Origin: Gamaleyavirus AN24P2
Sequence record: OZ035810.1
Length of the DNA: 64,000 nucleotides
Direction: 5' to 3' (one strand)
Shown here: piece by piece, positions 1 through 64,000 of the stretch
How the letters are laid out: the number at the start of each line of letters is the position of its first letter
Position numbering within the stretch: the stretch's first letter is position 1
Notes under the pieces: generated by a model
Databases searched by the model: none
Seen by the model: only the letters and a program-made list of their open reading frames with translations
Told to the model about the DNA's origin: nothing
Program-made: the position numbers and the translations under genes

Positions 1-1
1 T

Positions 2-445
2 GGGCAGCAACACTACATTGATTTTGAACTAAAACGCGGAAGCTCTAACCCAGTGCAGAGTGTTAAAGTTGAAATTCTCAGCACAGATACTACAGTTCTG
101 TACCTTCGCAGAATAATCCTTATCGATACAATCTCCCGGTGGCAAAGGGTAATATTACCATTTATCCCTTCGGTATCTGGTCAAGTAATTGTAAGATTCA
201 CTTCTTCCACTTTTATCGAGGGCTCTGCTACTAACTTCATAGTAGGTAATCTTAATGTTTATATAAACAATAACCCCATCAATACAGGGCACAATGGTGG
301 GTTAGGTGGAACTTGGTCTATTCAGCACACTGTGCGAGGTAATCGCCATGAATGGTATGATGCTTCAGGCAATTTACGTGCTAAAGTAGGTGCCCCAACT
401 TCAGCAACTGATGGAGTTATCATTAGTGCTAATCCTGTAATTTGA
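2..445 (+). CDS. virion structural protein, C-terminal fragment (5' end upstream of window); possibly tail fibre/appendage
   Basis: Frame of ORF 53..445 stays open back to position 2 with no stop; the 'M' at 53 is a GTG, not a credible start; Gly/Asn/Thr-rich composition; adjacent to lysis and head genes. Confidence 0.45.
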   Translation, partial: GQQHYIDFELKRGSSNPVQSVKVEILSTDTTVLYLRRIILIDTISRWQRVILPFIPSVSGQVIVRFTSSTFIEGSATNFIVGNLNVYINNNPINTGHNGGLGGTWSIQHTVRGNRHEWYDASGNLRAKVGAPTSATDGVIISANPVI

Positions 446-452
446 GGTGATT

Positions 453-707
453 ATGGCTCTAAAATTTACTTTTGACTTTAATGGTATTATGGTAACCGAT
501 GGGGTACTTACTGTAAGCAAACCCATGATTGATGAGGAATCTGGAACAATTACCTTTGGGCTACTGTTCCAAGCAACTAGTGCAGACCCGCTACTGAAAT
601 CAGTAACGCTTAGTTGTCCCTATGATCCTTTTGGAGCTGACCCATTCACTCAGGCATACGCCTATATAAAATCCTTACCAGATTATAAATCTGCCGAGGA
701 AATTTAA
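453..707 (+). CDS. hypothetical protein
   Basis: ORF 447..707 begins with GTG; first ATG at 453 after GAGGTGA; followed directly by a terminator hairpin. Confidence 0.45.
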   Translation: MALKFTFDFNGIMVTDGVLTVSKPMIDEESGTITFGLLFQATSADPLLKSVTLSCPYDPFGADPFTQAYAYIKSLPDYKSAEEI

Positions 708-708
708 T

Positions 709-734
709 AAAAGCCCCTTACGGGGCTTTTCTTC
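709..734 (+). terminator. rho-independent terminator
   Basis: aagcccc-ttac-ggggctt hairpin followed by ttttct. Confidence 0.6.
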
Positions 735-829
735 TACCCCACTCTACTATAAATAAGTATTATCTTTTGGTCAGACTCTTCTGATACGTCCCAAATGGGT
801 ATCATTAAAGAAACATTAAGGACTTTCTC

Positions 830-1162
830 ATGAGCGATGAATCGACTTCGGTTCTTCTTGCCCGATTGGAGGAAAGACTGGAAACATTATTTAAGAACCA
901 AGAAAAGGAGGAGCGTTCCAAAGATAAACTGGAACAAACTCTATCTGGTTTAAGGGAGTCTGTTCAGCAAATGGAAGGCAGACTTAAAAACGTAGAGGAT
1001 AGCCTTGCTAAGTCTGAACCTACTATCGAAGAGTTTATTACCATAAAGCATAAAGTTGCTGGTGCTGGAATTTTTGGTAAGTGGGTATGGGCTATAGCAG
1101 GTGCAATCATTGGTGTATTGGCTGCTGCAAGACGGGAGATATTCGCATGGTTCGCAGGTTAA
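830..1162 (+). CDS. coiled-coil protein with C-terminal transmembrane segment (holin/antiholin-like)
   Basis: 110 aa; charged helical N-terminus, then GAGIFGKWVWAIAGAIIGVLAAA hydrophobic segment; immediately upstream of endolysin. Confidence 0.5.
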   Translation: MSDESTSVLLARLEERLETLFKNQEKEERSKDKLEQTLSGLRESVQQMEGRLKNVEDSLAKSEPTIEEFITIKHKVAGAGIFGKWVWAIAGAIIGVLAAARREIFAWFAG

Positions 1163-1407
1163 AAAGAAAGATAGAGCTAGTACCTAATTGGAAGAAGTCC
1201 TGGAAATGGGCATCTGTTCAGATTAGTACGTTTGGTTTAATTCTGTTTTCTGCTGTAGATATCATCCAACCAATGGTGACGGGACTACCTCGTCACATCC
1301 TGGAAGATATTCCTCATGGTTCCAATATTGCAATCGCACTGTTTGCCTTAAACATCATGGGTAGATTGATACGATTCCGTCCAAAGGAAGATTCACATGA
1401 AAGCTAA
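1147..1407 (+). CDS. small two-TM membrane protein, holin-like
   Basis: Internal ATG (MVRRLKRK...) of ORF 1081..1407; two hydrophobic segments; overlaps upstream stop and downstream lysin start. Confidence 0.45.
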   Translation: MVRRLKRKIELVPNWKKSWKWASVQISTFGLILFSAVDIIQPMVTGLPRHILEDIPHGSNIAIALFALNIMGRLIRFRPKEDSHES

Positions 1408-2032
1408 ACAGAAACTTGCTGCAAAAGGTGGTGCAGTGGGAGGGGTTATCGCTGCTATTCTGGGGGCAGTGTTTTATATGGAAGGAGGGTATGTAAATAA
1501 TCCTCGTGACCCAGGTGGTGAAACTAATCATGGTATTACCCAAGCTGTAGCTAAATCCCATAAAGAAGTTCTGGCTACTGAGTATGGTTGGGATGGTTCT
1601 ATGAAGGGTTTATCTAAAGAGATGGCTGCTGAGATATACATTGATGACTACGTACTTAAGCCTAATTTCGTAGCCTTCGCTAATATATCTCCTGCTATAA
1701 CACACAAACTGGTTGATGCTGGTGTTAACACAGGTGTAACCAGACCAGCTAAGTGGTTGCAGCAATCCCTCAATGAAATGTCCCGTAATGGCAAAGACTA
1801 CCCTAAAATACAGGTTGATGGTAAAGTCGGTGCAAGTACTGTTAATGCATATAAAGCATTACAGAAAAAGCGAGGCAAAGTTGCAGCATGTCGGGTAATG
1901 ATTAAGTTACTTGATGCTAAACAACTGAACCATTACACCTCATTAAACATGCCGGATTTTACGTATGGTTGGGTAGCTAACCGAATTGGCAATGTGCCAC
2001 TGGAGGCATGTAATGAAGATGCTAATCTCTAA
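1397..2032 (+). CDS. endolysin, GH108-type N-acetylmuramidase
   Basis: 211 aa; EGGYVNNPRDPGGETNHGIT matches the GH108 signature; N-terminal hydrophobic segment (possible signal-anchor). Confidence 0.75.
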   Translation: MKAKQKLAAKGGAVGGVIAAILGAVFYMEGGYVNNPRDPGGETNHGITQAVAKSHKEVLATEYGWDGSMKGLSKEMAAEIYIDDYVLKPNFVAFANISPAITHKLVDAGVNTGVTRPAKWLQQSLNEMSRNGKDYPKIQVDGKVGASTVNAYKALQKKRGKVAACRVMIKLLDAKQLNHYTSLNMPDFTYGWVANRIGNVPLEACNEDANL

Positions 2033-2519
2033 AGGTTGGCCTTATCTTCTGGTGGTGGTCCTTGGGGCCACCATGTACTTTTGGGGTAATTCCAACGGAC
2101 AGTCTACTGTTCAAAAGAAGTGGGATGACCAAAAGGCTGAAGACCTAAAGACAACGCAAAAATTGCAGGATAAATACAATGCTCTCCAAAGAAACCATAG
2201 TTATGAAGTCGGGATACTCACTTCACGGTTGCAGACGGCTGAAAGTAATTACGCAAGCGAGCTTGCTCGCGTTAGCAGTGATTACGACAGCCGGATGCAA
2301 CAGTCTGAAAGACGAGCATCGGTATATAAACGTCAAGCCGAAGCCGGAACCCTTGAGTGCAGAAGTCTTGCAAGCTATGCAGCCAGACTCGACAACAGTC
2401 TTGAAGAAGGCAGACGTTTGGTTGAAGAACTCCAGGCAACTGTTAGACTCCGTGACAACCAACTAATTGAGTTGGGTAAACAAATTCAGGCTGACCGTAA
2501 ACTTTTTGAACAGGAATAA
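2013..2519 (+). CDS. i-spanin (Rz-like)
   Basis: ORF 1986..2519 opens with TTG; ATG at 2013 preceded by GGAGG; N-terminal TM segment then charged coiled-coil region. Confidence 0.55.
2203..2466 (+). CDS. o-spanin (Rz1-like lipoprotein) embedded in the Rz gene in another frame
   Basis: ORF 2179..2466 lies wholly inside the Rz ORF; signal peptide ending ...LAVITTAGC (lipobox-like Cys) and Pro-rich mature part (VKPKPEPL). Confidence 0.5.
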   Translation: MKSGYSLHGCRRLKVITQASLLALAVITTAGCNSLKDEHRYINVKPKPEPLSAEVLQAMQPDSTTVLKKADVWLKNSRQLLDSVTTN

Positions 2520-2521
2520 CT

Positions 2522-4792
2522 ATGGAACACCAAGACACTTTTAAGCCTTTACCAGACCCGGCTCAATCAGAGAAGTTAACGGACTGGAAGAAGGAACCAA
2601 GTATCCAATTACTGAAGGGTGATTTGGAATCAGCTAAACCTGCTCACGATGCAATCATGGCACAGATTCGTGAGTGGAATGATCTTATGGAAGTTAAGGG
2701 TAAGGCTAAGCCACCAAAGGTGAAGGGACGGTCACAAGTCCAACCTAGACTGGTTCGCCGTCAGGCAGAATGGAGATATGCTCCATTGTCTGAACCATTC
2801 CTCTCTTCTAACAAACTCTTTAAGGTAACTCCGGTTACTTTTGAAGATGAATTAGCTGCACGTCAAAATGAACTGGTTCTTAACTACCAATTCCGTACCC
2901 AGCTTAATAGAGTAAAGCTGGTAGATGATTACGTGCACAGTGTTGTGGATGATGGTACTGGTATTGCTCGTATTGGCTGGGAACGTAAGACTGTTAAGAT
3001 TAAAACAGAAACTCCAGTATTCCAGTTGTATCCAATTGAGAACCAGGAACAAGCAGATGTTCTTCAACAGGCTCTACAGCTTCAGGCAGAAAATCCCCGT
3101 GAGTATGACGAGACAATGCCAGAGGATATTAAGGAAGCTGTTAACTACTTTAATGAAACTGGTGAAGCTACTTATGCAATCCAGACTGGGGTTACTGAAG
3201 TAGAAGTAGAGAAAGCACTGGTTAACAGACCTACCGTTGAAATGCTTAATCCTAATAACGTAGTTATTGACCCAAGCTGTAATGGTGATTTGGATAAGGC
3301 TCTGTATGCAGTTATCTCCTTTGAGACATGCAAAGCAGACCTTATGAAAAACAAAGACCGTTATCACAACCTAGATAAAATTGACTGGGAAAGTTCTAGT
3401 CCTATTACTGACCCAGACCATGAAAGTAAAACCCCTAGCGACTTCCAGTTTAAGGATGCACTACGTAAGAAAGTAGTTGCTTATGAGTACTGGGGATTCT
3501 ATGACATTAATGATGACGGTTCACTGGAACCAATTGTTGCTACCTGGATTGGTTCTACTCTTATTCGTATGGAGAAAAACCCATTCCCTGATGGTAAGTT
3601 ACCTTTGGTAGTTGTTCCCTACATGCCCCGTAAACGTGAACTCTTCGGTGAAGCTGATGCTGAATTGTTAGGAGATAACCAAGCAATTCTCGGTGCAACT
3701 ATTCGTGGAATGATTGACCTGCTGGGTCGTAGTGCAAATGGTCAACGTGGTTATCCTAAGGGAATGTTAGATACACTTAACCGTCGTCGATATGATGATG
3801 GACAAGACTATGAATATAACCCAATGCAAGGTAACCCTAGTCAGGCCATTATGGAACATAAGTTCCCCGAGTTACCTCAATCAGCAATAGTAATGACTCA
3901 GATGCAGAACCAGGAAGCTGAATCACTAACTGGTGTTAAAGCATTTTCCGGTGGTGTAACTGGTTCAGCTTATGGTGATGTAGCTGCTGGTATTCGAGGT
4001 GCACTTGATGCAGCATCCAAACGGGAGATGGCAATTCTTCGTCGATTAGCTAAAGGTATGGCAGACATTGGTACTAAGATTTGTGCAATGAATGCTGTGT
4101 TTTTATCTGAGAAAGAAGTAGTACGTATTACCAATGAGCAGTATGTAGAAATTAATCGTGAAGACCTTAAAGGTAATTTCGACATTGAGGTTGATATTAA
4201 TACTGCTGAAATTGATAACCAGAAATCTCAGGATTTGAGCTTCATGGTTCAAACATTGGGTAATACGGTTGACCAAACTATTACATTATCTCTTGTAGCA
4301 AAGATTGCAGAGCTTAAACGTATGCCAGACCTTGCTCATGAGTTACGTAATTGGAAACCACAGCCAGATCCTATGGAAGAACAGCTTAAGCAGTTAGCAA
4401 TTCAGAAAGCACAACTAGAGAATGAAGAGTTGAAAAGTAAGATTGCACTTAATAATGCTAAGGCTAAAGAAGCTGCTTCCAGTGGTGACCTTAAAGATTT
4501 GGATTATCTGGAACAGGAATCTGGTACTAAACATGCCCGAGATATGGAAAAACAAAAAGCACAATCTCAAGGAAACCAAAACCTTCAGATAACTAAGGCA
4601 TTGACAACACCCGTTAAAGAAGGGGAAACTACCCCCAACATATCTGCTGCTGTTGGATATAATACTTTGACTAACGGGAACTCTATACCAGAACGTGATT
4701 TAGCTGCTCAACAAGACCCGGCTTACTCACTTAGTTCCCAATACTATGACCCTAGCCAAGACCCAGCATCGGCTCTTGGTATGAACCTATAA
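2522..4792 (+). CDS. portal protein
   Basis: 756 aa; size and position upstream of scaffold-like and major capsid genes match N4-type head module. Confidence 0.75.
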
Positions 4793-4805
4793 GGCAGACC
4801 TTCAC

Positions 4806-5150
4806 ATGAGTAAAGAATCAACAATCGCTGGACTGGAACATCGACTAGAAGCTGCTAAAGGTGCAGTTGCACATGCAGAAGATGTACGTAAACTTCTGGA
4901 GAATCCACTGTTCCGTAAAGTAATTCTTCGCCAATTCTGTGTAGAAGATTGTGCACGTTACGTACAAGAGTCTGGTGACCCACTGCTTGAACCTAATAAC
5001 CGTGCAGATGCACTAAACATGGCTCAGGCTGCTGGTCACTTACGTCGTTGGCTCGACCTCGCCATTCGTATGGGCGAAAACGAAGCTGACGTTATTCTAC
5101 AGGTAGAAGAAGAACTCGATGCAGTTCGTGCTGAACCTGAAGACGAATAA
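4806..5150 (+). CDS. hypothetical head-module protein
   Basis: 114 aa ORF tightly packed between portal and acidic scaffold-like gene. Confidence 0.55.
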   Translation: MSKESTIAGLEHRLEAAKGAVAHAEDVRKLLENPLFRKVILRQFCVEDCARYVQESGDPLLEPNNRADALNMAQAAGHLRRWLDLAIRMGENEADVILQVEEELDAVRAEPEDE

Positions 5151-5169
5151 TTAACCGGAGATATTTCCT

Positions 5170-6390
5170 ATGACTACGGAAGCTGCAACCACAGCTTCCG
5201 ACATTCTCGCAATGTCGGATGATGAGATTCTGAATATGGAAGCCCCAGCAGTTATCGCTGAGGAAGACACTTCCACTCAGAACAACCCTGAAACCAACGG
5301 CGTACAGACTCCTGATGAAGAAGTTGACCCACCTGCTGTTGAAGACCTACCAACCGAAGAAACCTCCCCAGAAGCCGAACCAGATGCAGAAGATTCAGCA
5401 AATACTTTAACTTCTGATAAAGTTGATGATAAAGTTATTGACACAGAAGTTGATAGTAACGGCGAGCCGATTACTAAAGCTGAACCTTCTACTACTGAAC
5501 CAGGCCAGGAACAGAAAGAAGAAGGCAAACAGTCTGAAGGTCTGCCTGCTGACTTCAACTATAAGGAAGGTTATGAGAAGTTGATGGCTCCTTTTAAAGC
5601 TAACGGCAAAATGATTACTCCCCGTTCACCGGAGGAGGCCATTAGCCTGATGCAGATGGGTGCTAACTATACTCGTAAGATGCAAGAACTTCAGCCATAC
5701 CGTAAGGTAATGCTGATGTTACAGAACAACGGCTTAATGGATGAGGACAAACTTTCTTTCCTGATTGATCTGGATAAAAAGAATCCGGAAGCCATTAAGA
5801 AGTTGCTCAAAGACTCTGGTACAGACCCTCTGGACTTTAACCCAGATGAGGAAATTAACTACCAGGGTGGCAATCACCGTGTTACCGACACCGAAGCAGA
5901 TTTTGCAACCGAAATTGACGACTTAAAGTCTACTCAAGAAGGACAAGCTACATTAGGTGTTATTAGTTCGACATGGGATGCTGCCAGTAAAGATGCTCTT
6001 TACCAGAACCGTGGCCTACTTCAGACTATTCACGAACAACGTGAGAATGGTATTTATGACACCATTGCAAACGAAGTGAATCGTCTCCAGATGTTAGGTC
6101 AGATTCCGGTTGGTACTCCGTTTATTCAGGCTTACAACCACGTCGGTAACCTTCTTGCACAGCAAGGAGCATTTAACCGAGTGGCTAAGCCTGAACCGGT
6201 ACAAACAGTTAAACCAGTGGTTCAGCCGGTAGTGCGTGTAGCACAGCCTAAGCAGACTCTGGCTAACAGTGAGCAAGCTAAGGCAGCTTCCCTTAATCGA
6301 GCTGCTACACGTAAAGCAACACCTATTGTAAACCCACTCGCTATGAGTGATGAAGATTTCGCTAAACTCCCAGTACCGGGTAGTCTTTAA
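5170..6390 (+). CDS. acidic head-assembly protein (scaffold-like)
   Basis: 406 aa; Glu/Asp/Pro/Thr-rich N-terminal third; RBS GGAG upstream; directly precedes major capsid gene. Confidence 0.55.
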   Translation: MTTEAATTASDILAMSDDEILNMEAPAVIAEEDTSTQNNPETNGVQTPDEEVDPPAVEDLPTEETSPEAEPDAEDSANTLTSDKVDDKVIDTEVDSNGEPITKAEPSTTEPGQEQKEEGKQSEGLPADFNYKEGYEKLMAPFKANGKMITPRSPEEAISLMQMGANYTRKMQELQPYRKVMLMLQNNGLMDEDKLSFLIDLDKKNPEAIKKLLKDSGTDPLDFNPDEEINYQGGNHRVTDTEADFATEIDDLKSTQEGQATLGVISSTWDAASKDALYQNRGLLQTIHEQRENGIYDTIANEVNRLQMLGQIPVGTPFIQAYNHVGNLLAQQGAFNRVAKPEPVQTVKPVVQPVVRVAQPKQTLANSEQAKAASLNRAATRKATPIVNPLAMSDEDFAKLPVPGSL

Positions 6391-6406
6391 ACAGGAATAA
6401 GATGAT

Positions 6407-7609
6407 ATGTTAAACTATAACGCTCCAGTTAACGGTCAGAAATCTAGCATTGATGGTGCTGGTTCCGACCAGATGAATACCTTTTATTGGCTGAAGAAAG
6501 CTATTATTCAGTCCCGTAAAGACCAGTACTTCATGCCACTGGCTAACACTATTAACATGCCTAAGAACTACGGTAAGACTGTTAAGGTGTATGAGTACGT
6601 TCCACTGCTTGATGATAAGAACATTAACGACCAGGGTATCGATGCTAATGGTGCTACCATCGTTAATGGTAACCTGTATGGTTCTTCTAAAGACGTCGGT
6701 AACATCACTTCTAAACTGCCTCTGCTGACAGAGAATGGTGGTCGTGTTAACCGTGTAGGTTTTACTCGTCTGTCTCGTGAAGGTTCCATCCATAAGTTCG
6801 GTTTCTTCTACGAATTTACTCAAGAGTCTCTGGACTTTGATTCCGATGACCAACTGAAAGAACATCTGTCACGCGAACTGATGAATGGTGCTGTGCAGTT
6901 GACTGAAGCCGTTCTCCAGAAAGACCTGCTGGCTGCTGCTGGTACTGTACTGTATGCAGGTGCTGCTACCTCCGATGCCACCATCACTGGTGAAACTTCT
7001 ACCCCGTCTGTAGTTTCTTATAAGAACCTGATGCGTCTTGACCAGATTCTCACTGAGAACCGTACCCCGACTCAGACTACTATCATCACTGGTTCTAAAC
7101 TGACTGATACTAAAGTACTTGGTGGTACTCGTGTAATGTATGTTGGTTCTGAATTGGTTCCAGAATTGAAAGCGATGAAAGACCTGTTCGGTAACAAAGC
7201 ATTCATTGAAATTCAGCACTATGCTGATGCTGGTACTCTGATGAATGGTGAAGTTGGTTGTATCGATAAGTTCCGTATTATCCAGGTTCCAGAGATGCTG
7301 CATTGGGCAGGTGCAGGTGCTCAAGCTACTTCTAACCCGGGCTACCGTTCCTCTATGGTTAATGGTCAGGAACACTACGACGTATTCCCGATGCTGGTAG
7401 TTGGTGATGATTCCTTCTCTACCATTGGCTTCCAGACTGACGGTAAGTCCGTTAAGTTCTCTATTATGACTAAGATGCCTGGTCGAGAAACTGCTGACCG
7501 TAATGACCCGTATGGTGAAACTGGCTTCAGTTCCATCAAGTGGTACTACGGTATCCTGGTTAAACGCCCAGAACGTCTGGCTATGATTAAGACTGTTGCT
7601 CCTCTGTAA
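6407..7609 (+). CDS. major capsid protein
   Basis: 400 aa; position after portal/scaffold; codon usage typical of a highly expressed gene; strong hairpin downstream. Confidence 0.8.
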
Positions 7610-7623
7610 TAGTCCGAAATAAA

Positions 7624-7652
7624 ACAAGGGGGACATTAGTCCCCCTCTTAAC
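7624..7652. terminator. stable hairpin after capsid gene (putative terminator)
   Basis: aagggggac-atta-gtccccct stem-loop; the U-tract is weak on + and better on -. Confidence 0.4.
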
Positions 7653-7682
7653 AAAATTAGTTGAACCACAGGAAATATTAAC

Positions 7683-8318
7683 ATGAGCATTAACGATAAA
7701 CCGACCGCTGGCGTAGACGTGAACGTGCAGGGCAACGAAGATACCGTTAACGATATTGCAATGCCTAGTGAACTTGAGGTTCTTAAGCAACGTGCAACAT
7801 TGATGAATATTAAGTTCTCTAACAACATCTCCGTTGAAAAACTCCGTGAGAAGATTGAAGCTGCACAAGCAAAAGATGAACCAGTAGTAGAAGAAGCTGC
7901 TATTAACCCATTGGGTGAAAAACAAGAAGCAGGTGTTAAGAAGATGACTCTGGGTCAGAAGATCCGTGCAGAACAGACTCGACTGATTCGTGTACGTATT
8001 CAAAACCTTGACCCTAAGAAGAAAGACCTGCCTGGTGAGATTATCACCGTAGCTAACGAATATATGGGTACTGTACGTAAGTTTGTACCGTTCGGTGAAG
8101 TCACTGACAACGGTTATCATATTCCGTACTGTATCTATGAGTTCCTTAAAGAGCGTAAGTTCATCAACATTACGACTCGCAAAGGTAAGAATGGCTTACC
8201 GGATATCCGTGCAACAGAAGCACGAGAGTTCTCCATTGAAGTACTGCCACCGCTGACTGAAGCAGAACTGGCTCAACTGGCTCAAGCACAGATTGCTGCT
8301 GGTAGCCTGAACGATTAA
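7683..8318 (+). CDS. virion-module protein
   Basis: 211 aa ORF with ATG start in structural gene run. Confidence 0.5.
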   Translation: MSINDKPTAGVDVNVQGNEDTVNDIAMPSELEVLKQRATLMNIKFSNNISVEKLREKIEAAQAKDEPVVEEAAINPLGEKQEAGVKKMTLGQKIRAEQTRLIRVRIQNLDPKKKDLPGEIITVANEYMGTVRKFVPFGEVTDNGYHIPYCIYEFLKERKFINITTRKGKNGLPDIRATEAREFSIEVLPPLTEAELAQLAQAQIAAGSLND

Positions 8319-8339
8319 CGTATAAGCTACAGTTCAACA

Positions 8340-8377
8340 CGGCTCACTGGGGTAACTCCGTGGGCCGTTTCTTTTTG
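8340..8377 (+). terminator. rho-independent terminator
   Basis: acggctcac...gtgggccgt stem followed by tttcttttt. Confidence 0.6.
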
Positions 8378-8394
8378 AACCAAGAGGAATGATT

Positions 8395-9231
8395 ATGTCT
8401 TGTTCTGCTGAGGTAGAAGCTAACCGACTCCTAGTAGAGTTAACTAAGGGTGATGACTTTACTCTGCCCAATGTTGATATGTCCGGTCCTGCATGGGATA
8501 TCCCAGGTGGAGATACTTCCCCAATCTTTGGTGCTATTGATAAAGTAACCAATGAGTCACTCACTACTCGTGAAGTAGGTGGTAGTGGTACGTTTGATGC
8601 ATTAATGGAATCTGCACACAATCATCTCAAAGCCGAGTTTAAAGCTAACCGTATTACTGGTGGTGAATATACCAAAGCGTACATTGCTATGATGGAAGCC
8701 TGTATGAGTAATGCTGTTCAGTTCTTACTTGGGCGTGACCAAGCATACTGGGCTGCTGCTATGGCACAGATTCAGGCAGTTACTGCACGTGTTGGTTTAG
8801 CAACGGCTAAGGCTCAGTTTGTACTTGCTAAGGTACAGGCACTGTCTACTAAGTCTGAGTATGCCTTAACTAAGCTGAAGCTCTCTAATGAGGGTCAAAA
8901 TTACTGTGCTGCAAAATTCAATGTGGATGAGATTCTTCCAGCTCAGGAACGTTTACTTAAAGAACAGTATGAAGTACAGCGTGCACAGACCATGGAAACA
9001 CGTTCAGACTCATTGCCTATTGCTGGTTCTATTGGTAAACAGAAAGAATTGTACTCTCAACAGATTACTTCTTATCAACGGGATGCAGAAGTGAAGGCAT
9101 CCAAGCTGTTTACTGATGCATGGATTACTCAGAAGACTATTGATGAAGGTTTGAATCCACCTAATGGTTTTACTAACGCAAGTATTGATACCATCTTGGA
9201 CAAGCTGAAATCTAACAACGGGCTGAACTAA
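8395..9231 (+). CDS. virion structural protein
   Basis: ORF 8389..9231; second ATG at 8395 has better spacing from AGAGGA. Confidence 0.5.
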
Positions 9232-9232
9232 T

Positions 9233-11887
9233 ATGGGCTTATTCAGTGGGAAGACTAAAGTATACGTAGCATCCTCTGTCTACAATATGGCAGGGGATAT
9301 ACATAAGCGTCCAAACTATATGAAGACTGTAGTTATCGGTAAGATTGTTGCTGATACTGGATTTACTATGGCAGATACTATCTCTGATAGTTACCTGAAC
9401 GGACCGGGTACTCGTATGCGATTGTTCTCTAGCTGGAGTAAGAATCACTATGACTCTATCGTTGGTATGGCTGGTTCCTCATTGGGTGTATTAGCCAAGA
9501 TTGACCCTGCTGTTATAGAGGGTCAAATTACCCCTCCTGCCGGGGAATCTGTCTATGTTCAGGCAGCAAATATTGGCTTTGCTGATTTTGAGCAGTGGTG
9601 TGACCAGTATCTTTATGAGAATGCCCCAAGTCGAATCATGGAACGATTCGACATAGACATTAACGAGGACACTAATGAAATTACTATGACCTCCTTAGAT
9701 GGAGGCTCTACTATTACATTTACACCTACCAACTTTGAACCAGGTGCTCTGTATCTCTATGCTGATTACACATTCTATAAGTCACCTACTACCTACCCAC
9801 CCGTAGAAGGTCCGACTACTGTCTATGATAATGAAGATGATTTACCGTCTACCTTGTTGTGGACTACTGTCTCCAGTGATACGACAGCTAATACAACTAA
9901 CCTTACTAAGACTATACAGACTCATTCGGTTTATTCTGACGGTAGACCGGATGAGGACAGTACTGTTACTGAACCAAGTGTGGATAACTGGAACTCTTAC
10001 GTTAAGGTTTATCGTAGGGGATTCACTGAGAAACCAGATGGTGTAACTGTAGTTGTATCTGACAGGGTAATGACTCATAAAAAGTTTGGTGAGATTCAAT
10101 CCAGTACTTCTGTAACTACTAATGTAGTTGATATAGGTAATGGTGTTACTCGTACAGATACGATCACCACTACTACTGAGACACTGGTTCGTAAGTATTC
10201 CTCCCAGACTACTCATACTGACACTGAAATGACTGCTGTTAGTACTCCCAAGATGCTCATCTATAAGCATAACTCTGGCAATACTGTACTAGACTCATTA
10301 TTTGAGACTGAAGCTACTGATAACCGATTCTATCCATTTATTCCAATCAGGAATGATAAACAATGGGTAGAGAATGACCCAATTTACCCACACTGTAAAA
10401 AGGCTCTTTATAAAGCCACTGGGGGTAAACTTAATAAAGTAACAGCAGAGCTTAAGAAAAATAATGATATAGGGGATATACAGTACATCTACGGTACATT
10501 TGGTGTATCTCTTAATACTCCAGAGGATACTGCTAAGGAATACATCTATCGTTTTTTTCAGATGGCTACCGAAGCGTTTCCACCTGACCCAACATACCCA
10601 ACTCTGGAATCAGTAATTGCAGGATACCAGGCAGCCAATGATGCAGTTGATGCATATGTAGAATGGTGGAACAGGCAGGAAGGTCATATTGTTGGAACAC
10701 CTCCCCCCTTGCCAGAATACCCTGTCATACCTAAGCGAGAGTTTAGGGTACATAGTAATAAGCAGTACAAATACGACATGACTATTAGCTGGAATTATGT
10801 ATTTGAAACTACTCACTCAGGTAAAGCATGGTCTGGTGCTAAACAAGGGCAACTTCGAGCCAGGTATGCAGGGGATATAACTCTTACACGCAAGAACATA
10901 CGTACAGCTAGTAACTCTGGTTCAGCTAAAAGATTAGAAGTTACTCCTACGTTTTACTCTATGCAGGAATATGAGTTGCTTTGGCAAGATGGTAATAACA
11001 CCTATCGTAAACTTAGGGTGCTGGGCTTACACCATAGCAACAGGGTTTATAAAAACAAGTCAGTGAATATTGATGTTGCTGAAGCTATGGGTGATGCAGA
11101 GGAGAGTGGATTCATAATCCCCCTACATACTAATATCTATCGTTCTATGTCACTGGTTCGTGGTACTCAGTTATCTACTGCTTGCTCCTACTTAGTGATG
11201 AACTCATACAAAAAGGTTAAGAAGAAGTGGTATCAAACTTCTGCCTTTAAGATTGTGGTGGTTGTGGTTGCTGTAGTTGCATCCGTATTTACTATGGGTG
11301 CAGGTGGTGCTGGTATTCTTGGAGCTTACGGTGCAGTCGGTGCATCACTCGGTTTTGTTGGATTGGCTGCCGTAATAGTAGGTGCTGTAGCAAACACCAT
11401 TGCTGCAATGATTCTGATATCCATCACTACTAAAGTAGCTACTTCACTGTTTGGCGATAAGCTAGGTTTTATCATTGCTGCTATTGCCTCGATGGTAGCC
11501 ATGAATGTTGGTACTGCTTTATCTACTGGTACGTCCTTATCTTCTCTAGCCGGTGAAATGATGAATGCCCAAAACATCATGCAGCTTACTAGTTCGGTTG
11601 GTAATGGTATTAGTCAGTATATTAATGCATCCACGGCTGCTACTATTCAGAAAGCTGAGAAAGTAATGCAGCAGTACAATACTGATATGATGGCAATCAA
11701 TAAGCAGTATGAAGAGATGTTTGGTACTGCTGGGCAGGGTGTAATTGACCCTATGCAATTCGTGTCAATGGAGTCGTTGGATTCATTCCTTTCACGTACT
11801 CTTATGACTGGTTCGGATATAGCTGACATGTCCTTAAGCATGATAGGTAACTACTCCGATATGACTCTCAATACTGACCTTGTTTAA
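9233..11887 (+). CDS. large virion protein with C-terminal Gly/Ala-rich multi-transmembrane region
   Basis: 884 aa; residues about 665-770 form consecutive hydrophobic GA-rich segments (VVVVVAVVASVFTMGAGGAGILGAYGAVGASLGFVGLAAVIVGAV...). Confidence 0.55.
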   Translation: MGLFSGKTKVYVASSVYNMAGDIHKRPNYMKTVVIGKIVADTGFTMADTISDSYLNGPGTRMRLFSSWSKNHYDSIVGMAGSSLGVLAKIDPAVIEGQITPPAGESVYVQAANIGFADFEQWCDQYLYENAPSRIMERFDIDINEDTNEITMTSLDGGSTITFTPTNFEPGALYLYADYTFYKSPTTYPPVEGPTTVYDNEDDLPSTLLWTTVSSDTTANTTNLTKTIQTHSVYSDGRPDEDSTVTEPSVDNWNSYVKVYRRGFTEKPDGVTVVVSDRVMTHKKFGEIQSSTSVTTNVVDIGNGVTRTDTITTTTETLVRKYSSQTTHTDTEMTAVSTPKMLIYKHNSGNTVLDSLFETEATDNRFYPFIPIRNDKQWVENDPIYPHCKKALYKATGGKLNKVTAELKKNNDIGDIQYIYGTFGVSLNTPEDTAKEYIYRFFQMATEAFPPDPTYPTLESVIAGYQAANDAVDAYVEWWNRQEGHIVGTPPPLPEYPVIPKREFRVHSNKQYKYDMTISWNYVFETTHSGKAWSGAKQGQLRARYAGDITLTRKNIRTASNSGSAKRLEVTPTFYSMQEYELLWQDGNNTYRKLRVLGLHHSNRVYKNKSVNIDVAEAMGDAEESGFIIPLHTNIYRSMSLVRGTQLSTACSYLVMNSYKKVKKKWYQTSAFKIVVVVVAVVASVFTMGAGGAGILGAYGAVGASLGFVGLAAVIVGAVANTIAAMILISITTKVATSLFGDKLGFIIAAIASMVAMNVGTALSTGTSLSSLAGEMMNAQNIMQLTSSVGNGISQYINASTAATIQKAEKVMQQYNTDMMAINKQYEEMFGTAGQGVIDPMQFVSMESLDSFLSRTLMTGSDIADMSLSMIGNYSDMTLNTDLV

Positions 11888-11900
11888 CAGGAGAATCCTC

Positions 11901-12344
11901 ATGGATTTGTCATTCTTTACGGGCAACCCAACTCCACAGCCAGCGGCTATGTCTTGGATGCCCAATAATAATCAGAACTTTAATACCCCTGCTATGAATT
12001 ACATCCCAGGTGCATCCATTGGTATGGGTACAAATGCAGGAGTATCTTCTCCTACTTCTTTCTTGTCTGGTTCAGCTAATCAGTTGGGAATGAACGTACC
12101 TACCTTCCAGTTAGGGCTTGGTGCACTTGGTTCATTGGCTAATATCTATAGTGGTTTCCAGGCCAATAAGTTAGCCAAAGACCAGTTGAACTTTGCTAAG
12201 AGTGTTACTAACACTAACCTGAATAACCAGATTAAGTCTTATAACACTGCTCTGGAAGATCGTGCTCGTAGCCGTGCTACAGCAGAGAACCGTGACCAGT
12301 CTACTGCTGATGCTTATATTGCAGCTAATAAATTAACTCGTTAA
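11901..12344 (+). CDS. virion-module protein
   Basis: ORF 11880..12344 opens with TTG; ATG at 11901 preceded by AGGAGA. Confidence 0.45.
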   Translation: MDLSFFTGNPTPQPAAMSWMPNNNQNFNTPAMNYIPGASIGMGTNAGVSSPTSFLSGSANQLGMNVPTFQLGLGALGSLANIYSGFQANKLAKDQLNFAKSVTNTNLNNQIKSYNTALEDRARSRATAENRDQSTADAYIAANKLTR

Positions 12345-12356
12345 TAGGAAACCATC

Positions 12357-14321
12357 ATGGCTCAAATTACATGGCGTAATGTTGATGCACCTAACTTCTC
12401 TGGAGTTGGTGACAGCATTCGCACATTTGGAAGCATGATTGGTAACGCCACCTCCGGCTTAAGTGATGCACTGGGTAATTTCCAGAACGCTGCCAAGCAG
12501 GAGGCTGGCAATGCCGTCATGATGAATGCTATGCAGTATCAAGACCCAACTGAGTATCGTAATGCTTTGGCGTCTGGTGCACTGTTTCAGGGTGTTGACC
12601 CTTCTCTGATAAGCCAACGTACTCTCCAGAATCTGGATGAACGAGCAGGTACATTATTGAGTCAGCAAGGTCAACAAGGAACCAATGACTACAATAACTA
12701 TCGTTTTGGTCGATTACAGAAAAATGATTCTGCGTTAGATAATGCTTCTCCCGCTATTCGTTTATTGTCTGAAGCTTACCAGTCTGGTGACCAGAATCGT
12801 ATTAATACTGCATTGGGTCAGACTCGTGAGGCATTATCTACGCTCCCAGCTGACCAACAGTTAGAATTGTTAGGTAGTTTACAAGGACAGGGTAGTGCTG
12901 CTATTAATCAGGCGAGCAATCGTTTTGATTTGGGTGTTGCTCAACGTAATGATGCCGATAGTCAGGCAGCTATGGGTGTAATGGCACAGATTACCCGTGG
13001 TGCTGAGAACCCTAATGATGCCCGTCTGTTGGCAGAAGCATACAGTAAGAACCTGTCTCCAGTTGCACAGGCACGCTTGCAGGGATTACTGGCTAATGCT
13101 TACCCGGGTGTTTACGGTAATGGTGTAGGTGCTACGTCTGCTCCTGGTACTGCTGGTACTCGTCAGGGTTCACCTTACGATGTTACTTATCAGTTTGCTG
13201 GTACATCTACTCCTATTACTCAAATGAGTATTGGTGATGTAATTAAACACCAGGATGGTATGAAATCGAACCAGGGTGCTTCCCCTGTTGGTGCATTCCA
13301 GATTAACCAAGCTACTCTGAAAGACTTCGCTCCCAAAGTTCTTGGTTCAGATTGGCAAAGCCAGCCTCTTTCTGCTGAGAACCAGGATAAGATTGGTAAG
13401 GCTATCTTCGAGTCTCGTAAGAATGGCAACCTTAAAGATACCTGGGCTGCTCTTCCTAACTCTACCCCAGGTGCTTATAAGGACATGACTTGGGAAGAGA
13501 TTAAACCTGTTATTGCCCAAGCTGAAGTAGGGGCTGACCCACTCGCTATGGTTCAGAATAATCAAGGCAATCAGGCAGTATCTACCTTGGCTCAGGGTAT
13601 GATTGGTACACGTTCTATGCAGGATAATACCGGTAGTCTTAATACTGACTTCCTTGGTACTGTCACTGATAATACCCCAGTAGGTGAGATTGCTAACCGT
13701 CTGTTGGAAGGTGATTTTAAAGGTGCTGACCGTAACTGGGTACTGAACCGACTGAACGATATTTCTCAACGTGGAAATATGTCACCAGCTATGGCTGCTG
13801 CTGTTATGCAACGTGCACAGACTGGTGTACCAGAAGGTTATATTAGTCGTGCTATTGATGCAGTTAACCCATTCATTACCAACGAAGCCGGTAATGGTAT
13901 GCGTCTTAATGACCGTCAGGTAGAACAGTTAATTGAGGGTGTGAAACGGGGAGAACCACTGGAAGGTAGTGTTCGTAACCTAGGTCGTGCTCAGGCTATG
14001 CAGAATATTCAGGCAGCACAGACTGCATATGATGCTGCTGTAGCTGCACTGACAAATACCCAGAATAAGATTAACACCGGGCAAAGTGGTCTTACTGCAC
14101 TGTTACCTGCACGTCAGGAAGCTGTTAATAAAGCTGCTGCAATGCTACAAGCTGCACAGGCACAAGTACAGGCTGACCCAGCTAACCTGGCTCCAAAAGG
14201 TTTTCGGTCACAGGCTAGTGTGGACAGGGCACGAGCAAAGGAAGATGAAGAACGTGCTGCACGTTACCTACGTCAGGCACAAGGATTGCCTGAGTATATG
14301 CAACCAAGACAAAATCGGTAA
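12357..14321 (+). CDS. virion-module protein (internal/ejection protein candidate)
   Basis: 654 aa; Gln/Ala/Asn-rich; immediately upstream of vRNAP gene. Confidence 0.5.
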   Translation: MAQITWRNVDAPNFSGVGDSIRTFGSMIGNATSGLSDALGNFQNAAKQEAGNAVMMNAMQYQDPTEYRNALASGALFQGVDPSLISQRTLQNLDERAGTLLSQQGQQGTNDYNNYRFGRLQKNDSALDNASPAIRLLSEAYQSGDQNRINTALGQTREALSTLPADQQLELLGSLQGQGSAAINQASNRFDLGVAQRNDADSQAAMGVMAQITRGAENPNDARLLAEAYSKNLSPVAQARLQGLLANAYPGVYGNGVGATSAPGTAGTRQGSPYDVTYQFAGTSTPITQMSIGDVIKHQDGMKSNQGASPVGAFQINQATLKDFAPKVLGSDWQSQPLSAENQDKIGKAIFESRKNGNLKDTWAALPNSTPGAYKDMTWEEIKPVIAQAEVGADPLAMVQNNQGNQAVSTLAQGMIGTRSMQDNTGSLNTDFLGTVTDNTPVGEIANRLLEGDFKGADRNWVLNRLNDISQRGNMSPAMAAAVMQRAQTGVPEGYISRAIDAVNPFITNEAGNGMRLNDRQVEQLIEGVKRGEPLEGSVRNLGRAQAMQNIQAAQTAYDAAVAALTNTQNKINTGQSGLTALLPARQEAVNKAAAMLQAAQAQVQADPANLAPKGFRSQASVDRARAKEDEERAARYLRQAQGLPEYMQPRQNR

Positions 14322-14327
14322 TACTAA

Positions 14328-14351
14328 TAAAAGCCCTTCGGGGCTTTTTTC
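14328..14351 (+). terminator. rho-independent terminator
   Basis: aagccc-ttcg-gggctt hairpin followed by tttttt. Confidence 0.65.
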
Positions 14352-14415
14352 TTACACTGGCTTACTGTAGAGTAAGCTTCTTATATACGATATAAGTTTG
14401 AACAGGAAACATGCT

Positions 14416-17400
14416 ATGTCAACATTTGACCGTCTGGCAGGTTTCGCAGACAGCATCACTAATGCTAAGCAAGTCGATGTCTCTACTGCTACCTCTCAGA
14501 AGCAAGCTGCACAAGGGCAAAGCCCTTTCCAATTAACCCCAGAGAATGCTTACAATCTCCAAACTGGACGAGTAGGTAATTTAGGAATCGGTGCGTTCGA
14601 ACCAGGTTCCCTCCAAGCTGATTTCACTCAGGCTTCCCCATTAGAAATTCTTAATAAATATGGTAATGAGCAAGGTCTACAGATTCTTAATAGCCGAGCT
14701 AATGCTGCTGATGCTGTACGTCAGGACTTATCTAAACAACGTACTAACGCAGAAGCATTTGGTGATACTCTTTCTGGTGTTGGTCTTGGTGTTGCTAATA
14801 CCCTGGGGGGCATTGCTGCTCTTGGCACAGGTTTGGTCAATGATAATGCCGGGGCATCCATTGCTTCCGGGATGGATTGGTTGAATGAAGGTGTGCACAA
14901 TCTCCAGTCTGATGCACTGAATGTTACCCGTAAGGTTGTTCAGAATCAGAACCAGATTTCTGCTCAAAAGAACCAGAAACTTTACGAACAAGACATCAAA
15001 AATGGGGAGAGCAGCTTGGTTGCCTCCCTGTCTCGCATTGGTCGTGATGCTTTTGATTCTGTTGCTAATACACTTGATAACGGTATGGCTGCTACTGATG
15101 GGCTAAGTGAAGGTGTTGGTTCCCTCTTTACTGGTGGTCCACTTATCCGTGGTGTATCTGCACTCGGCAAAGTAATGGTAGGTGGTGATAAAGCCGTTAA
15201 GGGTATTACCTTAGCTGCTGAGTTAGGTTCTCGTCCTGCACAGGTTGCATTGTCTGCTGGTCGTGTTGCTGCACCTGCTATTGCAATTGGTGGTATGGAA
15301 GCTGGTGGTGCATACCAACAGACTGCTTCTGAAATCATGAAGATGTCACATCAAGAATTAGCAAGTAAGTCTCCTGTTTATCAACAACATATTGCTGATG
15401 GTTTATCTCCTGATGAAGCTCGTCGTCAGACTGCATCTGAAACAGGTATCATTGCTGCTGGCTTAACTGCTCCGGTTGCTGCTGCTACTGGTCCACTGGT
15501 ATCTAAATTTGAACTTAATCCACTTAAGGTAGGTTCACTGGTTGGTGCTGGTTCTAACATGCTGCGTGAAACTGTAGAAGAAGGTATCCAGTCTGGTACT
15601 AGTCAGTTTGCACAGAACAAAGCAATTCAAGGTAATGTAGATGCTAAACGTGACTTGCTTAAAGGTGTTGGTGAACAAGCAGGTCTTGGTGCACTTTACG
15701 GCTTCGGTAGTGCTGGGGTTGCTCAAGCTCCAGGTGCAACTGTTAAAGCTGTTGGTGCTACTGCTGGTCCAGCCCTTCGTACTACTTTAGCCGGTGCTTC
15801 CCTGGTTGGTAGTGCACTAGCAAAAGCTGCATCTCCTCTTACTAACATCCTGGTTCAACGTGGTGAAGAAGTTGCTAAACGAAATGAACAAGCATCCCCT
15901 GTAGCTGATGCTACGGTTAATGCTGCTGCACAGGAAGCTGCTGCTCAGGCAGAACAAGCACAAGCAACTGTACAGGAAGCAGTAGATGCAATGGATATTT
16001 CTCCGGAAGAGAAAGCTGCTGCTACCCAGTATGCTGCTGACTTAACTCAGGCAATGAAGTTTGACCCGGTAGAATTGGAACAAACTAACCCAGCAATCCG
16101 TGAAGCTGTTTCTGGTTCCACTAACCGTGTTGAAGCTATTCAGAAGATGGCTGACCTGGTTAATACTGCTGAGGATCCTAACGTTCAAATGGAAGCTGCA
16201 ATCCAGATGTATGACAATATCATGTCTATGGATAGCTTCATTAACCGTGACCCGGGTGCTCTGGCTAATCTGGAACAAGGTTCTCCTGCTGCTGCGATTG
16301 TAGACCAGTTCTCCGGTCTGATGGCTAACGTACAGAATACTCCGAAGGTACTCCGTGCATTTCGTGCCATCCATTCCATGATTCAGGAACAGGCTGAAGC
16401 GGGTAAATTGAAAGCTACTGAAGAAGCTAACCAAGCTCAGGCAAACAACATTGCTATGGCTGCTGATGTGTCTCCAGAAGTTCTGGATGTAGAATCAGTG
16501 AACATGGTTCTGAAGCACGCAAGTGAAGGTAAGATTACATTAGGGAATCGTCAGCGTGCTGCCCTGCAATCTGCTGCTGCTCTATTGCAAGGAGCACGAG
16601 AATTTGACGCTAAAGCAGAAGAACTGGGCTTACGTCCTCAAGACATTGTTAGTAAACAAATTAAAACCGACGAATCTCGTTCTAATGAAGGCCAGTACTC
16701 TGCGTTGCAACATGCTAAACGCATTCGTTCTGCGTACAACTCTGGTAACTTCGATTTGGCTTCCGCTTATCTCGACGACTTTATGAAGTTCGCCCAGCAC
16801 ATGCAGAATAAGGTCGGAGCGTTGAATGAGCATTTGATTTCTGGGAATGCGGATAAGAATAAGTCTGTCCATTATCAGGCTCTTACTCCCTCCCGTGAAT
16901 GGGTACGTAGTCGTACTGGCCTCGGTGTCAATCCGTATGATACCAAGTCTGTTAAGTTTGCCCAGCAAGTAGGACTGGAGGCCAAAACCGTAGCTGATAT
17001 TGTTAATGCACTTGCTACGGCTTACCCGGAGCTTAATGTTTCTCATGTTAAAGTTACTCCATTAGATTCACGTCTGGACAAGCCTGCTGCCCAGGTGGTT
17101 AAAGAGTTCCGTCAGGGCAATCTTGATGCTGCTCAATCCCAACAGACCAATGAACCAGTGAATCAGGTTGATGAAACTCCTGTTACAAAACAGGAACCAG
17201 TTACCCCTACTGTACAGACTAAACCCTCTGTTAGTGAAGCTGTTAAAACAGAACCTACTATTAAAGAGTCTAAACCACAGTCTGTAAAAGAACCTGAGAA
17301 CCAGTCCGAAAAGCAGGATGCTGCCATCACTAATGAGGATACCACTCAGGAAGTAGCTGAAACTAAAACGGAAATGGAAGCAGTGTTCCCTGTCTATAAC

Positions 17401-20400
17401 AATGACAAGACACCGAGCCAGTTCCTTAAAGCATTTGCTCTGCCGGAAGAACCTAAGACTCGTACCATTGGTTCTGAATCTCCTTTGACTGATGTTAAGC
17501 AAGCACTGTCTTCTGCTGCTCGCTTTGAAGCATTCACACAAAAAGAAAATAACGCTCTCACAAGTGATGTGATGAAACGTTATCAGGACTTACTGGGCTT
17601 TGGTGAAACTCTGAAGACTACTCTTTCTGACCGTCTGGCTAAGTTCCTTGCTAACAAAAATGTTGGTAAACGTTTTGCAGAAGGTACTGAAGCTAACCGT
17701 TGGGTAGGTGGTAAACTGCTGAATATCGTTGAACAAGACGGTGACACCTTTAAGTTCAATGACCAGTTGTTAGAGACTGCTGTACTTGCTGGTCTGCAAT
17801 GGCGACTAACTGCTACACAGAATGCTGCTGTTAAAGACATGAAAGACATAGCTGCTATTACTGGTGTAGAAGCATCCCTGTTACCTGAAGGTATTCTGGC
17901 TGAATTTGAGAATGCTCAGACTCTGGTTGAAGCTACTAGCTCACTGGCTCAAAAGATTGAATCCTACTGGGGTTTGAATCGTAATCCTAATGCACCACTG
18001 GGCTATACCAAGGGTATCCCAATGGCAATGGCTACAGAGATTCTGTCTTCCCTTATTGAGATGGGTGAAGTTAAAGAGTCTATGCTGGATGTGTCTGAAA
18101 TTGACCCAGCCTCCGATAAGACTGTAGGTCTGTACACCATTGAGAAGCTGGATGATAACGATGCCATTAACAATTTCCCTACTGCTATTGAGGAAGCTGT
18201 CCTCGTAGAACCAGAAGAGAAAATGTACTTTGGTGATGATATTCCTTCCGTGGCTCAAACTCAGTTACGTAATCCGGCTGTTAAGAATACCCCTGAACAG
18301 AAAGCTGCTCTTAAAGCAGAACAGGCTACTGAGTTCCGTGTACACATGCCTATGGTTAACTTCTATGAAGCATTAGGTCGTGACAACATTCTGGAACTGA
18401 TGGGTGCTGGTACGCTTAATCCTGAACTACTGAACGTAAACACTGCTAAATCACTGGAAGGTAAGAACCTGTCAGTGTCTATGGCATATGATTCCTTGTT
18501 TGGGGTAATCAATCAGGTTCAGGAACAGGAGAATGGACTGGATACTCCTATTCACTATGGTTATAACATGACCCGTGTAGGTCGTATGCAGATGCTTGGT
18601 AAGAATAACCCACAATCCAGTAAGCTGGTGCGTGAAGCAATTCTGCCAACCTTCTCTACTATTGACTTGAGTAATGAAAACAGCCAAACGTTCTCAGACT
18701 TCCAGTTAGGTCTGGCTCAGGCATTAGGCATCAAGGTACATAACATGTCCCGTGAAGCTATGTCTGAAAAGCTGACTAAAGCTCTGGAAGGTAACCTGAA
18801 ACCTGCTGTTGATATGATGGTTGAGTTTGATAAGTCTGGTCACTTACCAGTTGATGCAGTGGATATTCTGAAGACGTCTCTTGGTGGCGATAAATCCTTC
18901 GTAGCTCTTATGGCTCTTATGGAATATGCCCGTTACCTGAACAGTGATGACCGTGCCAACTTTAATACCCCACTGTACGTTGAAGCCGATGGTGTAACTA
19001 ACGGACCAATCAACGCAATGGTATTAATGACGGGTGGTAAGTTCACTTCAGACTGGGTTAAGAATACTGCTAAAGGTGGTCTGTTCTTTGGTAAAGCTGG
19101 TAAGACTATGAATGAACACCGTTCACAGGATGACAGTGTTGACTTGTATGAAGCATCTACCAACAGTCTGCAACAAGCTCTGAATGAGTTACGTACTACT
19201 TACCGTAACAACGTTCCGGTTATGAACCAGATGAATCATCTCCAAAAGTTAATGGACCTGTTCATTAAAGACTTTAACCTGAACGAAGACGGTACTCTGG
19301 ACCTGAAGCGTGGTATCGCTAAAAACCCACTGACTATTACCATCTATGGTTCCGGTGCTCGTGGTATTGCAGGCAAGATGGTTAGTGCAATTACTGATAC
19401 CATCTATGAACGCTTCAGTGACGTTCTGCAAGCTCGCGCTGCTGACCCTAGCATTTCCCCAGCTATGGCAATGTTTGGTAAAGAGGCTGCGTCTGAGACT
19501 GATGCTCAGGCTATGCTGGATACTTTCCTTACATCTATGGAAGCACTGACTGGTAATGTTCCAGTTATGCGTAAAGGTGAGCTGTCTATTCAACAAGTAG
19601 AAGGTGCTCTGACTGGTAAGTTAGACCCCCAGAAGTTTACTGTATCTGGTAATGCTCTGAAGAACCTGCAAGAGAACATGCTTCACTTGTTCGTTGAACC
19701 AATGCGTACTGGTATTCGAAATACTGTTGGTGAAGGTCTAATGCACTCTACTGAGAACTTGCAGAAGGCTACCCAGATTCAGTCTCTGGTATTGCAAGAC
19801 ATGTTCCAGCAAGCAGTACAGACTAAGCTGGCAGAAAAAGAAAAAGACCCAACATGGAAGAAGGGTGATTTCTTAACTCAGAAAGAACTGAACGAAATCC
19901 AGGAATCATTGTCTCCACTGGCTCCAATGATTGAGACTGGTTCGCAGACTTTCTACATTGCTGGTAGTGAGAATACTGACGTTGCTAACCAAGTACTGGC
20001 TACCAACTTAGATGACCGTATGCGTGTGCCAATGAGCATCTATGCTCCTTCACAGGCAGGTGTTGCAGGTATTCCATTTATGACCATTGGTACTGGCGAT
20101 GGCATGATGATGCAGACCCTTTCTACTATGAAAGGTGCTCCGAAGAATACCCTGAAAATCTTTGATGGTATGAACATTGGTATCAATGACATCACTGATG
20201 CAAGTCGTAAAGCTAACGAGGCTGTATATACTTCCTGGCAGGGGAATCCTATCAAGAATGTTTATGACTCCTTTGCTAAGTTCATGAAGAACGTAGACTT
20301 CAGCAAACTGTCCGATGAAACTAAACAGGCTATCGCTAAGTCTGCTTTGGAATATGACCAGCGTGAGGGTGCTACTGATGCCTTATTACGTGCAGGTGCT

Positions 20401-23400
20401 GAACAGATTGAGCGTAACTTGCGTAACATTGCTCTTGGTGTAGATATTCGCCATAAAGTAATGAACCAGGTACAGACTACTGTTGACCAGATGGCTGCTG
20501 TAGGTGCTCCTTATGTGAACAACGGTAAAATCTCTCTGGAAGGTCTGACTGTAGACCAGCAAGTAGCTAAGCTGAACGAATTGTTTGATGCTGAATTAAA
20601 CAAACGTCGTGATGCAGTACGTGCTGCTAAAGCAGAACCAGTGAAAGAAGTACCAGCAATTGAGCAGGTTGGTCGTGTACTGAAGTCTGGTGTACGTCTG
20701 CTGTCTAATACTGCTATCTCTAAGCTGGCTAAAGAGATGTCTCAGGAACAACAAGCAGTACTGAAAGAAGTACAGAAATCCCCTGCTGCTAAAGACTACA
20801 AGGTTGTCTATGGTACACCTGCCCAACTGGATGCTTACGCTATTGAGAAGAACATTACTCGCCCAGCACCGGAAGATATTGAAGCTGCTGAAGCAGGTAA
20901 TGCATACGGCTGGACTAACTTCGAAGATAAGACCATTTATCTAGTTACCCCTTCCTTAGAAACTCTGGTTCATGAATTGGTACATGCTTCTACTTTTGAA
21001 TCTGTACTGACTCACTATGAAGGTACTCCTAATGAAGCAGTTCAGAACATTGAAGACCTGATGAACCAGTTCCGTGCTCTGGATGTTAAGGATGAATCTC
21101 CGGCAGTACGTGAAGCGTATGCTGATGCACTTAATACCATTAATGGTCACTTGTCCAATGGATTCATTGAGCCATCAATGGCTAAAGCTGCTGCACTTAA
21201 CGAGTACATGGCTTGGGGCTTAACCAACCGTGAACTGATTAGTAAGCAGAAGAAAACCACTGCACTTAAGACTATGGTTCAGGCTGTGTATGAAGCAATC
21301 AAGCGTCTGGTATTTGGGCGTAAGAAAGCACCAGCTAATGCAGATGATATGTTCTCCGGCTTACTGTTTAACTCTGCTGTAGTAATGCGAGGACAAGCTC
21401 CTACTGCTGCTGTAGCTAAAGATACTACCCTGTTCCATAACAAAGCATACGGTGATAATACTCGTCTGGAAGAATTAGGAAAAACCTTCGATAAGTTAAT
21501 TACTGACTACATTGGTTCAGAACCAGTACAACAAGTAATTCGTAAAGGTAAGTTCTCTGATGCAGTAGTGAATGCAACTAAAGTAACCCGTGATGTTCAG
21601 GCTCATGGCTTCGCTATGAATATGCAGGAACAGCGTCTCTTTACTAACATTGTTGCTGCTCTGGCTACTGAGGCTGCTATTAACCCTGCTGCTTTGGCTC
21701 GTGCACAGGAATACTACACGCATGTTACTAAGAACCTGACTGTTGAAGCATTTATGGCTGACCCAGATAGTACTAACCCTGCTGACCGTTATTACGCTCA
21801 ACAGAAGTTCGATACCATCATGGGTGCTAACAATATTGAGTTTGATGCACAGGGACGTTCTTCCTTACTGCCTACCTTTGTTGGGCTGGCAATGGTAAGT
21901 GAAGAAGTACGTAAGGTACTGGCTGATATTCCTGTTATGAAAGCAGATAAGCAATCCGGTAATACAGTTGATGCAATGCTGACTAACATTGGTACTGCTG
22001 CAATGGCTAGTCTGAATGCTCGTGTAGCAGGTGATACCAAAGCTACTAATGTACAGGAAGGTATGGATGCACTGGCTCAAACAATCATGCAGACTAGCCT
22101 TAATGCACAGTCCTTTTATGATTCTGTTGCTACTCCTAGTGGTAATGCTATTGACCGTGCTAACCAGTATCTGGTGGACTCTATTGATGTATTGTCTACC
22201 CGTGCTTTAGAAGGTGCTCGTGAAGTTGCAGCTAATACCAAGAACCCGTTGGTTAAAGGTGCTGCTCATGCTGCACAACTGATTGCTGCTATTGCTACAG
22301 AGAAGAATGGTGAAATCGTAGCCGAAGGAGTTATGGCTGCAATGAACCAGGGTAAGGTATGGCAACCTTTCCATGACCTGGTTAATGACTTAACTGGTCG
22401 TACTAAGAGCAATGCTTCTGTGTATGATTTGATTAAGGCAGTTCGTGCACAGGTACAGGCTGACCGTCAACAATTCCGTGAACATTTGCCTACTACTATC
22501 GCATCTAAGTTCAGCCGTAAGCTGACTAATGATGAGTGGAAAGCAATGCACACTGGCATGGGTAAAACTGACTTGGCTGTCCTGCGTGACACTATGTCTT
22601 TGGCTGAAATCCGTGATTTGCTGTCGGACCAAAAGATTGTTGACCGTGAAGTGAATAAGCTGGAAGCAGATTTGCAGAAGCAAGCTGGACGTAACTGGCC
22701 TCTGATTAGTCGTAAATCTAAGCAACTGGCTCAGTTTATGATTAATGGTACAGTTGGTAATAACTTGCTGCGTAATGCTACTGCAATTTCTCGTTTACTG
22801 GGTGAACGTAAGACTACTAGTTCTATTGTAGATGTAGCTAAACTGGATAAACTGATTACCCTGTATGCACTGGAAGCAATGAGTAATACTGACCGTGAGA
22901 TGCTATCTTCACTGGCTCAAACAGAAGTTGATGGGATTGATTTTGCTACTTCTTACCTGGTTGGTCAGCGTAAAGATGAAATGGCTAAAGCTAAGTCTGA
23001 CATGCGTGCAACCCTGAACCAGTACAAAGGTTACATTCCTGGTGAGACTAAACAAGGTGTTAACCTGATTGTTGCTGAAGACAGTCAATTTGCTGATTTG
23101 ATTGAGAAGTCCTATGTGCGACTGGGTACTTATCAGGGTAGCTCTGCTAATCGTGGTCCAGCACGTAGTTACTACTTTGCACCAGTACAGGCACAGGCTC
23201 CATTCTCACAGGGTATCTTACAGAACGTTCGTAATACTGCTGGTGGTGTAGACCTTGGTACAGGCTTTACGATGGGTACAATGGTAGCTGGTCGTATCAC
23301 TGACAAGCCTTCCGTAGACCGTATCACTAAAGCACTGGCTCGTGGTGAACGTGGTAATGAACCACTGCTGCCTGTGTATGATGACAAAGGTAATGTAGTT

Positions 23401-24774
23401 GCCTATGAGCAATCTATTGACCCTAACATGCTGAAGCACATTGAGGGTGAGAACCATCTTGCTCGTGCAATTGGTGTATGGCGTGGTCGTCAGGTAGAGG
23501 AAGCTAAGGCCCAGCGTTTCAACGATATGCTGATTGAAAATCTGCATAGCATGTACGAGAACGACATTAAAATGTCTGCCTCTAATAAGTCCCAGTATGT
23601 GAACCTTCTTGGTTCTAAACTGGACCCAGTAACTGCTGATGCTCTTAAACTGATGAACACTGAAACACGTCAGAAAGCAGAAAGCCTGTTTGGACCCGGT
23701 GAACTGTGGGTTCGTCGTGATATGCTGAATGATGCACTAGGCTATCGTGCAGCTTCTGTAGGTGATGCCTGGTCTGGCAATTCTCGTTGGTCCCCAGAAA
23801 CACTGGATACCTTCAAGAAAGCTATGTTAGGTGTATTTGGCAACCGTGCTTACAAGTACGTAATGGGTGGTGAGAACCTGGTTCAGAACTTAGTTAAAGA
23901 AGCTAAGACTCTGATTGTAGTTAAGTCAGTAGTTGTACCTGCTGTTAACTTCTTAGCTAACCTTTACCAGATGGTTGGTCGTGGTGTACCTGTTAAGAAC
24001 ATTGCTAAGAGCATTCCACAGAAGACTGCTGAGATTAACCAGTACCTGAAATCTCGTCTGCGTCAGGTAGATGCAGAAGCAGAATTACGAGCAGCTACTA
24101 ATCCGAACCAGATTCGTAAACTTAAAGCTGAGATTCAGTCCATTACTGATAGTCATAAGCGTATGAGTATCTGGCCTCTATTAGAAGCTGGGGAGTTCTC
24201 TTCAATTGCAGATGCTGGTATTGGACGTGATGATATCCTGATTACTGAGGGTAAACTCCATGAATACATGGATAAGCTGGCTGATAAGTTACCTAAGTCA
24301 GTACGTACTGCTGGTCGTTATGCACTTATCACTAAGGATACTGCTTTGTTCCAGGGTATCCAGAAAACGGTTGAGTACTCTGACTTTATCGCTAAAGCAA
24401 TCATCTATGATGACTTAACTCAGCGTAAAGGTAAGACACGTGAAGAAGCACTTGGACGTGTAACTGAAGAGTTCATTAACTATGACCGTCTGCCGGGACG
24501 TTTCCGTGGCTATATGGAAAGTGTTGGTCTTATGTGGTTCTACAACTTTAAGATTCGTTCTGCAAAAGTTGCAGTGTCCATGATTCGTAATAACCCGGTC
24601 CATGCAGCAATGGCGATGTTGGCTCCAACTCCTACCATGTTTGGTAACGTTGGCTTACCTATTCAGGACAACATCTTTAGCATTGCTGCTAAGGATAGTC
24701 TGGATTACTCTTGGGGCTTTGGACAAGGGCTTCGTGCTCACAACCTGAACCCTTGGATGAACCTGGTAAACTAA
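14416..24774 (+). CDS. virion-encapsidated RNA polymerase (giant vRNAP)
   Basis: Single ORF of about 10.3 kb; track start 14398 is TTG, first ATG at 14416 preceded by AGGAAA; a protein of this size in this position is diagnostic of N4-like phages. Confidence 0.85.
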   Translation: MSTFDRLAGFADSITNAKQVDVSTATSQKQAAQGQSPFQLTPENAYNLQTGRVGNLGIGAFEPGSLQADFTQASPLEILNKYGNEQGLQILNSRANAADAVRQDLSKQRTNAEAFGDTLSGVGLGVANTLGGIAALGTGLVNDNAGASIASGMDWLNEGVHNLQSDALNVTRKVVQNQNQISAQKNQKLYEQDIKNGESSLVASLSRIGRDAFDSVANTLDNGMAATDGLSEGVGSLFTGGPLIRGVSALGKVMVGGDKAVKGITLAAELGSRPAQVALSAGRVAAPAIAIGGMEAGGAYQQTASEIMKMSHQELASKSPVYQQHIADGLSPDEARRQTASETGIIAAGLTAPVAAATGPLVSKFELNPLKVGSLVGAGSNMLRETVEEGIQSGTSQFAQNKAIQGNVDAKRDLLKGVGEQAGLGALYGFGSAGVAQAPGATVKAVGATAGPALRTTLAGASLVGSALAKAASPLTNILVQRGEEVAKRNEQASPVADATVNAAAQEAAAQAEQAQATVQEAVDAMDISPEEKAAATQYAADLTQAMKFDPVELEQTNPAIREAVSGSTNRVEAIQKMADLVNTAEDPNVQMEAAIQMYDNIMSMDSFINRDPGALANLEQGSPAAAIVDQFSGLMANVQNTPKVLRAFRAIHSMIQEQAEAGKLKATEEANQAQANNIAMAADVSPEVLDVESVNMVLKHASEGKITLGNRQRAALQSAAALLQGAREFDAKAEELGLRPQDIVSKQIKTDESRSNEGQYSALQHAKRIRSAYNSGNFDLASAYLDDFMKFAQHMQNKVGALNEHLISGNADKNKSVHYQALTPSREWVRSRTGLGVNPYDTKSVKFAQQVGLEAKTVADIVNALATAYPELNVSHVKVTPLDSRLDKPAAQVVKEFRQGNLDAAQSQQTNEPVNQVDETPVTKQEPVTPTVQTKPSVSEAVKTEPTIKESKPQSVKEPENQSEKQDAAITNEDTTQEVAETKTEMEAVFPVYNNDKTPSQFLKAFALPEEPKTRTIGSESPLTDVKQALSSAARFEAFTQKENNALTSDVMKRYQDLLGFGETLKTTLSDRLAKFLANKNVGKRFAEGTEANRWVGGKLLNIVEQDGDTFKFNDQLLETAVLAGLQWRLTATQNAAVKDMKDIAAITGVEASLLPEGILAEFENAQTLVEATSSLAQKIESYWGLNRNPNAPLGYTKGIPMAMATEILSSLIEMGEVKESMLDVSEIDPASDKTVGLYTIEKLDDNDAINNFPTAIEEAVLVEPEEKMYFGDDIPSVAQTQLRNPAVKNTPEQKAALKAEQATEFRVHMPMVNFYEALGRDNILELMGAGTLNPELLNVNTAKSLEGKNLSVSMAYDSLFGVINQVQEQENGLDTPIHYGYNMTRVGRMQMLGKNNPQSSKLVREAILPTFSTIDLSNENSQTFSDFQLGLAQALGIKVHNMSREAMSEKLTKALEGNLKPAVDMMVEFDKSGHLPVDAVDILKTSLGGDKSFVALMALMEYARYLNSDDRANFNTPLYVEADGVTNGPINAMVLMTGGKFTSDWVKNTAKGGLFFGKAGKTMNEHRSQDDSVDLYEASTNSLQQALNELRTTYRNNVPVMNQMNHLQKLMDLFIKDFNLNEDGTLDLKRGIAKNPLTITIYGSGARGIAGKMVSAITDTIYERFSDVLQARAADPSISPAMAMFGKEAASETDAQAMLDTFLTSMEALTGNVPVMRKGELSIQQVEGALTGKLDPQKFTVSGNALKNLQENMLHLFVEPMRTGIRNTVGEGLMHSTENLQKATQIQSLVLQDMFQQAVQTKLAEKEKDPTWKKGDFLTQKELNEIQESLSPLAPMIETGSQTFYIAGSENTDVANQVLATNLDDRMRVPMSIYAPSQAGVAGIPFMTIGTGDGMMMQTLSTMKGAPKNTLKIFDGMNIGINDITDASRKANEAVYTSWQGNPIKNVYDSFAKFMKNVDFSKLSDETKQAIAKSALEYDQREGATDALLRAGAEQIERNLRNIALGVDIRHKVMNQVQTTVDQMAAVGAPYVNNGKISLEGLTVDQQVAKLNELFDAELNKRRDAVRAAKAEPVKEVPAIEQVGRVLKSGVRLLSNTAISKLAKEMSQEQQAVLKEVQKSPAAKDYKVVYGTPAQLDAYAIEKNITRPAPEDIEAAEAGNAYGWTNFEDKTIYLVTPSLETLVHELVHASTFESVLTHYEGTPNEAVQNIEDLMNQFRALDVKDESPAVREAYADALNTINGHLSNGFIEPSMAKAAALNEYMAWGLTNRELISKQKKTTALKTMVQAVYEAIKRLVFGRKKAPANADDMFSGLLFNSAVVMRGQAPTAAVAKDTTLFHNKAYGDNTRLEELGKTFDKLITDYIGSEPVQQVIRKGKFSDAVVNATKVTRDVQAHGFAMNMQEQRLFTNIVAALATEAAINPAALARAQEYYTHVTKNLTVEAFMADPDSTNPADRYYAQQKFDTIMGANNIEFDAQGRSSLLPTFVGLAMVSEEVRKVLADIPVMKADKQSGNTVDAMLTNIGTAAMASLNARVAGDTKATNVQEGMDALAQTIMQTSLNAQSFYDSVATPSGNAIDRANQYLVDSIDVLSTRALEGAREVAANTKNPLVKGAAHAAQLIAAIATEKNGEIVAEGVMAAMNQGKVWQPFHDLVNDLTGRTKSNASVYDLIKAVRAQVQADRQQFREHLPTTIASKFSRKLTNDEWKAMHTGMGKTDLAVLRDTMSLAEIRDLLSDQKIVDREVNKLEADLQKQAGRNWPLISRKSKQLAQFMINGTVGNNLLRNATAISRLLGERKTTSSIVDVAKLDKLITLYALEAMSNTDREMLSSLAQTEVDGIDFATSYLVGQRKDEMAKAKSDMRATLNQYKGYIPGETKQGVNLIVAEDSQFADLIEKSYVRLGTYQGSSANRGPARSYYFAPVQAQAPFSQGILQNVRNTAGGVDLGTGFTMGTMVAGRITDKPSVDRITKALARGERGNEPLLPVYDDKGNVVAYEQSIDPNMLKHIEGENHLARAIGVWRGRQVEEAKAQRFNDMLIENLHSMYENDIKMSASNKSQYVNLLGSKLDPVTADALKLMNTETRQKAESLFGPGELWVRRDMLNDALGYRAASVGDAWSGNSRWSPETLDTFKKAMLGVFGNRAYKYVMGGENLVQNLVKEAKTLIVVKSVVVPAVNFLANLYQMVGRGVPVKNIAKSIPQKTAEINQYLKSRLRQVDAEAELRAATNPNQIRKLKAEIQSITDSHKRMSIWPLLEAGEFSSIADAGIGRDDILITEGKLHEYMDKLADKLPKSVRTAGRYALITKDTALFQGIQKTVEYSDFIAKAIIYDDLTQRKGKTREEALGRVTEEFINYDRLPGRFRGYMESVGLMWFYNFKIRSAKVAVSMIRNNPVHAAMAMLAPTPTMFGNVGLPIQDNIFSIAAKDSLDYSWGFGQGLRAHNLNPWMNLVN

Positions 24775-24775
24775 A

Positions 24776-24810
24776 ATAAAAAAGCCCCTCTATGAGGGGC
24801 TTTGCTTTTA
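24776..24810. terminator. bidirectional terminator at convergent late/early boundary
   Basis: gcccctc-tat-gaggggc hairpin flanked by A-run upstream and tttgctttt downstream. Confidence 0.6.
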
Positions 24811-24814
24811 GAAG

Positions 24815-25045
24815 TTAAGGTGTTTTCCACATTTTAGGCTTACGCCCTTCACTTAAAAATTTACCAGTCTCCTTAATCTTTCGTAGTGTTTCTTCAGATG
24901 GGAACCACAGGAATGCGAAGTAAAGCTTCTTAGCTACGTAACGAGTTACTCCTAACTTCTCTGCGATTTCATCAAATGAATATGTACGAACGGTATTGTT
25001 GAGAATGGCTTCACGAACAACAGAGGTAATAGATACTTGTGCCAT
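24815..25045 (-). CDS. small helix-turn-helix-like protein
   Basis: 76 aa; segment FDEIAEKLGVTRYVAKKL resembles an HTH. Confidence 0.45.
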   Translation of the reverse strand: MAQVSITSVVREAILNNTVRTYSFDEIAEKLGVTRYVAKKLYFAFLWFPSEETLRKIKETGKFLSEGRKPKMWKTP

Positions 25046-25066
25046 GCTATTTTCCTATAAATGAGA

Positions 25067-25098
25067 AAGCCCTCACTAAGAGGGCTTGTTTTGTTTTG
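25067..25098. terminator. hairpin with T-rich tail
   Basis: gccctc-actaa-gagggc followed by ttgttttgtttt. Confidence 0.4.
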
Positions 25099-25167
25099 GC
25101 TTCTAGAGCCTTACCACTTGTCGGGTAGTTTGATACCTTTCGGTAAAAACTACCTTATACCTATTTA

Positions 25168-25548
25168 TTAAATGGTGCAACCACCACCGTCACAGGTGTT
25201 GTTTTCTGCAAAGGAAGCTAAAGCCTTAGCAGTTTCTTCTTTTTCATGCAGTGCCTGACGTAGCAGGTAACCCTCCAATTCCCAAATCTTATTGAATGCA
25301 TTTTCATATGCATATTGACGACCCTTCTGCTCATCATAGATAGTCGGGTCAACACAGGCAGATACACCTTCAATTTTGAAGCCGTTTTCCAGGATAATAA
25401 CGCAATGGGTTACCAGACCCAGGTTAGCCAAATCGTCTGCAGGTAGTGCAGAAGGGTTAACGAAGGCAGATTTCACTGCATCAGCACCATTGAAATAGTA
25501 GACGCTCTTAATCTTAGCTTCAATTGATTCTTTACTTACTGTTGCCAT
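25168..25548 (-). CDS. conserved phage protein, function unknown
   Basis: 126 aa ORF, C-terminal CDGGGC motif. Confidence 0.45.
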   Translation of the reverse strand: MATVSKESIEAKIKSVYYFNGADAVKSAFVNPSALPADDLANLGLVTHCVIILENGFKIEGVSACVDPTIYDEQKGRQYAYENAFNKIWELEGYLLRQALHEKEETAKALASFAENNTCDGGGCTI

Positions 25549-25717
25549 TATTAGCCTCGTAGAGTGGTTTGAGTTTGTATTTAAACATGACTGCGTTGTT
25601 ATAGGCTACGCTACCTGCAAACACCAAAGACTTACGTCCTCGGTTATCCGTTACCTCATAGGCATACGGGGTTAGGATTAAGTCAATCATATGAATCGTC
25701 CAATAAATAGTTCTCAA
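25532..25717 (-). CDS. hypothetical small protein
   Basis: 61 aa ORF overlapping upstream gene end. Confidence 0.3.
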   Translation of the reverse strand: MRTIYWTIHMIDLILTPYAYEVTDNRGRKSLVFAGSVAYNNAVMFKYKLKPLYEANNGNSK

Positions 25718-25756
25718 ATAAAAAAGTCCCCCAGAGTGGCGGCTCTGAGGGACTTA
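25718..25756 (-). terminator. rho-independent terminator closing the tRNA-like transcription unit
   Basis: agtccc...cagag/ctctg...gggact extended stem with A-run on + (U-tract on -). Confidence 0.55.
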
Positions 25757-26000
25757 GTGCTATTTACCCATAGCTGGGAGGCTTGTATGAACTTTATGAG
25801 TACCAGGTTCAGGTAAGCTTAACTGGTGTGCTACTTGGATTGATAGTCCACTCATATTGCTCAGGCTAGGATTTAAGGAGTTCCTATTCTCCAGCGAAAT
25901 TCCCGTCGAGGGGAATAACAATACATTAGCAGCCACTGGACTGTCTTACCAGTGTTGTCTTTAGAGTGCTATGCAATCAGGACTATGTTACTGCTGAATG

Positions 26001-26077
26001 GGTGTCCACTACTGGATTTGAACCAGTGACTTTCCGATTATTAGTCGGTTGCTTTCCCCGTCTAAGCTAAGTGGACT
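26001..26077 (-). tRNA. tRNA gene, isotype unresolved
   Basis: Hand fold of reverse complement: 7-bp acceptor GTCCACT/AGTGGAC, D-stem GCTT/AAGC with GG loop, T-arm ACTGG-TTCAAAT-CCAGT, 73-nt body; anticodon loop CTAATAA gives unusual anticodon AAT; CCA not fully encoded. Confidence 0.5.
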
Positions 26078-26083
26078 TATTAT

Positions 26084-26159
26084 GGTTACCCAGGCAGGAT
26101 TCGAACCTGCGTCCTAGTTGGTTTACTAGTGGGGCTTTACCACTAAGCCTACTGGGTAT
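26084..26159 (-). tRNA. tRNA-like gene with aberrant anticodon arm
   Basis: 7-bp acceptor TACCCAG/CTGGGTA, D-arm GGCT-TAGTGGTAA-AGCC, T-arm GCAGG-TTCGAAT-CCTGC, encoded CCA, 76 nt; anticodon arm folds only as CTAGT/ACTAG with a 6-nt loop. Confidence 0.4.
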
Positions 26160-26671
26160 TAATAGGGGAGTCATGCCAGGCTTTAACTGGCTCCTTCTTC
26201 GCAATCCTTACATACCCCTACATAATTATTGCGTTAAGCTTTTTTGTTTAAGTTTAAGTGAAGGCGTTCTTGCTGACTCATTGTTTGGTTTCCTGATTAC
26301 ATGGGCTTCCACCATATCATGACGAGTTTGAGTCCGTGGAGCGACTTCCTCAGTGCAGTTACCTGCCACCTGTAAACAGGCGTTCTTTGGTCCATCGTCT
26401 TCAACCATACTGTCTTAACCATATAGGGATTCAGGCAGTTCTGGCGGTAATCAGGAAATCTGGTTTGAGATGGGAGTCCGAGTCCTGTACAGCCTTACCG
26501 TCTCCACATTGGCAGCGTATCTAGAATAGCACTTCCGGGTACGGATTTAACTGTTACATCTCAAATGTGGTAGGGGCGTCCAGAGGTTTCATCTGATACT
26601 TACGCCGTCGTATGGTTACGACTTACCCCCATAATTCTTACAATTCAGAGTAGCACTGTTGCAGTCGTCAC

Positions 26672-26752
26672 TGCCCATAGGTAAGGATTCGAACCTTACA
26701 ATACCGTTAGTTTGCAACGTCGCTGTACCATTTCGCGTTCTATGCAATGCTA
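26672..26752 (-). tRNA. degenerate tRNA-like element
   Basis: Canonical T-arm TAAGG-TTCGAAT-CCTTA, but I could not pair an acceptor stem or find a U33/R37 anticodon loop. Confidence 0.25.
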
Positions 26753-26757
26753 CTTTG

Positions 26758-26824
26758 AATTGGTTCCGGCGTCTGGACTCGAACCAGAACACTCACGTTT
26801 GTGCACAACGCTAGTACCTACACC
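26758..26824 (-). tRNA. truncated tRNA-like element
   Basis: Acceptor TCCGGTG/CGCCGGA, T-arm TCTGG-TTCGAGT-CCAGA and encoded CCA, but only about 67 nt with no room for a D-arm; hairpin loop GTGCACA. Confidence 0.3.
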
Positions 26825-27720
26825 GGAATTAATTGCCAGGGATTCCACCTGGCTCCATCTGTTTTTATAGTCACTCAGATATCGTCTGGACTTTAATAGT
26901 ACAACCTATCAAAGAGTACACTAAGCACAGGTAGCTACCCTGCCGTCTTCTCTATCTACACCGGCTACAGTATAAACCTCCGCACGTTAGCCTAATGTAC
27001 TCATTGATAGGATGTCATAATAGGGGAGGGAGGACGAGTCCCTCTTTACCCTATGGTTTAGTTTACGTGTAAGACCTAACATCTCGATGCTGGATGAATA
27101 GCGTAATGAACTATCCGACATTATTGGTTAATATTGTGCTCAACATGAGCGTTAGTTGATAAGGGATCTGAAGCCTTATCCCGAAGATACTAACCTTTGG
27201 GGTATAGCCTAAGATTCAGAAATGGCCCCTATAGGGAGAGGCCATTGATTAACCCGAATGTTGCTTTACATTTTCTGAGATAACCCATTCTTAAAATAGT
27301 CTGACTGACGGATGGGAGCCAACCCTAGCGTCAGTGCCATACGGCAAAGATTAAGTTAAGAAAGGTTATGATAGGAGTTCCTATCTCAAAGGATTCTAAC
27401 AGAACCCTTCACGATATTAACTACCCACTATGGAATAATTTATTTTTTACAACAGGCACCGCGCCCAAGAAAAAGCTAATTTTCCACTTAGTTTAGATTG
27501 AACCAATGGACTGGGGAGAGTATTCCAATCCACTGGTTCGGTTGTTGTTGTTACTCTGGCGGCTTGTCACCACCTTGTTTACCACTGCATTTCCACAGGA
27601 TAATGACAGTGATGATAAAAGCTATGTATGGAGCCGACACGTCTATAATCCTGACCAGTAGTAGCATCAGGACTATAAACACTACCACACCTAGCAGCAG
27701 CTTCTGAGCCACCTACCAGA

Positions 27721-28164
27721 TTAACTACGTTTGAGGCCAGCGAACAGTGAAGGCTTAGCAGCAGGTTTCTCTGCTGGTTCTTCAGCCTTAACTTCTTCCT
27801 GCACAATTTCTTCTTGTGCTTCTGGTTCAGTCACTGCTTCTTCTTCAGGTTCCGACGTAGAACTCTCGTTCACTCCACCAGTAGAGGTCTGGGTTTCTTC
27901 TACCTTTACCTCTTCAACTACATCTTCCGGCTCTGGTTCTACCGGACGGTGTTTAGCTTCCTGAGGGTTCTTACGAGAACGACGTGTCTTCTTCTCTACC
28001 AAGGGTGGAGTATCATCGTTATGACTTACCTCTTCATTAATACCAACGGAGGCTGTACCATCTGCATTGATGACAATACTAACATCACCAGCAAGATTGA
28101 TTTGATCATCGACATAAGCTTGTACAGCAGCTTCTACTTCGGACTGGTTCAAAATGATTTGCAT
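27721..28164 (-). CDS. hypothetical protein with acidic/basic C-terminal tail
   Basis: 147 aa ORF; C-terminal half rich in E/P/K. Confidence 0.45.
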   Translation of the reverse strand: MQIILNQSEVEAAVQAYVDDQINLAGDVSIVINADGTASVGINEEVSHNDDTPPLVEKKTRRSRKNPQEAKHRPVEPEPEDVVEEVKVEETQTSTGGVNESSTSEPEEEAVTEPEAQEEIVQEEVKAEEPAEKPAAKPSLFAGLKRS

Positions 28165-28165
28165 A

Positions 28166-28720
28166 TTACGCCTTTAATAACTTAATTAGGTTCTGGAAAG
28201 CTGGGAGATTTACACCAGCGTGGATTGCACCGATTGCATCAGCTAAATGCTCATTCTTATTCAGAAGTTTGCCCTTCTTATCTGTGAGCCAGTTGGCTTC
28301 AGGATAGATGGCATGAGCAGCACGAATCATCGTGTCCTTGGATGCAGTTTTATCGCCTACCAGTGCAAGTTTGTTTTCAATTGGGGATACTTCAAAGATT
28401 GGACAACCCAATGCACGAAATGCACCTATTAATCCTACGCATACTCCATAGGATTTCATACCGTTAGCAGACTGAGAGCCTACTGGTACTTCTACGAATA
28501 CTGCTTTAGCAGACCGTAACCATTCCTCACAACCAAGAAACAAATCATGAGCGGCTTGTATATCTTTGGAGTTGGTTCGAACTTGTTTGTTGTGGTCAAC
28601 TTCAGTTTGAACCAGTTTAAGTTCGACCTGCTCGAAGACGCCGGAATCAATGTCCAGCATCCCACGAGCTAAACCCCAATTGCGGAGACTAACGTCTGCA
28701 CCGACAATTGGGATTTTCAT
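28166..28720 (-). CDS. RuvC-like Holliday junction resolvase (putative)
   Basis: 184 aa; N-terminus MKIPIVGADVSL resembles RuvC-fold start; adjacent to SSB-like gene. Confidence 0.45.
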   Translation of the reverse strand: MKIPIVGADVSLRNWGLARGMLDIDSGVFEQVELKLVQTEVDHNKQVRTNSKDIQAAHDLFLGCEEWLRSAKAVFVEVPVGSQSANGMKSYGVCVGLIGAFRALGCPIFEVSPIENKLALVGDKTASKDTMIRAAHAIYPEANWLTDKKGKLLNKNEHLADAIGAIHAGVNLPAFQNLIKLLKA

Positions 28721-29517
28721 TAACGTTTACCGAACAGTGATTTACCACCAGCAGGAGTAGTACCTGTGCCAGCACCTGGTTTAGGAGGCAAGCCACCTTT
28801 GCCATTACCACCAGCAGAACTCTTGGTCTTGTCGCGAGTTTTGCCTTTGTTCTTTTCTAACCATGCTGCATAGAATACTGCCAGTTCCGGGGTCAGTTCT
28901 TTCTCAGCCTTCTCTGCTTCCTGAGCCTCAACGACTGTGACCAGCAGTTCCGGGTGAAACACTTTCTGAATCTCGTTTACTTCACGAGTTTCACCGGAGT
29001 CAACGTAACCATTGTCACCTTTAACCTGCTTAGCTTCCAGAATCTTTTCCAGAGCAAAGGTAACGGTCTGTCCAACCAGTTCAACTGGAACCATGACAGA
29101 CTTATTAACTTCTGCTTTAGCATCGAAATCGTAGACTTTAACAATCTTCTCTTCGAAATCTGCTTCAGGCAGTTCAGTACCAGTTGCCATCAGCATCATG
29201 TCATTAATGGCAGTGTAGCCAGGCAGGAAGTACTCTTTACCGTTCTTCTCGTAAGTTGGCTTGTTGCCTTTAGCATTACCGGAAGTGAAGTACACCTGAG
29301 CACGAAACTCACCAGCAGGTACACCATCTGAGTTCTTCAAGTCTTCAATAATTAACTGCATCCAGTCTGCACCGGAGTCAGCTTTACCTACATAAGCTAC
29401 TTTTACAGTACCGGTGTAGATATCTGACTCCTTTGCACCGAAGCCACCACCACCAAGGGAGTCTTTTACAGCTTCAACGTTTTTGGTTTTTTCTTTCAAG
29501 TTACTGAACAGGGACAT
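28720..29517 (-). CDS. single-stranded DNA-binding protein (N4 SSB-like, putative)
   Basis: 265 aa; Gly-rich segments and basic Gly/Pro-rich C-terminal tail; position in replication block. Confidence 0.5.
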   Translation of the reverse strand: MSLFSNLKEKTKNVEAVKDSLGGGGFGAKESDIYTGTVKVAYVGKADSGADWMQLIIEDLKNSDGVPAGEFRAQVYFTSGNAKGNKPTYEKNGKEYFLPGYTAINDMMLMATGTELPEADFEEKIVKVYDFDAKAEVNKSVMVPVELVGQTVTFALEKILEAKQVKGDNGYVDSGETREVNEIQKVFHPELLVTVVEAQEAEKAEKELTPELAVFYAAWLEKNKGKTRDKTKSSAGGNGKGGLPPKPGAGTGTTPAGGKSLFGKR

Positions 29518-29557
29518 AATATTTTTCCTAATAAGTGATTAACAACCAGGCAAACGC

Positions 29558-30310
29558 TTAAGCGTAGTATTCAGCCAGATGGTCTAAGAGTTTCTGGGCA
29601 TCATTATCAATGTAAGTCTCAGACTTATCGAACATACCCATTGGGGAACGCAGACGTTTACCAACAGACTTCTTGGTTGGGCGAGTCTGGAATACGTGCT
29701 TATAGCCTAAGTCACGTTCTTCTTCCGTAATTTCAAGCATCTTGTTGCCATACTTCTCCAGTTCTTTAATGTCTACACGCTCTGCGTAAACCACTGTAGA
29801 GAAGTAAGCCTCGAGGCCATTGTTCTTCAGAGAGCCTTTCACTGGGATAAATGTTTTAATCACACCAGCAGCTTCGTCGAGTTCATCTTTGGCATGAGCA
29901 GTAATGATTACTGGCTTACCAAACTTAACAACTTTCTGTTGCAACAGTATCTTAAAGAACTGTGCAAAATCCCCCCATGCTTTCTGGGTATTAGCAGATG
30001 GCAGTACATACTGGGATTCCAGCATATCCATCATGAAAGTAGCAGAGTCGATAATGATACCATCAACATCGTCTGCCATTTCTCCTCCTGGGGATGCAAC
30101 ATCAAACGCTTCCCAAATCTGATATGGGTCTTCAATGTTGTAGGTATTAAATTTGTTACGGAAAGGTAGACGTTTACCTGCTTCTGTATTCAGATAGAGC
30201 CAGCGTTCCTGGTTCCTGATATTACGTAATGATGCTGATTTACCACTTGCTGAGAATCCTGCAATCAGGATTAGCTGAGTGTTCATATCATTAGAGATTT
30301 CTTCGGACAT
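29558..30310 (-). CDS. P-loop NTPase (RecA-like replication/recombination ATPase candidate)
   Basis: Walker A GFSASGKS and Walker B-like IIIDSATFMMD. Confidence 0.5.
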   Translation of the reverse strand: MSEEISNDMNTQLILIAGFSASGKSASLRNIRNQERWLYLNTEAGKRLPFRNKFNTYNIEDPYQIWEAFDVASPGGEMADDVDGIIIDSATFMMDMLESQYVLPSANTQKAWGDFAQFFKILLQQKVVKFGKPVIITAHAKDELDEAAGVIKTFIPVKGSLKNNGLEAYFSTVVYAERVDIKELEKYGNKMLEITEEERDLGYKHVFQTRPTKKSVGKRLRSPMGMFDKSETYIDNDAQKLLDHLAEYYA

Positions 30311-30366
30311 TATTTTTCCTCGTTTAATTTAGGAGTCCTTCAAACCAAAGAAAGACTCCTGTTTAC

Positions 30367-32577
30367 TTATTTGCCAGCGTAGCGTTTAGCCACGGTGACC
30401 ATTACGGTTGCATTCAATTCATCATCTGGTAATGGATTAGCCAGTTTCTTATTGAATGTATGGACGGCTTGCTGTACTTGAGCAAAGTCCCAACCACTGT
30501 CCACTAACGCCAGTGCGTACTTAATCATTTGATTATTACGATTACCGGAGGCAATACGACTAGCGAACCAACGCTCCAGGTTATCCAGTGACTGTACTTC
30601 CTTCATCTGGTTCTGGAACTGCTCGTTTTTACTAGTACGAGGAATAAAGTCACGCACGTCCAACAGATTTGCTTCAAGATTGTAATGATAAGAACCAGTC
30701 TCACAGGACATCCACTTCTTAGCTCGTTGGTTAGCTGACTCATCCGTTTCAAATGGTAGCCAAGCCATAACGTTATTCATGAACTCTTTATACTCCTCAG
30801 TGTCGAGGTGTAACTCATAGTTCATTGGAATAATCAGACGGAAGCGGTTCTCCTCATCAGTATGACGCTTGGTAGTATAGGTCATGAACTTATATTCCTT
30901 CATCAGTTCATGGCACGTATGCAGAGGTACTCCACCGTCACAATCAATAACAATCATGTTAAATCCTGGGATAACGTTCTCTTCGGAACGATGCCCATTC
31001 TTCGTGTGATGGTTTACCCAGTGCATACCGGGAGCTTGGGTTAATACATGCAACTGGTCGAACGGTACGCGTTCACCAATGTAGTCATAAGCAAAGCTAT
31101 CACTATACGCCACAATCATCTCATTGATGTCAGTCTCTTTAAGAGTCTCACCTCGGAAGAACTCAATACCCTCATTGAAGGTCTTCTTAATGATGATGTG
31201 CTGTTTGTAACCCCATGCAGTAGCAAGAGTCATCATCTCATTGCGAGCTGCATTACCACTCTTATAGAATGGTAAAGACTCTACCAAGTCGGCATGGGTT
31301 ACTTCTTTACCTACAGAAGCAATGTACTTAGCCAGCTTCACATAAGCTTTCTCACGATTGAGGATTGTCTGAAATGCTGCTCCAGATTCTTCTACAAGCA
31401 GAATTGCTTGTTTAAGGTGAGTCATCTCAATGAATGAACTCTGGTCAACAAATGCCAGTGCACCTGCCAGCTTAAGTGCTTTGAAATAACGATGGGAGAT
31501 TTCAGCCTTACGAATTTCTTCGTGGTCAGCCATAGCTTCTGCTTGTTTCTCACAATCAATTTTGTAAGCAATCAGAGCAATACCCACTGCATCTTCTACA
31601 ACCATCCTAAAACCAAACAAGTTTGGGTCAGCCAGACTATGGAAATGGTTAGCCCACTTACCAAGAGTCTGTACGTTATCTTGTTTAATCAGGTTACGGT
31701 AGATTTCTTCTGGGGTTAGTGTTGCATGTGCTCTCTTGTCTAAGTGACCAGTGGCAAACAGACATCGACGTGCATACCCTATATCAAGAAAGCCATAGAA
31801 TTGGTCCTCAGTCTGACCACCATCCAGTAGCTTACTTGGTGTACCAAACAGCAGCAGATTGGTTGGAGTTTTACCATCCAATTCTTCGCCACGAATGCTT
31901 TCAGCAGTATTCTTGGTTAGCTTTTGTTTTACTTTCCCCTGGTCATACAACTCCAGGAACAGGGTTAGTACATCCATGTTAGCCAACAGGTTTGAACCAA
32001 TTTCATCAATCTGAAGATTGATTGAACCACACCCAGCCATTAACAGCTTATGGCGTAGTTGTTTAACTGCTGGTGGAGTACCTGAGTCAAACGTAAACGG
32101 ATATGCCCCGGCACGTTTATACTCTGCTTCAACTTTATCAAACTCTTCCTGTTGGTCAGTACCCTGACGAGCAGAACGTTCATTAGCAATTTTCCACAGA
32201 CGGTCATTTGCAATGACGGGCATGGTGTCTTCCATAAAACGTTTACGGAAGCCAGTCATGAACCCGTCTTCGATAATATTTACTGAGTGACCTTTACCGA
32301 AACCAGACGTAGCCAACGCTATAGCGTAGATGTTTACCGGCAGGTCACCACGGTCTTTAGTTACAATGGTTGCACCCATGCAGGATGCCATTTTAGCCAA
32401 GAAATAGGCTACTTCGACACGGAAGAATCCCCTGTCATTATTCTGGGTTTTATTGCAGAGCACATCTACGATTTCTTCAATCGCCTGATGATGCACTACT
32501 CCGGTAAGGTCAATACTCATGATGTAAAATATCTCTCTCTTTGTTTGCAAATAGACGCGACAGGGCAGTACAGACAA
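30367..32577 (-). CDS. putative DNA primase (large replication protein)
   Basis: About 720-736 aa ORF in replication block; alternative ATG at 32520 overlaps upstream stop as ATGA; C-terminal IVIDCDGG motif. Confidence 0.45.
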   Translation of the reverse strand: MSVLPCRVYLQTKREIFYIMSIDLTGVVHHQAIEEIVDVLCNKTQNNDRGFFRVEVAYFLAKMASCMGATIVTKDRGDLPVNIYAIALATSGFGKGHSVNIIEDGFMTGFRKRFMEDTMPVIANDRLWKIANERSARQGTDQQEEFDKVEAEYKRAGAYPFTFDSGTPPAVKQLRHKLLMAGCGSINLQIDEIGSNLLANMDVLTLFLELYDQGKVKQKLTKNTAESIRGEELDGKTPTNLLLFGTPSKLLDGGQTEDQFYGFLDIGYARRCLFATGHLDKRAHATLTPEEIYRNLIKQDNVQTLGKWANHFHSLADPNLFGFRMVVEDAVGIALIAYKIDCEKQAEAMADHEEIRKAEISHRYFKALKLAGALAFVDQSSFIEMTHLKQAILLVEESGAAFQTILNREKAYVKLAKYIASVGKEVTHADLVESLPFYKSGNAARNEMMTLATAWGYKQHIIIKKTFNEGIEFFRGETLKETDINEMIVAYSDSFAYDYIGERVPFDQLHVLTQAPGMHWVNHHTKNGHRSEENVIPGFNMIVIDCDGGVPLHTCHELMKEYKFMTYTTKRHTDEENRFRLIIPMNYELHLDTEEYKEFMNNVMAWLPFETDESANQRAKKWMSCETGSYHYNLEANLLDVRDFIPRTSKNEQFQNQMKEVQSLDNLERWFASRIASGNRNNQMIKYALALVDSGWDFAQVQQAVHTFNKKLANPLPDDELNATVMVTVAKRYAGK

Positions 32578-33497
32578 CGCTTAACCTGCCCCTCCACGAC
32601 CTTGATAGCACCCTTGCCACCTTTCTCAGCCATGAAGATACGAGCAGATGCCATATCGTCAAAGTTTTTGGTACTTCTGGCTCCAGGCACATCTACCTTA
32701 GAAGCATCAGAGAAGTATTTGAACTGTGGTTCTGTTCGCCACAACTCCTCGTCAGTACATTCAGGGATTTGCTCTTCAGGAGCATCCCAGTACTTCTCAA
32801 TGAGGTGAATCTTTTCTTCTACCCAACGTTCAGTCTTCTCGACAGATAGCAACGGAATATCCTTATGCATAATACGATTAGCAGGATAGTTTGGATTGCT
32901 ATTAGCCATATGCTTCATGAAGTCAGTGAAGATGTAGTTAATACGAATTACATCCTCGGTAATGATGTCGTTGTGAATCCAACGGTACAAGCTGCCTTGC
33001 ATCTTGTGTTCATCATCACGGGAACCAGCAACCCAGGAATAGGTTGAGGTAGATTTGAAGTCTTGCAACAGACCTTCTGTTACGATGTCGAACTTACCAC
33101 CAATAGTCCAACCCTTAACTACTCTGGTTCCACGCTGTTCAATGTAGATTGGGATAAGGTCTGGATTAGCATCAAAGTCTGCTTTGGTTGGGTTAATGAC
33201 TACTGCATCAATGACTCGCTGAGGATAACCCAATTTATTCAATGCAGTTTTATGGCCCAGCTTCCAGGCTTTCTCGATAGAATCATGTAAGCCAGTACCC
33301 ATTGATGTGGATACGAAATCCATAACATCAATTGACTGGTCACTGAAATCTACACGATGTTTCATGACTATTTGCTTAAGTGGCTTAAGCAGTGTGGTAG
33401 CAGACAGATACTTAGGATTGTCTACGTAATCATACTCATCGTGTAGTAGCCATACAGCCAGGGCCAGTGAGACATCATGGTTATTGGTTATCTTCAT
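32517..33497 (-). CDS. PD-(D/E)XK-type nuclease with C-terminal Cys cluster (putative exonuclease)
   Basis: 326 aa; GKFDIVTEG...QDFK segment and C-terminal CLYCPVASIC. Confidence 0.4.
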   Translation of the reverse strand: MKITNNHDVSLALAVWLLHDEYDYVDNPKYLSATTLLKPLKQIVMKHRVDFSDQSIDVMDFVSTSMGTGLHDSIEKAWKLGHKTALNKLGYPQRVIDAVVINPTKADFDANPDLIPIYIEQRGTRVVKGWTIGGKFDIVTEGLLQDFKSTSTYSWVAGSRDDEHKMQGSLYRWIHNDIITEDVIRINYIFTDFMKHMANSNPNYPANRIMHKDIPLLSVEKTERWVEEKIHLIEKYWDAPEEQIPECTDEELWRTEPQFKYFSDASKVDVPGARSTKNFDDMASARIFMAEKGGKGAIKVVEGQVKRCLYCPVASICKQRERYFTS

Positions 33498-33970
33498 TAG
33501 TAGGTAATCCTATAACGATAAATATCTGCCCAGTTAATAGACAGCAGCTGTGGTTCCTTTGGAAAGCATGTGTAGGTTGTACAATGGTTTTTGTACTCAT
33601 AATCAAGCTTTTTCCACTTACGCATGAAGGATGGTCTTTCGTTACTGTAAACCCAATCCGTATTGGATTCTTCCAACTTAACTACTTCACCACTATCCTT
33701 AGAATCAAGGTAAGCTTTAGCAAGTAGACGATTAGCGTAATGAACAAGCTTCTCACAATCATACACTGGAGTATTTCCAGGTTTACCATTACCCATACGG
33801 GCAGCAGCATTTCGCCATAGAGCTTTAAAGGCACAACCTTCATCGAAGGTCATGCCCAGTGCTTGGATAATATCTTCACACTCTGCTTGGTATGGCTCCT
33901 GCTCTTTCCGTTGGGGGTTCTTAACCGGTACTACATACCAGTTATTTAATCCACCGGAGAGCTTAGTCAT
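33497..33970 (-). CDS. hypothetical protein
   Basis: 157 aa ORF, start overlaps upstream stop. Confidence 0.45.
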   Translation of the reverse strand: MTKLSGGLNNWYVVPVKNPQRKEQEPYQAECEDIIQALGMTFDEGCAFKALWRNAAARMGNGKPGNTPVYDCEKLVHYANRLLAKAYLDSKDSGEVVKLEESNTDWVYSNERPSFMRKWKKLDYEYKNHCTTYTCFPKEPQLLSINWADIYRYRITY

Positions 33971-34275
33971 TATTCCCCCTTGGGAATCATGTTTGCTTGG
34001 AACTCAGGTTCAGACATCAGACCCAGGTTGTTAATAGACAGATAAACAATGTCTTTCAAATCAACCGAAGTGTCGAAACGCTGGTCCAGACTAATCTTCA
34101 AGGAATGATTGGCACGGGCCAAGTCTTTATAGGTCACATGAGGTTCGTCAGTGAGCAACATTGTGTTCATGGTAAGCAGAGAGCCATCATCCACTTTAGG
34201 AAGCTGGAAGATTACCTGTGCTGCTATCATCCAATGATGTTTTCTGACGACGGTTTCTTTAGTACTTTTAGTCAT
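33970..34275 (-). CDS. hypothetical protein
   Basis: 101 aa ORF coupled to DNA polymerase gene end. Confidence 0.45.
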   Translation of the reverse strand: MTKSTKETVVRKHHWMIAAQVIFQLPKVDDGSLLTMNTMLLTDEPHVTYKDLARANHSLKISLDQRFDTSVDLKDIVYLSINNLGLMSEPEFQANMIPKGE

Positions 34276-36851
34276 GCGAATGCCTTTTGAATTGTTTGAT
34301 GAACTTCTTCTGGGGTAGCGTGATTTGGAATTTCAATCTCGTTAGCCCACGTTGGGTAGAACAAGGATAGTTCCCCACCCAAACCAACTTCTGGATGAGC
34401 AATATCAGGATGGTCTTGCCAGTTAACAGCCTCAACCAAGTGCTTGTTCGTATACTGCAGGGTATCCATGTTGTCACGAATCATGAAGTATTGGGCATCA
34501 TGAATGTGAATACAAGGGCGTATATCTAACCTGAACTCACTGGTTCTGACTTTACGCATAAACTCTGAGCCAGCACGGTTATTCAGTAGACACCAGCTTT
34601 GACCTAATGCATTACCAGCAGTCCTGCCTTCAGCTTCTGCTTCATACGGAGTCTTACATGTCCCACGTAAAACCTGAGCCAGTAAAGGAGTACGCACTCT
34701 CAAACCAAATGCAGCAGTTACATAACCAGTCTTAGCAGCTTCATCTAGCTTAGCCTGAACCCACATATCACTAACTACATAGAGATCGTGATAACGTTTC
34801 TCTGTGAGCTTTGCTTTCTCTTCCGGGAAGCCACAGTTTTTCATTAAGCCCATATAAGTACCACCATAGGTAAGCAGGAAGGTTGGAGCCTTCGAGTCAC
34901 TACGTAATGATTTGTACTTATGCTGAATGGAGTTAATAGATTCTACAGTGTCTTCTATATCTGGCATCTGCTCACCGAAGTAAGCATACGCACGAAGACT
35001 GTGCCCATCATAGCCATCGGTATACACCTTAAGCTTCTGTGGGTCTTTGGTAGTTAAAGCTGAGATACGGTCTTCAAGGCTTGCAAAGTCCAGTCCACAA
35101 AATATCCAACCTGGTGGTGCTTCGAAGCATTTCTTAATCTTCTTGGCGTATTTGGAACCACTGGGGATGGTCTGTAGATTAGGCTCGGACGCTGAGAGAC
35201 GTCCTGATACTGTGCCTCCAAGATTGAGGTTACCGAACAGGTAGTGCCATCCATCTGGTCCAGGTTGTGCATTACGGAAAGCTGGGATGAATGAAGTGAT
35301 AATCTTATCCACGAGCTTATAGTCGATAAGTGCATTGAGCAGTTCCTTAACATCTTCACTCTGCGTATGTGTACGTAGTGCTTTAATAGTGTCACCGTCA
35401 GTAGCAGGTTGCTTGCTCTTAGTAAGACCAAGAACCGGTAAGCCGATATAATCAAATAACAACTTCTGTAGTTGTGGACCAGAGTTAGGATTAAACTCTA
35501 TGTCACAATCAGCCAATGTTACCTGCTTCTTCTTAAGCTTAGCATTCTTATCATCTACCCATTCCTGACGAAGCATCTGAGTGAAGTTCTTCATGAGATT
35601 GGACTCACGAATAGTTTTCAGAGCCTGGTTCCTGTCAGTTTCCATTTCTTCAGCTACTTGGTTAACGGTTTCCATATTCATGGGCATACCGGTTAACTGC
35701 ATCTGAATAATGTCTTCACAGGCTGGTTTAAAGATGTTGTTATAAACATCTAGTTGGTTATCAGCTATCAGGGTATCCCAGTGCTTCTCATAGGTGTACC
35801 AAGTACACAAACCGTCAATGAGGTTGTAACGTAATAGCTGCTCATTAGGAATAAGACGAATGTCTTTAATGTCATCCTGAGCATAGTTACCAGCATATTC
35901 CTGAGCCTGGTCTTTCAGACTAAGGTGATTGCCAGCACAACTGTTAGTAGCCAGATAGGTAATTAACTTAGTACAGTCCCAGTTACGAAGCATAATGTCC
36001 ATGCCATGCAGCAGTCCTTCTGTATCAATCAGGTTATCCATAAATAACTGATAGATAAGTATGTATACGTCATAGCTAATGTTGTGATACATCTGCCGTT
36101 GAGTGTACTTAATGAAGAACTCACGTAACAGGTTTCGAACAATATCATTCCTGTTGATACGCCCATAGGGTGCTTCAGTAGCACCCTTAATTGGCTCGTA
36201 GTCCACATTAAAGGCTATGCCTTGTGTCTTACTCCAACAGAACGTAATTGTTCCTATACCTGCGTTATAGTGCTTTAAACCGAATGCTTCAATGTCTATA
36301 GCCAAGGGCTTATTCATCTCAAGCAACTGGTCTAGCCAGGCTTTAATCTTCTCTGGAGTATCCGGATAGGCTTCAAACTCAATGATTCCCTGACCTGGTT
36401 CAGCATACTGTCCTCGTATGTGGTTAAGCAATGCATCCATACCTTGAGCAATCTTGGCTCTCACTACAGGTGGGTCATAAAAGACCTGTCTGTAGTTAGG
36501 CGTATAGATAACCTTCTGTTTACCCCATACTGAGTCACAAACATAGCCTAGGTTGGCCTCTGCTTTAGCTTCTTTAGTCAGTATTTTGAAGTAATCAGAA
36601 TCGGTACAGATGATGTACTGAGTCTCTGCATCATCCAGTACTTGTTGCAATTCCTGCTGTATGAACTCCTTAATCTCCCTTGCAGGAGTCTTCTTCTTGC
36701 CAGGGGCAGAATGAAGCTCAATGAAGATGAAATCTTCCATGCTTAGGTCATAAGGCAGCAGGTAGGTTTTAATCATCTCCTCCCTTCGGATTTGATGACC
36801 AAGGATAGCAATAGGATACTTACCCGTATCTTGAGAGGTGATGTAACGCAT
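34272..36851 (-). CDS. DNA polymerase, family A, with 3'-5' exonuclease domain
   Basis: 859 aa; exo motif AIDIEAFG; Pol A motifs LDFASLEDR (motif A), RSDSKAPTFLLTYGG (motif B), IHIHDAQYF (motif C). Confidence 0.85.
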   Translation of the reverse strand: MRYITSQDTGKYPIAILGHQIRREEMIKTYLLPYDLSMEDFIFIELHSAPGKKKTPAREIKEFIQQELQQVLDDAETQYIICTDSDYFKILTKEAKAEANLGYVCDSVWGKQKVIYTPNYRQVFYDPPVVRAKIAQGMDALLNHIRGQYAEPGQGIIEFEAYPDTPEKIKAWLDQLLEMNKPLAIDIEAFGLKHYNAGIGTITFCWSKTQGIAFNVDYEPIKGATEAPYGRINRNDIVRNLLREFFIKYTQRQMYHNISYDVYILIYQLFMDNLIDTEGLLHGMDIMLRNWDCTKLITYLATNSCAGNHLSLKDQAQEYAGNYAQDDIKDIRLIPNEQLLRYNLIDGLCTWYTYEKHWDTLIADNQLDVYNNIFKPACEDIIQMQLTGMPMNMETVNQVAEEMETDRNQALKTIRESNLMKNFTQMLRQEWVDDKNAKLKKKQVTLADCDIEFNPNSGPQLQKLLFDYIGLPVLGLTKSKQPATDGDTIKALRTHTQSEDVKELLNALIDYKLVDKIITSFIPAFRNAQPGPDGWHYLFGNLNLGGTVSGRLSASEPNLQTIPSGSKYAKKIKKCFEAPPGWIFCGLDFASLEDRISALTTKDPQKLKVYTDGYDGHSLRAYAYFGEQMPDIEDTVESINSIQHKYKSLRSDSKAPTFLLTYGGTYMGLMKNCGFPEEKAKLTEKRYHDLYVVSDMWVQAKLDEAAKTGYVTAAFGLRVRTPLLAQVLRGTCKTPYEAEAEGRTAGNALGQSWCLLNNRAGSEFMRKVRTSEFRLDIRPCIHIHDAQYFMIRDNMDTLQYTNKHLVEAVNWQDHPDIAHPEVGLGGELSLFYPTWANEIEIPNHATPEEVHQTIQKAFA

Positions 36852-36860
36852 AGCTTTACC

Positions 36861-37391
36861 TTAGAAAATCAGATGGGAAGCTGCATAGTACTCAATAGAA
36901 GGAAGAATCTTCTCATACTGTTTGATTGCCATAGCATCACCAGCAAGAGTCCAGGCTGCTTCACGAGTACGTGGCAGTTCCTTGTACTTACCAGTTTGGT
37001 CCTGGGCTACCAGACATTCAGGTAAAGCATCACGTACATCCTGATAGGACATACAACCCCGAACCAGGCGATATACAGTCTGGTTCACAAGGTGTACTTC
37101 CATGATCAGACGACTGGAGGCTTTCAGATACTTGTCTATTGCAGGCCATAGTTCTGGATTAAGTGTTAATCGTTCACCGTAGGTTGGGGGTCTGGTAGCA
37201 TTAGAACGCTGATAGAACTCCCCTTGATAAAGGAATCCAGCCGATACATCAATACCATTGATACGGTCGTTCTTATCAATGATACCGTTTAACACACTAT
37301 CAAGACGAACCAGTTCTGCTAAGAACAGGTGTTTGACTATCTCACTGCTATTGGCAACCTGACCAATAGTCGTTGAACCAATCTGAGGCAT
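36861..37391 (-). CDS. hypothetical replication-module protein
   Basis: 176 aa ORF between helicase and polymerase. Confidence 0.45.
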   Translation of the reverse strand: MPQIGSTTIGQVANSSEIVKHLFLAELVRLDSVLNGIIDKNDRINGIDVSAGFLYQGEFYQRSNATRPPTYGERLTLNPELWPAIDKYLKASSRLIMEVHLVNQTVYRLVRGCMSYQDVRDALPECLVAQDQTGKYKELPRTREAAWTLAGDAMAIKQYEKILPSIEYYAASHLIF

Positions 37392-37401
37392 ATATCCTCC
37401 C

Positions 37402-38712
37402 TTAGAAAGTTAGACCACCATACTTACTGGCAAGATTGCCATAGAACACTACTCGCTTACGTGCACGAGACACAGCGACGTAAAGCAGACGGGCAACCAT
37501 ATCAGGTTGGCGACAGCTTGAGAGGTCATTTGCATCAATGAAGATTGTGTCGTAAGTAGAGCCTTGTGATTTATGGACAGTACATGCATGAGTAGCACGC
37601 AGATCTGGAATGGTTTCTTTAAGACGGAAGTAAGGTTCCCAGTTCTTCTCTTTACCCAGCCACTTAACCAAGCGGTTAAAGTAGTCTGGGTCAGTAGGTA
37701 CTGGAACCTCACTTACGATACCACCATAGCCAAGGTCAAGAGTACTATCACGAACTTCCAGTTCCAGGTCACCTGTAACCTTAACCATGCGAGTACTACT
37801 ATCCTGGTCAATGAGTTTTACGTCTTGCTCAATAGACAGACGATTATCCACACCTAAGCGAACAGCAGAGTTAGATACTAGTTGTTCACCAATGGAGTAC
37901 TCACCCACGTAGCCATTGGCTTCACGAATGTAGTTATTGTAATTAATAACCTGGTCATTTGTGTAAGCAACAATACGGCTATTGGTGGGTTGAGTGAAGT
38001 GACTGAGAACCAGTTTCTCCATCTCTTCCCCTTGTACCCAGTCAATGATGCCTGGAATACACTTAATAGGCAGGAAGCCTGTCTTACCTTCCACCGTATC
38101 ACGCAATTGCTGGTGCAATGCTTTGAGTTCCGGTGCATCGGTACGCATCTGTTCAGTCAGATAGTGTGTTGGGATATTACCTGCATATACCGGAGACTTA
38201 TTCTCTTTAACAGGCAGAAGCTGAGAAGCATCGCCTACGAATACCAGCTTACACTGGTGAGTGCCTTCACGAGCATACTTAAGTAACTGACGGTCAATCA
38301 TGGATGCTTCATCTACGAAGATGATTTTGTTCTTCTTAATATTGAATGATTTGGACGGTACGACATTAGCCTCGCCAGTCTTAAAGTCATTCTTAACAAT
38401 CAGTCCCTGGAAGGAATGATAGGTAGATGTTGGACGTCCAGTAGCCTGAGCCAGAACTTCAGCAGCTTTGTTCGTGGTCGCAGTCATAACAACCTCGTTA
38501 TACAGAGGCTTGGTTCCCATAAGGGAGCAAGTTTCCATATATGCAGGCATAGTGTCATCAATGAGGTGCGACATCAGGAATGTCTTACCAGTACCACCTG
38601 GGCCTGAAATTCCAAATTCGGTAGCATTAGGGTCGAGCAGGAAGTCGAAGAACTCCTTCGCAACCGCTTCTTGCCCCTTGTTCAGTGGGGCTTTGGTAGG
38701 TTTGGAAAACAT
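37402..38712 (-). CDS. SF1 DNA helicase (RecD/Pif1-like)
   Basis: 436 aa; Walker A GPGGTGKTF, Walker B IIFVDEASM, C-terminal VAVSRARKRVVFYG. Confidence 0.7.
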   Translation of the reverse strand: MFSKPTKAPLNKGQEAVAKEFFDFLLDPNATEFGISGPGGTGKTFLMSHLIDDTMPAYMETCSLMGTKPLYNEVVMTATTNKAAEVLAQATGRPTSTYHSFQGLIVKNDFKTGEANVVPSKSFNIKKNKIIFVDEASMIDRQLLKYAREGTHQCKLVFVGDASQLLPVKENKSPVYAGNIPTHYLTEQMRTDAPELKALHQQLRDTVEGKTGFLPIKCIPGIIDWVQGEEMEKLVLSHFTQPTNSRIVAYTNDQVINYNNYIREANGYVGEYSIGEQLVSNSAVRLGVDNRLSIEQDVKLIDQDSSTRMVKVTGDLELEVRDSTLDLGYGGIVSEVPVPTDPDYFNRLVKWLGKEKNWEPYFRLKETIPDLRATHACTVHKSQGSTYDTIFIDANDLSSCRQPDMVARLLYVAVSRARKRVVFYGNLASKYGGLTF

Positions 38713-38723
38713 TAAAATCTCCA

Positions 38724-38748
38724 GTAAAAAACCCTCCGTAGAGGGTTA
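38724..38748 (-). terminator. rho-independent terminator
   Basis: accctc-cgta-gagggt hairpin with A-run on + strand. Confidence 0.5.
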
Positions 38749-39213
38749 GATGTAATGGGTTAAATCCGGGGGAGTGTAGTCTTTCCCTTTCATAACTTTC
38801 TTATTCTCATTAAAGACAGGTTCTCCATCTTCAAACTTAGAATAGTTTGAGCGATTGACCTCAGCCAATGCTCCGGGGACATTCATCCCAAGGAAAGTAC
38901 CGACGCCAGTTGCTGTAACAATCTGGTCAGCCAGTGAATCCAGAAAAGCTAAGCGATTGCTTTTTGCTGGGAAGATCGCCATGTGGTTTGTTTTCATCAG
39001 CAGTGATAATTTACCCAAAGCAGCCTGTGCATCGGCTAGCACTTGTATACTTTCCTCACAGGATGGGGTCAACTCATCTAACATTTCACATACTTCTTCC
39101 AGATGGCAACCAATCTGGGTACTAATGTTCTTACTCGTCGGATTTGCTACTGCTTTCCGGAACCAGGCTTCCGTATTTGCCAGCGTACAAACGGATGAAC
39201 TTTTCATGCTCAC
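38746..39213 (-). CDS. MazG-like nucleotide pyrophosphohydrolase (putative)
   Basis: 155 aa; HLEEVCEMLDE resembles MazG E-x2-E-x3-E/D metal motif; start overlaps upstream gene. Confidence 0.35.
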   Translation of the reverse strand: MSMKSSSVCTLANTEAWFRKAVANPTSKNISTQIGCHLEEVCEMLDELTPSCEESIQVLADAQAALGKLSLLMKTNHMAIFPAKSNRLAFLDSLADQIVTATGVGTFLGMNVPGALAEVNRSNYSKFEDGEPVFNENKKVMKGKDYTPPDLTHYI

Positions 39214-39526
39214 TCTCTTGGTTAAGGCGGCGATTATTATATGCCTCCAGAATCAAGTCTCTTACATATGAGCGAATCTCATAAGCAGGGCCAACTTGTT
39301 CTGACAGCCAATCAGCCACATGGGTTGGTAAAGGACGTAATACGTTTTCCATGAACGTCCGACGTGTGTCGGCTGGTTCAATATTTAAAGAACGCAATCG
39401 CAGAGTAACTGTAGTGGGGTGAACCCCCAACGTCTTAGCGATAGTTGCGAGGGACAGACCAACAGCATTCATACGAATGATGTCTTCATCAGTTGCTTTG
39501 CGATTACTTCTGAATACTTTAGACAT
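39131..39526 (-). CDS. HTH DNA-binding protein
   Basis: 131 aa; LSLATIAKTLGVHPTTV helix-turn-helix-like segment. Confidence 0.5.
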   Translation of the reverse strand: MSKVFRSNRKATDEDIIRMNAVGLSLATIAKTLGVHPTTVTLRLRSLNIEPADTRRTFMENVLRPLPTHVADWLSEQVGPAYEIRSYVRDLILEAYNNRRLNQESEHEKFIRLYAGKYGSLVPESSSKSDE

Positions 39527-39588
39527 AGCTTATTTCCTCTTCAAAGATAGCCTCACTTTATTATAAGTGAGGCTATTTGAACAGGCTA

Positions 39589-41634
39589 TTACTTAGCAGC
39601 TTTGACCAGCTTGGTAGCTAACTTAGCTTCTTCTTCAGTCAGACCCATTGCAGTGAATGACTTCTTGGCATGACGCTTATAGTCTTGCAGAGCATGACCT
39701 TTCTGATAGTCAGAGTACGTCGTATCGTTCAGTATGCTACGCAGATTATCAGCATGTTTACCAGACGGAGCTACTTTAGAGGCAGTAGCAGAACGCATAG
39801 GTTTAGTTTTCTTCACTGACTTAGCTTTTGGTGCAGGAATACGAGTACTACGAATAGTAGCAATTGCATCCACCACATCGGAACTAACTCCTAAAGCAGC
39901 CCATGGCTTACGAGCCTTGCCTCGCATTTCCACAAGTAAATCAGCAGCAGCTAACTTATCTTCTGGTGTTGTTGCATTGAGGAACTCTCTAATCAGTTCC
40001 TGGATTTGTTCTTTCACAGTAGGAGCCTTCTTAGTAACAGGTTTGAGGTCAGTAGCCTTCACTGGTTCAGCAGCTACAGCTTCATTCAGTGACTCTTCCA
40101 TGTTCAGTGCTTCTTTACTAGCAACTGTACGGAATTGTTCTACAGAACCAGATGTGAGATTAGTGTATTTGAGGTTAGTACCACGATGTCCACCAACCAT
40201 AATAAGTGTGGTAGGTGAACTATGGTTCCCAACGATGGCATCATTAAGCAGTTTCTTACCTACTTCTGTTTTAGACAGGTAGATACCGTTGTTAACGTTA
40301 TTACGTTCTTCTTCCGGCAGTTCAGCAATAATATGATATGCAGATACACGCATCTTATTGGTGCTGTACTGAGGAACAGCAAATACATCTTCCGGTGCTA
40401 CTTTACCAAGGATAGTTACGTTACCGCCGAAGCTACGGATATAGCTCATGGATGCTACATGCAAACCGTTAGAGCAGTCCTGACGACGGTCAGGGTCTAC
40501 CAGGTCTTCACGTACCTGCACTTTACAGCCTACCCATTGACGAATGTTGCCTGAGTGACAATCAACGAATACACGTTTACCATCTTCTTTATCTTTATAC
40601 TGAAGACGTTTCAGGAACAGGATTGAACCATCATCAGCAATAGGTAGCTCAGCAGTTTCCATGAACTTCATCAGATCTTCTACTGAGTGCAGGCGGTCTT
40701 TAATAACCGGAGCCAGACGCTCAAGGAACTTGGTAAATCCCTTGTAGTCTTTCAGCTGGGCAGACTGACGCAAGTGACGCTGTAGGTTTTCAACTCCAGG
40801 TATAACCCCATTGTTGGTAACAGCAACAACCACTTCATCTTCTTTCACTTCAGTGTGGAAGTTAGCGTCATCGGTACTAATAGCACCCAATGCAGCTAAC
40901 TTATCAGAGACGGCAGCCAGCTTATCCTGGTTCGTAACTTTAACCTCTTCTACATATGGAAATGGCGTTACATCACGACTGGTAAATACAATGTGTACTC
41001 CTTTGATGTGCTTGGCTTGTTTAATAAACTCACCCATTTCATCATCGGATACTGCACGGATTCCAATAGGCCATTCCCGTGCAAGGATGCGATTAGTATG
41101 GTCATAGCCCCAACCCAGTACGTCGTTAATAAAACGAACCAGTGCAGGATGGTTATGGTCCTTACCCCAGCCAGTAACCCACATCAGATTGTCACGTCTG
41201 TCGTAAAAACCATCAGATACTATTACTTCTGGTTCATTAGCCTGTACAGCCAGGAAAGTATCCATAGCTTTAGATACTAATGTCTTAGTAGGATTACCCA
41301 GCTTAATATCTGAAACGATACGGGCAGGAGGAGCACCTGTACCATCTTCGAAGAACTCTTTGAGTTTAGCTTTAGCTACCTTGAAGAAACGGACGAATCC
41401 GTTAGTGTTCTTCTCTGCTTCCAAGTATTCAGTACGCAGAGCTACTTCTGGTGCAATGTTTACTTCTATCTGGTCTTTGGTAGTTCCCAGACCTTTGGTT
41501 TGTGCTTCAGATACAATGCGAGCAACCCGTAGGTCGCTCTGAGGATATACAATCGTGGAGCCATCAGGCTTCCACAGTGTAAGGTTACGACTGTCAACTG
41601 CCAGTGCGATGATAGAAATCAATTCGATTTTCAT
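39589..41634 (-). CDS. rIIB: rIIB-like protein (putative)
   Basis: 681 aa ORF immediately downstream of rIIA-like gene; assignment by synteny only. Confidence 0.45.
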   Translation of the reverse strand: MKIELISIIALAVDSRNLTLWKPDGSTIVYPQSDLRVARIVSEAQTKGLGTTKDQIEVNIAPEVALRTEYLEAEKNTNGFVRFFKVAKAKLKEFFEDGTGAPPARIVSDIKLGNPTKTLVSKAMDTFLAVQANEPEVIVSDGFYDRRDNLMWVTGWGKDHNHPALVRFINDVLGWGYDHTNRILAREWPIGIRAVSDDEMGEFIKQAKHIKGVHIVFTSRDVTPFPYVEEVKVTNQDKLAAVSDKLAALGAISTDDANFHTEVKEDEVVVAVTNNGVIPGVENLQRHLRQSAQLKDYKGFTKFLERLAPVIKDRLHSVEDLMKFMETAELPIADDGSILFLKRLQYKDKEDGKRVFVDCHSGNIRQWVGCKVQVREDLVDPDRRQDCSNGLHVASMSYIRSFGGNVTILGKVAPEDVFAVPQYSTNKMRVSAYHIIAELPEEERNNVNNGIYLSKTEVGKKLLNDAIVGNHSSPTTLIMVGGHRGTNLKYTNLTSGSVEQFRTVASKEALNMEESLNEAVAAEPVKATDLKPVTKKAPTVKEQIQELIREFLNATTPEDKLAAADLLVEMRGKARKPWAALGVSSDVVDAIATIRSTRIPAPKAKSVKKTKPMRSATASKVAPSGKHADNLRSILNDTTYSDYQKGHALQDYKRHAKKSFTAMGLTEEEAKLATKLVKAAK

Positions 41635-41638
41635 CAGA

Positions 41639-44206
41639 TTAGTTACCTTTCAGTTTATTTAGACGATTACGGTAGAGGGACTTAAACCCAGGAATATCCT
41701 CTGGATTCTTCTTGAGATGTTTAACTAAACTACCTAAGTCCAGCGTCTGTAGGATGTCATTTTCATACCAGCTATAACTGAATAATTCTTTGTAATCATT
41801 AAGTATTTTAAAGTACTTATGATTACGTGGATTAGTCATCACTATATATGGCTCTAGGTCATCAACTGACTTAATACAACCCATTTCAACAAGTTTTTCT
41901 TCGTTGTCGTGTGGTCGATTTCGTAAAAAGTCATATGCCCATTCATATTCTGGTTTAAAAATCAGATTCTGTAATGGTTTGAATGTTAGACCAAGAATAT
42001 CTAGGATTTCCCAATACTCTCTGTCATCTAGTCCTACGTATTCCAGAATACCAATACGGTGTTCAGTGACATACTTCTTGAATCCCTTACTGGTAATGAC
42101 TGACATCAGTTCCCTAAAGCGAACATCATCAATGTGGATAGCACCCCGTCGTTTGGCCTTGTTAGCTTCGATTTGATTGCGGCAGACAACTGTCTCTGCT
42201 TTCATCTCATCGGACAACTCATACCATTTCCACATGGTTCCAATACTGGCAGTTACTGGGCTACCTGAACCAACCTGATTAGCCAGTACATAGTACTTTG
42301 GCTTCTCTACTTCAACGAAACCAGATTTATCATGGCGGCTTGGGTCAGCAAACTCCTTCTGAATATAAGGCTTAGATAACCAATCACCATTTTTATCCCG
42401 TACAATAGTAGTACCATTAACTGCATTCAATGAAATCAGAGCATTAGTTTTACCTCCTGCTTTGGTTTTATTGGTAGCTATTGTCTTAGCTCGTTTCTCA
42501 GCAGCTATCTTAGCCTGTTCCCTACGGAAGTTAGTTGGTTTGTCCCACTCATTGTATTGAGTAAGGTCAATTACCCGATAACCCATAGCAGTGAACTTAG
42601 CTACAGCTTCCTCTGCCGCACCCTTCTTAGGTCCAACGACGTGAACAAAAGCTGTACGCTCCAAGTCACCTCTGTTGTACTCAGGGAAGTATGAGAAGGA
42701 ATCTGCACAGTCAGATAAACGTCGTGTAACTACAACGTTCTTGGTGGTGAATATGCCAATACTCTGGTGGGAGTTATGGTAAATTCTAAAGTAGTCAGTA
42801 AGTTTACCTTTTACCAGGTCTACAGAGTTACCCTGGTTCATTATGTAACCAGACCACTTAATACCAGTAGCTTTTAAAGCAGCAAGCTGGGGTAAGTGCA
42901 GATGACGATATACAAATTCCTGGAATGGGGAATATGTATTTTCCTCACGGGTATCCTTAAGAGCACGCATAGCCTTACCATACAGTTTCTTAAGTCCTGT
43001 ATATTCAGGGCGAGCTAATAATGCCTTATTAGATAAGTTGCGCCAGTGTTTTATGCAATGCTTACGTTGCTTAGCCCACAAGCTAGAGGACATATAGCGT
43101 TGAACAATGGGGTCTGTAACAGCACCCAGAAAAGACGGATAGGTCCAGAAGCGAACAGATGCTTGAGAGGCATATTCTTCAATCTGCTTAACAGCTTCAG
43201 GAATCTTGGCCTTAATCTCCTTCTCCATACGGTCTACTAAATCTACACACAGAGTAGTAATACCATCGTCGGTTAACTTCTGGTTAGACAGCGTTTCTCG
43301 ACTAGGGGCAATAGCTAAGGTGTCTGGTGCAGCCTGAACTACTAAATTGACAGCACCGATGATATTCATGAAGTTGAGAATAAGACCTACAGCTTCTTCA
43401 CTAGCTGGACTAGATACTATTGGGTACATTACGTTACCGTAGCGAATGAATATGTTACTGTTACCCATATAACCCTTATACCAGCTATCAGACATATCAT
43501 ATGAACCGGGTTCAAATGACATACCTAACGTATCCAGTAGGATGTAGTCACCTTGTTGAATACTATTGCCTTCCTCTATTCTAACTAGTTTAGGAATACT
43601 AAGCTCAGCCTTAATTTCACCGTTAAATACGATTGATGTGATGTAATGTACAAAGGTATTTATATCATGCTTGCCTAACTGGAATTTAACTTCCAGACCA
43701 GATTCCTCAGTGGGAATATTAGTAACAATAGGAACAATACCCGGTTTACCGTCATTCTCAATCGCAGCCTTAGCTACGTTATATACCGACATCTTTCCTT
43801 GGTTCCATGAAGTAACCTGGAAACTATCTGTATAAGCGAATGGGGATTTACATCCCAGACCAAAGCCACCAGTAACACTACTGTTGGACTTTTTAGTTGA
43901 TGCACCATAGACACCGTAAATGGAACCAATGAGTTCATCCGGGATGCCGTTACCGTAGTCACGGAAGGTAATAAAATTGTCTTTATCAATGGTGATACGA
44001 ATAGGGGTATCAGTCTTACCTGCTTCAATATGAGCATCCCAACTATTACAGATAGTCTCACGGACTACTGCCAGAGTAGGATTGTTATACAGGGATGTAC
44101 TTAATACATGGAAGAATGCCGGGTCATCGGAGATGCCAAAGGCAATTGTTTCTTTGCCACCCAGTGTCGCTGAGGTAGCTACTTCATTGGTATCTGCAAC
44201 TAACAT
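41639..44206 (-). CDS. rIIA: rIIA-like protein with N-terminal GHKL/HATPase domain
   Basis: 855 aa; N-terminal region (ICNSWDA...FRDYGNGIPDE...GLGCKSPF) matches GHKL ATPase-fold motifs. Confidence 0.6.
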   Translation of the reverse strand: MLVADTNEVATSATLGGKETIAFGISDDPAFFHVLSTSLYNNPTLAVVRETICNSWDAHIEAGKTDTPIRITIDKDNFITFRDYGNGIPDELIGSIYGVYGASTKKSNSSVTGGFGLGCKSPFAYTDSFQVTSWNQGKMSVYNVAKAAIENDGKPGIVPIVTNIPTEESGLEVKFQLGKHDINTFVHYITSIVFNGEIKAELSIPKLVRIEEGNSIQQGDYILLDTLGMSFEPGSYDMSDSWYKGYMGNSNIFIRYGNVMYPIVSSPASEEAVGLILNFMNIIGAVNLVVQAAPDTLAIAPSRETLSNQKLTDDGITTLCVDLVDRMEKEIKAKIPEAVKQIEEYASQASVRFWTYPSFLGAVTDPIVQRYMSSSLWAKQRKHCIKHWRNLSNKALLARPEYTGLKKLYGKAMRALKDTREENTYSPFQEFVYRHLHLPQLAALKATGIKWSGYIMNQGNSVDLVKGKLTDYFRIYHNSHQSIGIFTTKNVVVTRRLSDCADSFSYFPEYNRGDLERTAFVHVVGPKKGAAEEAVAKFTAMGYRVIDLTQYNEWDKPTNFRREQAKIAAEKRAKTIATNKTKAGGKTNALISLNAVNGTTIVRDKNGDWLSKPYIQKEFADPSRHDKSGFVEVEKPKYYVLANQVGSGSPVTASIGTMWKWYELSDEMKAETVVCRNQIEANKAKRRGAIHIDDVRFRELMSVITSKGFKKYVTEHRIGILEYVGLDDREYWEILDILGLTFKPLQNLIFKPEYEWAYDFLRNRPHDNEEKLVEMGCIKSVDDLEPYIVMTNPRNHKYFKILNDYKELFSYSWYENDILQTLDLGSLVKHLKKNPEDIPGFKSLYRNRLNKLKGN

Positions 44207-44233
44207 TTATTTACTCTCCAGATTAAATGTTGC

Positions 44234-44425
44234 TTACATTAGGACTTGTTTACATTTATCAAAAATAGCCTTACGAAGTTCAGCTTCTTCCCGTGGCTCA
44301 TCATTAGGATGGTGACCCAGTGGACTATTTTGAAAAGCATTCATTAGGAATAAGACCTGATACTCGGTTAAACCATTAATCTGAATGTTATACGTTTTCT
44401 CTGAGGCGATATTTACATTAGCCAT
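44234..44425 (-). CDS. hypothetical small protein
   Basis: Internal ATG of ORF 44234..44497 chosen to avoid overlap. Confidence 0.35.
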   Translation of the reverse strand: MANVNIASEKTYNIQINGLTEYQVLFLMNAFQNSPLGHHPNDEPREEAELRKAIFDKCKQVLM

Positions 44426-44747
44426 TGCGTTTACCTGCCATTGCTTGTAGTACAAATACAGCCAGATCTGCTGCTTGGTCATCACTAACTGGATCATTAC
44501 CGTGCCCTAATTGAATGTGACCTTCATCATCCCATTCATCAAGCATACGCTGTACTTCGGACAAACCGGCTTGAACCATTTCCTTGCTTGGTTCCAGCCA
44601 TAACTTACGCTCTTCTGCCAGTGCAGCAATGCACATACATAGAGAGGCAATGTTAGCTGGACAAGCAGCAATATCCCCAGTTACTGCAATCTCACTAAGT
44701 GGGACAGCTTTACCGGTTTTACTATGAATTACTTCAGGGTTAATCAT
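44418..44747 (-). CDS. hypothetical protein
   Basis: ORF 44418..44795 trimmed to ATG at 44747. Confidence 0.4.
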   Translation of the reverse strand: MINPEVIHSKTGKAVPLSEIAVTGDIAACPANIASLCMCIAALAEERKLWLEPSKEMVQAGLSEVQRMLDEWDDEGHIQLGHGNDPVSDDQAADLAVFVLQAMAGKRNG

Positions 44748-44952
44748 GAATTTGCTCCAGGTTGTGGGCAGGAATAGGGAAGCATGGATAGTCACCGGTA
44801 GGGTCCAGTGTTACTGATACATGCAGTGTATTTGTCATTTGGGTTAGCATCTGAGCAGCATTGAAATCATCCTGTATACAGGCATATACAATGTCACCCT
44901 TCTCACCCTCACACATTACGGGTGTGTCTTTGATACGGTATTTAGCAGGCAT
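44740..44952 (-). CDS. hypothetical small protein
   Basis: 70 aa ORF. Confidence 0.4.
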   Translation of the reverse strand: MPAKYRIKDTPVMCEGEKGDIVYACIQDDFNAAQMLTQMTNTLHVSVTLDPTGDYPCFPIPAHNLEQIHD

Positions 44953-44961
44953 ATTGTTTCC

Positions 44962-45216
44962 TTATTTTTTACTGATAATGGGGTTTTTGTAATTCCAGGC
45001 TCTATTAAGCTTTTCCAGCTTAAATCCTGCATACCCTGTTTCTTTAGACAGGATTTCTTCCGCAGTGTCTATTGCGTTAATTTTGCATAAACGCCCATCT
45101 ATACAGATGTTTTTAAAACTGCCTGTAGATTCTCTGTATATTCCATTGGAATCTTTCTCCAGCATAGTTGCATACCAACTTGCCATAAGTCCTCCTGGGA
45201 CAGTAATTGAAACCAA
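44962..45216 (-). CDS. hypothetical small protein
   Basis: 84 aa ORF followed upstream by terminator. Confidence 0.4.
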   Translation of the reverse strand: MVSITVPGGLMASWYATMLEKDSNGIYRESTGSFKNICIDGRLCKINAIDTAEEILSKETGYAGFKLEKLNRAWNYKNPIISKK

Positions 45217-45242
45217 AAAAAGACCTCCCGGAGGAGGTCTTA
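45212..45242 (-). terminator. rho-independent terminator
   Basis: agacctcc-cgga-ggaggtct hairpin with 7-A run on + (U-tract on -). Confidence 0.65.
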
Positions 45243-45245
45243 GGT

Positions 45246-45485
45246 TTACTTACTATTCTCTTCAATGAAGCGTCTCATACGTTCCTTTGCTTCATCATGT
45301 TCACGAATTGCTTCATAGTCACGAGCAAAGTAGTAAACACACCACAAACCAATTTCACTTACAAAGAACAGAATACTAGCTCGAATGAACTGCATATCTG
45401 TTTCTACGACAAAGGCAACTTTGTATGCGTAGGTTAGTGTAAGTAAGGTACTAATTAGCATTGCGTACAGAGCTAGTTTTTTCAT
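45246..45485 (-). CDS. small membrane protein
   Basis: 79 aa with two hydrophobic segments; ATGA overlap with thyX stop. Confidence 0.5.
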   Translation of the reverse strand: MKKLALYAMLISTLLTLTYAYKVAFVVETDMQFIRASILFFVSEIGLWCVYYFARDYEAIREHDEAKERMRRFIEENSK

Positions 45486-46426
45486 TCAGTAATAGTCTCA
45501 CCGGGGATTAATTTACGGAATTGGATAAAGTGAAGCAGGTTACCTGAGTACAGATTTCCTTCTTTATCCATGGATGTAACACCTTGTTCCCATGTAACTG
45601 GGTTCATGTTATTTATATACTTCCCACCAATATTCATAGGCGTAGCCTGATGTTCCGTTGGGGAAGCATGAATAGGTTGGTTTTCCACTAGCTTAGCAAA
45701 TAAGCCAAGATCTTCTTCTATAGTAGATGGACGTCCCTCAAAGTTGTTATAGGAAGCACGGGCACAGCGTGCAGCACTTACTTTGAGAAGTAAGCCATAC
45801 ACTTCTGCACCACTTGGTTCATCACGTGTAATTCGATTGTGTTTGCAGAAATCGTAAGCAGCAAAACGGTCATTAGCAGTGATATACGGCAAATGCCAGT
45901 GTCCTTGTATGAGTTTAGATGGAACACTTTCTTCGTGTGCCTTACGCATTGCCTGAGCCAGTTCACGAATTTCCGGTTGTGCATCTTTGTGGTCACGTAA
46001 GCCATAGAAATTAGCCCAGCTAGTTGAAGTTACCACTACACGGATATGTGTGAAGGGTTCCAGAATACGGTTAACAATCTGCTTATGTACTTGTCCACGA
46101 CGTAGCATTTCTGCATAGGTAGCAACACTGGATGCAGCCTGTTCCCAGATAAAGATTGCATCACTGCGTTGGTCTTCAGACAGTTCTTCAAATGCTTGCA
46201 TACCTTTCTGGTTCTTACCCCAGTGACTTGGCATCACTGGTTCATTACGAACTTGTTCGATGAACTTAGCGGTGGGAATAGCACGACTGCTTGAAGCATT
46301 GCGGTTGAATACACGGTGGGTCATAAACTCACTGTGAATGAATCGGGGATAAACCAATTCAAAAGTAGTAATACGAGTTCCTGTTTCTGGGTGAACGGAA
46401 TCTGCAATGACAGTTGCCTTAATCAT
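45482..46426 (-). CDS. thyX: flavin-dependent thymidylate synthase ThyX
   Basis: 314 aa; ThyX signature region SEFMTHRVFNRNASSSRAIP. Confidence 0.8.
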   Translation of the reverse strand: MIKATVIADSVHPETGTRITTFELVYPRFIHSEFMTHRVFNRNASSSRAIPTAKFIEQVRNEPVMPSHWGKNQKGMQAFEELSEDQRSDAIFIWEQAASSVATYAEMLRRGQVHKQIVNRILEPFTHIRVVVTSTSWANFYGLRDHKDAQPEIRELAQAMRKAHEESVPSKLIQGHWHLPYITANDRFAAYDFCKHNRITRDEPSGAEVYGLLLKVSAARCARASYNNFEGRPSTIEEDLGLFAKLVENQPIHASPTEHQATPMNIGGKYINNMNPVTWEQGVTSMDKEGNLYSGNLLHFIQFRKLIPGETITE

Positions 46427-46869
46427 TAGAATGACCTTAAATAGTTGGTGATACCACTTCTCGTCTCTGTGATTCTCTTAACCTGAACGTATACCAGCTT
46501 AAACTCACTACGAGGTAGTTCTTGTAATACTGCCACACCTTCAGTAAGAGCCACAGAACACGCTACAGCGGTTTCTTCTTTAAAGGAGTACAAGTCTTCA
46601 TACATGAGGGCTTCATACTCTTTACGGAGCATACAGAGAGCATGTCTTGCTTTATCACTTACTTCTTGTGAACCAGCAGACATAGCTAAGCTGTATATGA
46701 TAAAGACTTGTTCAAAAACAAAGTCCAGTAATCTATCAGGGGTATTAGTACCCATGAATAATTTTGTTGTGTAGGAACGAGCTTTACGGTTGAGTTCATA
46801 CTCATCCTCTATGCCTTTATTATAAAGAACAGGATTTCGTTCCCTTTTTCTTAGGAATGGGATACGCAT
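46426..46869 (-). CDS. hypothetical protein
   Basis: 147 aa ORF coupled to thyX. Confidence 0.45.
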   Translation of the reverse strand: MRIPFLRKRERNPVLYNKGIEDEYELNRKARSYTTKLFMGTNTPDRLLDFVFEQVFIIYSLAMSAGSQEVSDKARHALCMLRKEYEALMYEDLYSFKEETAVACSVALTEGVAVLQELPRSEFKLVYVQVKRITETRSGITNYLRSF

Positions 46870-47255
46870 TAGTATTTACTACCTCTTCTATACCAGGGGT
46901 AGTGGTGAGTAGTGCTTTTACCCTTGAACAAGTCACGAGTAATGGGATTCTTTCGTAACTGCTCCAGGTATAGGTACATGTGACCTTCTCCCGGATATGC
47001 CCAGAACTTATCTATGATTTGGTCTACCTTAGATTTCAGATGAGGTTCTGGGGGAATGTATGAGGTGGTATTAAAAGGTCTTCCAGTAGTCCATCCTTTC
47101 TGAACAAGAACCTGCATTGTTGTATAAAGATCTAATTCACTTTCATTCTCTACTTGGTCATGAATAGTTTTACCCAAAGTAAGCATTGCAGTTTGTTCCA
47201 GCTTACTTAAGTCCAGCCCATACAAGATAGACTTACCATTTCGTCTGTTTGACAT
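46869..47255 (-). CDS. hypothetical protein
   Basis: 128 aa ORF. Confidence 0.45.
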   Translation of the reverse strand: MSNRRNGKSILYGLDLSKLEQTAMLTLGKTIHDQVENESELDLYTTMQVLVQKGWTTGRPFNTTSYIPPEPHLKSKVDQIIDKFWAYPGEGHMYLYLEQLRKNPITRDLFKGKSTTHHYPWYRRGSKY

Positions 47256-47269
47256 ACGAGTACCTGTAA

Positions 47270-47298
47270 TTAAAAAAGCCCACGGGTTAGGTGGGCTT
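47270..47298 (-). terminator. rho-independent terminator
   Basis: agcccac-gggttag-gtgggct hairpin with A-run on +. Confidence 0.5.
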
Positions 47299-47370
47299 GG
47301 ATTAGGAGAAGGATAAGCAATGAGCTGGAAGCAACTTCCAGAAGTACCCTCTTATGGATACTTCGGTTAG

Positions 47371-47649
47371 TTACTCTGCTTTACTGCCACCATTGGTTTG
47401 AACAACAGTTACATTTGTAACCTGGTTCTGACCTTTGTTGGACAGTGACCAAATCAGTGCCACTACCCAGAATACCAGTGACCAGCCTAATACGATATTA
47501 AGCACACCAATACCCCACTTAGAGGCATGGCCTCGTGCAAAAGCAATGATAGTAGGGATAAGGTACACAGCTAATACAAATAACAGAACAAGGATTGCTG
47601 CTAAAGATTCCATGATGGTTCCTATGTGAGGTTGAGTTAGTTTCTTCAC
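47371..47649 (-). CDS. small membrane protein
   Basis: 92 aa; hydrophobic segments LAAILVLLFVLAVYLIPTIIAF and VLNIVLGWSLVFWVVALIW. Confidence 0.5.
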   Translation of the reverse strand: MKKLTQPHIGTIMESLAAILVLLFVLAVYLIPTIIAFARGHASKWGIGVLNIVLGWSLVFWVVALIWSLSNKGQNQVTNVTVVQTNGGSKAE

Positions 47650-47686
47650 AAATAGCCCAACTATGCTGGGCTATTTAGGCAGCTAC

Positions 47687-47890
47687 TTACTCAGAATCTT
47701 TGCTTGCAGGAGCAATGGCTTTTTTCAGGTAACCACGTACAGAACGATAGCTTTCTTTTACTGGCACAGTACGACCATCAATCAGATGGATTACAGCACC
47801 GACCGATGTTTCATCTACGTCTACTACGTTAGATGCAACAATAGTTTTACGCACGGTACTGCCAACAGGAGTTACTTGAAATACTGACAT
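47687..47890 (-). CDS. hypothetical small protein
   Basis: 67 aa ORF. Confidence 0.4.
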   Translation of the reverse strand: MSVFQVTPVGSTVRKTIVASNVVDVDETSVGAVIHLIDGRTVPVKESYRSVRGYLKKAIAPASKDSE

Positions 47891-47920
47891 GTTGTTTCCT
47901 TAATTAAGCCGGATAGCCTT

Positions 47921-48427
47921 TTATTTTGAAGGTCTAGCGGCTACTGGTTTGTTTTCCTGGTCCTGATACTTGCCATTGTAATTAGCAGGTTCCTGAACCA
48001 GATGAAATAATACTTGAGCTATCCCAGCACCAGCCGGGATATGCAATTTCTTACGACCATGATAGACCAGTTCGAGAGTAAGATACCCTTTCCATCCTGG
48101 TTCTATTACAGTATTGAACACTGATAATGCACGTCTTGCCCAGGTAGACTTATCGTGAACGATAGCTACACAGGACGGGGACATGTTGAACTTCTCAATT
48201 GCTGAAGCCAAGGCGAACTTACCGAGATGGCGTGATACTTGATTCCCATCAATGACTTTCACCATTGGAATCAACCCAAATAAGCGATAGAAGGTAATAT
48301 CTTGTTTGATACGAATATCGTAACCAGCTTCACCCAATCCATAGCTTACGCCATGCTCTGATACCTTACGGTCTGGGACATCCAGCAACTGAGATGAACG
48401 GTATAGGGAATTACCATTAACAACCAT
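47921..48427 (-). CDS. dcd: dCTP deaminase (dUTPase-fold)
   Basis: 168 aa; IEPGWKGYLTLELVYHG and KYQDQENKP parallel E. coli Dcd IDPGWSGCIVLEFYNSG and KYRNQQG. Confidence 0.6.
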   Translation of the reverse strand: MVVNGNSLYRSSQLLDVPDRKVSEHGVSYGLGEAGYDIRIKQDITFYRLFGLIPMVKVIDGNQVSRHLGKFALASAIEKFNMSPSCVAIVHDKSTWARRALSVFNTVIEPGWKGYLTLELVYHGRKKLHIPAGAGIAQVLFHLVQEPANYNGKYQDQENKPVAARPSK

Positions 48428-49602
48428 TATTTCATTCCTTTAGGGATATGAACTACCTCCCCAAAAGGTACGGTAGCATTGGGATTATTCAGAACACACC
48501 AGATGACGGGGATATCAAATGGTAATTCTTCCATTGGATGAACATACATATCAGAGAATATGATTGCAGCGGTTGGCTTATTCTTAATAATCCAATCGCG
48601 TACTGGTTCTAGGTTTGTACCACCCCGACCGGTAATCTTAATTTCCTCAAAAGTATCTTCTTCAGTGATGTCTATTTCTTCCTGGATAACATCGTCGAAG
48701 GTAATTAGGGACATCTTCTTAGGGTTGAATTGGCTCTTAACGTAGGCAACCTCTGAGTTAAAACGCAGAGAGTCTGCACTACTAATAGAACCAGATACAT
48801 CTTCAAAGTAAGCCAAGTGTCGTAAACGTCCTTCATCATCTTCCATGGAAGGTAGGTAGATGTCAGTGTAACGACGGTTAGGTCTGGCCCACGTATAATG
48901 AGTATCGTCGATGTCAGTAAAGAAGTTCATCAGGACTTCTTGCCAAGGAACTACTGGTTTAAGGAATTGGGTAATAACCTCTTCCATACGCCCAGCACCT
49001 TTACCGGGCATCATTCCACCAGCCATCTTCTGGCTTTGCATCGCACGTACTACGTTGTTGACGACAGCACCCTGGGACTGCCCCGAAGAGGGGGATTTCA
49101 TGTCGCCAGCAAGACCTGCTCCAGCACCCCCTGACGGCTTCTGCCTTTTCTGAGGATTCTTCATCAGGTCATCGTAGATGTCTTCTTCGACCCATCCTTT
49201 ATATTGGGGGTCTTTGCAAATGCCTTCATTGATACCAGTGAACTTGTAACCATCTTCTTCTAACTGAAGGTTAATGAAGTGGTCACATGCCTGGTTCCAG
49301 ACTTCTGGGTCACGGCTTCCACGACGAATGCCATGCAGATATGCCACATGCCAGAGTTCGTGCATTAACACTGTTTCTCTGGCATCTGGACACATCCAGA
49401 TAAAGAAATCTGGATTGAAATGGAGTTCTATCCCATCAGTACATGCAGTGGGGCAATCCTCACGTTTCCATGAGAACTTAAGGCTACATAGTAATGAACC
49501 AAAGAACGCAGCAGACTTGCCTAGGAAAGCCTGAGCTTGAATACGATCATATTCGCGCATTAGTTGTTCATCACTAAGGGAGTGCTGAGGAAATTGGTTC
49601 AT
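48427..49602 (-). CDS. VWA-domain protein with N-terminal HExxH metallopeptidase-like domain
   Basis: 391 aa; HELWHVAYLHG motif N-terminal; partner of adjacent MoxR-type ATPase. Confidence 0.55.
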   Translation of the reverse strand: MNQFPQHSLSDEQLMREYDRIQAQAFLGKSAAFFGSLLCSLKFSWKREDCPTACTDGIELHFNPDFFIWMCPDARETVLMHELWHVAYLHGIRRGSRDPEVWNQACDHFINLQLEEDGYKFTGINEGICKDPQYKGWVEEDIYDDLMKNPQKRQKPSGGAGAGLAGDMKSPSSGQSQGAVVNNVVRAMQSQKMAGGMMPGKGAGRMEEVITQFLKPVVPWQEVLMNFFTDIDDTHYTWARPNRRYTDIYLPSMEDDEGRLRHLAYFEDVSGSISSADSLRFNSEVAYVKSQFNPKKMSLITFDDVIQEEIDITEEDTFEEIKITGRGGTNLEPVRDWIIKNKPTAAIIFSDMYVHPMEELPFDIPVIWCVLNNPNATVPFGEVVHIPKGMK

Positions 49603-49606
49603 TGTT

Positions 49607-50659
49607 TTATCCGTGAATGTAGCGAGAGATGTTAGCAGCAGCCTTACGCCATTCAGGGGTAGCCTGAAGTTCTGGTAATGCTCTGCCTACTGTACGGAAG
49701 TACAGAATCTTATGGGTGAACGTTTTAAAACGCTCAATGTACTGAAGAACATCAGCGAAGTTTTCTTCAGTGGTTTTGTTAGCCAGATGGTTAACGGTAG
49801 CCCAACACAGGTTATTATCTTCCGGTAGTGCACAGCCCAGCGGGTCTTTGACTACTTTCTCAATCGTAATCATACGATTATACACCTGTGTAAACTGAAC
49901 AAACTCTGTAGCCTTACCGGCAGTAACGTGGCCTGCATAGTAGATAGAATCTTCATCTGGCAGAGCACCTTCAGGACGGTTCTTGAGGTCTTTGTTAACA
50001 AAGTCCCAGGTACGAGGGCAGCAGAACGTTTTGTTCTTATGGGCTGGGTCGAAGTCATGCAGATAACCAGGGTTAGCATGTAGGAATGCAACCAGACGTT
50101 CATCCCATTCTTGAGGAATCATTACGTCTTCAACAAAGATGTCGAAGTTAAGTTCCATTTCGAAGTGGACAACACGAGACTGCATTGCAGTACCCAGTGG
50201 GTTAACAATTGCACGGTCAGTAGCTTTGTTACCTGCACAGATAATCATCACATTAGGATGAAGTTTTTTCTGACCAGTCATACGGTCTAGAATCAGTTTG
50301 TATGCAGCAGCTATTACTTCTTTGCGAGCAGATGGGAACTCGTCAAGGAATAAGAGCCAGCCATTATACCCTTCTGGTATTTCATCCCCCTCAATAGGGA
50401 ATAAGTCAGCGAATGGGATAAACTCTGCACGGTCACCATTACGGAATGGTAAACCAGATAAGTCTTCCGGGGCAGAAGTAGACAGACGATGGTCTATCAG
50501 CTTCATACCAAATTCTTCTGCAACAGAACGAATAATTGCAGATTTACCCATGCCTGGTGATGAAGTCAGGAACGGTACGTTACCTGCTTGTAGGGCACGA
50601 ATAATAAAGTTACGGGCCTGACGTGTATTACATACGGTCAGTGAGTCAATGCTCGCCAT
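49607..50659 (-). CDS. AAA+ ATPase, MoxR-like
   Basis: 350 aa; Walker A SSPGMGKSA, Walker B LFLDEF. Confidence 0.7.
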   Translation of the reverse strand: MASIDSLTVCNTRQARNFIIRALQAGNVPFLTSSPGMGKSAIIRSVAEEFGMKLIDHRLSTSAPEDLSGLPFRNGDRAEFIPFADLFPIEGDEIPEGYNGWLLFLDEFPSARKEVIAAAYKLILDRMTGQKKLHPNVMIICAGNKATDRAIVNPLGTAMQSRVVHFEMELNFDIFVEDVMIPQEWDERLVAFLHANPGYLHDFDPAHKNKTFCCPRTWDFVNKDLKNRPEGALPDEDSIYYAGHVTAGKATEFVQFTQVYNRMITIEKVVKDPLGCALPEDNNLCWATVNHLANKTTEENFADVLQYIERFKTFTHKILYFRTVGRALPELQATPEWRKAAANISRYIHG

Positions 50660-50693
50660 TTACTTACTCTCCTAAAGTTAATGGAATTATTAA

Positions 50694-51020
50694 TTAAGAT
50701 TTAATACATGGGTATGCTGTATCAATCGCCAACAGAACCATGTCTGATGGTACTTTTACTGCATTAACCTTTCGGTCGTACAGAATAATAGTGGCTACTT
50801 TGTCAAAGACATTTCCCAGCTTCATATTATCTGGTACGCAGTTTTTACCTGCTTCTACACCCATAGTAACCATACCCATGAAGTAACCCTGGTTCACAAA
50901 GTTTGAATTATTAGCTTTGTAGTCAGCAGCAGCTTCCAACAAAGTTGCACGACTGGATGCTTGAGCACCGAATGACAAAACTGATAAAGCTACTAGGACA
51001 ACAGCAATTAAAGTTTTCAT
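50694..51020 (-). CDS. secreted small protein (signal peptide)
   Basis: 108 aa; N-terminus MKTLIAVVLVALSVLSFGAQA is a signal peptide. Confidence 0.5.
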   Translation of the reverse strand: MKTLIAVVLVALSVLSFGAQASSRATLLEAAADYKANNSNFVNQGYFMGMVTMGVEAGKNCVPDNMKLGNVFDKVATIILYDRKVNAVKVPSDMVLLAIDTAYPCIKS

Positions 51021-51205
51021 TTAGTTACCTTTGATTCGTTGAGTTGAAGTACTCCGGTAGGGGTTAATGACCACCCAATACCAGTATTGAATTGCACTAA
51101 GCCCAGTTTTTTAAGAGACTGTGCGGTTTTGTTATTACGGTTGCTGGTGGCAGAACCACCTTGAACCATACGAAGGAAGATTGCTTGGGACTGAGTAAGT
51201 TTCAA
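51017..51205 (-). CDS. hypothetical small protein
   Basis: 62 aa; 4-nt overlaps with both neighbours. Confidence 0.4.
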   Translation of the reverse strand: MKLTQSQAIFLRMVQGGSATSNRNNKTAQSLKKLGLVQFNTGIGWSLTPTGVLQLNESKVTK

Positions 51206-51411
51206 AGATAGTATCCTTCCAGGTTTATTGGAGTTACAAATGTACTTGCTGACAGACAGAAAGACTTGCCAGTCTCTACAGCAACAGCAGCAGGTTTACC
51301 ATCAGGTAAGGTAACTTTTAGGCATACCGTCTGCATATAAATAAAACCATTGGCAGGTTGTACATCGCCAAAAGTTACCTCATTGTTTTCAGAACGATTT
51401 GTTACTTTCAT
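51202..51411 (-). CDS. hypothetical small protein
   Basis: 69 aa; translationally coupled. Confidence 0.4.
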   Translation of the reverse strand: MKVTNRSENNEVTFGDVQPANGFIYMQTVCLKVTLPDGKPAAVAVETGKSFCLSASTFVTPINLEGYYL

Positions 51412-51596
51412 TTCTTCTCCGGTACGAACTGCATTACGCAGTTTTGATTACGAGGGATATTCAATTCACATTCATGCTTGAGGGTTTGCGTTACAGAATT
51501 TGGTGTAGAACCAAAGTAGGTATTAGAAATAGCTACAAATCCTGCACCTATTAAACCACCCAGTAAGAATGAGAAGAATGCAATCTCTTTATACAT
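51408..51596 (-). CDS. small membrane protein
   Basis: 62 aa; hydrophobic segment IAFFSFLLGGLIGAGFVAI. Confidence 0.4.
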   Translation of the reverse strand: MYKEIAFFSFLLGGLIGAGFVAISNTYFGSTPNSVTQTLKHECELNIPRNQNCVMQFVPEKK

Positions 51597-51619
51597 TTCC
51601 TGGTTCCAGAATGTTTAAG

Positions 51620-51653
51620 CCAAAAAAAGACCTCCCTTCAATAGGGAGGTCAA
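51620..51653 (-). terminator. rho-independent terminator
   Basis: gacctccc-ttcaata-gggaggtc hairpin with 7-A run on +. Confidence 0.6.
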
Positions 51654-51700
51654 TAGATATCAAAGGAATGTTATGGGTTTTATCAACCCAAATAAAGCAA

Positions 51701-52015
51701 TCAGGATTGCGTAGCAAGCCAATCCAGATATTCTTCTGGGTCATCGAAGTATTCATTACCATCTTCATAGAACCAGTCAACCCAACGGTCTTCTAGTTCC
51801 ATATCGACTAGGTCTTGGTCAGTGAGGGACTCATCCCACATCTCAATACCGTTAGCATTAGCATAATCGCCTTTGACATTGTTCTCATACTGAAATAGGT
51901 CATAGTCTGCTAATGCATTCTTAATCTTAACAGCTTCCTGAAGACTGTCTGTTTCTACATGAAATGCCTTCATTGGCACTTGAGGAATGTGCCATACACG
52001 CAATTTTTGTGTCAT
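51701..52015 (-). CDS. acidic hypothetical protein
   Basis: ORF 51701..52090 trimmed to ATG at 52015 preceded by AGGAGAG; Asp/Glu-rich. Confidence 0.45.
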   Translation of the reverse strand: MTQKLRVWHIPQVPMKAFHVETDSLQEAVKIKNALADYDLFQYENNVKGDYANANGIEMWDESLTDQDLVDMELEDRWVDWFYEDGNEYFDDPEEYLDWLATQS

Positions 52016-52079
52016 TTTTACTCTCCTATAAATACAAGAAGCCCTCACAAGGAGGGCTTTAACCAAATAAAGACTACTA

Positions 52080-52913
52080 TTATTCTGCAACAGTAATAGC
52101 GATGGTTACATCGACCTTACCATTGGTAACTACTACAGAAGTAGCTTCCCCAGCAGCCACAGGTTTAACTGTTAGTACGTTACCAGCAATTGTAGCTGTA
52201 GCACGGGCAGAATCCGGAGCAGTCTTGATAGACAAAGTACCAGCAGAAGAACCAACAGGCATAGTAGCAATGGTTACAGTCTTACCGGCAGCAGTATCAG
52301 CAGCAACAGACAGAGCCAGTGAATCTGGGGTAGCTACCAGAGAGCTTGCTTCGTAGTAGCCTACAGCCAGCAGTGACTCATCTTCTACCGTGGTTCCATT
52401 AGCATCAGTAACAATCACTTTATAAGTACCAGCAGAAGCAGCTGTTACGTTATTAAGTGTCAATGTTGCAGTAGCAGCAGATGCGTTATCACCAGAATCA
52501 ATATCAGTGAATACTGCACCAGCAGTATCAGCTTTGAATTGCCATTTATAAGTAAATGGAGCTTTACCACCTGCTACATCAACATGCCAGTTAACATCTT
52601 CACCTTCGATAGTGGAGACTAAACGAGGCAGTTTGGTAGCAATAGTCAGTTGTGGAGTAGCTTTCATATCAATAGAGATGGCTTGCATATCCACAATGTT
52701 GTTAGGCCAGAAGCCTGCTTTAGAAGGGTCTTTAGCAGAACGTTTGTACAGCAGATCACGAACCCCATGAAAGATAACTAAGCTATCTGGGTAAGTGGCA
52801 TCTGGATGTACAAAAGTACCTACTTCTACTGAACCACCTGGAATAGAACCACCTGCATCCAGTACAGTTGCAACATTGGTGGTTTTGTTAAAACCTACTT
52901 TTAAAGTTGGCAT
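52080..52913 (-). CDS. Ig-like domain protein (capsid decoration protein candidate)
   Basis: 277 aa; repeated beta-rich Thr/Ala/Val segments (TATLTLNNVTAASAGTYKVIVTD...) typical of Ig-like folds; lies just after RNAPII genes. Confidence 0.5.
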   Translation of the reverse strand: MPTLKVGFNKTTNVATVLDAGGSIPGGSVEVGTFVHPDATYPDSLVIFHGVRDLLYKRSAKDPSKAGFWPNNIVDMQAISIDMKATPQLTIATKLPRLVSTIEGEDVNWHVDVAGGKAPFTYKWQFKADTAGAVFTDIDSGDNASAATATLTLNNVTAASAGTYKVIVTDANGTTVEDESLLAVGYYEASSLVATPDSLALSVAADTAAGKTVTIATMPVGSSAGTLSIKTAPDSARATATIAGNVLTVKPVAAGEATSVVVTNGKVDVTIAITVAE

Positions 52914-52957
52914 ATGAATTTCCTCTTAAGTAAATAGCAGGGTTAGTATACACGATG

Positions 52958-52990
52958 GGTAAAAATAAAAACCCTCCATTAGGAGGGTTA
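52958..52990 (-). terminator. rho-independent terminator
   Basis: aaccctcc-atta-ggagggtt hairpin with A-run on +. Confidence 0.55.
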
Positions 52991-53170
52991 GATAATTACA
53001 TAGTAGATAGCAAAAGCTATCCATCCTGCCATTACAAAGCAGCCAAGTGAGTATGCTCCATAGTAACAGTAAGCAAACTTAGACTTGTGGGCACGAACTA
53101 TCGTAGCCAGAACCAGTACAGATAAAACTATCAGTATTATCTGAGAGATTACTTCAAAAGGGATTAGCAT
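52988..53170 (-). CDS. small membrane protein
   Basis: Internal ATG of ORF 52988..53254 preceded by GGAGGT; two hydrophobic segments. Confidence 0.4.
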   Translation of the reverse strand: MLIPFEVISQIILIVLSVLVLATIVRAHKSKFAYCYYGAYSLGCFVMAGWIAFAIYYVII

Positions 53171-53355
53171 AGTTATTACCTCCAAGCAAAAAATAAAGCC
53201 CCACTCCCGAAGGAATGAGGCTAGTTTATTAATACACTTGCACAGTCCAGCCATTGTAAGAATCTACAAAGACAATCCAGTCATCTTCTGCCCATAGTCT
53301 AGAACAAACTCCTGGGACTTTGAATCTGTATAAACCTTGTCTATAAGCTTCTTTT

Positions 53356-54573
53356 TTAGCTAAGGGCATAATCGGCCTCCAGAATGTCTTGCCAGAGGCT
53401 GTCATCCAGCTTACCAGCAGAGAACTCTTGTCCAAGTACCTGGGACAGGATGAATCCCAGTAGGTCACTCTTCGCAATGTCAGACAGAATCTGATTGTAC
53501 TGACGACGTAGGTCATTACCATAGTTAGGGTGGCAACGGAAGCAGTCATGTACAGTCATTACAGGGAATGGCTTCTTAGGCATAGTGTCAATCATATCTG
53601 CTACTACTTGACGGTCTACCAATGCAATAGTATTCGGGTCAAGGAAGTCTAGGATAGACAGCGACAGGAATCCAGATTTCTCATAATGATTCCAGATTTC
53701 CATAGTTTTCTCTTGGTTCCCTTCAATAACAGGGTATTCACTTGGTCCGATATCGCACAGTTCACGTACATAGGCAACCAGTTTAGGATCGAAGTTACAA
53801 CGACGCAGCATCTCACGTACCACCATTCCATCAATAGAGTGAGTGATGTTAGCAGAAAGCATACGGGTCTTCTCTTCAGTACCCTGAACCATACGAGTGA
53901 TGTCAAATGGCTTACCTAAGAAGTTAACAGTTTGTACTTCTGGAACCATGACCTTAATGACAGCATGGAAGTTGTCAGGTAATACCCATACGTAACGGTT
54001 AGCATCCGGGTTACCACATTGCAGTAAGAACTTGTTCAATGCCCAAGGACCACTAGCAACAGTTTCCATTACATTCTCAAAAGTCTTGAGACGAATACCT
54101 TCACCGAATACTTCTTTAGGCTTGGCTTCTGAACCGTAGAATGCAGTCATAACTGCCTGCTTAGTGTCACTACGTTTAATACGAGATGCTTCACCAAGGA
54201 TGTCCAGCATCTTATGATAGATAACTGTATAAGCATCACGACGTAATGGCTTACCATTCTCTCCCATGTAATTAACTACGTTACACAGTTCAGCAGCAGA
54301 ACGGTCACCAGTCAGGCAAGCCAGTAACTGCAATCCTGACGATGTAGCATCCAGAGCCACGGCATACCCAATAGGCTTACCTGCTTTCATGTCTTTCCAT
54401 GCGTTTAAGCCAGCATAGAACAGTGCAGATTCTTCAGCTTCATCTACCAGATTAAGTAGGTTAGCCTCATTCTCATCGAACCAAGTAATACGTTCATCCC
54501 AGGTCTTTTTATCCAGACCATAGTTATTGGCGATGTCTACTTTCAAGTATTCTTTAGCGGTTAACAGTTGCAT
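53356..54573 (-). CDS. RNA polymerase II large subunit (C-terminal part of a split T7-like RNAP)
   Basis: 405 aa; T7 RNAP motif A-like DATSSGLQLLA and motif C-like VHDCF. Confidence 0.75.
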   Translation of the reverse strand: MQLLTAKEYLKVDIANNYGLDKKTWDERITWFDENEANLLNLVDEAEESALFYAGLNAWKDMKAGKPIGYAVALDATSSGLQLLACLTGDRSAAELCNVVNYMGENGKPLRRDAYTVIYHKMLDILGEASRIKRSDTKQAVMTAFYGSEAKPKEVFGEGIRLKTFENVMETVASGPWALNKFLLQCGNPDANRYVWVLPDNFHAVIKVMVPEVQTVNFLGKPFDITRMVQGTEEKTRMLSANITHSIDGMVVREMLRRCNFDPKLVAYVRELCDIGPSEYPVIEGNQEKTMEIWNHYEKSGFLSLSILDFLDPNTIALVDRQVVADMIDTMPKKPFPVMTVHDCFRCHPNYGNDLRRQYNQILSDIAKSDLLGFILSQVLGQEFSAGKLDDSLWQDILEADYALS

Positions 54574-54630
54574 CTTATGTTCCTTTTGCTTCTTGGCTCC
54601 TCACTATGGAGAGCCTGCTTATTGGATGAA

Positions 54631-54870
54631 TTAGCCAGCATTAAATGATGACAATACTATTCCTGGTTCCACACCTTCGGTGGCAATACCTAGGTACTCG
54701 ATGTGCACTCTCTCAGGAGAGGAACACCAGGCGGAAGACAGATTCCATTCTCCGTCTGGATTAATAAGGCGAGCTTCTTCTTTAGTTTTGGCCGCTACAA
54801 CGGCAGAATCGTATGTATCCCACCCTGTGTTCTCTTCCTGGCTAATAAGCCATAGTTTTAATCTACTCAT
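54631..54870 (-). CDS. hypothetical small protein between the two RNAPII subunit genes
   Basis: 79 aa ORF. Confidence 0.4.
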   Translation of the reverse strand: MSRLKLWLISQEENTGWDTYDSAVVAAKTKEEARLINPDGEWNLSSAWCSSPERVHIEYLGIATEGVEPGIVLSSFNAG

Positions 54871-55681
54871 CGTTTACTAACTCCTTATTAGCGAACTCCA
54901 GTACAGCTTTGTTGTAGCTGGTTCCCTGATAGTTAATGTGATAGCCCTGAGCGTAAGTACGCCCACGTTTGTCATATTTGTGACCTAGTGAGAAGTTATT
55001 ACCTTCTTTGGACACTAACTCCATTACTTCCTTAGCAGTACGGCTGTACTTCTCAAAGGCTTTAACACGTTTCTCATAATCCTGACGGGTTTCGCCCTCT
55101 TTGGGCTTATCCATATTAGGACGGGAGTCTTTTACATAGTTAGCAACGTCCCAGTTAATGCTTAGACGTTGATTATTCATACGGTTGATGTGGTCAAGAC
55201 AGACATCCATCTCATGATGGTTCTTCTTGAGGATGATACTTCCTCTGCTCTCGTAGTAACCTGTATCACGGTTACACAGAACAGGCTTAGGAGCACTTAC
55301 GATAGGTAATGGATATTGGAATGCTTCCAGTTCCATCTGTACATCTTCACTAATCTCATAGATAACACCGAATTTGTCGATGGTAGGGTCATAGTTGAAG
55401 CAGTCATTCTCTGCCATTTTATACAGACAGTCGGCGATGTACTGAGCATCATCTGAGTGGTTCATGAGAGAGCCAATCATAGTCTGAAGGTCAGCACGTT
55501 TATGTAGGGCAATCTGCACCATTGCATCAATGAGCAGCTTATAATCAATTTCCAAATAGGCAGCGAATGCCTTAAAGTCAATTTCTTCGGAGTCCTCAAA
55601 TTCCTTCCTCATACGAGGGAGTAACTGGCATTTATTAAACAGTGTTTCTAAAGTCTTTTGATGCTCAATGGATGCGTACAT
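54863..55681 (-). CDS. RNA polymerase II small subunit (N-terminal part of a split T7-like RNAP)
   Basis: 272 aa; KYDKRGRTYAQGYHINYQG parallels T7 RNAP DWRGRVYAVSMFNPQG region. Confidence 0.7.
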   Translation of the reverse strand: MYASIEHQKTLETLFNKCQLLPRMRKEFEDSEEIDFKAFAAYLEIDYKLLIDAMVQIALHKRADLQTMIGSLMNHSDDAQYIADCLYKMAENDCFNYDPTIDKFGVIYEISEDVQMELEAFQYPLPIVSAPKPVLCNRDTGYYESRGSIILKKNHHEMDVCLDHINRMNNQRLSINWDVANYVKDSRPNMDKPKEGETRQDYEKRVKAFEKYSRTAKEVMELVSKEGNNFSLGHKYDKRGRTYAQGYHINYQGTSYNKAVLEFANKELVNDE

Positions 55682-55704
55682 AGCTTCTTTCCTATATGAG
55701 TTAA

Positions 55705-56181
55705 TTATTTACCGTGATTCGGATGATAGCCGAGAAGATACATAGCTCTTTCTCGTGCTTTACTGGCTTCTTCTATAGTATCGAAGTAGCCTAGGTGTTT
55801 TAGCTTACCGTCTATACTTATTCGTGCACTCCACTTCTGTAACTTTGCATACCACCCGACACCAGTAACACCGGATTTGTTTCTTTTATCTTTGGATTTA
55901 TTCTTCATGTTTCCTGCATGAGTGGTTAAATTAAGATTACTTAGTAGATTGTTGGCTCTGTTCCTGTCGTCATGGTCTATTACCATTCCAGGAGGAACTG
56001 GGCCATTATGCATCTCCCATATGATTACATGGACACGGTATTGCTTTGCTTTATACATGAAGGTGAGATAGCCGGTATGATGCATACTTCCTGCTTCATC
56101 CCCTATTTTTACTCGTACTGCTGGTTTAATCTTCCAGTATATTCTGCCATTGGCATACTCAAAGATTTCATGCCAATTCAT
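55705..56181 (-). mobile_element. free-standing HNH homing endonuclease with AP2 DNA-binding domain
   Basis: 158 aa; HNH motif MVIDHDDRNRANNLLSNLNLTTHAGNMKN; AP2-like segment SGVTGVGWYAKLQKWSARISIDGKLKHLGYFDTIEEASKARERA. Confidence 0.75.
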
Positions 56182-56234
56182 CGCATATTCTCCTAAATGT
56201 GATTAATAACCAAAAGCTGCGGAGCAGCTATTAC

Positions 56235-56510
56235 CTAACGTTTAGTCCAAAAGGTAATACGAATACTGTTCTCTTGACCAAGGTAGTCAATACGTACATA
56301 TAAACCATTACCGCTAAACTCGTTATTTTTCTTCTGGTAAGGCCATACCAGACTACGCATAGGTATTTTAATTAAACCAGATATATGACCTAGTTTAGTA
56401 CGACCCTTTAGTTCGTTTTGTAATGCACAATAGATATCATGCCGTGTAAGTGCCCTGGCTCTGACTTGAGCAGCCCATAGTTCTTCATATGTCATTTGGT
56501 AGTCTCCCAA
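56235..56510 (-). CDS. hypothetical early protein
   Basis: 91 aa ORF. Confidence 0.4.
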   Translation of the reverse strand: MGDYQMTYEELWAAQVRARALTRHDIYCALQNELKGRTKLGHISGLIKIPMRSLVWPYQKKNNEFSGNGLYVRIDYLGQENSIRITFWTKR

Positions 56511-56851
56511 TAGTTGAAGGCATCACCTAAGTGTTTACGCCATGCTTCAGGTAACAATACGTTGCCTGTAACATTAATGAACTGATATGGGTCTAGATAG
56601 TCATTACTCATGACTTTGAAATCCCATTGTGGATTGGCAGATGCATAGGCAATGAAGCCTTCAATGAAGCCATAGATAGCACCCTCTTTGATACGGTTAC
56701 CATTGCCATCTCTTACTGGGATAGCAAAGCTATTACCATAATGACCATAGGCCATACCCCAACGAGCACCGTGCTTCTTATAAGCTAACTTGGCAGCAGC
56801 ATTGGTATGCTGACCTAATGTGTTAGTAGTGAATACTAAGATTTCTTTCAT
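56492..56851 (-). CDS. hypothetical early protein (possible Rossmann-like nucleotide-binding fold)
   Basis: 119 aa; N-terminal ILVFTTNTLGQHTNAAAKLAYKKHGA pattern. Confidence 0.4.
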   Translation of the reverse strand: MKEILVFTTNTLGQHTNAAAKLAYKKHGARWGMAYGHYGNSFAIPVRDGNGNRIKEGAIYGFIEGFIAYASANPQWDFKVMSNDYLDPYQFINVTGNVLLPEAWRKHLGDAFNYWETTK

Positions 56852-57048
56852 TTACACGCCTCTCTATTGTAAGTATAAGCAGCTTGTGGAGTCATATTGT
56901 TATATGTACAAGTCATTTCTAAATAAGTAAGAGCATACTCATGATCACGTTGTTCCTTCTTGGTTCGACAATGACCACATTTACCATCCCATTGGGATAC
57001 ATGACCCTTACCACACTTGCATTGTTTATCCATTTGAATTCTCCACAA
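56848..57048 (-). CDS. Cys-rich zinc-binding small protein
   Basis: 66 aa; CKCGKGH...CGHC. Confidence 0.4.
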   Translation of the reverse strand: MWRIQMDKQCKCGKGHVSQWDGKCGHCRTKKEQRDHEYALTYLEMTCTYNNMTPQAAYTYNREACK

Positions 57049-57406
57049 AATAGTTATACATAGCCTTCACTAGCTTCTCTTTAATAACCTCACCATGACA
57101 TGGTTTTGGATAACAGAAGCATTGTAAGGCTAGTCCTTTTTCATCAATGGCTTTATTACCCAGACGATTCAGTTCATCCAGTACAACTGGATTACCTTTA
57201 TCAATCTGCTCCTGTAACCAGACCTTATACTTAGCAATTACTTGCTCTCTGGTTCCATGTTTACCAATGACGAATGGATTGCCTAATGGTGATCCACGTC
57301 CAATATACTCACCGGATTTACCGTGATGTTTATTAACAATAGTAATAGGACGTGCAGATACACCTAGCAAAGCATTGGTGTCATCACCTAATTGGATAGT
57401 CTTCAT
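57026..57406 (-). CDS. DUF4326-like protein
   Basis: 126 aa; YIGRGSPLGNPF and CFCYPKPCHG motifs as I recall them for DUF4326. Confidence 0.45.
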   Translation of the reverse strand: MKTIQLGDDTNALLGVSARPITIVNKHHGKSGEYIGRGSPLGNPFVIGKHGTREQVIAKYKVWLQEQIDKGNPVVLDELNRLGNKAIDEKGLALQCFCYPKPCHGEVIKEKLVKAMYNYFVENSNG

Positions 57407-57717
57407 GGTTTAAGTACCTGAAATGCGAACACAGGACGTTTACTACGCCACTGGTTCATAGCTAATTCACTAGTTTCAGAACCATCATGTAAGTCATAAA
57501 TAAATGAGATTACATAGTCTGGTTCTTCCGGGAAGTTCTCTGTAGAGAATGGTAAACCTGATTCCTTAAGGATAGGAACCAGAGGAGATTCAGCATTACA
57601 GTAGAGAGTAAACTCTTCATTGAATGCCTGGCTTGTTTGAGATACATAATCAATATTACGCATCATCTTATCTACATCAGTAAATGTAGAATCATGAACT
57701 ACTAGAATAGTTTTCAT
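57403..57717 (-). CDS. hypothetical early protein
   Basis: 104 aa ORF, 4-nt overlap with neighbour. Confidence 0.4.
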   Translation of the reverse strand: MKTILVVHDSTFTDVDKMMRNIDYVSQTSQAFNEEFTLYCNAESPLVPILKESGLPFSTENFPEEPDYVISFIYDLHDGSETSELAMNQWRSKRPVFAFQVLKP

Positions 57718-57968
57718 ACCTTTCTCAATGTCCCATAAATGTTATTATCGACAATACTCAAATCACAGAAACCAATCTCTTCTTGTCTCCCAGAGGATAC
57801 CCAGATATTGTTTTCTGTTAGCTTAGGTTTCTTAGAGAATCCTATTAATGAGGTATTAGCACTCTTATACTGTCGAGTATATAGAGCTATATACTTAACC
57901 CAGTGAGGTACTTGGATAGTATGTCCCATATATTCCACATTCTTGCCTGTAGGATATGTAATAATCAT
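57714..57968 (-). CDS. hypothetical early protein
   Basis: 84 aa ORF. Confidence 0.4.
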   Translation of the reverse strand: MIITYPTGKNVEYMGHTIQVPHWVKYIALYTRQYKSANTSLIGFSKKPKLTENNIWVSSGRQEEIGFCDLSIVDNNIYGTLRKV

Positions 57969-58325
57969 TTAGTACCTCACAACATATACAGGTTTATTAA
58001 GTTTATTCATGATATCAATCATGTGCTTGGTTCCTTTGGAATTGCCATCCCAGAAGCATACAGCAGCATCTGCAAATTCACCCATTTCCTGGTTACGTCT
58101 AAAACCAGCAGATTTTCCATATTTATCCCAGTTTGCTGGGAAATTATGAATAGGCATTTTGTTATTAGCCCATAGACTATATGCAAGCATATCTGCTCCA
58201 CGAGCCATACCACATACAAGTTCAGGTGAATCGGTTATTTCACCGGATTCTACTAACTTTTGTAATTCAGCAATCATACGATTGGTGTCAGTGAAATCAC
58301 GTCCACCAGCTATAATTAGTTTCAT
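57969..58325 (-). CDS. SLOG/DprA-like Rossmann-fold nucleotide-binding protein
   Basis: 118 aa; IIAGGRDF, CGMARGADMLAYSLWA and WDGNSKGT motifs. Confidence 0.5.
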   Translation of the reverse strand: MKLIIAGGRDFTDTNRMIAELQKLVESGEITDSPELVCGMARGADMLAYSLWANNKMPIHNFPANWDKYGKSAGFRRNQEMGEFADAAVCFWDGNSKGTKHMIDIMNKLNKPVYVVRY

Positions 58326-58543
58326 TTCTGATACCCCTGTATATAGTTAATACGGCGAATACGTTGAGTAGATGCCTTAACAGCCATCTGTTGATTTTCT
58401 TCTTTATACTGATTAGTCAGTATCTTATCCCATTCTTTCTGATTCCTTTGTTTCTGTAATATACGACTACACTTCTTATGATTAGCAATTCCCCTTCCTT
58501 TATTGCAAATTGGGCAAATACCATAATTAGTGCTGTACATCAT
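58322..58543 (-). CDS. zinc-ribbon small protein
   Basis: 73 aa; CPICNKGRGIANHKKC. Confidence 0.4.
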   Translation of the reverse strand: MMYSTNYGICPICNKGRGIANHKKCSRILQKQRNQKEWDKILTNQYKEENQQMAVKASTQRIRRINYIQGYQK

Positions 58544-58848
58544 TGGCTTAAAGCCTCCATTAATATTTTACGAATAACGTTAACATCAGATTCAGTACCA
58601 ATTAAACCAACAGGTTTACCTGTACTATCCGTTACAAATCCAGCAATTCTTTCCATTTCTGCTGTAATTAATTTGTCACCATTGATAAGACGATTACGAA
58701 GGTAAGCCTCATAAGCTACCTCTATATCTTCTACCGTGGTTCTTTCATTACGAGCAAATGGATTACTTAATGGGAAGGGTAAATGTACCCGTATATTCCT
58801 GTCAGCTACCTTAGCTTGGTGAGGAAGTATACATACTATTTCATTCAA
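58540..58848 (-). CDS. hypothetical early protein
   Basis: 102 aa ORF. Confidence 0.4.
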   Translation of the reverse strand: MNEIVCILPHQAKVADRNIRVHLPFPLSNPFARNERTTVEDIEVAYEAYLRNRLINGDKLITAEMERIAGFVTDSTGKPVGLIGTESDVNVIRKILMEALSQ

Positions 58849-58892
58849 GATTACTTCTCCTATTTAAATGCATATCTAACTACTCAAAAATA

Positions 58893-58924
58893 AAAAATAG
58901 GAGCCTCCTAATGGAGGACTCCTT
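58893..58924 (-). terminator. rho-independent terminator
   Basis: Bulged hairpin gagcctcc-taat-ggagg(a)ctc with long A-rich run on +. Confidence 0.5.
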
Positions 58925-58925
58925 A

Positions 58926-59144
58926 CTATTTGATACATGGATGATTGAAAGTTACGATACGAGCTTTACTTTGTTTAAGCCCTGCATCAATGAACTCTTG
59001 CAGTTGTTCATTAGTCATTACTGGTTTAAGGCGAGCACTTTGTTTAGCACGACGCTTAATAACATCTTCTTTGGTTCCCATGATTAGTGACTTACGCATG
59101 TTTAGTACTCCACATAAAGTTAAAAGGTTTATTGTTACGTACAA
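58926..59144 (-). CDS. hypothetical early protein
   Basis: 72 aa ORF. Confidence 0.4.
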   Translation of the reverse strand: MYVTINLLTLCGVLNMRKSLIMGTKEDVIKRRAKQSARLKPVMTNEQLQEFIDAGLKQSKARIVTFNHPCIK

Positions 59145-59466
59145 TTCTTACAACCATTTGATAGCCATTGAGTTGCACAACACCATAGTGTCGTTTCTGT
59201 ACACCAGTGTGATATCTACGAAAGATACACTCTTCAATGGCATCCTCAATGTTAGTGAATATCACTGGTTCCTCCGTAATATTGGCAGTTAAGCACAGGT
59301 GAATAACGTTTACACATCTCCACCTGGTTCATCTCTACCACGAGCATCACTCGCTACGGACGTGAACATACCAATAACTATGCCTACAGCTAATAACCAC
59401 GGGAATGCAGCTACCAGCAGTATCATTAATAAAGTACACAGAATCTCTGCTAGTAGCTTCATAGCA

Positions 59467-59871
59467 TTATCCTTCCAGTTGTTTAGGCAACATTGCCATT
59501 AGTTGTTTAGCCATAGATTCACATTCATCGGTGCAATATTGTTCATCTCGCCATACTCCCTCTGAGTACATATGCAATCCTTCCAGCGGAGTACCTTTAT
59601 ACTTCTCTGGGCATTTCATTAAGTCACCATAGTGAGCACAATCAAAACCGATAACGATTTTATCTTCTAATTGAGGAAGTGCATCCTGATAGGTAACACC
59701 ACCATGAACTGAGATACATACTTCTGAGCCAAAATTTATGAAGTCTTTTTCTACTAAGTCAGCAGGCAATGCTACGTAACCACAATGGTGAGAACCATCA
59801 TTCACTAACAGGATTACAGCAGGTAAACCAGCTTCAGTAGTCCAGCTTTTTACAATTTTATGAGTAGTCAT
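59467..59871 (-). CDS. hypothetical protein with conserved His/Cys motifs
   Basis: 134 aa; HHCGY, SVHGG, GFDCAHYGD and CTDEC motifs. Confidence 0.45.
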   Translation of the reverse strand: MTTHKIVKSWTTEAGLPAVILLVNDGSHHCGYVALPADLVEKDFINFGSEVCISVHGGVTYQDALPQLEDKIVIGFDCAHYGDLMKCPEKYKGTPLEGLHMYSEGVWRDEQYCTDECESMAKQLMAMLPKQLEG

Positions 59872-59872
59872 C

Positions 59873-60064
59873 TTATTTGGTTCCTTTGTGAAGTTTACGG
59901 ATTTGTTTACGAGTAGGTTTAGCTACAAAGAAGTGGTCATAATGCTGACCATTCTTATCTTCTACAGATACCTGCCAACGGGCATTCAGTGACATCTTAC
60001 TGCCCCAAGGTTGCAACATATTGATCATCTTCTGAGAGTTATAACGGTTACATACTGTACGCAT
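59873..60064 (-). CDS. hypothetical small protein
   Basis: 63 aa ORF. Confidence 0.35.
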   Translation of the reverse strand: MRTVCNRYNSQKMINMLQPWGSKMSLNARWQVSVEDKNGQHYDHFFVAKPTRKQIRKLHKGTK

Positions 60065-60157
60065 ATTGGTTACTCCTTCATCTAATATAAATCTATATCT
60101 ACCTGGTTACAGTTTCAGTACCCTTCGTCTAAAGATACTCAAAAAGTAGAAATAGCT

Positions 60158-60188
60158 TATCGTCTAGTTAAAAATAAAAGACTCCCCG
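60158..60188 (-). terminator. rho-independent terminator
   Basis: gactccc-cgaa-gggagtc hairpin with A-rich run on +. Confidence 0.6.
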
Positions 60189-60207
60189 AAGGGAGTCCAG
60201 TTGTTGA

Positions 60208-60588
60208 TTAGAAAGTCAGTTTACGAGCATATTTATTCTCGTCTGCTGGGATGTCAGCAACCTCTGCTTTCACACGACGAAGTTGAACTTGCAGGTTAAT
60301 GATACCTTCTTCACCTGGTTCCAGGTTCTGAGCATACTCAATTAACTGTTCCAGCAAGTCATTCTGTGCACAACGCATAGCACGGAAGTCAGCATTGCTG
60401 CTATTAGTAGGCAGTGGCTCCTGAGTATCCAGTGGAATACCAGTAGGCAGAGAGATGAACTTCTCTTCTTCAGAGCCTTCATTAGCTACATAACCAATGT
60501 TCAACCAGAACTGAGCTTTTGGTTTATCAGTTTTAGCAGTGGTAGCAGCAGCGTTAGATTGACCGAAAGTGAATTTTTGAATAGACAT
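60208..60588 (-). CDS. hypothetical early protein
   Basis: ORF 60208..60687; hydrophobic extension dropped in favour of internal ATG ([10 protein letters not shown]...). Confidence 0.4.
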
Positions 60589-60722
60589 TTTGTACTCTCC
60601 AGATAAATGATTATTTGATTGATGGGTTTGTCTGTCGGTGACTAAACCCAAGAAAAGACTTAAGATTTCAATGATTAGTGGATGCATTTACATCATCCAT
60701 AAGACGCGGAGCGTCCTGGTTT

Positions 60723-61082
60723 TTAAGACAAACGTTTAAGCAATTCTGCCTTGGCAGATTTATACTCTGAGTAAACTTCATCGAATGATTTGTCTGAGAC
60801 ACCATAGTTAAGTATGTCTGATTGGTAATTGCTTACAGCATCTACAGCAGCTTCAAAGCGTCCAAGCAGTTCTTCTTTATCTGGTTCTCCCTCACAGGAT
60901 TCCCATTCCCATACATAATCAGTTAGTGGAACCATTTCTCCTTCCACAAAGTAAGGATTGTTGTCAGCATTTCTGACAGTAGAGTCTTCGGTAAGACGTA
61001 TACGTTCTCCTTCCAATTCTCCTACGATAATTGTTCCAACAGGAACATCAGCAGAACCTTTGATACAACGGAATTTAGTCAT
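60723..61082 (-). CDS. acidic early protein
   Basis: 119 aa, Asp/Glu-rich. Confidence 0.45.
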   Translation of the reverse strand: MTKFRCIKGSADVPVGTIIVGELEGERIRLTEDSTVRNADNNPYFVEGEMVPLTDYVWEWESCEGEPDKEELLGRFEAAVDAVSNYQSDILNYGVSDKSFDEVYSEYKSAKAELLKRLS

Positions 61083-61142
61083 GATTTTCTATCCTTAAAG
61101 TAGATATTTATCTACTTTTGTCTATCTATCTAATGTTTATAA

Positions 61143-61168
61143 AAGGAGACTCCGAAGAGCCTCCTAGG
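61143..61168 (-). terminator. rho-independent terminator
   Basis: ggagactc-cgaa-gagcctcc hairpin (one G-T pair), TTTTAT on - strand. Confidence 0.45.
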
Positions 61169-61172
61169 TGAC

Positions 61173-61496
61173 TTAGTCTTTAGTCAGGATGTCAATTACT
61201 TTTGAATATTCTGCGTTATAGATACGAGCGTTCTCAGAATCCTTACAGAATTCCTCAATACTTTTCTTACGCAGAGTCTCAGTCATAGCTGTTTCTTCAG
61301 CTAATTTGTTTACGAATGTATGCATTTCTAATTTAGTACGAATGGCTTGTTTCTCTGCCATAGTACTTACATATGAGTTAAGCATACCAACTGCTTTAGT
61401 AGCAGTACCAAATGTATCTGCAACAGTAGTAGCAGCAGAGTTAACAGTACCAAGTAAAGTTCCTGCGGTCATACGTACAGTAGCTTGAGTAGTCAT
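61173..61496 (-). CDS. hypothetical early protein
   Basis: 107 aa ORF downstream of a structured 200-bp intergenic region. Confidence 0.45.
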   Translation of the reverse strand: MTTQATVRMTAGTLLGTVNSAATTVADTFGTATKAVGMLNSYVSTMAEKQAIRTKLEMHTFVNKLAEETAMTETLRKKSIEEFCKDSENARIYNAEYSKVIDILTKD

Positions 61497-61697
61497 GATG
61501 ATAGCTCCAATAGTTGATGATAGGACGACATGTCCATAACATGCGGAGCATGTGTAACGTGTAGGGTGGGGTAGGGTAGCGGCTACACCGTCAACATACC
61601 GGGGGGGCTAGTTGAGTGTAATGGTGTAGCCTCAGCCACACCACTGTAGCTGTACATAGCTATGACCAAAATGGTATGCAAAAATATGATAGCTATC

Positions 61698-62024
61698 CTA
61701 CTTATAAGCAGTTAAATAGGAGGAGGGAATCTGAGAGAGGATGTAGTCATAGTAATAGCAGTATGCTTCACTATTAGTAGAATTTATGGGCATACCTATA
61801 TAATCAAATACCCACAAACAGAAGTGGTTGAGCTCGTGAATAAGTGTATGTAAATGTTCACTAAAGATACCGATTAATACACGACTACCTGAGTAAGCAG
61901 TATACCCTCTACAACCTGCCAAGTCTGGTTCATGCCCTTTAAGTTTCTTGTACTTTTTGATGAAGGCATCCCGATCGAATACTACCTCTAACTGTACTGG
62001 GTAGGGGGATGTGTTTAGTTTCAT
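61698..62024 (-). CDS. small HExxH-motif protein (putative mini metallopeptidase)
   Basis: 108 aa; HTLIHELNHF contains HExxH. Confidence 0.4.
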   Translation of the reverse strand: MKLNTSPYPVQLEVVFDRDAFIKKYKKLKGHEPDLAGCRGYTAYSGSRVLIGIFSEHLHTLIHELNHFCLWVFDYIGMPINSTNSEAYCYYYDYILSQIPSSYLTAYK

Positions 62025-62371
62025 AGAGATACCTTTGGATAAATGGTGCGTACTCTTTTAAAATCTTTATTAGGTCTACCATCTATAGTAAGCCCAACAA
62101 ACCCTTCTTCTATCCTTGGTTCAAAGAACAAGAATGCGGATTCACCAGCAGGTATCCTTACGGATTCCCCTGGATTAAGGATGGTTAACTTAGCTGGACT
62201 ATTAAGAAGAAGGATGGAACCACGGGTACTATCTGCTGTCTCACCAGGTAGCATGAGCATATGACAGTCTTGCGGGAGTAACCACTCAATAGCTTTATTG
62301 ATATTATCGTAGTAAACAGAGACTTCATCGGTATACTGATGTAGGTACAGTACTCTATTCATAAGGCACAC
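62021..62371 (-). CDS. hypothetical early protein
   Basis: 116 aa ORF, 4-nt overlap with neighbour. Confidence 0.4.
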   Translation of the reverse strand: MCLMNRVLYLHQYTDEVSVYYDNINKAIEWLLPQDCHMLMLPGETADSTRGSILLLNSPAKLTILNPGESVRIPAGESAFLFFEPRIEEGFVGLTIDGRPNKDFKRVRTIYPKVSL

Positions 62372-62682
62372 TCGTCGCTAGATAAATATGAGGTAGAAGG
62401 GTAAAGGGTGATAAGCCTACCGGTTAGAGTTGTAACTACCATAGGTTCAGCAGTGGATAGGATGTATACCCTTGCAAACTCAGATACCTCAATTGATGTA
62501 TCTATCTTAGTGAATGTAATGGGTATACCTAACATTAGACATGTACCTATAAACTCATCAGCCTCTTCACTTGGTTCATATAGGATAGTAGCTCCATTCA
62601 GCTTACCATTTAAACAATCTTGTTTAGTTACTTTACTGCGATAGCAGCTTGTACTTAGTGCAACTAATGAGTAGAAGTACAT
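62359..62682 (-). CDS. hypothetical early protein
   Basis: 107 aa ORF. Confidence 0.35.
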   Translation of the reverse strand: MYFYSLVALSTSCYRSKVTKQDCLNGKLNGATILYEPSEEADEFIGTCLMLGIPITFTKIDTSIEVSEFARVYILSTAEPMVVTTLTGRLITLYPSTSYLSSDECAL

Positions 62683-62685
62683 AAC

Positions 62686-63003
62686 TTACTTCCTTACATA
62701 GTAGTAACGATATTCCCCATTCTCATAGCGACTATCCCATTGGTAGTCATCGGATACCATCATGAATGGGATGGGGTCATTAGCGTTATAGTTGGTATAG
62801 ACAGAAGGTGGAATAATACATACAACCTTGCGGTCATTACCTGCTAAGAATAGTTGACCCCTTACTTCATGGTAGTCCTCTAAGGTAGGAACCAGGATTA
62901 CTTGATGAGGATTACTACTCATAACTTCTTCTAAAGAGAAGTCTGTTGTGTACATGGAACCCTCAGTTTCAGCAAAACTGGGGATGGTCATTATGAATTT
63001 CAT
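62686..63003 (-). CDS. hypothetical early protein
   Basis: ORF 62686..63066; ATG at 63003 preceded by AAGGAAGGA. Confidence 0.35.
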   Translation of the reverse strand: MKFIMTIPSFAETEGSMYTTDFSLEEVMSSNPHQVILVPTLEDYHEVRGQLFLAGNDRKVVCIIPPSVYTNYNANDPIPFMMVSDDYQWDSRYENGEYRYYYVRK

Positions 63004-63367
63004 GATTGATTTTCCTTCCTTTAGGAATAGGTCTGAAGTAAATGGAAAGGGTTTTATTAAAGACATTATGGGCAGCTATCAATTCCCAACCGGGTACTTT
63101 ATAGAAACGTATACCAGGGAAGAACTCATTGAATCCGTCATAACGAGTGAGATCATATACCTTTGGTTCAGTAAGTATCTCGGTATTGAGTTGTAGGTTT
63201 GATAAGAACAAAGAGCCAACAATCTCATGGGACTCTTCGCAGTTAGGTAAGAACACAGATTGCCATGGAGCAATGAACTTACTTACTGCTTCTGGTTCCC
63301 CTAGTAGATAAGGTTCCTGCTTACGAAGTACTCCAGTAATATCAATATCAAAAGCGTAGATGCTCAT
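62969..63367 (-). CDS. hypothetical early protein
   Basis: 132 aa; RBS AGGAGG upstream, preceded by a hairpin. Confidence 0.4.
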   Translation of the reverse strand: MSIYAFDIDITGVLRKQEPYLLGEPEAVSKFIAPWQSVFLPNCEESHEIVGSLFLSNLQLNTEILTEPKVYDLTRYDGFNEFFPGIRFYKVPGWELIAAHNVFNKTLSIYFRPIPKGRKINHEIHNDHPQFC

Positions 63368-63567
63368 ATTTGCATACCTCCTGAAAAAGAAATGGGGTAG
63401 AGCCTCTCGACCCTACCCCTTACCGTTTTCTATCACGGGTCAGTTCATCACCCTAGATACATGTGTATCGTTAGCCTACTAGGTAGGAAAGGAGCCGGGT
63501 AACCCTGACTGTAGAAGTTATTAACTCTTTACGAGTACCGCCACTGTCTACTAGGCGGCATGACTAA

Positions 63568-63858
63568 TCACATCGTCACCATCATCCGAACGCCGTCTTT
63601 GTCTCGTCTGACAGAAACACTATGAGGTAATTTTGTGAATAACACAAGAGTAGATGCCTTCTTTTCTAAAGAGTAACTTTCTCTTGGTTCTAAAATCTTA
63701 ATGCCTGGGCGATTCTCTAATAGCATCATCCCAGCTAATTCATGGTAGGTATCTTCATTGTGTGTGATGATAATATCATCAGGAAGAATACCAGCTTTGG
63801 TATGGTCTACCTCTGCGTATTCATCCTTAGAGTCGTGGACTCTCATATAGATTCTCAA
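63568..63858 (-). CDS. hypothetical early protein
   Basis: 96 aa ORF near window end. Confidence 0.4.
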   Translation of the reverse strand: MRIYMRVHDSKDEYAEVDHTKAGILPDDIIITHNEDTYHELAGMMLLENRPGIKILEPRESYSLEKKASTLVLFTKLPHSVSVRRDKDGVRMMVTM

Positions 63859-64000
63859 AGGTTACTCCTTTTGGGAATAGGGTCATCGGAACATTACATA
63901 CTATTTAGTATCATGAACTTTTTCTATATCATGACTAAAGTGTAACTGTATGGTATGGTTTCTACAAGGGGTATCTCACCCCAAGAAAAGAATCTTCTTT

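Follow-up and report, generated by a model that had tools for sequence, protein, structure and literature searches.

The Ala/Val/Gly-rich module of an 884-residue protein of Gamaleyavirus AN24P2 is probably the hydrophobic cork of an N4-type tail plug

The DNA analyzed here (the window, 64,000 nucleotides of record OZ035810.1) derives from a Gamaleyavirus coliphage, which belongs to the G7C-like, N4-like Schitoviridae. It encodes an 884-residue protein that is probably the one-copy tail plug of an N4-like podophage, its hydrophobic module corking the tail tube. The module most likely gates the conduit for the phage genome rather than building it. The protein itself is an ordinary member of the recently described plug family. 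A preliminary description of the same DNA had pictured the module as a C-terminal multi-transmembrane region of a virion protein, which could form the channel for injection of the genome and the virion RNA polymerase (vRNAP).

The gene is 100% identical to that of Gamaleyavirus AN24P2 and CU10EC in sequence searches, and its product aligns over the full length with N4 gp53 (885 residues) with 54% identity. A phmmer search of the PDB returned N4 Gp53 (9yft_FA, E=0) and also matched the plug of Pseudomonas phage DEV (9ze4_M); the match to the phrog_2220 profile (E=0) spans positions 1-847 of 850. The gene order gp54-gp53-gp52-gp51-vRNAP is common to the window and N4 (Table 1): in both phages the gene lies between those of the tail tube and gp52, and the orthologs of gp52 and gp51 and the open reading frame in the vRNAP position are the three genes directly downstream of it. 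The ATG of the gp52 ortholog at 11901 agrees with the N4 start and with the GenBank annotation. The gp51 ortholog matches PDB entry 11mn_A (E=3e-35; molecule '66 kDa protein', 359 residues), and the N4 record notes gp51 as a 66 kD VP. A lytic-transglycosylase motif considered in this ortholog found no support in profile or PDB searches. An antisense open reading frame at 11326..11580 (84 residues) was regarded as incidental to the coding strand.

Table 1. Features of the plug gene and its neighbors; positions are those of the window.
Feature	Position	Strand	Basis
Predicted tail-tube protein, N4 gp54 ortholog	8389..9231	+	64% identity to N4 gp54; phrog_2050 virion structural protein
Probable tail-plug gene, 884 residues	9233..11887	+	ortholog of N4 gp53 and DEV gp74 (phrog_2220)
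Residues 29-56, N-terminal helices that join the knot in N4 gp53	9317..9400	+	gapless alignment to N4 29-56, 64% identity
Residues ~205-340, Ser/Thr-rich 'beta-feather', four very long predicted strands, outside the tube	9845..10252	+	AF2
Residues 657-668, basic/aromatic collar, NSYKKVKKKWYQ	11201..11236	+	conserved, directly N-terminal to the hydrophobic block
Residues 665-772, Ala/Val/Gly-rich hydrophobic module	11225..11550	+	hydropathy, composition, shuffle test
Residues 674-720, equivalent of N4 knot residues 670-716	11252..11392	+	gapless alignment, 66% identity
Residues 721-884, predicted continuation into the tail lumen, disordered in N4	11393..11884	+	AF2, conservation
N4 gp52 ortholog	11901..12344	+	59% identity to N4 gp52
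N4 gp51 ortholog	12357..14321	+	49% identity to N4 gp51
Giant open reading frame, 3458 residues, in the position of vRNAP (N4 gp50)	14398..24774	+	size and gene order only, without alignment to N4 gp50; start codon unrefined

Zheng et al., in Structure in 2025, reportedly described gp53 as the tail plug in a cryo-EM study of N4. Gp53 has been detected in N4 virions by LC-MS and cryo-EM (PMC13434306), and it is by orthology to gp53 that the 884-residue product would be a virion protein and, as had been proposed, a component of the apparatus that delivers the genome and vRNAP. The identity of gp53 as a tail plug and its presence in one copy come from cryo-EM of N4 (Bellis et al. Nat Commun 2026, PDB 9YFT, PMC13434306); according to PMC12892993, the structural studies of N4 named it as the plug. 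The N4 tail has a 12:6:1 symmetry mismatch. Residues 29-56 and 670-716 of gp53 form a 'hydrophobic knot' of six short helices, which corks the 12-mer tail tube, while the last ~160 residues are located in the tail lumen and are disordered. Emptied particles retain the plug, and their tube is sealed (PMC13434306).

The Gly/Ala-rich hydrophobic stretch pointed out in the preliminary description is real. Residues 673-765 contain 20% Ala, 17% Val and 14% Gly, compared with 6%, 7% and 6% in the rest of the protein; four of these 93 residues are charged, and 17 small-xxx-small motifs are observed where about 4 are expected. With 1.6 as the transmembrane threshold for Kyte-Doolittle averages over 19 residues, 43 windows reach the threshold, all of them starting within residues 667-747, whereas the rest of the protein does not rise above 1.3. 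Shuffling the protein 5000 times gave on average 2.5 windows at or above the threshold and at most 29, never 43. The three hydrophobic cores, residues 674-692, 711-729 and 745-763, have Kyte-Doolittle values of 2.39, 2.44 and 1.87 and approximate sums on the Hessa scale of 0.4, -0.6 and 1.9 kcal/mol, respectively, and are preceded on the N-terminal side by a basic KKVKKK patch. Several stretches of 19 or more residues thus reach transmembrane hydropathy, as had been suggested, but the module is not strictly C-terminal, because ~112 residues follow it. The word transmembrane is used here for the hydropathy only and implies no demonstrated location. Among the nine proteins of the structural and ejection block that were checked, from the portal to vRNAP, sustained hydropathy of this grade was found only in the 884-residue protein: the homologs of gp54, gp52 and gp51 have no window at or above 1.6, and vRNAP has three isolated ones. 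Tandem DNA repeats were not found beneath the Gly/Ala codons of the module.

Both parts of the protein that build the knot in N4, helices near the N-terminus and the hydrophobic segment toward the C-terminus, are present and conserved in the AN24P2 protein and align with their N4 counterparts without gaps. The segment 674-720 holds the first core, most of the second, and the conserved residues G694, G697, G703, G707, A713 and G717; the module as a whole is 68% identical to that of N4. The part that follows, residues 721-884, contains N721, the rest of the second core, the third core, a predicted long helix (residues 779-830) and a conserved C-terminal motif.

An alignment of 28 sequences, with identities down to 27%, places the best-conserved stretches of the protein at residues 1-70, 601-720 and 841-884. 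In the collar N657 and W666 are invariant, and conservation of Y659, K663 and Y667 is 90% or higher. In the module W666, G707 and N721 are invariant, with at least 90% conservation of G694, G697, G703, A713, G717, G741 and G745. The C-terminal motif has the invariant residues E847, F852, R855, T856 and G860. N4 gp53 shares the conserved collar, module and C-terminal motif, and two distant proteins, B2 gp33 and Vibrio VCO139_0057, also have the collar and the module. The module is carried by 842 representatives of 50%-identity clusters and forms the C-terminal end of every full-length protein among 150 listed representatives.

N4 gp53 has a solved structure, whereas the AN24P2 protein is known from its sequence and an AF2 monomer model, built from a 39-sequence alignment. 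Structure prediction, which the preliminary description had recommended, was informative for one part of the protein only. The core is modeled with confidence and its globular fold is shared with a solved plug; helices are predicted at residues 29-40 and 46-55 with pLDDT around 80. The strands of the beta-feather, a feature also of N4 gp53, span residues 211-234, 241-269, 272-302 and 305-334 in the model, with high pLDDT. The feather is the least conserved part of the family in the 28-sequence alignment and is missing from a class of plugs of ~700-760 residues, for example DEV gp74 (see also PMC13434306). Residues 670-884 are drawn as long helices with pLDDT of 25-50, and the knot is not reproduced; that this part of the AN24P2 protein would fold as in N4 gp53 is thus deduced from sequence conservation only.

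The orthology, the gapless correspondence of the knot residues, the family conservation and the synteny suggest how the plug might work in AN24P2. Residues ~1-665, comprising the globular core and the beta-feather, would be situated outside the distal end of a dodecameric tube. By its orthology to N4 gp54, the product of the preceding gene would be this 12-mer tube. The hydrophobic module would be the part that enters the tube, with residues 674-720 and 29-56 forming a compact knot of short helices that lodges in the opening. A knot of this kind requires helices to pack tightly, for which the conserved Gly/Ala faces and Asn721 would be well suited. This cork would retain the pressurized DNA and the ejection proteins, and residues 721-772 and, after them, the ~110 conserved residues of the C-terminus would run up the tail lumen beside the stored copies of gp52. 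Upon receptor engagement the plug might be displaced sideways, so that the knot and the luminal tail are pulled out like a ripcord, as the authors of the N4 structure have hypothesized (PMC13434306). Gp52 would then be released to form the outer-membrane channel, followed by gp51, which would form the periplasmic tunnel, and then by vRNAP and the DNA.

The conduit of N4 has been assigned, from bilayer recordings and structures, to gp52 (a tail-lumen ejection protein and outer-membrane channel), gp51 (an ejection protein that makes the periplasmic tunnel) and the N-terminal domain of vRNAP; gp52 and gp51 by themselves make pores in bilayers. The role in membrane insertion or channel formation envisaged for the module is not supported: the N4 ortholog is a single-copy plug that is retained on emptied particles, and the three or four helices of one copy are too few to line a DNA channel of ~35 Å. 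The comparison with ejection proteins revealed no homolog among known ejection and channel proteins. Searched alone against PHROGs and the PDB, the C-terminal module matches the gp53 family only, with phrog_2220 as the sole PHROG; in these searches the module showed no relation to families of tape-measure proteins, holins, needles or pore-formers. In Pfam at E≤10, the whole protein and residues 661-884 gave nothing but a chance match to Chordopox_A30L at 0.09, and residues 661-884 matched no tape-measure family or domain in Pfam at this threshold or in PHROGs.

The hydropathy of the three segments (1.9-2.4) exceeds what a buried core usually needs, and an additional, lipid-facing role of the module is therefore possible. 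In this rather unlikely scenario, the dislodged module and the C-terminal tail would insert into the outer or inner membrane of the host and would nucleate or anchor the gp52/gp51 channel. The plug might then act as a pilot, an anchor or a nucleation site coupling the unplugging of the tail to the first breach of the membrane, and would parallel the phi29 L-loops with a single copy. Such a second use would account for a hydrophobicity that none of the other proteins among the nine checked in the block shares, and for the strong conservation of a luminal tail found disordered in N4 virions. The length of the three cores (19 residues or more each), the basic patch N-terminal to them, the conserved glycine-zipper-like small residues and invariant Asn, and the 'membrane protein' label that some homologs (H40, H44) have in GenBank also speak for it. 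Siphophage tape-measure proteins, which have a hydrophobic C-terminus, offer an analog. The virions of N4 and DEV, however, each have a single copy, which is too few for the lining of a DNA-sized channel, gp52 and gp51 of N4 suffice for bilayer pores, and the Pfam, PHROG and PDB searches found no homology to a known pore-former or tape-measure family. We know of no experiment showing association of gp53 with lipid. Emptied N4 particles, moreover, show the plug with the tube sealed (PMC13434306).

The precedent for a plug with two uses is phi29 gp9, the L-loops of which plug the tail knob and then exit as a membrane-penetrating barrel of helices (Xu et al. Nature 2016; PMC6542822). As with the N4 plug, the distal part of the tail lumen is occupied by hydrophobic helices in the mature virion. 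The phi29 loops, however, are six in number and belong to the tube-forming hexamer, whereas the plug is a separate one-copy protein; in emptied phi29 the loops are outside the tube, whereas the N4 plug is re-seated on emptied particles. There is no sequence or fold similarity between gp9 and the 884-residue protein.

It is very improbable that the segments serve as a host-membrane anchor in assembly, entering the inner membrane during synthesis and leaving the basic patch in the cytoplasm, so that assembly of the tail tip starts there. Their hydrophobicity is of transmembrane grade, the flanking basic patch fits the positive-inside rule, and segments of this kind, if left unshielded, should be recognized by the membrane-targeting machinery. 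To our knowledge, however, there is no signal for membrane-associated assembly in N4-like phages, and the transfer of multi-pass helices from a membrane into the tail would cost much. The N4 counterparts of these segments lie buried inside the tube of the assembled virion, not in lipid (PMC13434306).

The reading of the module as a soluble low-complexity Gly/Ala linker without specific structure, which the Gly/Ala-rich residues 688-707 (partly coil in AF2, with low pLDDT) might suggest and which the preliminary description had named as the outcome that would refute its idea, is already contradicted, as the module is helical, hydrophobic and conserved: its mean hydropathy is 1.35-2.0 family-wide with almost no charged residues, sequences down to 27% identity show little or no variation at its Gly and Asn positions, and the cryo-EM map of N4 resolves its equivalents as ordered helices (PMC13434306).

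As a tail plug, the AN24P2 protein can be compared with other closures of podophage tails. DEV gp74 (PDB 9ZE4 chain M; PMC12892993), which likewise caps a 12-mer tube as a single copy, has the C-terminal hydrophobic module, aligned with residues 610-867. It differs in its length of 740 residues, in the absence of the beta-feather, in its low identity (~11-12% over structural alignments) and in being held by the gp56-gp55-gp54 receptor-binding fiber of DEV. The tail needle of P22 (gp26) and Sf6 is also a distal plug that retains the DNA and is freed on receptor contact (PMC11445570), but it is a trimeric coiled coil with no hydrophobic module and is unrelated in sequence and fold. The ejection proteins of T7 (gp14/gp15/gp16) and N4 (gp52/gp51/gp50) belong to the same delivery pathway as the plug and are encoded by neighboring genes. 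They are multi-copy proteins that exit the particle and build a trans-envelope channel, whereas the plug is a single-copy protein with no homology to them, which in N4 stays with the particle.

The homologs among the GenBank records listed are mostly labeled 'hypothetical protein', and a few are labeled 'membrane protein' or 'baseplate wedge protein'. The main practical value of the present assignment is in annotation: the gene can be named as a tail plug, and the hydrophobic block can be marked as a tube-corking knot instead of transmembrane helices, which applies to all 842 cluster representatives. The gating of the plug in G7C-like phages and the role of the luminal tail leave the current picture of N4-like infection unchanged.

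In N4, an Enquatrovirus, the plug is clamped by domains D9-D10 of the sheath protein gp65 together with gp64. This gating complex has no counterpart in the Gamaleyavirus AN24P2 as judged by tblastn (E≤1e-3), which found no homolog of gp64 or gp65 in the window or in the remainder of the genome of CU10EC, a near-identical phage; the same search found gp67 and the N-terminus of gp66 (first ~100 residues). The geometry of gating could therefore differ in AN24P2. As the G7C-like phages have an N4-type plug without the N4 sheath, their tailspike apparatus must gate the plug in a different way. In the Gamaleyavirus Moo19, whose plug homolog is 69% identical to the 884-residue protein, the tail tip shows only weak unmodelled density (PMC11654681).

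The 884-residue protein encoded next to the tail tube gene (the plug) can be aligned end to end with gp53 of phage N4 (885 residues, 54% identity) and matches phrog_2220 across the whole profile. A PDB sequence search returns two chains: 1) 9yft_FA, 'Gp53' (E=0); 2) 9ze4_M, 'N4 gp53-like protein' (E=2e-14), which is DEV gp74 according to the data-availability statement of PMC12892993. The protein is an unannotated ortholog of the N4-type plug, the hydrophobic knot of which was already described in 2025-2026. At the DNA level, the gene is 100% identical to Gamaleyavirus AN24P2 and Escherichia phage vB_EcoP_CU10EC, and ~89% identical to about fifty further G7C-like coliphages. The window therefore belongs to Gamaleyavirus, an N4-like genus within the Schitoviridae, and the ORFs on both sides follow the N4 gene order. 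All of them are labelled 'hypothetical protein' in the GenBank record; improved annotation of plug genes is the chief use of the present result.

Features of the plug and of the N4-order gene block (KD, Kyte-Doolittle hydropathy; ΔG, summed biological-scale free energy in kcal/mol)
Feature	Nucleotides	Strand	Plug residues	KD	ΔG	Remarks
Portal ORF		+				First in block
gp57-like ORF		+				Between portal and major capsid protein
Major capsid protein	6407..7609	+				
gp55-like ORF		+				Between major capsid protein and tail tube
Tail tube	8389..9231	+				64% identity to N4 gp54
884-aa ORF (plug)	9233..11887	+				
Hydrophobic core 1			674-692	2.39	0.4	
Hydrophobic core 2			711-729	2.44	-0.6	
Hydrophobic core 3			745-763	1.87	1.9	
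~150-aa ORF, gp52 ortholog	favoured start ATG 11901	+				147 aa; 59% identity to N4 gp52
654-aa ORF, gp51 ortholog	12357..14321	+				49% identity to N4 gp51
3458-aa ORF, virion RNA polymerase (vRNAP)		+				Last in block; label from size and gene order

N4 gp53 was identified as the tail plug by Bellis et al. (Nat Commun 2026, PMC13434306, sections 12-13), and PMC12892993 credits the same identification to Zheng et al. (Structure 2025). Plug identity, the single copy, the knot (a cork of short helices in the tube, built from residues 29-56 and 670-716), the luminal tail and retention after ejection are established for N4. The plug seals the 12-mer gp54 tube with a tube:sheath:plug symmetry mismatch of 12:6:1. 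The bulk of the protein lies outside the tube, and domains D9-D10 of gp65, the receptor-binding sheath protein, clamp the plug, which is seen on full and emptied particles alike. In the authors' proposal, the plug is displaced sideways when the receptor is bound, and its C-terminus, on being pulled out, acts as a ripcord for copies of gp52 kept in the lumen. The channel is ascribed to three other proteins: gp52 in the outer membrane, gp51, for which there is a decameric structure, as the periplasmic tunnel, and gp50 with its N-terminal domain; lipid-bilayer recordings have been made with gp52 and gp51 (PMC13434306). The homologous DEV gp74 lacks the feather of gp53 and is held by a receptor-binding fiber unlike the N4 clamp (PMC12892993).

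The preliminary description had drawn attention to bases 11225-11550 (residues 665-772) as a Gly/Ala-rich, multi-transmembrane C-terminus that could form the conduit for injection of the genome and vRNAP. The hydrophobic Gly/Ala-rich character is borne out. Residues 673-765 contain 20% Ala, 17% Val and 14% Gly, as compared to 6%, 7% and 6% in the remaining plug, only 4 charged residues out of 93, and 17 small-xxx-small motifs against ~4 expected. With 19-residue Kyte-Doolittle windows and the classical membrane threshold of 1.6, 43 windows reach at least 1.6, all starting within residues 667-747, and the maximum elsewhere in the plug is 1.3. In 5000 shuffled plug sequences the count of such windows averages 2.5 and peaks at 29, so that none reaches 43. 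Given the composition, hydropathy and shuffling results, the feature is real and far beyond chance. Its three cores are preceded by a KKVKKK patch, and no DNA tandem repeat was found beneath the region. The block lies late in the protein but is not strictly C-terminal, as 112 residues still follow, and 'transmembrane' is here a hydropathy term, not a demonstrated location.

The family alignment pairs N4 residues 29-56 with plug residues 29-56 (64% identity) and N4 residues 670-716 with 674-720 (66% identity), in both cases with no gap. Because of this gapless mapping, the knot segment is predicted to occupy the first half of the region (nt 11252-11392) and the luminal tail to begin in the second half (residues 721-772), which includes the rest of core 2 and the whole of core 3. 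An AlphaFold2 model from a 39-sequence alignment is confident for residues 6-665, which comprise a mixed core and the feather, made of four very long strands (211-334); residues 670-884 are drawn as helices at low confidence (pLDDT 25-50).

Orthology, residue-level mapping, conservation and synteny are established for the plug studied here, which would adopt the N4 gp53 fold and might perform a similar ripcord step on unplugging. On the best-supported reading, the tail plug uses this stretch as a cork and as the beginning of its luminal tether, and no membrane channel is built from it; most likely it gates the conduit rather than forms it. A secondary, membrane-active role of the plug after unplugging is improbable. 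What speaks for it is that among nine structural and ejection proteins checked from portal to vRNAP (2522..24774) sustained membrane-grade hydropathy occurs only in the plug, that the luminal tail is strongly conserved though disordered in the N4 virion, and that in phi29 hydrophobic helices plug the tail lumen and later exit as a membrane-penetrating barrel (PMC6542822). The conduit interpretation finds partial support: the stretch does belong to the ejection apparatus and is both helical and hydrophobic. A single copy with 3-4 helices, however, cannot line a ~35 Å channel for DNA and vRNAP, which by itself speaks against a conduit, and in N4 the channel is attributed to other proteins. The vRNAP has three isolated membrane-grade windows near residue 3171. 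Peak 19-residue KD values are just 1.04 for the gp52 ortholog and 0.68 for the gp51 ortholog, even though the N4 counterparts need detergent and form pores.

The cork and tether assignment can be set beside the conservation in 28 aligned sequences (lowest identity 27%). Residues 1-70, 601-720 and 841-884 are the most conserved and the feather the least. W666, G707 and N721 are invariant, and conservation is 90% or more at G694, G697, G703, A713, G717, G741 and G745; the spacings G703xxxG707, A713xxxG717xxxN721 and G741xxxG745 are typical of tight helix-helix packing. The family-average hydropathy profile repeats the same three cores. E847, F852, R855, T856 and G860 are invariant at the extreme C-terminus, where residues 847-884 (11771..11884; consensus ESxDxFLxRTLMTGSDIAxMSL) rank with the best-conserved parts of the family and belong to the portion that is disordered in the tail lumen of N4.

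When residues 661-884 were run with HMMER against the full set of 1.84 billion representatives, 842 proteins matched (E≤1e-3). Among the best 150 of these, the module is at the C-terminal end of every full-length protein, and the homologs fall, apart from fragments, into two main classes set by length alone: ~880-920 residues, as in the present plug and in N4 gp53 with its feather, and ~700-760 residues, as in DEV gp74, which has none. Both retain the module. Searches against PHROG families and the PDB gave no match beyond the gp53 family. The module characterizes the plugs of Schitoviridae and is not a membrane domain shared more widely. Two distant homologs, B2 gp33 (Ithacavirus, 775 residues) and Vibrio phage VCO139_0057 (702 residues), are laid out alike, with MGLFS at the N-terminus, the collar 'NxYE..K.KWYQTGIFKV', a hydrophobic block of ~90 residues and finally the C-terminal tail. 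B2 gp33 (positions 733-3060 of the Shigella phage B2 DNA, L005) is a clear gp53-family homolog (tblastn E=2e-25); the table of the Moo19/B2 structure paper gives the N4 gp53-like protein of B2 as 'N/A' (PMC11654681).

No homologs of the N4 sheath proteins gp64 or gp65 were found in the window or in the parts of the near-identical CU10EC record (PQ435408.1) outside it, and the clamp partner must therefore differ from that of N4. Presumably a component of the G7C-type tailspike apparatus takes this role. From this set of N4 proteins, the phage shares only gp67 (58% identity) and ~100 N-terminal residues of gp66.

Residues ~295-330 of the gp51 ortholog (nt ~13240-13350) contain the segment HQDGMKSNQGASPVGAFQINQATLKDFAPKV, which is kept in N4 gp51. 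It looks like the Slt70 lytic-transglycosylase motif 'QES...SPVGASGLMQI', with Asp replacing the catalytic Glu. Pfam (E≤10) and PDB sequence searches gave no lysozyme or transglycosylase match, so the likeness is unsupported so far. Apparently, no N4 ejection protein carries peptidoglycan hydrolase activity (PMC13434306).

An antisense ORF of 84 residues (11326..11580, minus strand), wholly within the region coding for the hydrophobic module, most likely results from codon composition on the coding strand and has no independent support. In the mechanical ORF call, the gp52 ortholog begins at TTG 11880, overlapping the stop codon of the plug; the N4 gp52 alignment and the GenBank annotation favor ATG 11901 as the start, for a product of 147 residues.

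Follow-up and report, generated by a model that had tools for sequence, protein, structure and literature searches.

The DNA analyzed here, hereafter the window, is a 64,000-nucleotide stretch from Gamaleyavirus AN24P2 (OZ035810.1), and its positions 14,416 to 24,774 raise two connected questions: what does so long a reading frame encode, and at which codon does its translation begin? A preliminary description had taken it for the virion RNA polymerase (vRNAP) gene of an N4-like phage. Our analysis leaves us in very little doubt that 14416-24774 on the plus strand, as judged from its sequence, is an intact vRNAP gene, the orthologue of N4 gp50 in a G7C-like Escherichia phage, and that it starts at the ATG at 14416.

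A Megablast search with positions 14300-24800 returned a 100% full-length match to OZ035740.1, likewise Gamaleyavirus AN24P2, at record positions 21525-32025. From the match coordinates, the window corresponds to positions 7226-71225 of that record, which carries no annotation. The Escherichia and Shigella N4-like phages listed (U1G, PhAPEC7, IME11, PGN829.1, and others) are 91.5-93.9% identical in nucleotide sequence over 10.5 kb, and in most of these relatives the gene is annotated as virion RNA polymerase. The match to G7C, at 94.4% nucleotide identity, is to a 551-bp start region only. Judged by its high nucleotide identity to members of the genus over the 10.5 kb queried, the phage is a G7C-like Gamaleyavirus of the Schitoviridae. 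The sequence of AN24P2 is already public, and work on N4 has already characterized this gene family well, both in structure and in mechanism, with full-length cryo-EM structures of vRNAP published in 2026 (PMC13434306, PMC13492108).

The reading frame and the protein it encodes

The ORF listing of the window gives a single uninterrupted plus-strand ORF at 14398..24774, which amounts to 3458 aa when counted from a TTG codon; the closest in-frame stop on its 5' side is a TAG at 14368-14370. Translation from the ATG at 14416 yields 3452 aa followed by a TAA stop at 24772-24774, with no internal stops, in line with the single ORF of about 3450 codons that had been described. An internal frameshift splitting the ORF, which the preliminary description had named as evidence against its reading, is absent: there is one ORF, and it translates cleanly. 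In DNA of 43-45% G+C, an open frame of ∼3450 codons would not be expected by chance, with a probability of (61/64)^3450, or ∼1e-72. The coding sequence has a terminator on either side. Upstream, after the gp51 homologue, a stem-loop detected at 14329..14350 (+) constitutes an intrinsic terminator (AAAAGCCCTTCGGGGCTTTTTT); its stem is almost invariant in the 14 genomes that we aligned, and in PhAPEC7 and PhAPEC5 the corresponding sites carry ARNold terminator annotations. Downstream, a G+C-rich hairpin at 24781..24803 (AAAGCCCCTCATAGAGGGGCTTT) forms a bidirectional intrinsic terminator that separates the vRNAP gene from the convergent minus-strand genes, and its homologues are annotated on both strands in PhAPEC7.

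The CDS at 14416..24774 (+; 3452 aa plus TAA) is assigned as the gp50 homologue from the ORF, homology, Pfam, and PHROG evidence taken together. Using phmmer against PDB sequences, we found that the protein is colinear with the full-length N4 vRNAP chains (3500 aa; 9pnr/11gp; residues 1-3451 vs 1-3499, E = 0), that the crystallized mini-vRNAP entries 2PO4, 3C2P, and 3Q0A match query residues 1000-2071 (E = 0), and that chain 11fw_A (2493 residues) matches residues 1002-3451. All four Pfam matches are vRNAP-specific domains with E values of 1e-28 to 1e-100: vRNAP_dom_2 at aa 1294-1409, vRNAP_plug at 1426-1507, N4_RNAP_helical at 1585-1801, and vRNAP_dom at 1883-2027. No other families matched, and RNA_pol (PF00940) is absent among the matches to the protein at E ≤ 0.01. 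The PHROGs match is phrog_2206, "virion RNA polymerase". The identification as an N4-like vRNAP is borne out by these searches and by the conserved catalytic and promoter-reading residues described below. The preliminary description had proposed aligning the protein to known vRNAPs, with a lack of similarity to their central domain as grounds for rejection; the alignment places the central T7-like domain at aa 987-2073, 70.9% identical to N4 mini-vRNAP and matching it with E = 0.

For the global alignment, we used N4 gp50 translated from NC_008720 (protein YP_950528.1). Overall identity is 67.4% and the indels are all short; by N4 region, identity is 60.8% over residues 1-997 (N-terminal domain, NTD, plus linker), 70.9% over the polymerase domain, and 69.3% over 2104-3500 (C-terminal domain, CTD, plus linker), so that the NTD is the part most divergent from N4. 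The NTD is encoded by 14416..17157 (+), aa 1-914, which correspond to N4 1-919 under the published domain definition (PMC13492108). It is followed at 17158..17373 (+; aa 915-986) by a low-complexity, P/T/K/E/Q-rich linker to the polymerase, the most variable part of the protein; in the query bin that contains it (aa 801-1000), identity to close relatives goes down to 78-89%. In N4, this linker comprises residues 907-1006 (PMC13434306). The T7-like single-subunit RNA polymerase domain occupies 17374..20634 (+; aa 987-2073), equivalent to N4 mini-vRNAP 998-2103 or Pol 1008-2104, and the CTD occupies 20665..24771 (+; aa 2084-3452), equivalent to N4 2123-3500. The N4 CTD is alpha-helical, autoinhibits the polymerase, and is required for encapsidation (PMC13434306, PMC13492108). 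The junction of NTD and Pol (N4 996-1008) has the longest indel relative to N4 gp50, 13 residues; the remaining indels lie in or beside the two interdomain linkers and run on into the N-terminal ends of the Pol domain and the CTD.

The catalytic motifs are all as in N4: TRVGR at residues 1386-1390, the motif A Asp (D1525) in the context YVEADGVTNG, the motif B residues R1632, K1636, and Y1644 in KRGIAKNPLTITIYGSG (R-x3-K-x7-YG), and the motif C Asp (D1917) in KIFDGMNIG. We take the corresponding N4 residue numbers to be D559, R666, K670, Y678, and D951. That N4 vRNAP contains the TxxGR, A, B, and C motifs, and what these motifs do, has been described (PMC4496689). The residues that read the hairpin promoter are likewise conserved in five cases out of five, with K1081, R1086, W1096, D1867, and R1870 standing for K114, R119, W129, D901, and R904 of N4 mini-vRNAP, whose roles in hairpin reading are established (PMC4496689, PMC13492108). 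From this conservation, transcription by the AN24P2 vRNAP would be predicted to be rifampicin-resistant and dependent on hairpins and supercoiling.

These observations bear directly on two other accounts of the gene. One takes the ORF for something other than an RNA polymerase, in keeping with the product names "DNA polymerase", "translation initiation factor 2", "gram positive anchor domain protein", and "single strand DNA binding protein" that stand in the records of U1G, PBM-2/3, PD205, ST4, phi G17, ECBP1 (JX415535), and K60PH164C1. Genes annotated as vRNAP, however, share 80-97% identity with the records that bear such names; moreover, the protein is 71% identical to the crystallized N4 polymerase domain with every catalytic residue kept, and Pfam and PHROGs return vRNAP families only. 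The names are automated mislabels, and we give this account next to no credence. The other account holds that the gene is a decayed, inactive polymerase copy retained as a structural or ejection protein, a reading raised by the noncatalytic roles of the NTD and CTD in N4, for which we found no support. Against it stand the absence of any stop or frameshift, the conservation of all catalytic and promoter-recognition residues tested, the intact cognate hairpin promoters, and an identity to close relatives of 95-97% over the full length; its probability, too, must be negligible. An intact, polymerase-encoding gp50 orthologue is the reading that we carry forward.

Start codon and upstream intergenic region

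The sequence at the 5' end of the ORF reads GATATAAGT TTG AAC AGG AAA CAT GCT ATG TCA ACA TTT, in which the TTG occupies 14398-14400 and the first in-frame ATG occupies 14416-14418. The ATG is preceded at a distance of 7 nt by a Shine-Dalgarno sequence, AGGAA, at 14404..14408 (+), which does not vary among the 14 genomes, whereas the local sequence upstream of the TTG at 14398 contains nothing resembling one. In 13 of the 13 annotated relatives examined (PhAPEC7, IME11, 24-32N, U1G, G7C, PhAPEC5, ECBP1, St11Ph5, KP8, VLCpiP4a, PD205, phi G17, and N4), the vRNAP CDS begins at the ATG homologous to 14416. The preliminary description spoke of an annotated start at a TTG, which does not hold: the identical record OZ035740.1 is unannotated, and the annotated relatives all use ATG. 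The TTG at 14398 is a mechanical ORF limit, the longest extension made by an ORF finder, with no published annotation behind it. The same kind of overextension is seen at the gp52 homologue, where the mechanical ORF starts at TTG 11880 upstream of ATG 11901.

Comparison among genomes indicates where the protein begins. Across genomes, four of the five codons between the TTG and the ATG change nonsynonymously (N/Y, K/N, H/P, A/T), and the sole invariant one is AGG, the core of the Shine-Dalgarno sequence. After the ATG, the amino acid is kept in 17 of the first 21 codons, and seven vary synonymously only. This pattern of substitution implies that purifying selection on the protein begins at the ATG. 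In the phmmer alignment, Met1 of N4 gp50 (MSVFDRLAGFADS) is aligned with the AN24P2 Met (MSTFDRLAGFADS). Among more distant matches found by tblastn, the alignment starts one residue past the Met in the 19-32_Axy phages and phiAxp-3 (Achromobacter) and in Pseudomonas phage inbricus, and three residues upstream of it in JWAlpha and JWDelta.

Could the TTG nonetheless be the start of the same gene, giving a protein 6 residues longer (MNRKHA-MSTF...)? The codon is in frame, it is the first start-type codon past the in-frame TAG at 14368, and it is invariant in 14 of 14 genomes, a conservation that by itself leaves room for occasional use. Yet it lacks an upstream Shine-Dalgarno sequence, none of the 13 annotated relatives uses it, N4 gp50 begins at the homologous Met, and the intervening codons change the amino acid in four of five cases while the invariant AGG belongs to the Shine-Dalgarno sequence of the ATG. 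The TTG furthermore sits within an invariant 12-nt block that resembles a promoter or regulatory element; should the TATAAG at 14391-14396 serve as a -10 box, RNA synthesis from it would start no earlier than the TTG. We consider initiation at the TTG very improbable. The comparative evidence instead strongly favors the ATG at 14416 as the start, with the TTG probably conserved as part of a noncoding signal, and the preference for the ATG and its good ribosome binding site in the preliminary description is upheld by the relatives, the Shine-Dalgarno sequence, the substitution pattern, and the alignment with Met1 of N4. The two starts predict different N-terminal peptides, (M)STFDRLAGFADSITNAK for the ATG and MNRKHAMSTFDR for the TTG. 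In the accessible literature, we did not find an experimental N-terminus of virion-derived N4 vRNAP; the recombinant N4 enzyme of the 2026 cryo-EM papers was cloned from Met1, and overall mass spectrometry coverage only is given there (PMC13434306, PMC13492108).

The 14-genome intergenic alignment, which includes N4, shows that the TTG is invariant along with AGGAA and with the whole of the noncoding block GATATAAGTTTG at 14389..14400 (+), which holds both the -10-like TATAAG and the TTG and is the same in 14 of 14 genomes. The block is unique in the window. The idea that the GATATAAG(TTTG) box is a late-promoter motif common to other late genes was rejected on the grounds that it, too, is unique in the window, and a simple scan found no full or canonical sigma-70 promoter upstream of the vRNAP gene. 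A conserved 8-bp hairpin, GGCTTACT-GTAG-AGTAAGCT, at 14359..14378 (+), separates the terminator from the TATAAG box. A hairpin is kept at the same place in four lineages, namely, the main clade of Gamaleyavirus, ECBP1/St11Ph5, Kaypoctavirus, and N4, with differing stem sequences (GGCTTACT/AGTAAGCT, TTCACT/AGTGAA, CACACT/AGTGTG, and TTACACTA/TAGTGTGA). This comparison was made by folding each sequence, the hairpins of the four lineages being out of register in the MAFFT alignment. The folding of the 109-nt intergenic region has z = -3.0 relative to shuffles.

As to function, the GATATAAGTTTG block is possibly the -10 region of a late promoter at which host RNA polymerase transcribes the vRNAP gene, and for the hairpin the candidate roles are those of a second terminator, of an operator, or of a component of a late promoter. 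A promoter of the vRNAP type was rejected for this hairpin: it has a 4-nt loop (GTAG/CTAC) and is without a GRA loop and a GC stem top. By its sequence, the pair formed by hairpin and TATAAG box looks like a gene-specific regulatory module. More tentatively, the terminator, the hairpin, and the GATATAAGTTTG block may together be a dedicated control element that throttles or times vRNAP synthesis relative to the abundant gp51, with the TTG as part of a DNA or RNA signal. Such an element would fit the ∼4 vRNAP copies per virion as well as a block that occurs once in the genome and is kept in three genera; even so, we think it rather unlikely that this is what the region does.

Early promoters and a course of infection modeled on N4

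We scanned the window for hairpins that have a GRA loop and a perfect stem of 5-7 bp, and then required the N4 features -8G, -9C, -10G, -11G, -12A, and +1C of the template strand. This left three sites in total, all with the plus strand as template. The candidate counterpart of N4 P1, ACATGC-GGA-GCATGT at 61539..61553 (-), points leftward into the gp1 homologue (61173..61496). That of P2 at 60703..60715 (-), GACGC-GGA-GCGTC on the plus-strand template, lies upstream of the gp2 homologue (60208..60687), and that of P3 at 56215..56229 (-), AGCTGC-GGA-GCAGCT, lies upstream of the gp15/gp16 homologues for the subunits of RNAPII, which are encoded on the minus strand at 54863..55681 and 53356..54573. 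As a positive control, the scan of N4 bases 1-12000 recovered P1-P3 at ∼102, 573, and 4562, directly upstream of gp1, gp2, and gp15; as a negative control, 40 Markov-1 random windows gave 0 matches. The hairpin at 56215 is identical in sequence to that of N4 P3, and in both phages GGA-loop promoters precede gp1, gp2, and RNAPII.

The gene neighborhood is also that of N4. Ahead of the vRNAP gene stand, in sequence, portal, gp58, gp57, major capsid protein, gp55, gp54, gp53, gp52, and gp51, an arrangement that matches the gp59-to-gp51 order of N4, and in both phages the vRNAP gene follows gp51 in the late operon, that of N4 being a late ejection-protein operon (PMC13434306). The gp52, gp51, and gp50 homologues are adjacent on one strand, and the first two are 64.8% and 48.8% identical to N4 gp52 and gp51, respectively. 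Taken together, the hairpins, the synteny, and the homologues imply that AN24P2 has not only the polymerase but also its promoters and early targets, along with both partner ejection proteins.

In N4, vRNAP is present in the virion and is injected at infection (PMC4496689, PMC13434306); in the G7C record, presence in the virion is noted for gp51 only. By analogy with N4, we infer packaging, injection, hairpin-dependent transcription, and autoinhibition for the AN24P2 enzyme, and likewise the mode in which its gene is transcribed. Late in infection, host sigma-70 RNA polymerase activated by N4SSB would transcribe the gene, as in N4 (PMC4496689, PMC13434306, PMC13492108), and about four copies of the ∼380 kDa protein would be packed into the capsid, for which the CTD would be required. 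At infection, gp52 and gp51 would build a periplasmic tunnel and an outer-membrane complex, and vRNAP would thread the channel of ∼30-35 Å with its domains loosely joined. Until a hairpin promoter binds, the enzyme would be kept inactive by the CTD and the plug/motif B loop. The promoter hairpins, with a stem of 5-6 bp and a GGA loop, would be extruded by supercoiling and stabilized by host SSB, and in the cytoplasm the central T7-like domain would recognize the three of them. Transcription from P1-P3 would then lead to early proteins, including the cofactors and subunits of the second phage polymerase, and would help to draw the genome in. In the sequence of the AN24P2 orthologue, we see nothing pointing to a departure from this scheme.

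Annotation and comparison with known polymerases

In practical terms, the unannotated record can confidently take a CDS at 14416..24774, virion RNA polymerase, together with three early hairpin promoters. A second practical use is the correction of the misnamed vRNAP genes in several GenBank relatives, the wrong product names being those in the records from U1G to K60PH164C1 enumerated above; one GenBank relative also annotates an antisense ORF within the vRNAP gene. Beyond correct annotation, the significance is small, since the same start is already annotated in dozens of nearly identical relatives.

The closest comparison is with the G7C-like vRNAPs (G7C gp50, PhAPEC7, IME11, 24-32N, and U1G), which share 95-97% amino acid identity and the 3450-aa length class with the AN24P2 protein. 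In these phages, the start context, the upstream terminator, the hairpin, and the Shine-Dalgarno sequence are identical to those of AN24P2, and the proteins differ from it by point differences and by linker indels of 1-2 aa. U1G and PD205, in contrast, have 132 extra aa in the linker that AN24P2 is without.

N4 belongs to the genus Enquatrovirus and AN24P2 to Gamaleyavirus, and N4 gp50 (2PO4, 3C2P, 3Q0A, 9PNQ-9PNW, 11GP) has the three-domain layout in common with the AN24P2 protein: an NTD, a linker, a T7-like Pol with plug and motif B loop, and a helical CTD. At 3452 aa against 3500 aa, the AN24P2 protein has 48 residues fewer, and its deletions relative to N4 concentrate at the domain junctions, N4 982-1022, which takes in the NTD-Pol linker and the first part of Pol, and 2111-2250, which takes in the Pol-CTD linker and the first part of the CTD. 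More distantly, N4 vRNAP is akin to the T7-like single-subunit RNA polymerases (PMC4496689), and T7 RNAP and mitochondrial RNAP share with the AN24P2 protein the right-hand polymerase, the TxxGR/DxxGR motif, motifs A, B, and C, and the two catalytic Asp residues. Outside the motifs, similarity to T7-like RNAPs is very low, and vRNAP carries ∼2400 extra residues. Unlike those enzymes, the AN24P2 polymerase, as a member of the vRNAP class, would by analogy be packaged in the virion and would read a DNA hairpin instead of a duplex promoter.

Sequences upstream of the vRNAP gene

Between the intrinsic terminator that follows the gp51 homologue (14329-14350) and the ATG start of the virion RNA polymerase (vRNAP) gene at 14416, a hairpin occupies 14359-14378. 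The stem sequence of this hairpin differs among the four lineages that keep it, which are N4, Gamaleyavirus, Kaypoctavirus, and the ECBP1 group. Next comes the 12-nt block GATATAAGTTTG (14389-14400), which occurs once in the window and is unchanged among 14 genomes from three genera. The block contains a -10-like TATAAG together with the TTG by which the vRNAP ORF is extended. Farther upstream, the gp52 homologue is listed as an ORF at 11880-12344, from a TTG at 11880; alignment with N4 gp52 (MDTNFLFG vs MDLSFFTG) identifies the ATG at 11901 as the likely start.

Variation and annotation of the vRNAP gene

Within vRNAP, variability is highest in the low-complexity linker between the N-terminal and polymerase domains. 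The Gamaleyavirus phages U1G and PD205 encode a 3584-aa protein with 132 additional residues in this linker, an insertion that AN24P2 lacks and that corresponds to window positions ∼17326-17370. The vRNAP orthologue is misnamed in the public records of U1G, PD205, phi G17, JX415535 (ECBP1), and OY978778, where the wrong product names are "DNA polymerase", "translation initiation factor 2", "gram positive anchor domain protein", and "single strand DNA binding protein". A 138-aa ORF runs antisense inside the gene (16630-17046, minus strand). Phage 24-32N has a homologue of it under the label hypothetical protein (Gp58), which is probably a spurious call.

Sequences downstream of the vRNAP gene

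No homologue of DUF2829 (N4 gp49) was found directly 3′ of the vRNAP gene (24804-25167), whereas PhAPEC7 and IME11 carry one immediately downstream. The only ORF between the vRNAP gene and the gp48-like ORF (25168-25548) is a 76-aa reading frame on the minus strand (24815-25045). Two adjoining tRNA genes lie at 26001-26158 (minus strand), one a tRNA-Ile (anticodon aat) and the other with an anomalous anticodon call; in the matching area of PhAPEC7, a "tRNA-Xle" is annotated.

Early hairpin promoters

The gp1, gp2, and RNAPII homologues are each preceded by an N4-type early hairpin promoter, giving three in the window (61539-61553, 60703-60715, and 56215-56229, respectively). In every case, the template is the plus strand, and the promoter comprises a stem-GGA-stem with -8G, -9C, and +1C. 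Their counterparts in N4 are P1-P3, and the hairpin sequence of N4 P3 is the same as that of its counterpart here.

What the first reader, a model, noticed from the sequence alone, without database searches (positions are those of the whole stretch)
25718..27720. About 2 kb protein-free block with tRNA-like elements and stable hairpins in an otherwise gene-dense phage genome
Elsewhere genes abut or overlap, but this interval has no credible ORF. It holds four elements with canonical T-arm signatures on the - strand, bounded at the 3' side by a strong terminator (25718-25756). Further upstream are strong hairpins, for example gataagg...ccttatc near 27161-27185 and atggcc...ggccat near 27225-27250. 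It may be a polycistronic tRNA/ncRNA unit, possibly including an undescribed structured RNA or decayed tRNA genes.
Basis: partly seen in the sequence, partly recalled or inferred. Interest (0 to 1): 0.7.

Follow-up and report, generated by a model that had tools for sequence, protein, structure and literature searches.

The report
Phage array of tRNA-mimic RNAs
This 1.8 kb gene-free stretch of an N4-like E. coli phage is a tightly packed, one-strand array of two tRNA genes plus at least eight conserved tRNA-mimicking or otherwise structured small RNAs, most of which belong to no described RNA family yet are shared with unrelated phages.

Summary
Window 25757-27550 has no conserved ORF.

All four T-arm motifs lie in the block on the - strand (0.04 expected by chance). 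The terminator and both named hairpins are real. ARAGORN and Rfam detect only tRNA-Ile(AAU) and a tRNA with a 6-nt anticodon loop.

The rest is not spacer. It is a mosaic of discrete - strand modules:
- a D-armless tRNA mimic (H);
- a tRNA-like core inside a 22-bp stalk (G);
- four modules with a terminal stem and an encoded CCA (H, F0, F, E);
- a pseudoknotted 66-nt element (A);
- two leader hairpins, a 110-nt hairpin, and a 410-nt structured 5' domain (I).

H, E, F and A show compensatory base changes. H, F and A are 84-94% identical to N4 and Klebsiella N4-like phages, where codon third positions are only 38-49% identical. Modules also recur in kuraviruses, Vequintavirinae, Stephanstirmvirinae, Casjensviridae and prophages.

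Best reading: a polycistronic non-coding RNA operon cut by tRNA-processing enzymes. It resembles the T4 tRNA cluster with its RNA C and RNA D. What the mimics do is inferred, not shown.

The parts
25724..25755 (-). Intrinsic terminator that closes the RNA array: a 13-bp stem followed by UUUUUUAUUU.
   Evidence: A weak Phe_leader terminator-like Rfam hit covers the same hairpin.
25757..25921 (-). 3' tail segment between element A and the terminator. Function unknown. Its 3' 118 nt are conserved.
   Evidence: 25874-25714 is 92.5% identical to L017, where codon position 3 is 51-63% identical. There is no fold-energy signal (z = 0.0). The 58-aa mechanical ORF here is not conserved and has no PHROG match.
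25922..25999 (-). Element A: a 66-nt core GCAG...CUGC with a terminal stem, a hairpin CACUGG-UAAGACAGU-CCAGUG next to the 3' strand, and a likely GUC/GAC loop pseudoknot.
   Evidence: RNAalifold predicts 16 pairs, 3 of them with compensatory changes. Alignment columns 13 and 51 also co-vary, U-A to C-G. The element is present in N4 (84%), Klebsiella N4-likes and L024 (90%).
26001..26076 (-). tRNA-Ile with the unusual anticodon AAU. The cloverleaf is canonical, and CCA is not fully encoded.
   Evidence: ARAGORN. Rfam tRNA at 65.6 bits. The anticodon stem covaries in relatives. The same tRNA is reported in the genus (PMC11927229).
26083..26158 (-). tRNA-like gene with canonical acceptor, D and T arms and an encoded CCA, but a 6-nt anticodon loop (AAACCA).
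   Evidence: ARAGORN reports tRNA-??? (ac). Rfam scores 42.8 bits with the anticodon region unaligned. The same 6-nt loop is kept in L001, L002, L004 and L014.
26163..26290 (-). Element D: a leader module ending in the hairpin GCCAG-UUAAAGC-CUGGC, which sits 16 nt before the next tRNA. It is specific to Gamaleyavirus.
   Evidence: 95-100% identical across the genus, against 81-88% at codon position 3. Fold z = -2.2. nhmmer finds it only in Gamaleyavirus, plus a weak match to Shigella phage DS8.
26286..26458 (-). Element E: a 173-nt structured RNA with a 12-bp terminal stem, an encoded CCA, the T-loop-like hairpin AUGG-UGGAAGC-CCAU next to the 3' strand, and four internal helices.
   Evidence: 96.1% of cells are paired, and 9 pairs show compensatory change across 5 sequences. 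z = -2.7. Homologues lie next to tRNA-Met and an integrase in a Casjensviridae phage and in temperate-like metagenomic contigs.
26461..26565 (-). Element F: a 105-nt structured RNA with a 9-bp terminal stem and an encoded CCA.
   Evidence: 32 predicted pairs, 7 of them compensatory. 91% identical to N4. It also sits inside the tRNA array of the Vequintavirinae phage KaOmega.
26568..26631 (-). Element F0: a 64-nt mini tRNA-like unit with a 7-bp terminal stem, an encoded CCA and the hairpin CAGA-UGAAACC-UCUG. In some relatives a true tRNA occupies this slot.
   Evidence: The fold is weak on its own (z = -1.2). It is conserved together with F in the Klebsiella N4-like locus L020.
26634..26757 (-). 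Element G: a tRNA-like core (about 26665-26745, with a 5-nt anticodon loop and a canonical T arm) embedded in a stalk of about 22 bp that carries a side hairpin. It has no free CCA end.
   Evidence: Fold z = -2.9. The T stem and acceptor covary in L003, L010 and Salmonella phage TR2. No tRNA model detects it.
26761..26828 (-). Element H: a D-armless tRNA mimic with an 8-bp acceptor, a 5-bp T stem, a covarying anticodon-like stem, the palindromic loop GUGCAC(A) and an encoded CCA.
   Evidence: 98.9% of cells paired, 5 compensatory pairs, and the controls are clean. 90-94% identical to N4 and KP8-like phages. It also lies within the tRNA array of Stephanstirmvirinae phage 05F01.
26834..26896 (-). 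H-leader: AGUCCAGACGAUAUCUGAGUGAC-UAUAAAAACAGAUGG plus the hairpin GCCAGG-UGGAAUC-CCUGGC (26835-26853).
   Evidence: Found in N4-likes, kuravirus FH3, Klebsiella and E. coli prophages and Shigella phage DS8. By my reading of the aligned copies, not a formal pair count, the hairpin covaries (GCCAGG/CCUGGC, GUCGG/CCGGC, GCAGG/CCUGC).
26904..27013 (-). LH: a 110-nt hairpin with a stalk of about 22 bp. The stalk is paralogous to the stalk of G and to the stalks in FH3 and TR2.
   Evidence: z = -6.6, with 0 of 200 shuffles folding as well.
27014..27424 (-). It is collinear with the start of the kuravirus FH3 non-coding island.
   Evidence: z = -4.8. Its 5' 290 nt are 95-98% identical within the genus, against 81-88% at codon position 3. 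Alignment, FH3 collinearity.
27497..27535 (-). A 15-bp hairpin immediately after the 53-aa gene. It probably marks the end of the upstream mRNA.
   Evidence: Fold. It lies within the 27498/27501-27750 segment that aligns in other genera together with the gene; its pairing in those genera was not checked.
27551..27712 (-). A real 53-aa gene for a protein that reads like a membrane protein.
   Evidence: The ORF is intact in 18 of 19 relatives, including other genera. It matches phrog_19025.

Best explanation
Window 25757-27424 on the - strand is a non-coding RNA operon. It descends from, and still contains, a phage tRNA gene cluster.

Reading 5' to 3', it encodes:
- a 410-nt structured domain (I);
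- a 110-nt stalk hairpin (LH);
- a conserved leader followed by a D-armless tRNA mimic (H);
- a stalk-embedded tRNA-like RNA (G);
- three units with a terminal stem and encoded CCA (F0, F, E);
- a second leader (D);
- a tRNA with a 6-nt anticodon loop;
- tRNA-Ile(AAU);
- a pseudoknotted 66-nt RNA (A);
- a strong terminator.

Nearly every unit keeps the one part of a tRNA that processing enzymes read. That part is a terminal acceptor-like stem with a T-arm-like hairpin stacked on its 3' strand, often followed by CCA. The decoding part is altered or replaced.

The inferred mechanism is as follows. One transcript, or a few, is cut 5' of each terminal stem by RNase P. It may also be cut in the 22-bp stalks by RNase III. 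The 3' ends are trimmed or repaired to CCA. The result is a set of stable small RNAs.

Shown here: module boundaries, RNA-strand-specific covariation, conservation above the neutral rate, and sharing between phage families.

Inferred only: co-transcription, the processing route, and the role of the mimics. My preferred role is that they engage host proteins that bind tRNA, for example as decoys or substitutes against tRNA-targeting defence nucleases. That is a guess.
For: - Detected tRNAs. Two are found, and all four T-arm motifs lie on one strand.
- Unit spacing. H, F0, F, E and the 6-nt-loop tRNA abut with 1-9 nt spacers, and each ends in a 7-12 bp terminal stem followed by CCA.
- Covariation. 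H has 5 compensatory pairs and 98.9% of cells paired, with slid controls at 26-50%. E has 9 compensatory pairs and 96% paired. F has 7. A has 3, plus a covarying loop pair.
- Strand. G-U pairs fall in the covarying helices (for example columns 7-60 and 18-34 in H, and 104-117 in E). This fixes the functional strand as the - strand, as RNA.
- Conservation between genera. Against N4 and KP8-like phages, codon position 3 of the neighbouring RuvC-like and SSB genes is 38-49% identical, while H is 90-94%, F is 91% and A is 84-90% identical.
- Conservation within the genus. Codon position 3 is 81-88% identical, while I-5' is 95-98% and D is 95-100%.
- Other phages. Modules sit among tRNA genes elsewhere: F in the KaOmega array, H in the 05F01 array, E beside tRNA-Met.
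- N4 itself. It has four canonical tRNAs plus H, F and A at the syntenic place.
- Coding. No conserved ORF and no PHROG match in the block.
- End of the unit. A single strong terminator.
- Precedent. The T4 tRNA cluster has the same layout. T4 rnaC carries a canonical T arm beside its terminal stem and has a non-tRNA body. Its function is still unknown (PMC9697503).
- Context for the proposed role. Phage tRNAs are known counter-defences (PMC10264068, PMC11464382, PMC11555353).
Against: - There are no expression data. Transcripts, 5' and 3' ends and RNA stability are all unobserved.
- No convincing promoter was found. The only - strand sigma-70-like hit upstream (27420-27393) is not conserved in the homologous FH3 island.
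- Several units fold no better than shuffles (F z = -1.0, A z = -1.1, F0 z = -1.2, tail z = 0.0).
- The alignments are small (5-14 sequences), and many changes may be single inherited events.
- High similarity between genera could partly reflect recent horizontal transfer rather than long purifying selection.
- G has no free CCA end, and tRNA-Ile does not encode a full CCA.
- Nothing bears directly on the decoy idea.
Confidence: 0.6

Rival explanations
1. The block is a dying tRNA cluster. An ancestral N4-like array lost its decoding function in Gamaleyavirus, and what remains is pseudogene debris that has not yet been deleted.
For: - N4 and Klebsiella N4-likes carry 2-4 canonical tRNAs at the syntenic place, whereas most of the Gamaleyavirus loci scanned have 0-2, at most 3.
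- Anticodon loops of 5 and 6 nt, a missing D arm and odd A34 anticodons look like damage.
- Module content varies greatly between close relatives.
Against: - The non-tRNA modules and the mimics are conserved far above codon third positions.
- Their stems change by compensatory substitutions.
- The same non-decoding forms recur in unrelated phage families.
- The 6-nt loop is kept unchanged in several phages.
- A podovirus with abutting genes would not be expected to keep 1.8 kb of junk across a whole genus.
Confidence: 0.1
2. Much of the block, at least I + LH + H-leader + H (about 660 nt, 27424-26761), is one large structured RNA with a tRNA-like 3' end. It would resemble the large phage RNAs found next to tRNA genes. 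The palindromic loops might allow it to form multimers.
For: - The order I, stalk hairpin, leader, tRNA-like end with CCA is collinear in the unrelated kuravirus FH3.
- The fold signal is very strong (I z = -4.8, LH z = -6.6).
- The H loop is the conserved palindrome GUGCAC while its stem covaries.
- The F sub-loop is a palindrome in both versions, UCUAGA and UCGCGCGA.
Against: - In several Gamaleyaviruses I is followed directly by a tRNA-Ala instead of LH and H. N4 has H but not I. The parts can therefore be separated.
- The Rfam search of all 4227 families, which would cover any curated large phage-associated RNAs, gives nothing.
- A 1.8-kb block is expected to contain roughly 28 six-base palindromes by chance (my estimate, about 1 in 64 positions), so loop palindromes are weak evidence.
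Confidence: 0.15
3. The block works at the DNA level, for example as an origin, a recombination or cassette-exchange site, or a set of promoters and terminators. The hairpins would then be DNA or regulatory signals rather than RNA genes.
For: - Modules have sharp boundaries and are shuffled like cassettes.
- The leader hairpins also read as terminator-like sites on the + strand.
- The H-leader precedes varied cargo, including a protein gene in L094 and L100.
- Element D contains a direct repeat AUGUAGGGG/AUGUAAGG that is also present in triplicate in DS8.
Against: - G-U pairs within the covarying helices would be A-C mismatches on the other strand, so selection acts on one strand as RNA.
- Acceptor-like stems with encoded CCA and T-loop motifs are RNA features.
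- True tRNA genes are interleaved with the modules.
Confidence: 0.07
4. The block encodes several very small proteins, as the Bas96 record annotates it.
For: The Bas96 record lists 14 hypothetical CDS across the matched stretch, which also includes flanking genes; about a dozen of 30-70 aa fall inside the block equivalent. Mechanical ORFs of 41-83 aa do exist.
Against: Each such ORF crosses module junctions. It is absent, frameshifted or interrupted by stops in all but near-identical relatives. The three - strand ORFs of 58-60 aa that were tested have no PHROG match. The substitutions are compensatory in RNA helices rather than following codon periodicity.
Confidence: 0.03

Closest known systems
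Bacteriophage T4 tRNA cluster with its small stable RNAs, species 1 (rnaC) and species 2 (rnaD)
   Same: - Both are tandem, same-strand arrays in which tRNA genes are followed by non-tRNA stable RNAs of 119-139 nt with 1-7 nt spacers.
- T4 rnaC has a canonical T arm (CCGGGUUCGAAUCCCGG) directly before the 3' strand of its terminal stem, and a non-tRNA body. This is the architecture of units E, F and H here.
- The function of the T4 RNAs is still unknown (PMC9697503).
   Different: - There is no sequence homology beyond the 11-nt T-loop motif.
- Here the non-tRNA and mimic units outnumber the true tRNAs.
- This block also has leaders, 22-bp stalks and a 410-nt domain.
- Modules are shared among many phage families.
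Ordinary phage tRNA gene clusters (N4, KP8-like, Vequintavirinae, Stephanstirmvirinae)
   Same: The genomic position is syntenic with the N4 cluster of Asn, Ser, Thr and Pro tRNAs. Strand and packing match. tRNA-Ile(AAU) is a canonical cloverleaf.
   Different: Only one unit has a normal 7-nt anticodon loop. The others cannot decode: loops of 5 or 6 nt, no D arm, or a wholly non-tRNA body.
Bacterial Y RNA-like YrlA (a tRNA-mimic domain on a long protein-binding stem)
   Same: Element G and the FH3 and TR2 relatives combine a long conserved stem with a tRNA-like domain that has no free CCA end.
   Different: The Rfam YrlA model scores 17.3 bits against a gathering score of 69, and the hit merely bridges two adjacent tRNAs. 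In that model the T arm precedes the D arm, a permuted order. In G the order is normal and the stalk extends the acceptor stem.
tRNA-like processing or decoy elements in other systems: the MALAT1 mascRNA, the gammaherpesvirus 68 tRNA-like RNAs and plant-virus 3' tRNA-like structures (cited from my own knowledge, not tested here)
   Same: All are non-decoding tRNA mimics recognised by RNase P and the CCA-adding enzyme, and they define RNA ends or engage tRNA-binding proteins.
   Different: They come from different kingdoms and have no homology. The resemblance is one of principle only.
Phage tRNAs that counter tRNA-cleaving defences (PARIS, retron effectors, PrrC)
   Same: These are phage-borne tRNAs whose anticodon loops differ from the host's. 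They are retained for defence evasion rather than codon supply (PMC10264068, PMC11464382, PMC11555353).
   Different: Those tRNAs still decode. Most units here cannot, so they could act only as decoys or sponges. That is untested.

Membership tests
Canonical tRNA (Rfam tRNA model, ARAGORN) | Cloverleaf that scores above the tRNA model threshold | tested here: met
   Met for two units only: 26001-26076 (65.6 bits) and 26083-26158 (42.8 bits), against a gathering score of 29. Units G (26634-26757) and H (26761-26828) are not reported even at E <= 10.
Canonical tRNA (Rfam tRNA model, ARAGORN) | 7-nt anticodon loop with U33 and a 3-nt anticodon | tested here: not met
   Only tRNA-Ile (loop CUAAUAA) meets it. 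Unit 26083-26158 has a 6-nt loop. G has a 5-nt loop. The H loop is 6 or 7 nt in different phages, and H has no D arm.
T4-type small stable RNAs of tRNA clusters (rnaC, rnaD) | Encoded in line with tRNA genes on the same strand, with a terminal stem plus a T-arm-like hairpin and a non-tRNA body | tested here: met
   Units E, F, F0, H and A are.
T4-type small stable RNAs of tRNA clusters (rnaC, rnaD) | Sequence homology to T4 rnaC or rnaD | tested here: not met
   blastn finds only 8-12 nt matches, the best being the T-loop motif.
T4-type small stable RNAs of tRNA clusters (rnaC, rnaD) | Accumulation as stable processed RNA during infection | not testable with these tools
   This needs a Northern blot or small-RNA sequencing.
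YrlA (Y RNA-like) | Match to the Rfam YrlA covariance model | tested here: not met
   17.3 bits against a gathering score of 69, at E = 3.3. The hit spans the junction of two tRNAs.
YrlA (Y RNA-like) | Adjacent rsr (Ro60) gene | not tested
   No systematic protein annotation of the window was done for this. The neighbouring ORFs that were scanned match only PHROGs of unknown function, apart from a weak RusA-like resolvase match (E 2.6e-4) for the 147-aa protein.
Described large or catalytic RNAs (group I intron, RNase P RNA, tmRNA, GOLLD/ROOL-type phage RNAs, self-cleaving ribozymes) | Match to any of the 4227 Rfam 15 models, or to the ARAGORN tmRNA model | tested here: not met
   There are no hits at gathering score in the window. 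In the permissive scan of 25500-27900 at E <= 10, the only other low-E hit (Plastid-ycf2, 38.3 bits against a gathering score of 65.7, E 7e-06) is the antisense strand of tRNA-Ile, and the rest have E above 1. ARAGORN finds no tmRNA.

The most novel reading that the evidence does not exclude
These modules belong to an undescribed, horizontally mobile superfamily of phage 'minihelix-capped' RNAs. Each has a non-decoding body carried on the acceptor/T-arm part of a tRNA, so that host tRNA-processing enzymes excise and stabilise it. Phages of at least six lineages exchange them like cassettes. Their function would be to bind or divert host tRNA-recognising proteins, such as defence nucleases that cut tRNA. 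Alternatively, they may assemble through conserved palindromic loops into RNA-only complexes.
Probability: 0.3. Interest if true: 0.85.

Novelty: new variant of a known kind. Interest (0 to 1): 0.62.

Why it matters
Phage tRNA clusters are usually annotated as a few tRNAs with gaps between them. Here the gaps are the main content.

At least eight conserved structured RNAs, none in Rfam, lie in a block that even the N4 reference genome leaves blank (1.5 kb between gp47 and gp48). Several of them recur inside tRNA arrays or non-coding islands of unrelated phages.

If they prove to be processed, stable tRNA mimics, three things follow:
- They extend the 50-year-old puzzle of T4 RNA C and RNA D to a wide family.
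- They provide tractable E. coli models (N4, G7C) for testing that puzzle.
- They bear on the current question of how phages cope with tRNA-targeting immunity.

There is also a practical point. The many 'hypothetical proteins' called in this region in GenBank records are probably annotation errors.

Tried and rejected
- **Known RNA families.** Rfam at gathering score and at E <= 10 gave only the two tRNAs. There was no group I intron, RNase P RNA, tmRNA, ribozyme or known large phage RNA.
- **RNase P RNA resemblance.** By eye, E (GAGGAAGUCGCUCCA) and A (CUGGUAAGACAGUCCAGUGGC) resemble conserved regions of RNase P RNA. No RNase P model matched, so I dropped this as a coincidence of short motifs.
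- **Host origin.** Only the H-leader matches E. coli chromosomes, in 14 genomes; the one locus I opened (strain PT62) is a prophage. The tRNA-Ile matches phage-like plasmids. Nothing matches core genes.
- **Coding potential.** Rejected.
- **H-leader as a promoter.** I checked sigma-70, sigma-54, sigma-E, sigma-28 and T7-like patterns by eye. The would-be -10 varies (TATAAA, TTAAAA, TTTAAA) and there is no conserved -35. Unresolved.
- **rrn-type boxA antiterminator.** It is present upstream of E-like units in temperate contigs but absent from this block.
- **YrlA.** Rejected.
- **Exact-pattern scans.** IMG/VR, metagenomes and GTDB genomes returned few new relatives for F, H and E. Alignment depth therefore stayed low.
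- **Pas sRNAs of E. coli prophages** (bioRxiv 10.64898/2026.05.13.724894). I read the paper and found no connection.
- **T4 rnaC/rnaD homology.** None was found.
Full report
**Identity and observation.** The window is a Gamaleyavirus, a G7C-like N4-like podovirus, 100% identical to OZ035740.1. The 3458-aa virion RNA polymerase gene runs on the + strand up to 24774. The genes to its right run on the - strand. Between the terminator at 25724-25755 (13-bp stem plus U run) and 27550 there is no credible gene. Every mechanical ORF there crosses module boundaries and stays intact only in near-identical relatives, and the three tested lack PHROG matches. The ORF at 27551-27712 (-) is intact in 18 of 19 relatives across genera and matches phrog_19025. 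The motif GGTTCRARTCC occurs four times in 64 kb, all in the block on the - strand, against 0.04 expected by chance.

**What standard tools see.** ARAGORN and Rfam report only two genes. One is tRNA-Ile with anticodon AAU (26001-26076, 65.6 bits). The other is a tRNA with a 6-nt anticodon loop (26083-26158, 42.8 bits). In a permissive Rfam scan of 25500-27900 at E <= 10, the only other low-E hit (Plastid-ycf2, 38.3 bits against a gathering score of 65.7, E 7e-06) is the antisense strand of tRNA-Ile, and the rest have E above 1. Published genomes of the genus list the same 'tRNA-Ile-AAT, tRNA-Undet, tRNA-Cys-ACA' (PMC11927229). They either leave the rest blank or fill it with small hypothetical CDS. 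The N4 RefSeq record annotates nothing in the 1.5 kb between gp47 and gp48, although ARAGORN finds four canonical tRNAs there.

**The block is a mosaic of discrete modules.**
- Relatives align to the block in 3-9 pieces separated by insertions and replacements.
- Sub-pieces match unrelated phages.
- Module boundaries are sharp. Upstream of H, for instance, relatives carry quite different sequences, often the 3' end of a tRNA.

**Module order.** On the - strand, 5' to 3', the order is:
- I (27424-27014)
- LH (27013-26904)
- H-leader (26896-26834)
- H (26828-26761)
- G (26757-26634)
- F0 (26631-26568)
- F (26565-26461)
- E (26458-26286)
- D (26290-26163)
- the 6-nt-loop tRNA
- tRNA-Ile
- A (25999-25922)
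- a 165-nt tail
- the terminator

**A shared architecture.** A search for stems of at least 7 bp followed by CCA found terminal stems of 7-12 bp closing H, F0, F, E and the 6-nt-loop tRNA. The spacers between units are 1-9 nt. In each unit a hairpin with a loop of about 7 nt lies directly before the 3' strand of the terminal stem:
- H and G carry canonical T arms.
- E has AUGG-UGGAAGC-CCAU.
- F has GGA-CUCGGAC-UCC.
- F0 has CAGA-UGAAACC-UCUG.
- A has CACUGG-UAAGACAGU-CCAGUG.

This stem-plus-hairpin is the acceptor/T-arm 'minihelix' of a tRNA. From general knowledge, that is the part recognised by RNase P and by the CCA-adding enzyme. The decoding half is altered or replaced. H has no D arm and a 6- or 7-nt loop. 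G has a 5-nt loop and sits in a 22-bp stalk with no free CCA end. E, F and A have non-tRNA bodies.

**Structure is under selection.**
- H, 10 distinct sequences from Schitoviridae and Stephanstirmvirinae: 98.9% of cells pair, 5 of 18 pairs change on both sides, and slid controls pair at 26-50%.
- E, 5 sequences including temperate phages: 96.1% paired, with 9 compensatory pairs.
- F: 32 predicted pairs, 7 of them compensatory.
- A: 3 compensatory pairs, plus a covarying loop-to-5'-strand contact that suggests a pseudoknot.
- G-U pairs inside these helices show that the - strand is the functional one, as RNA.
- Fold energies are strong for I (z = -4.8), LH (z = -6.6), G (z = -2.9) and E (z = -2.7). 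They are unremarkable for F, A and F0.

**Conservation exceeds the neutral rate.** Between this phage and N4 or KP8-like phages, the flanking RuvC-like and SSB genes are 54-68% identical in protein and only 38-49% identical at codon position 3. H is 90-94% identical, F is 91% and A is 84-90%. Within the genus, position 3 is 81-88% identical, while I-5' is 95-98% and D is 95-100%. Recent transfer could add to this. Even so, the differences that do exist are compensatory.

**Wider distribution.**
- F lies between tRNA-Asp and tRNA-Glu in the Vequintavirinae phage KaOmega.
- H lies between tRNA-Tyr and tRNA-Asn in Stephanstirmvirinae phage 05F01, with its GUGCACA loop kept and its stem remade.
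- E lies beside tRNA-Met and an integrase in a Casjensviridae phage, and in temperate-like metagenomic contigs.
- G, with an LH-type stalk, occurs in Salmonella phage TR2.
- The order I, stalk, leader, tRNA-like end is collinear in the kuravirus FH3.
- The H-leader occurs in about ten non-N4 contigs and in E. coli prophages. In the two loci whose annotation I examined (Shigella DS8 and the E. coli PT62 prophage) it sits inside a roughly 0.8-kb ORF-free island in the structural gene module. No Rfam family matches those islands.

**Mechanism.** I propose a polycistronic non-coding RNA operon that ends at 25724-25755. It would be processed like a tRNA operon. RNase P would cut 5' of each terminal stem. 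RNase III might cut in the 22-bp stalks. Exonucleases and the CCA-adding enzyme would finish the 3' ends. All of this is inferred from anatomy. No convincing promoter was found.

**Closest precedent.** The nearest known case is the T4 tRNA cluster, where rnaC and rnaD follow tRNA-Arg. T4 rnaC has a canonical T arm beside its terminal stem and a non-tRNA body. The function of these T4 RNAs is unknown (PMC9697503).

**Possible function.** The role of the mimics is open. Phage tRNAs can defeat tRNA-cleaving defences (PMC10264068, PMC11464382, PMC11555353), so decoy or sponge roles are plausible but untested. Palindromic loops (GUGCAC in H; UCUAGA or UCGCGCGA in F) hint at loop-loop dimerisation. 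That is speculative.

**Rivals.** A decaying tRNA cluster is contradicted by the conservation and covariation. DNA-level roles are contradicted by the strand-specific G-U pairs. Small proteins are contradicted. One large RNA covering I to H remains possible (confidence 0.15).

**Verdict.** It is a new variant of a known kind, a phage tRNA cluster with accompanying stable RNAs, and it contains several undescribed RNA families.

Noticed in passing
L093, L094, L096/L111 (Shigella phage DS8, 2365-3209), L098-L101, L103, L104, L106, L112 (E. coli PT62 prophage), L008: Some 0.8-kb ORF-free islands in the structural modules of siphophages and prophages contain the H-leader. It is followed by tandem units of the form 'small hairpin GCCGG-GAAAGA-CCGGC + ACACAAC..AGAGCAYUG [variable] CAGUGCUCU..GUUGUG', by tRNA-like 3' parts, and by the island's own terminator. 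In DS8 and PT62 the island is antisense to the flanking late genes. No Rfam family matches.
   Followed up: partly
Window 26001-26076; relatives L015 8180-8258: Gamaleyavirus tRNAs carry A at the wobble position: Ile-AAU here and Cys-ACA in relatives. This is unusual for bacteria. The Ile tRNA resembles phage tRNA-Met(CAU) genes at 76-81% identity.
   Followed up: no
L122 (N4 RefSeq NC_008720, 32112-33632): The reference N4 genome has a 1.5-kb stretch with no annotated feature. It holds four ARAGORN tRNAs (Asn, Ser, Thr, Pro) plus homologues of H, F and A.
   Followed up: yes
L118/L121, upstream of the E-like element: A perfect rrn-type boxA (CGCUCUUUAACA) precedes the E-like RNA in temperate-like contigs. 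This suggests antitermination of an untranslated RNA operon. The motif is absent from the window block.
   Followed up: partly
L100 290-377: Two CRISPR-DR4 repeats lie on an IMG/VR viral contig that also carries the H-leader island. This may be a phage-borne mini-array.
   Followed up: no
Window 26215-26240 (-), within element D; L096/L111 2450-2496: The direct repeat AUGUAGGGG/AUGUAAGG at the tip of a D hairpin resembles a triple G-rich repeat (AUGUAGGGGU x2 plus AUGUAUGGGU) at the end of the DS8 island. It could be a protein-binding site or a G-quadruplex motif.
   Followed up: no
Window 25168-25548 (-): The 126-aa protein downstream of the block (phrog_322, unknown function) is labelled 'anti-CRISPR protein' in the related phage 24-32N. 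I did not evaluate that annotation.
   Followed up: no
L003 (Bas96), 1761-4152: About a dozen 'hypothetical protein' CDS of 30-70 aa are annotated, on both strands, across the homologous RNA block. They are probably over-calls.
   Followed up: partly
L113 (Klebsiella phage 05F01), reverse-complement positions about 570-650 of the stretch printed: A tRNA-like gene similar to unit 26083-26158 has a 9-nt anticodon loop, GACUUAAGA, that contains the palindrome CUUAAG. ARAGORN does not call it.
   Followed up: no

What the first reader, a model, noticed from the sequence alone, without database searches (positions are those of the whole stretch)
26672..26824. Two degenerate tRNA-like elements: intact T-arm and 3' end but missing or unpaired 5' half
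The element at 26758-26824 has a 7-bp acceptor stem, T-arm TCTGG-TTCGAGT-CCAGA and encoded CCA but is only about 67 nt, with no room for a D-arm. The element at 26672-26752 has a perfect T-arm but no acceptor pairing I could find. These may be tRNA fragments or tRNA-like regulatory RNAs.
Basis: seen in the sequence. Interest (0 to 1): 0.5.

Follow-up and report, generated by a model that had tools for sequence, protein, structure and literature searches.

The report
Conserved tRNA-shaped RNAs in N4-like phage
The two flagged elements are real, structurally conserved tRNA look-alike genes (one with no D-arm, one with its ends sealed by a helix) in an N4-like phage's tRNA gene array; standard tRNA finders miss them and their job is unknown.

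Summary
The window is a Gamaleyavirus (N4-like phage), and the elements lie in the gene-free gap between gp47 and gp48.

E1 (26827-26761) is 67 nt: a 7-bp acceptor, a 9-nt linker in place of the D-arm, a 5-bp stem with loop GUGCACA, a T-arm and an encoded ACCA. E2 (26754-26649) is 106 nt: a cloverleaf-like core sealed by a 10-bp helix between its flanks plus an extra 3' hairpin, with no free CCA end.

Neither is a decaying remnant. E1 occurs in N4 itself (unannotated), KP8, cp20 and the myovirus 05F01. It is 98.9% paired, with 5 pairs changed on both sides. E2 is 98.5% paired, with 6 such pairs. The block holding E1 is about 90% identical to N4, against 68-75% for the neighbouring genes.

Decoding is unlikely. 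Most E1 copies have a 6-nt loop, E2 has a 5-nt loop, and 05F01 also carries a normal tRNA-Cys(GCA).

My best reading is stable tRNA-mimic small RNAs cut out by the host's tRNA-processing enzymes. That reading, and any function, are inferred; I found no expression data. Two database records label E1 "tRNA-Undet" or "tRNA-OTHER".

The parts
26761..26827 (-). E1: 67-nt tRNA-like gene without a D-arm. Acceptor 5' strand 26827-26821; 9-nt linker UAGGUACUA 26820-26812; stem-loop 26811-26795 (loop GUGCACA 26806-26800); variable region 26794-26789; T-arm 26788-26772; acceptor 3' strand 26771-26765; ACCA 26764-26761.
   Evidence: Sequence. 11 distinct homologs, 98.9% of cells paired, 5 pairs changed on both sides, 0 of 500 shuffles reach the score. 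Covariance model R1 scores members 84-98 bits and the next-best hits, canonical tRNAs, 36 bits or less.
26649..26754 (-). E2: 106-nt closed tRNA-shaped RNA. Outer helix 26754-26745 with 26658-26649; acceptor-like helix 26744-26740 with 26680-26676; D stem-loop 26737-26721; anticodon-like arm 26719-26705 (5-nt loop CAAAC); T-arm 26699-26681; extra 3' hairpin 26674-26661.
   Evidence: Minimum-energy fold with flanks -35.4 kcal/mol, z -2.3. 8 distinct homologs, 98.5% paired, 6 pairs changed on both sides in 5 of 6 helices, 0 of 500 shuffles. Model R2 scores members 108-128 bits and nothing else above 20.
26833..26892 (-). Two-hairpin RNA module ending 5 nt upstream of E1. It is context, not part of E1: cp20 and 05F01 have E1 without it.
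   Evidence: Model R3 hit at 78.5 bits. Its 16-nt core is in more than 120 viral contigs. 97.8% paired, 6 pairs changed on both sides.
26568..26630 (-). E4: a third non-canonical unit of about 63 nt. Acceptor GGGGGUA/CGCCCCU, discriminator A, CCA; arm GUCGU-AACCAU-ACGAC; T-like hairpin; no D-arm.
   Evidence: Sequence parse plus conservation in 14 related loci, with one compensated acceptor pair in L021. No formal pair count was run.
26083..26158 (-). Called tRNA of undetermined identity with a 6-nt anticodon loop; same array.
   Evidence: ARAGORN and Rfam (42.8 bits).
26001..26076 (-). Called tRNA-Ile(AAU); the last tRNA of the array.
   Evidence: ARAGORN and Rfam (65.6 bits).
25724..25755 (-). 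Strong intrinsic-terminator-like hairpin (13-bp stem followed by a T-run) that closes the RNA-gene array before gp48.

Best explanation
E1 and E2 are genes for small, stable, non-decoding tRNA mimics. They belong to an array of tRNA and tRNA-derived RNA genes in the gp47-gp48 gap of N4-like phages.

Shown: both adopt conserved folds that keep the tRNA 'top half' (acceptor or acceptor-like helix stacked on a canonical T-arm, with a GG-containing loop that could dock on the T-loop). The 'bottom half' is reduced or altered. E1 has no D-stem and a GUGCAC(A) loop. E2 has a 5-nt or aberrant loop and sealed ends.

Inferred: the array is transcribed as one unit on the minus strand, ending at the 25755-25724 terminator. 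Host tRNA-processing enzymes then excise the units. RNase P would cut 5' of E1 (U at -1 is invariant, a 12-bp acceptor/T-arm stack, ACCA encoded), and 3' trimming would stop at CCA. E2's ends would be trimmed back to its closing helix, leaving an exonuclease-resistant RNA that cannot be aminoacylated.

The mature RNAs would act by being recognised as tRNA by a host factor, without taking part in decoding. My most likely guess is that they titrate or divert a tRNA-binding enzyme, such as a tRNA-targeting defence nuclease or a toxin that modifies the acceptor end. That last step is speculation.
For: - Compensatory changes hold every testable helix: E1 98.9% paired against 21-47% for slid partners; E2 98.5% against 22-55%.
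- E1 plus its upstream block is 89.9% identical between the window and N4, against 68-75% for gp44-49.
- E1 is found in five lineages: Enquatrovirus N4, Gamaleyavirus, Kaypoctavirus KP8, Efbeekayvirus cp20 and the Stephanstirmvirinae myovirus 05F01. In the last two it sits inside ordinary tRNA arrays.
- The unpaired linker, T-loop, first five acceptor pairs and ACCA are invariant or nearly so, while stems covary. U(-1) is invariant in 16 of 16.
- Against decoding: 7 of 11 distinct E1 sequences, N4 included, have a 6-nt loop, and the stem still covaries within that class (GUGUC/GGCAU versus GCGUC/GGCGU). E2's loop is 5 nt and it has no free 3' end. 05F01 has a canonical tRNA-Cys(GCA) as well as E1.
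- Other uncalled units in relatives keep the acceptor, T-arm and ACCA around quite different bodies, and N4 has an independent closed unit (z -6.8).
Against: - I found no expression, processing or binding data.
- E1 is absent or replaced in several Gamaleyaviruses (pSb-1, ZQ2, PW8, VTCCBPA_322), and E2 matches only 17 phage records (12 of them nearly full length), so neither is essential.
- The sequence sets are small and closely related (11 and 8 distinct sequences), so the shuffle statistics overstate significance.
- High identity between N4 and the window could partly reflect recent horizontal exchange of the block rather than selection.
- The window's own E1 has a 7-nt loop with U33, GCA and A38, so decoding is not excluded for this copy.
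- The decoy idea has no direct support.
Confidence: 0.5

Rival explanations
1. E1 is a working, decoding tRNA that lacks a D-arm (reading UGY with anticodon GCA, or carrying another identity). E2 is unrelated.
For: - In the window, IME11, 24-32N, KP8, cp20 and 05F01 the loop is 7 nt with U33, GCA and A38.
- E1 sits among tRNA genes with tRNA-like spacing and an encoded CCA.
- The loop sequence is conserved while the stem beneath it covaries.
- Two records annotate it as a tRNA of undetermined type; the SPSP record's note credits tRNAscan-SE.
Against: - Most copies, N4 included, have a 6-nt loop yet remain under structural constraint.
- The loop has G32 and C37, and the discriminator is A73; from my own knowledge of tRNA identity rules, E. 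coli CysRS needs U73.
- 05F01 has a canonical tRNA-Cys(GCA) too.
- ARAGORN's mitochondrial modes, which allow missing arms, do not call it.
- As far as I know, no D-arm-less tRNA is known to work with bacterial translation machinery.
Confidence: 0.12
2. The elements act in cis as RNA-processing punctuation. Their tRNA-like top halves recruit RNase P (and the closing helices recruit other RNases) to cut the long transcript and define or stabilise the ends of neighbouring RNAs. The excised pieces themselves have no function.
For: - E1 begins 5 nt after a conserved hairpin module, and a related hairpin precedes the odd tRNA at 26158.
- U(-1) and ACCA are conserved.
- Units are packed 6-20 nt apart.
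- From my own knowledge, phage small RNAs matured by RNase P are known: C4 of P1/P7 and CI of P4.
Against: - Any tRNA would serve as punctuation. This does not explain the invariant linker and the GUGCAC loop.
- It does not explain E1's conservation in cp20 and 05F01, where it is flanked only by ordinary tRNAs.
- It does not explain E2's conserved internal cloverleaf.
Confidence: 0.15
3. They are decaying tRNA pseudogenes or fragments with no function.
For: - Presence/absence polymorphism among close relatives, and truncated E2 5' stubs in 24-32N and L031.
- tRNA finders fail on them.
Against: - 98-99% of cells are paired, with 5 and 6 doubly compensated pairs.
- The block is about 90% identical to N4, against 68-75% for adjacent genes.
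- Both families are sharply separated from other sequences by covariance-model score, with no intermediates.
Confidence: 0.06
4. E2 is a DNA-level element: a small mobile cassette whose 'outer helix' is really a pair of terminal inverted repeats, or a recombination or homing target.
For: - Patchy distribution, including a different genus (TR2, Triduovirus).
- 10-bp inverted termini whose paired deletion in TR2 would also fit co-evolving inverted repeats.
- An HNH endonuclease gene is annotated under the match to this gap in ZQ2.
Against: - Compensated changes also occur in the internal helices (acceptor-like, T-stem, 3' hairpin), which inverted repeats do not explain.
- No associated transposase.
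- E2 always sits at the same junction after a unit ending ...ACCAAUUCAA.
Confidence: 0.04

Closest known systems
Animal mitochondrial tRNA-Ser(AGY) and other D-arm-lacking mitochondrial tRNAs
   Same: A normal acceptor, anticodon-type arm and T-arm, with the D-arm replaced by a short unpaired linker (9 nt in E1).
   Different: E1 is in phages of enterobacteria. It keeps a canonical T-loop (UUCGAGU) and a GG in the linker, and encodes ACCA. Most copies have a 6-nt loop. ARAGORN's mitochondrial modes do not call it. Decoding and charging are untested.
tRNA-like domain of tmRNA (SsrA)
   Same: Acceptor plus T-arm plus CCA, with a D-loop that has no stem, and a helix in place of a decoding anticodon arm.
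   Different: No G3:U70 pair, no mRNA/tag domain and no pseudoknots inside E1. ARAGORN and Rfam give no tmRNA call in the window. No similarity to E. coli ssrA by BLAST.
YrlA (bacterial Y-RNA-like tRNA mimic, Rfam RF02553)
   Same: Like E2, a tRNA-shaped RNA with D/T elbow elements and no free CCA end.
   Different: In the YrlA consensus the T-arm comes before the D-arm, i.e. the order is permuted (Rfam consensus line shown). E2 keeps the normal D, anticodon, T order and exits through an extended acceptor. There is no RF02553 hit on E2.
RNase P-matured phage and cell small RNAs with tRNA-like ends (C4 RNA of P1/P7, CI RNA of P4, T4 rnaC/rnaD, mammalian mascRNA) - cited from my own knowledge
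   Same: Small non-decoding RNAs that borrow the acceptor/T-arm shape and are excised by tRNA-processing enzymes. This is the mechanism I propose for E1.
   Different: No sequence relationship. Processing of E1 and E2 is inferred, not shown. E1 is far closer to a full tRNA than C4 or CI RNA are.
Canonical phage tRNA genes used against tRNA-cleaving defences (T5 tRNA-Tyr versus retron, 10.1101/2023.03.15.532788; T6 versus Septu, PMC13096335)
   Same: Located in phage tRNA arrays. A plausible selective setting for variant tRNA-shaped RNAs.
   Different: Those are full, decoding tRNAs that replace cleaved host tRNAs. E1 and E2 fail the tRNA model and probably cannot decode.

Membership tests
Canonical tRNA (Rfam RF00005) | Scores at or above the family's gathering threshold (29 bits) | tested here: not met
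   E1: no hit even at E<=10. E2 core: 11.9 bits. The two neighbouring tRNAs score 65.6 and 42.8 bits.
Canonical tRNA (Rfam RF00005) | Four-arm cloverleaf including a D stem-loop | tested here: not met
   E1 has 9 unpaired nt where the D-arm should be. The only possible mini-stem (UAG/CUA) is broken in 05F01. ARAGORN's alternative cloverleaf is not conserved. E2 does have a 3-bp D-stem.
Canonical tRNA (Rfam RF00005) | 7-nt anticodon loop with U33 | tested here: inconclusive
   E1 has 7 nt (GUGCACA) in the window and 3 other distinct sequences, and 6 nt in the other 7 of 11, N4 included. E2 has 5 nt (CAAAC), or a 3-bp stem with loop UAGCCAU.
Canonical tRNA (Rfam RF00005) | Free single-stranded 3' NCCA end | tested here: inconclusive
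   E1: ACCA is encoded and invariant. E2: not met, because its 3' side continues into a hairpin and a closing helix.
D-arm-lacking tRNA (mitochondrial tRNA-Ser(AGY) type) | No D-stem, with acceptor, anticodon arm and T-arm otherwise intact | tested here: met
   E1 structure, supported by covariation in the anticodon-type stem and the T-stem.
D-arm-lacking tRNA (mitochondrial tRNA-Ser(AGY) type) | Is aminoacylated and decodes | not testable with these tools
   Indirect evidence argues against it: 6-nt loops and a co-resident canonical tRNA-Cys(GCA) in 05F01.
tmRNA / tmRNA tRNA-like domain | G3:U70 alanine identity pair, tag reading frame, detection by a tmRNA finder | tested here: not met
   E1 has C3:G70. 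ARAGORN finds no tmRNA. Rfam gives no tmRNA hit in the window.
YrlA (RF02553) | Permuted tRNA-like module (T-arm before D-arm) and a match to the family model | tested here: not met
   E2 has the order D, anticodon-like, T. The only YrlA hit (17.3 bits) lies across the two true tRNAs, not on E2.
tRNA pseudogene / fragment | No selective constraint on pairing | tested here: not met
   98.9% and 98.5% paired, with 5 and 6 doubly compensated pairs; 0 of 500 shuffles reach the observed score.
RNase P substrate (tRNA-like small RNA) | Cleaved by RNase P at the 5' end of the acceptor | not testable with these tools
   Consistent features only: a 7+5-bp acceptor/T stack, a canonical T-loop, invariant U(-1) and an encoded ACCA.

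The most novel reading that the evidence does not exclude
N4-like phages, including the model phage N4, carry an operon of tRNA 'top-half' mimics: a D-arm-less E1, the closed E2, E4, and longer units in relatives. These would be RNA-based counter-defence decoys or sponges for host factors that attack or sense tRNAs. Alternatively, E1 would be the first D-arm-less tRNA shown to function with bacterial translation machinery.
Probability: 0.15. Interest if true: 0.8.

Novelty: new variant of a known kind. Interest (0 to 1): 0.58.

Why it matters
Phage tRNA genes have recently been recognised as weapons against tRNA-cleaving bacterial immunity. Non-canonical tRNA-shaped RNAs are invisible to standard annotation: the N4 reference record lists nothing in this gap, although ARAGORN finds four canonical tRNAs there and the gap also holds E1 and a closed unit.

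Here there are at least two discrete, structurally constrained families. One has an architecture (no D-arm, canonical T-loop, encoded CCA) that I know otherwise only from mitochondria. They sit in a genetically tractable E. coli phage system. If they are mimics that engage host tRNA-binding factors, they would add an RNA class to the phage-host conflict over tRNAs.

Even if they are not, they show that tRNA counts for N4-like phages are incomplete, and that their 'intergenic' gaps are packed with RNA genes.

Tried and rejected
1. ARAGORN default, intron, -mt and -mtmam modes call neither element. -ps90 draws a 75-nt Cys(GCA) cloverleaf in another register, which I rejected by comparative pairing.
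2. The minimum-energy fold of E1 extends the anticodon helix (positions 12-15 with 35-38). Rejected: that pairing is broken in PhAPEC5, L028 and cp20.
3. A mini D-stem UAG/CUA in E1 is unsupported; it is invariant except in 05F01, where it breaks.
4. E1 as the array's only Cys tRNA: rejected, because 05F01 has a canonical tRNA-Cys(GCA).
5. E1's origin: full-length tRNAs sharing its acceptor end and T-arm are nearly all tRNA-Gln, but pairwise similarity to any canonical tRNA is weak. Left open.
6. tmRNA link: a weak tmRNA hit and a tag-like frame occur in phage DS8 near the shared upstream module. There is no tmRNA call anywhere and no similarity to E. coli ssrA. Not applicable to E1 or E2.
7. 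The upstream module as an HK022 put-type antiterminator: the motif search and covariance model find nothing at HK022's put sites. Unsupported.
8. N4's closed unit as an E2 homolog: no. It is analogous only.
9. Overlapping small ORFs: 1-2-nt indels in the loops would break their frames.
10. Wider family search in viral, genome and metagenome collections: only near-identical E1 copies and no new lineages.
11. Literature searches for N4-like tRNA-like RNAs, transcript maps or tRNA-mimic decoys found nothing specific.

Full report
**Identity of the window and location.** The stretch 25700-27800 is 100% identical to Gamaleyavirus AN24P2 and 80-96% identical to many G7C-like, N4-like Escherichia phages. 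The 3,458-aa ORF at 14398-24774 (+) matches the position and size of the virion RNA polymerase annotated in relatives. The flagged elements lie on the minus strand. They sit in a stretch of about 1.9 kb without long ORFs, between homologs of N4 gp48 (25168-25548) and gp47 (27721-28164). Default ARAGORN and Rfam at gathering threshold call only two tRNAs there: tRNA-Ile(AAU) at 26001-26076 and an odd tRNA with a 6-nt anticodon loop at 26083-26158.

**Checking the observation.** Read on the minus strand, E1 is UCCGGUG-UAGGUACUA-GCGUU-GUGCACA-AACGU-GAGUGU-UCUGG-UUCGAGU-CCAGA-CGCCGGA-ACCA. This runs from 26827 to 26761 and is 67 nt.

With its flanks, E2 folds into these parts:
- a 10-bp closing helix (AGUAGCAUUG/CAGUGCUACU);
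- a 5-bp acceptor-like helix;
- a 3-bp D-stem with an 11-nt loop containing GG;
- a 5-bp arm with a 5-nt loop;
- a 6-bp T-arm;
- an extra 3' hairpin (GCAGU-GACG-ACUGC).

The T-loop motif GGTTCRANTCC occurs four times in 64 kb, all on the minus strand within 26014-26785, against 0.19 expected by chance.

**Are they canonical tRNAs that were misparsed?** No. The Rfam tRNA model does not report E1 even at E<=10, and gives the E2 core 11.9 bits against a threshold of 29. ARAGORN's intron and mitochondrial modes call neither. At a relaxed threshold ARAGORN draws a 75-nt Cys(GCA) cloverleaf at 26839-26765, borrowing half of an upstream hairpin as its acceptor. That acceptor pairs 5 of 7 at best. Its distance from the rest of the fold shifts with indels among relatives. 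It falls to 1-3 of 7 in cp20 and 05F01, where the upstream sequence is the end of a tRNA-Tyr. The D-arm-less acceptor pairs 7 of 7 in 14 of 16 sequences and 6 of 7 (one C.A) in the other two.

**E1 is a conserved family.** I found exact or near-exact E1 copies in:
- every Gamaleyavirus locus fetched except ST4 and the three fetched through E2 (F22, E20 and VTCC322; VTCC322 has a different unit in the E1 slot);
- phage N4 itself, where the RefSeq record annotates nothing in the 1.5-kb gp47-gp48 gap although ARAGORN finds tRNAs Asn, Ser, Thr and Pro there;
- Klebsiella phage KP8 (Kaypoctavirus);
- Klebsiella phage cp20 (Efbeekayvirus);
- the 147-kb myovirus 05F01 (Stephanstirmvirinae).

In cp20 and 05F01, E1 sits between ordinary tRNA genes. 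Eleven distinct sequences give 98.9% standard pairs, against 21-47% when partners are slid by 1-3 columns. Five pairs change on both sides, and no shuffle reaches the observed score. The anticodon-type stem occurs as GCGUU/AACGU, GUGUC/GGCAU, GCGUC/GGCGU and ACCCU/AGGGU. The T-stem occurs as UCUGG/CCAGA, GUUGG/CCAAC and CCUGG/CCAGG.

The unpaired parts are invariant or nearly so: the linker UAGGUACUA, the T-loop, GUGCAC in the loop, and ACCA. U(-1) is invariant too. A covariance model separates members (84-98 bits) from the best canonical tRNAs (36 bits or less). Scans of viral, genome and metagenome collections added copies but no new lineage.

**E2 is also a conserved family.** It matches 17 phage records, 12 of them over 80% or more of the query, including Salmonella phage TR2 of a different genus. 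Eight distinct sequences give 98.5% pairing, with six pairs changed on both sides spread over five of the six helices. TR2 has lost one base pair from both strands of the closing helix. Model R2 scores members at 108-128 bits and nothing else above 20.

**Conservation compared with the surroundings.** Between the window and N4, gp44-46 are 67.9% identical, gp47 72%, gp48 70% and gp49 75%. The 168-nt block holding E1 and its upstream module is 89.9% identical. Indels of 1-2 nt in the loops rule out the overlapping small ORFs as the cause.

**What they probably are not.**

Decoding tRNAs are unlikely:
- 7 of 11 distinct E1 sequences, N4 included, have a 6-nt loop, and the stem still covaries within that class.
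- The loop has G32 and C37.
- The discriminator is A73, whereas E. coli CysRS identity needs U73 (my own knowledge).
- 05F01 carries a canonical tRNA-Cys(GCA) in the same array.
- E2 has a 5-nt loop and no free 3' end.

Other families also fail:
- Not tmRNA: there is no G3:U70, no tag frame and no tmRNA call.
- E2 is not YrlA: the domain order is not permuted and there is no model hit.

**The wider pattern.** The gap is an array of tRNA-shaped units. In the window the minus-strand order is:
- two-hairpin module (26892-26833);
- E1;
- E2;
- a third D-arm-less unit, E4 (26630-26568, conserved, with one compensated acceptor pair);
- a 98-nt block that is 91% identical to N4;
- a hairpin;
- the odd tRNA;
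- tRNA-Ile;
- a strong terminator (25755-25724).

Relatives carry other uncalled units of about 125 nt that keep the acceptor, T-arm and ACCA around quite different bodies. N4 has an independent closed unit with a closing stem of about 22 bp (z -6.8). What is kept across all of them is the tRNA top half.

**Mechanism (inferred).** The conserved features are a 12-bp acceptor/T-arm stack, a canonical T-loop with a GG partner, U(-1) and an encoded RCCA. From general knowledge, these are the features read by RNase P, 3'-end trimming enzymes, the CCA-adding enzyme and other factors that recognise the top half of tRNA. I therefore propose that the array is transcribed as one unit and processed like a tRNA operon. 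This would yield a 67-nt E1 ending in CCA and a 106-nt E2 whose closing helix blocks exonucleases and prevents aminoacylation. Both would then act as tRNA mimics.

What they mimic tRNA for is unknown. Phage tRNAs counter tRNA-cleaving defences (10.1101/2023.03.15.532788; PMC13096335), so a decoy or sponge role is my leading guess, at low confidence. A purely cis-acting role as processing punctuation is the main rival.

**Novelty.** Two database records already tag E1 at exactly these bounds: 'tRNA-Undet' in vB_Eco_SPSP (per that record's note, from tRNAscan-SE) and 'tRNA-OTHER' in KP8. So its existence has been glimpsed. I found no description of the family, its missing D-arm, E2, or any function in the searchable literature. 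I class it as a new variant of a known kind (phage tRNA-like small RNAs).

Noticed in passing
window 26833-26892 (-): A 60-nt two-hairpin RNA module ends 5 nt upstream of E1 (core CCAGACGAUAUCUGAG...GGUGGAAnCC). It occurs in more than 120 viral contigs, including unrelated phages (9NA, DS8, SopranoGao, Kp4865-1), and in 15 of 5,426 E. coli genomes. It is 97.8% paired with 6 doubly compensated pairs and has no Rfam family. In some contigs a terminator, a gene start or tRNA-Arg(UCU) follows it. A test against HK022 put RNAs was negative.
   Followed up: partly
L038 (Shigella phage DS8, NC_054650) 811-1460 (+): An ~840-nt gene-free gap looks like one large structured RNA with tmRNA-like traits. 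It has a tag-like frame GCA AAC GAU GAU GUU GUU CUG AUG GCG GCG UAA (ANDDVVLMAA*), weak Rfam tmRNA hits (27.3 bits, E 0.017), repeated CACAACAGG...CCGUUGUGG stems, a T-arm-like hairpin near the 3' end, and complementary ends UUGUGGUG/CACCACAA. ARAGORN calls no tmRNA.
   Followed up: partly
window 26568-26630 (-): E4, another D-arm-less tRNA-shaped unit (GGGGGUA...CGCCCCU-A-CCA). It is conserved in 14 related loci, its arm loop is 6 or 4 nt, and one acceptor pair is compensated in L021.
   Followed up: partly
window 26083-26158 (-) and hairpin 26175-26194 (-): A called tRNA (42.8 bits) with a 6-nt anticodon loop (AAACCA) and undetermined identity, conserved in at least 6 relatives. It is preceded by a hairpin, GGAGCCAG-UUAAAGC-CUGGC, that resembles the second hairpin of the module upstream of E1.
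   Followed up: partly
window 26001-26076 (-): tRNA-Ile with anticodon AAU (A34), which I believe is unusual for bacteria and their phages. It is conserved across most Gamaleyaviruses.
   Followed up: no
window 26466-26563 (-) and 25926-25995 (-): Two further noncoding blocks are 90.9% and 84.3% identical to N4, well above the 68-75% of the flanking genes. Neither has an Rfam match or an assigned structure.
   Followed up: no
L036 (phage N4, NC_008720 31600-35600) 514-2032: The N4 RefSeq record annotates nothing between gp47 and gp48. ARAGORN finds tRNA-Asn, -Ser, -Thr and -Pro there. The gap also holds the module, E1 (1270-1335) and a closed tRNA-like unit (1336-1452, z -6.8).
   Followed up: yes
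window ~27000-27050 (-): The hairpin GAGGGACUCGUCCUCCCUC followed by UAUUAU lies directly before a tRNA-Ala(CGC)-like unit in PD205. The same unit is called in St11Ph5 and Bp4. The window keeps the hairpin and the downstream flank but has cleanly lost that unit.
   Followed up: no
window 26209-26222 (-): The motif UGUAGGGGUAUGUA is shared with the DS8 gap, where it is tandemly repeated. N4 has a similar AUAGGGGUAUGUUAGGG.
   Followed up: no
L008 (phage Bas96, PQ850623) 1061-3452: This record annotates about a dozen tiny hypothetical CDSs (90-213 nt) across the homologous RNA-gene array. They are probably gene-caller artefacts over structured RNA.
   Followed up: no
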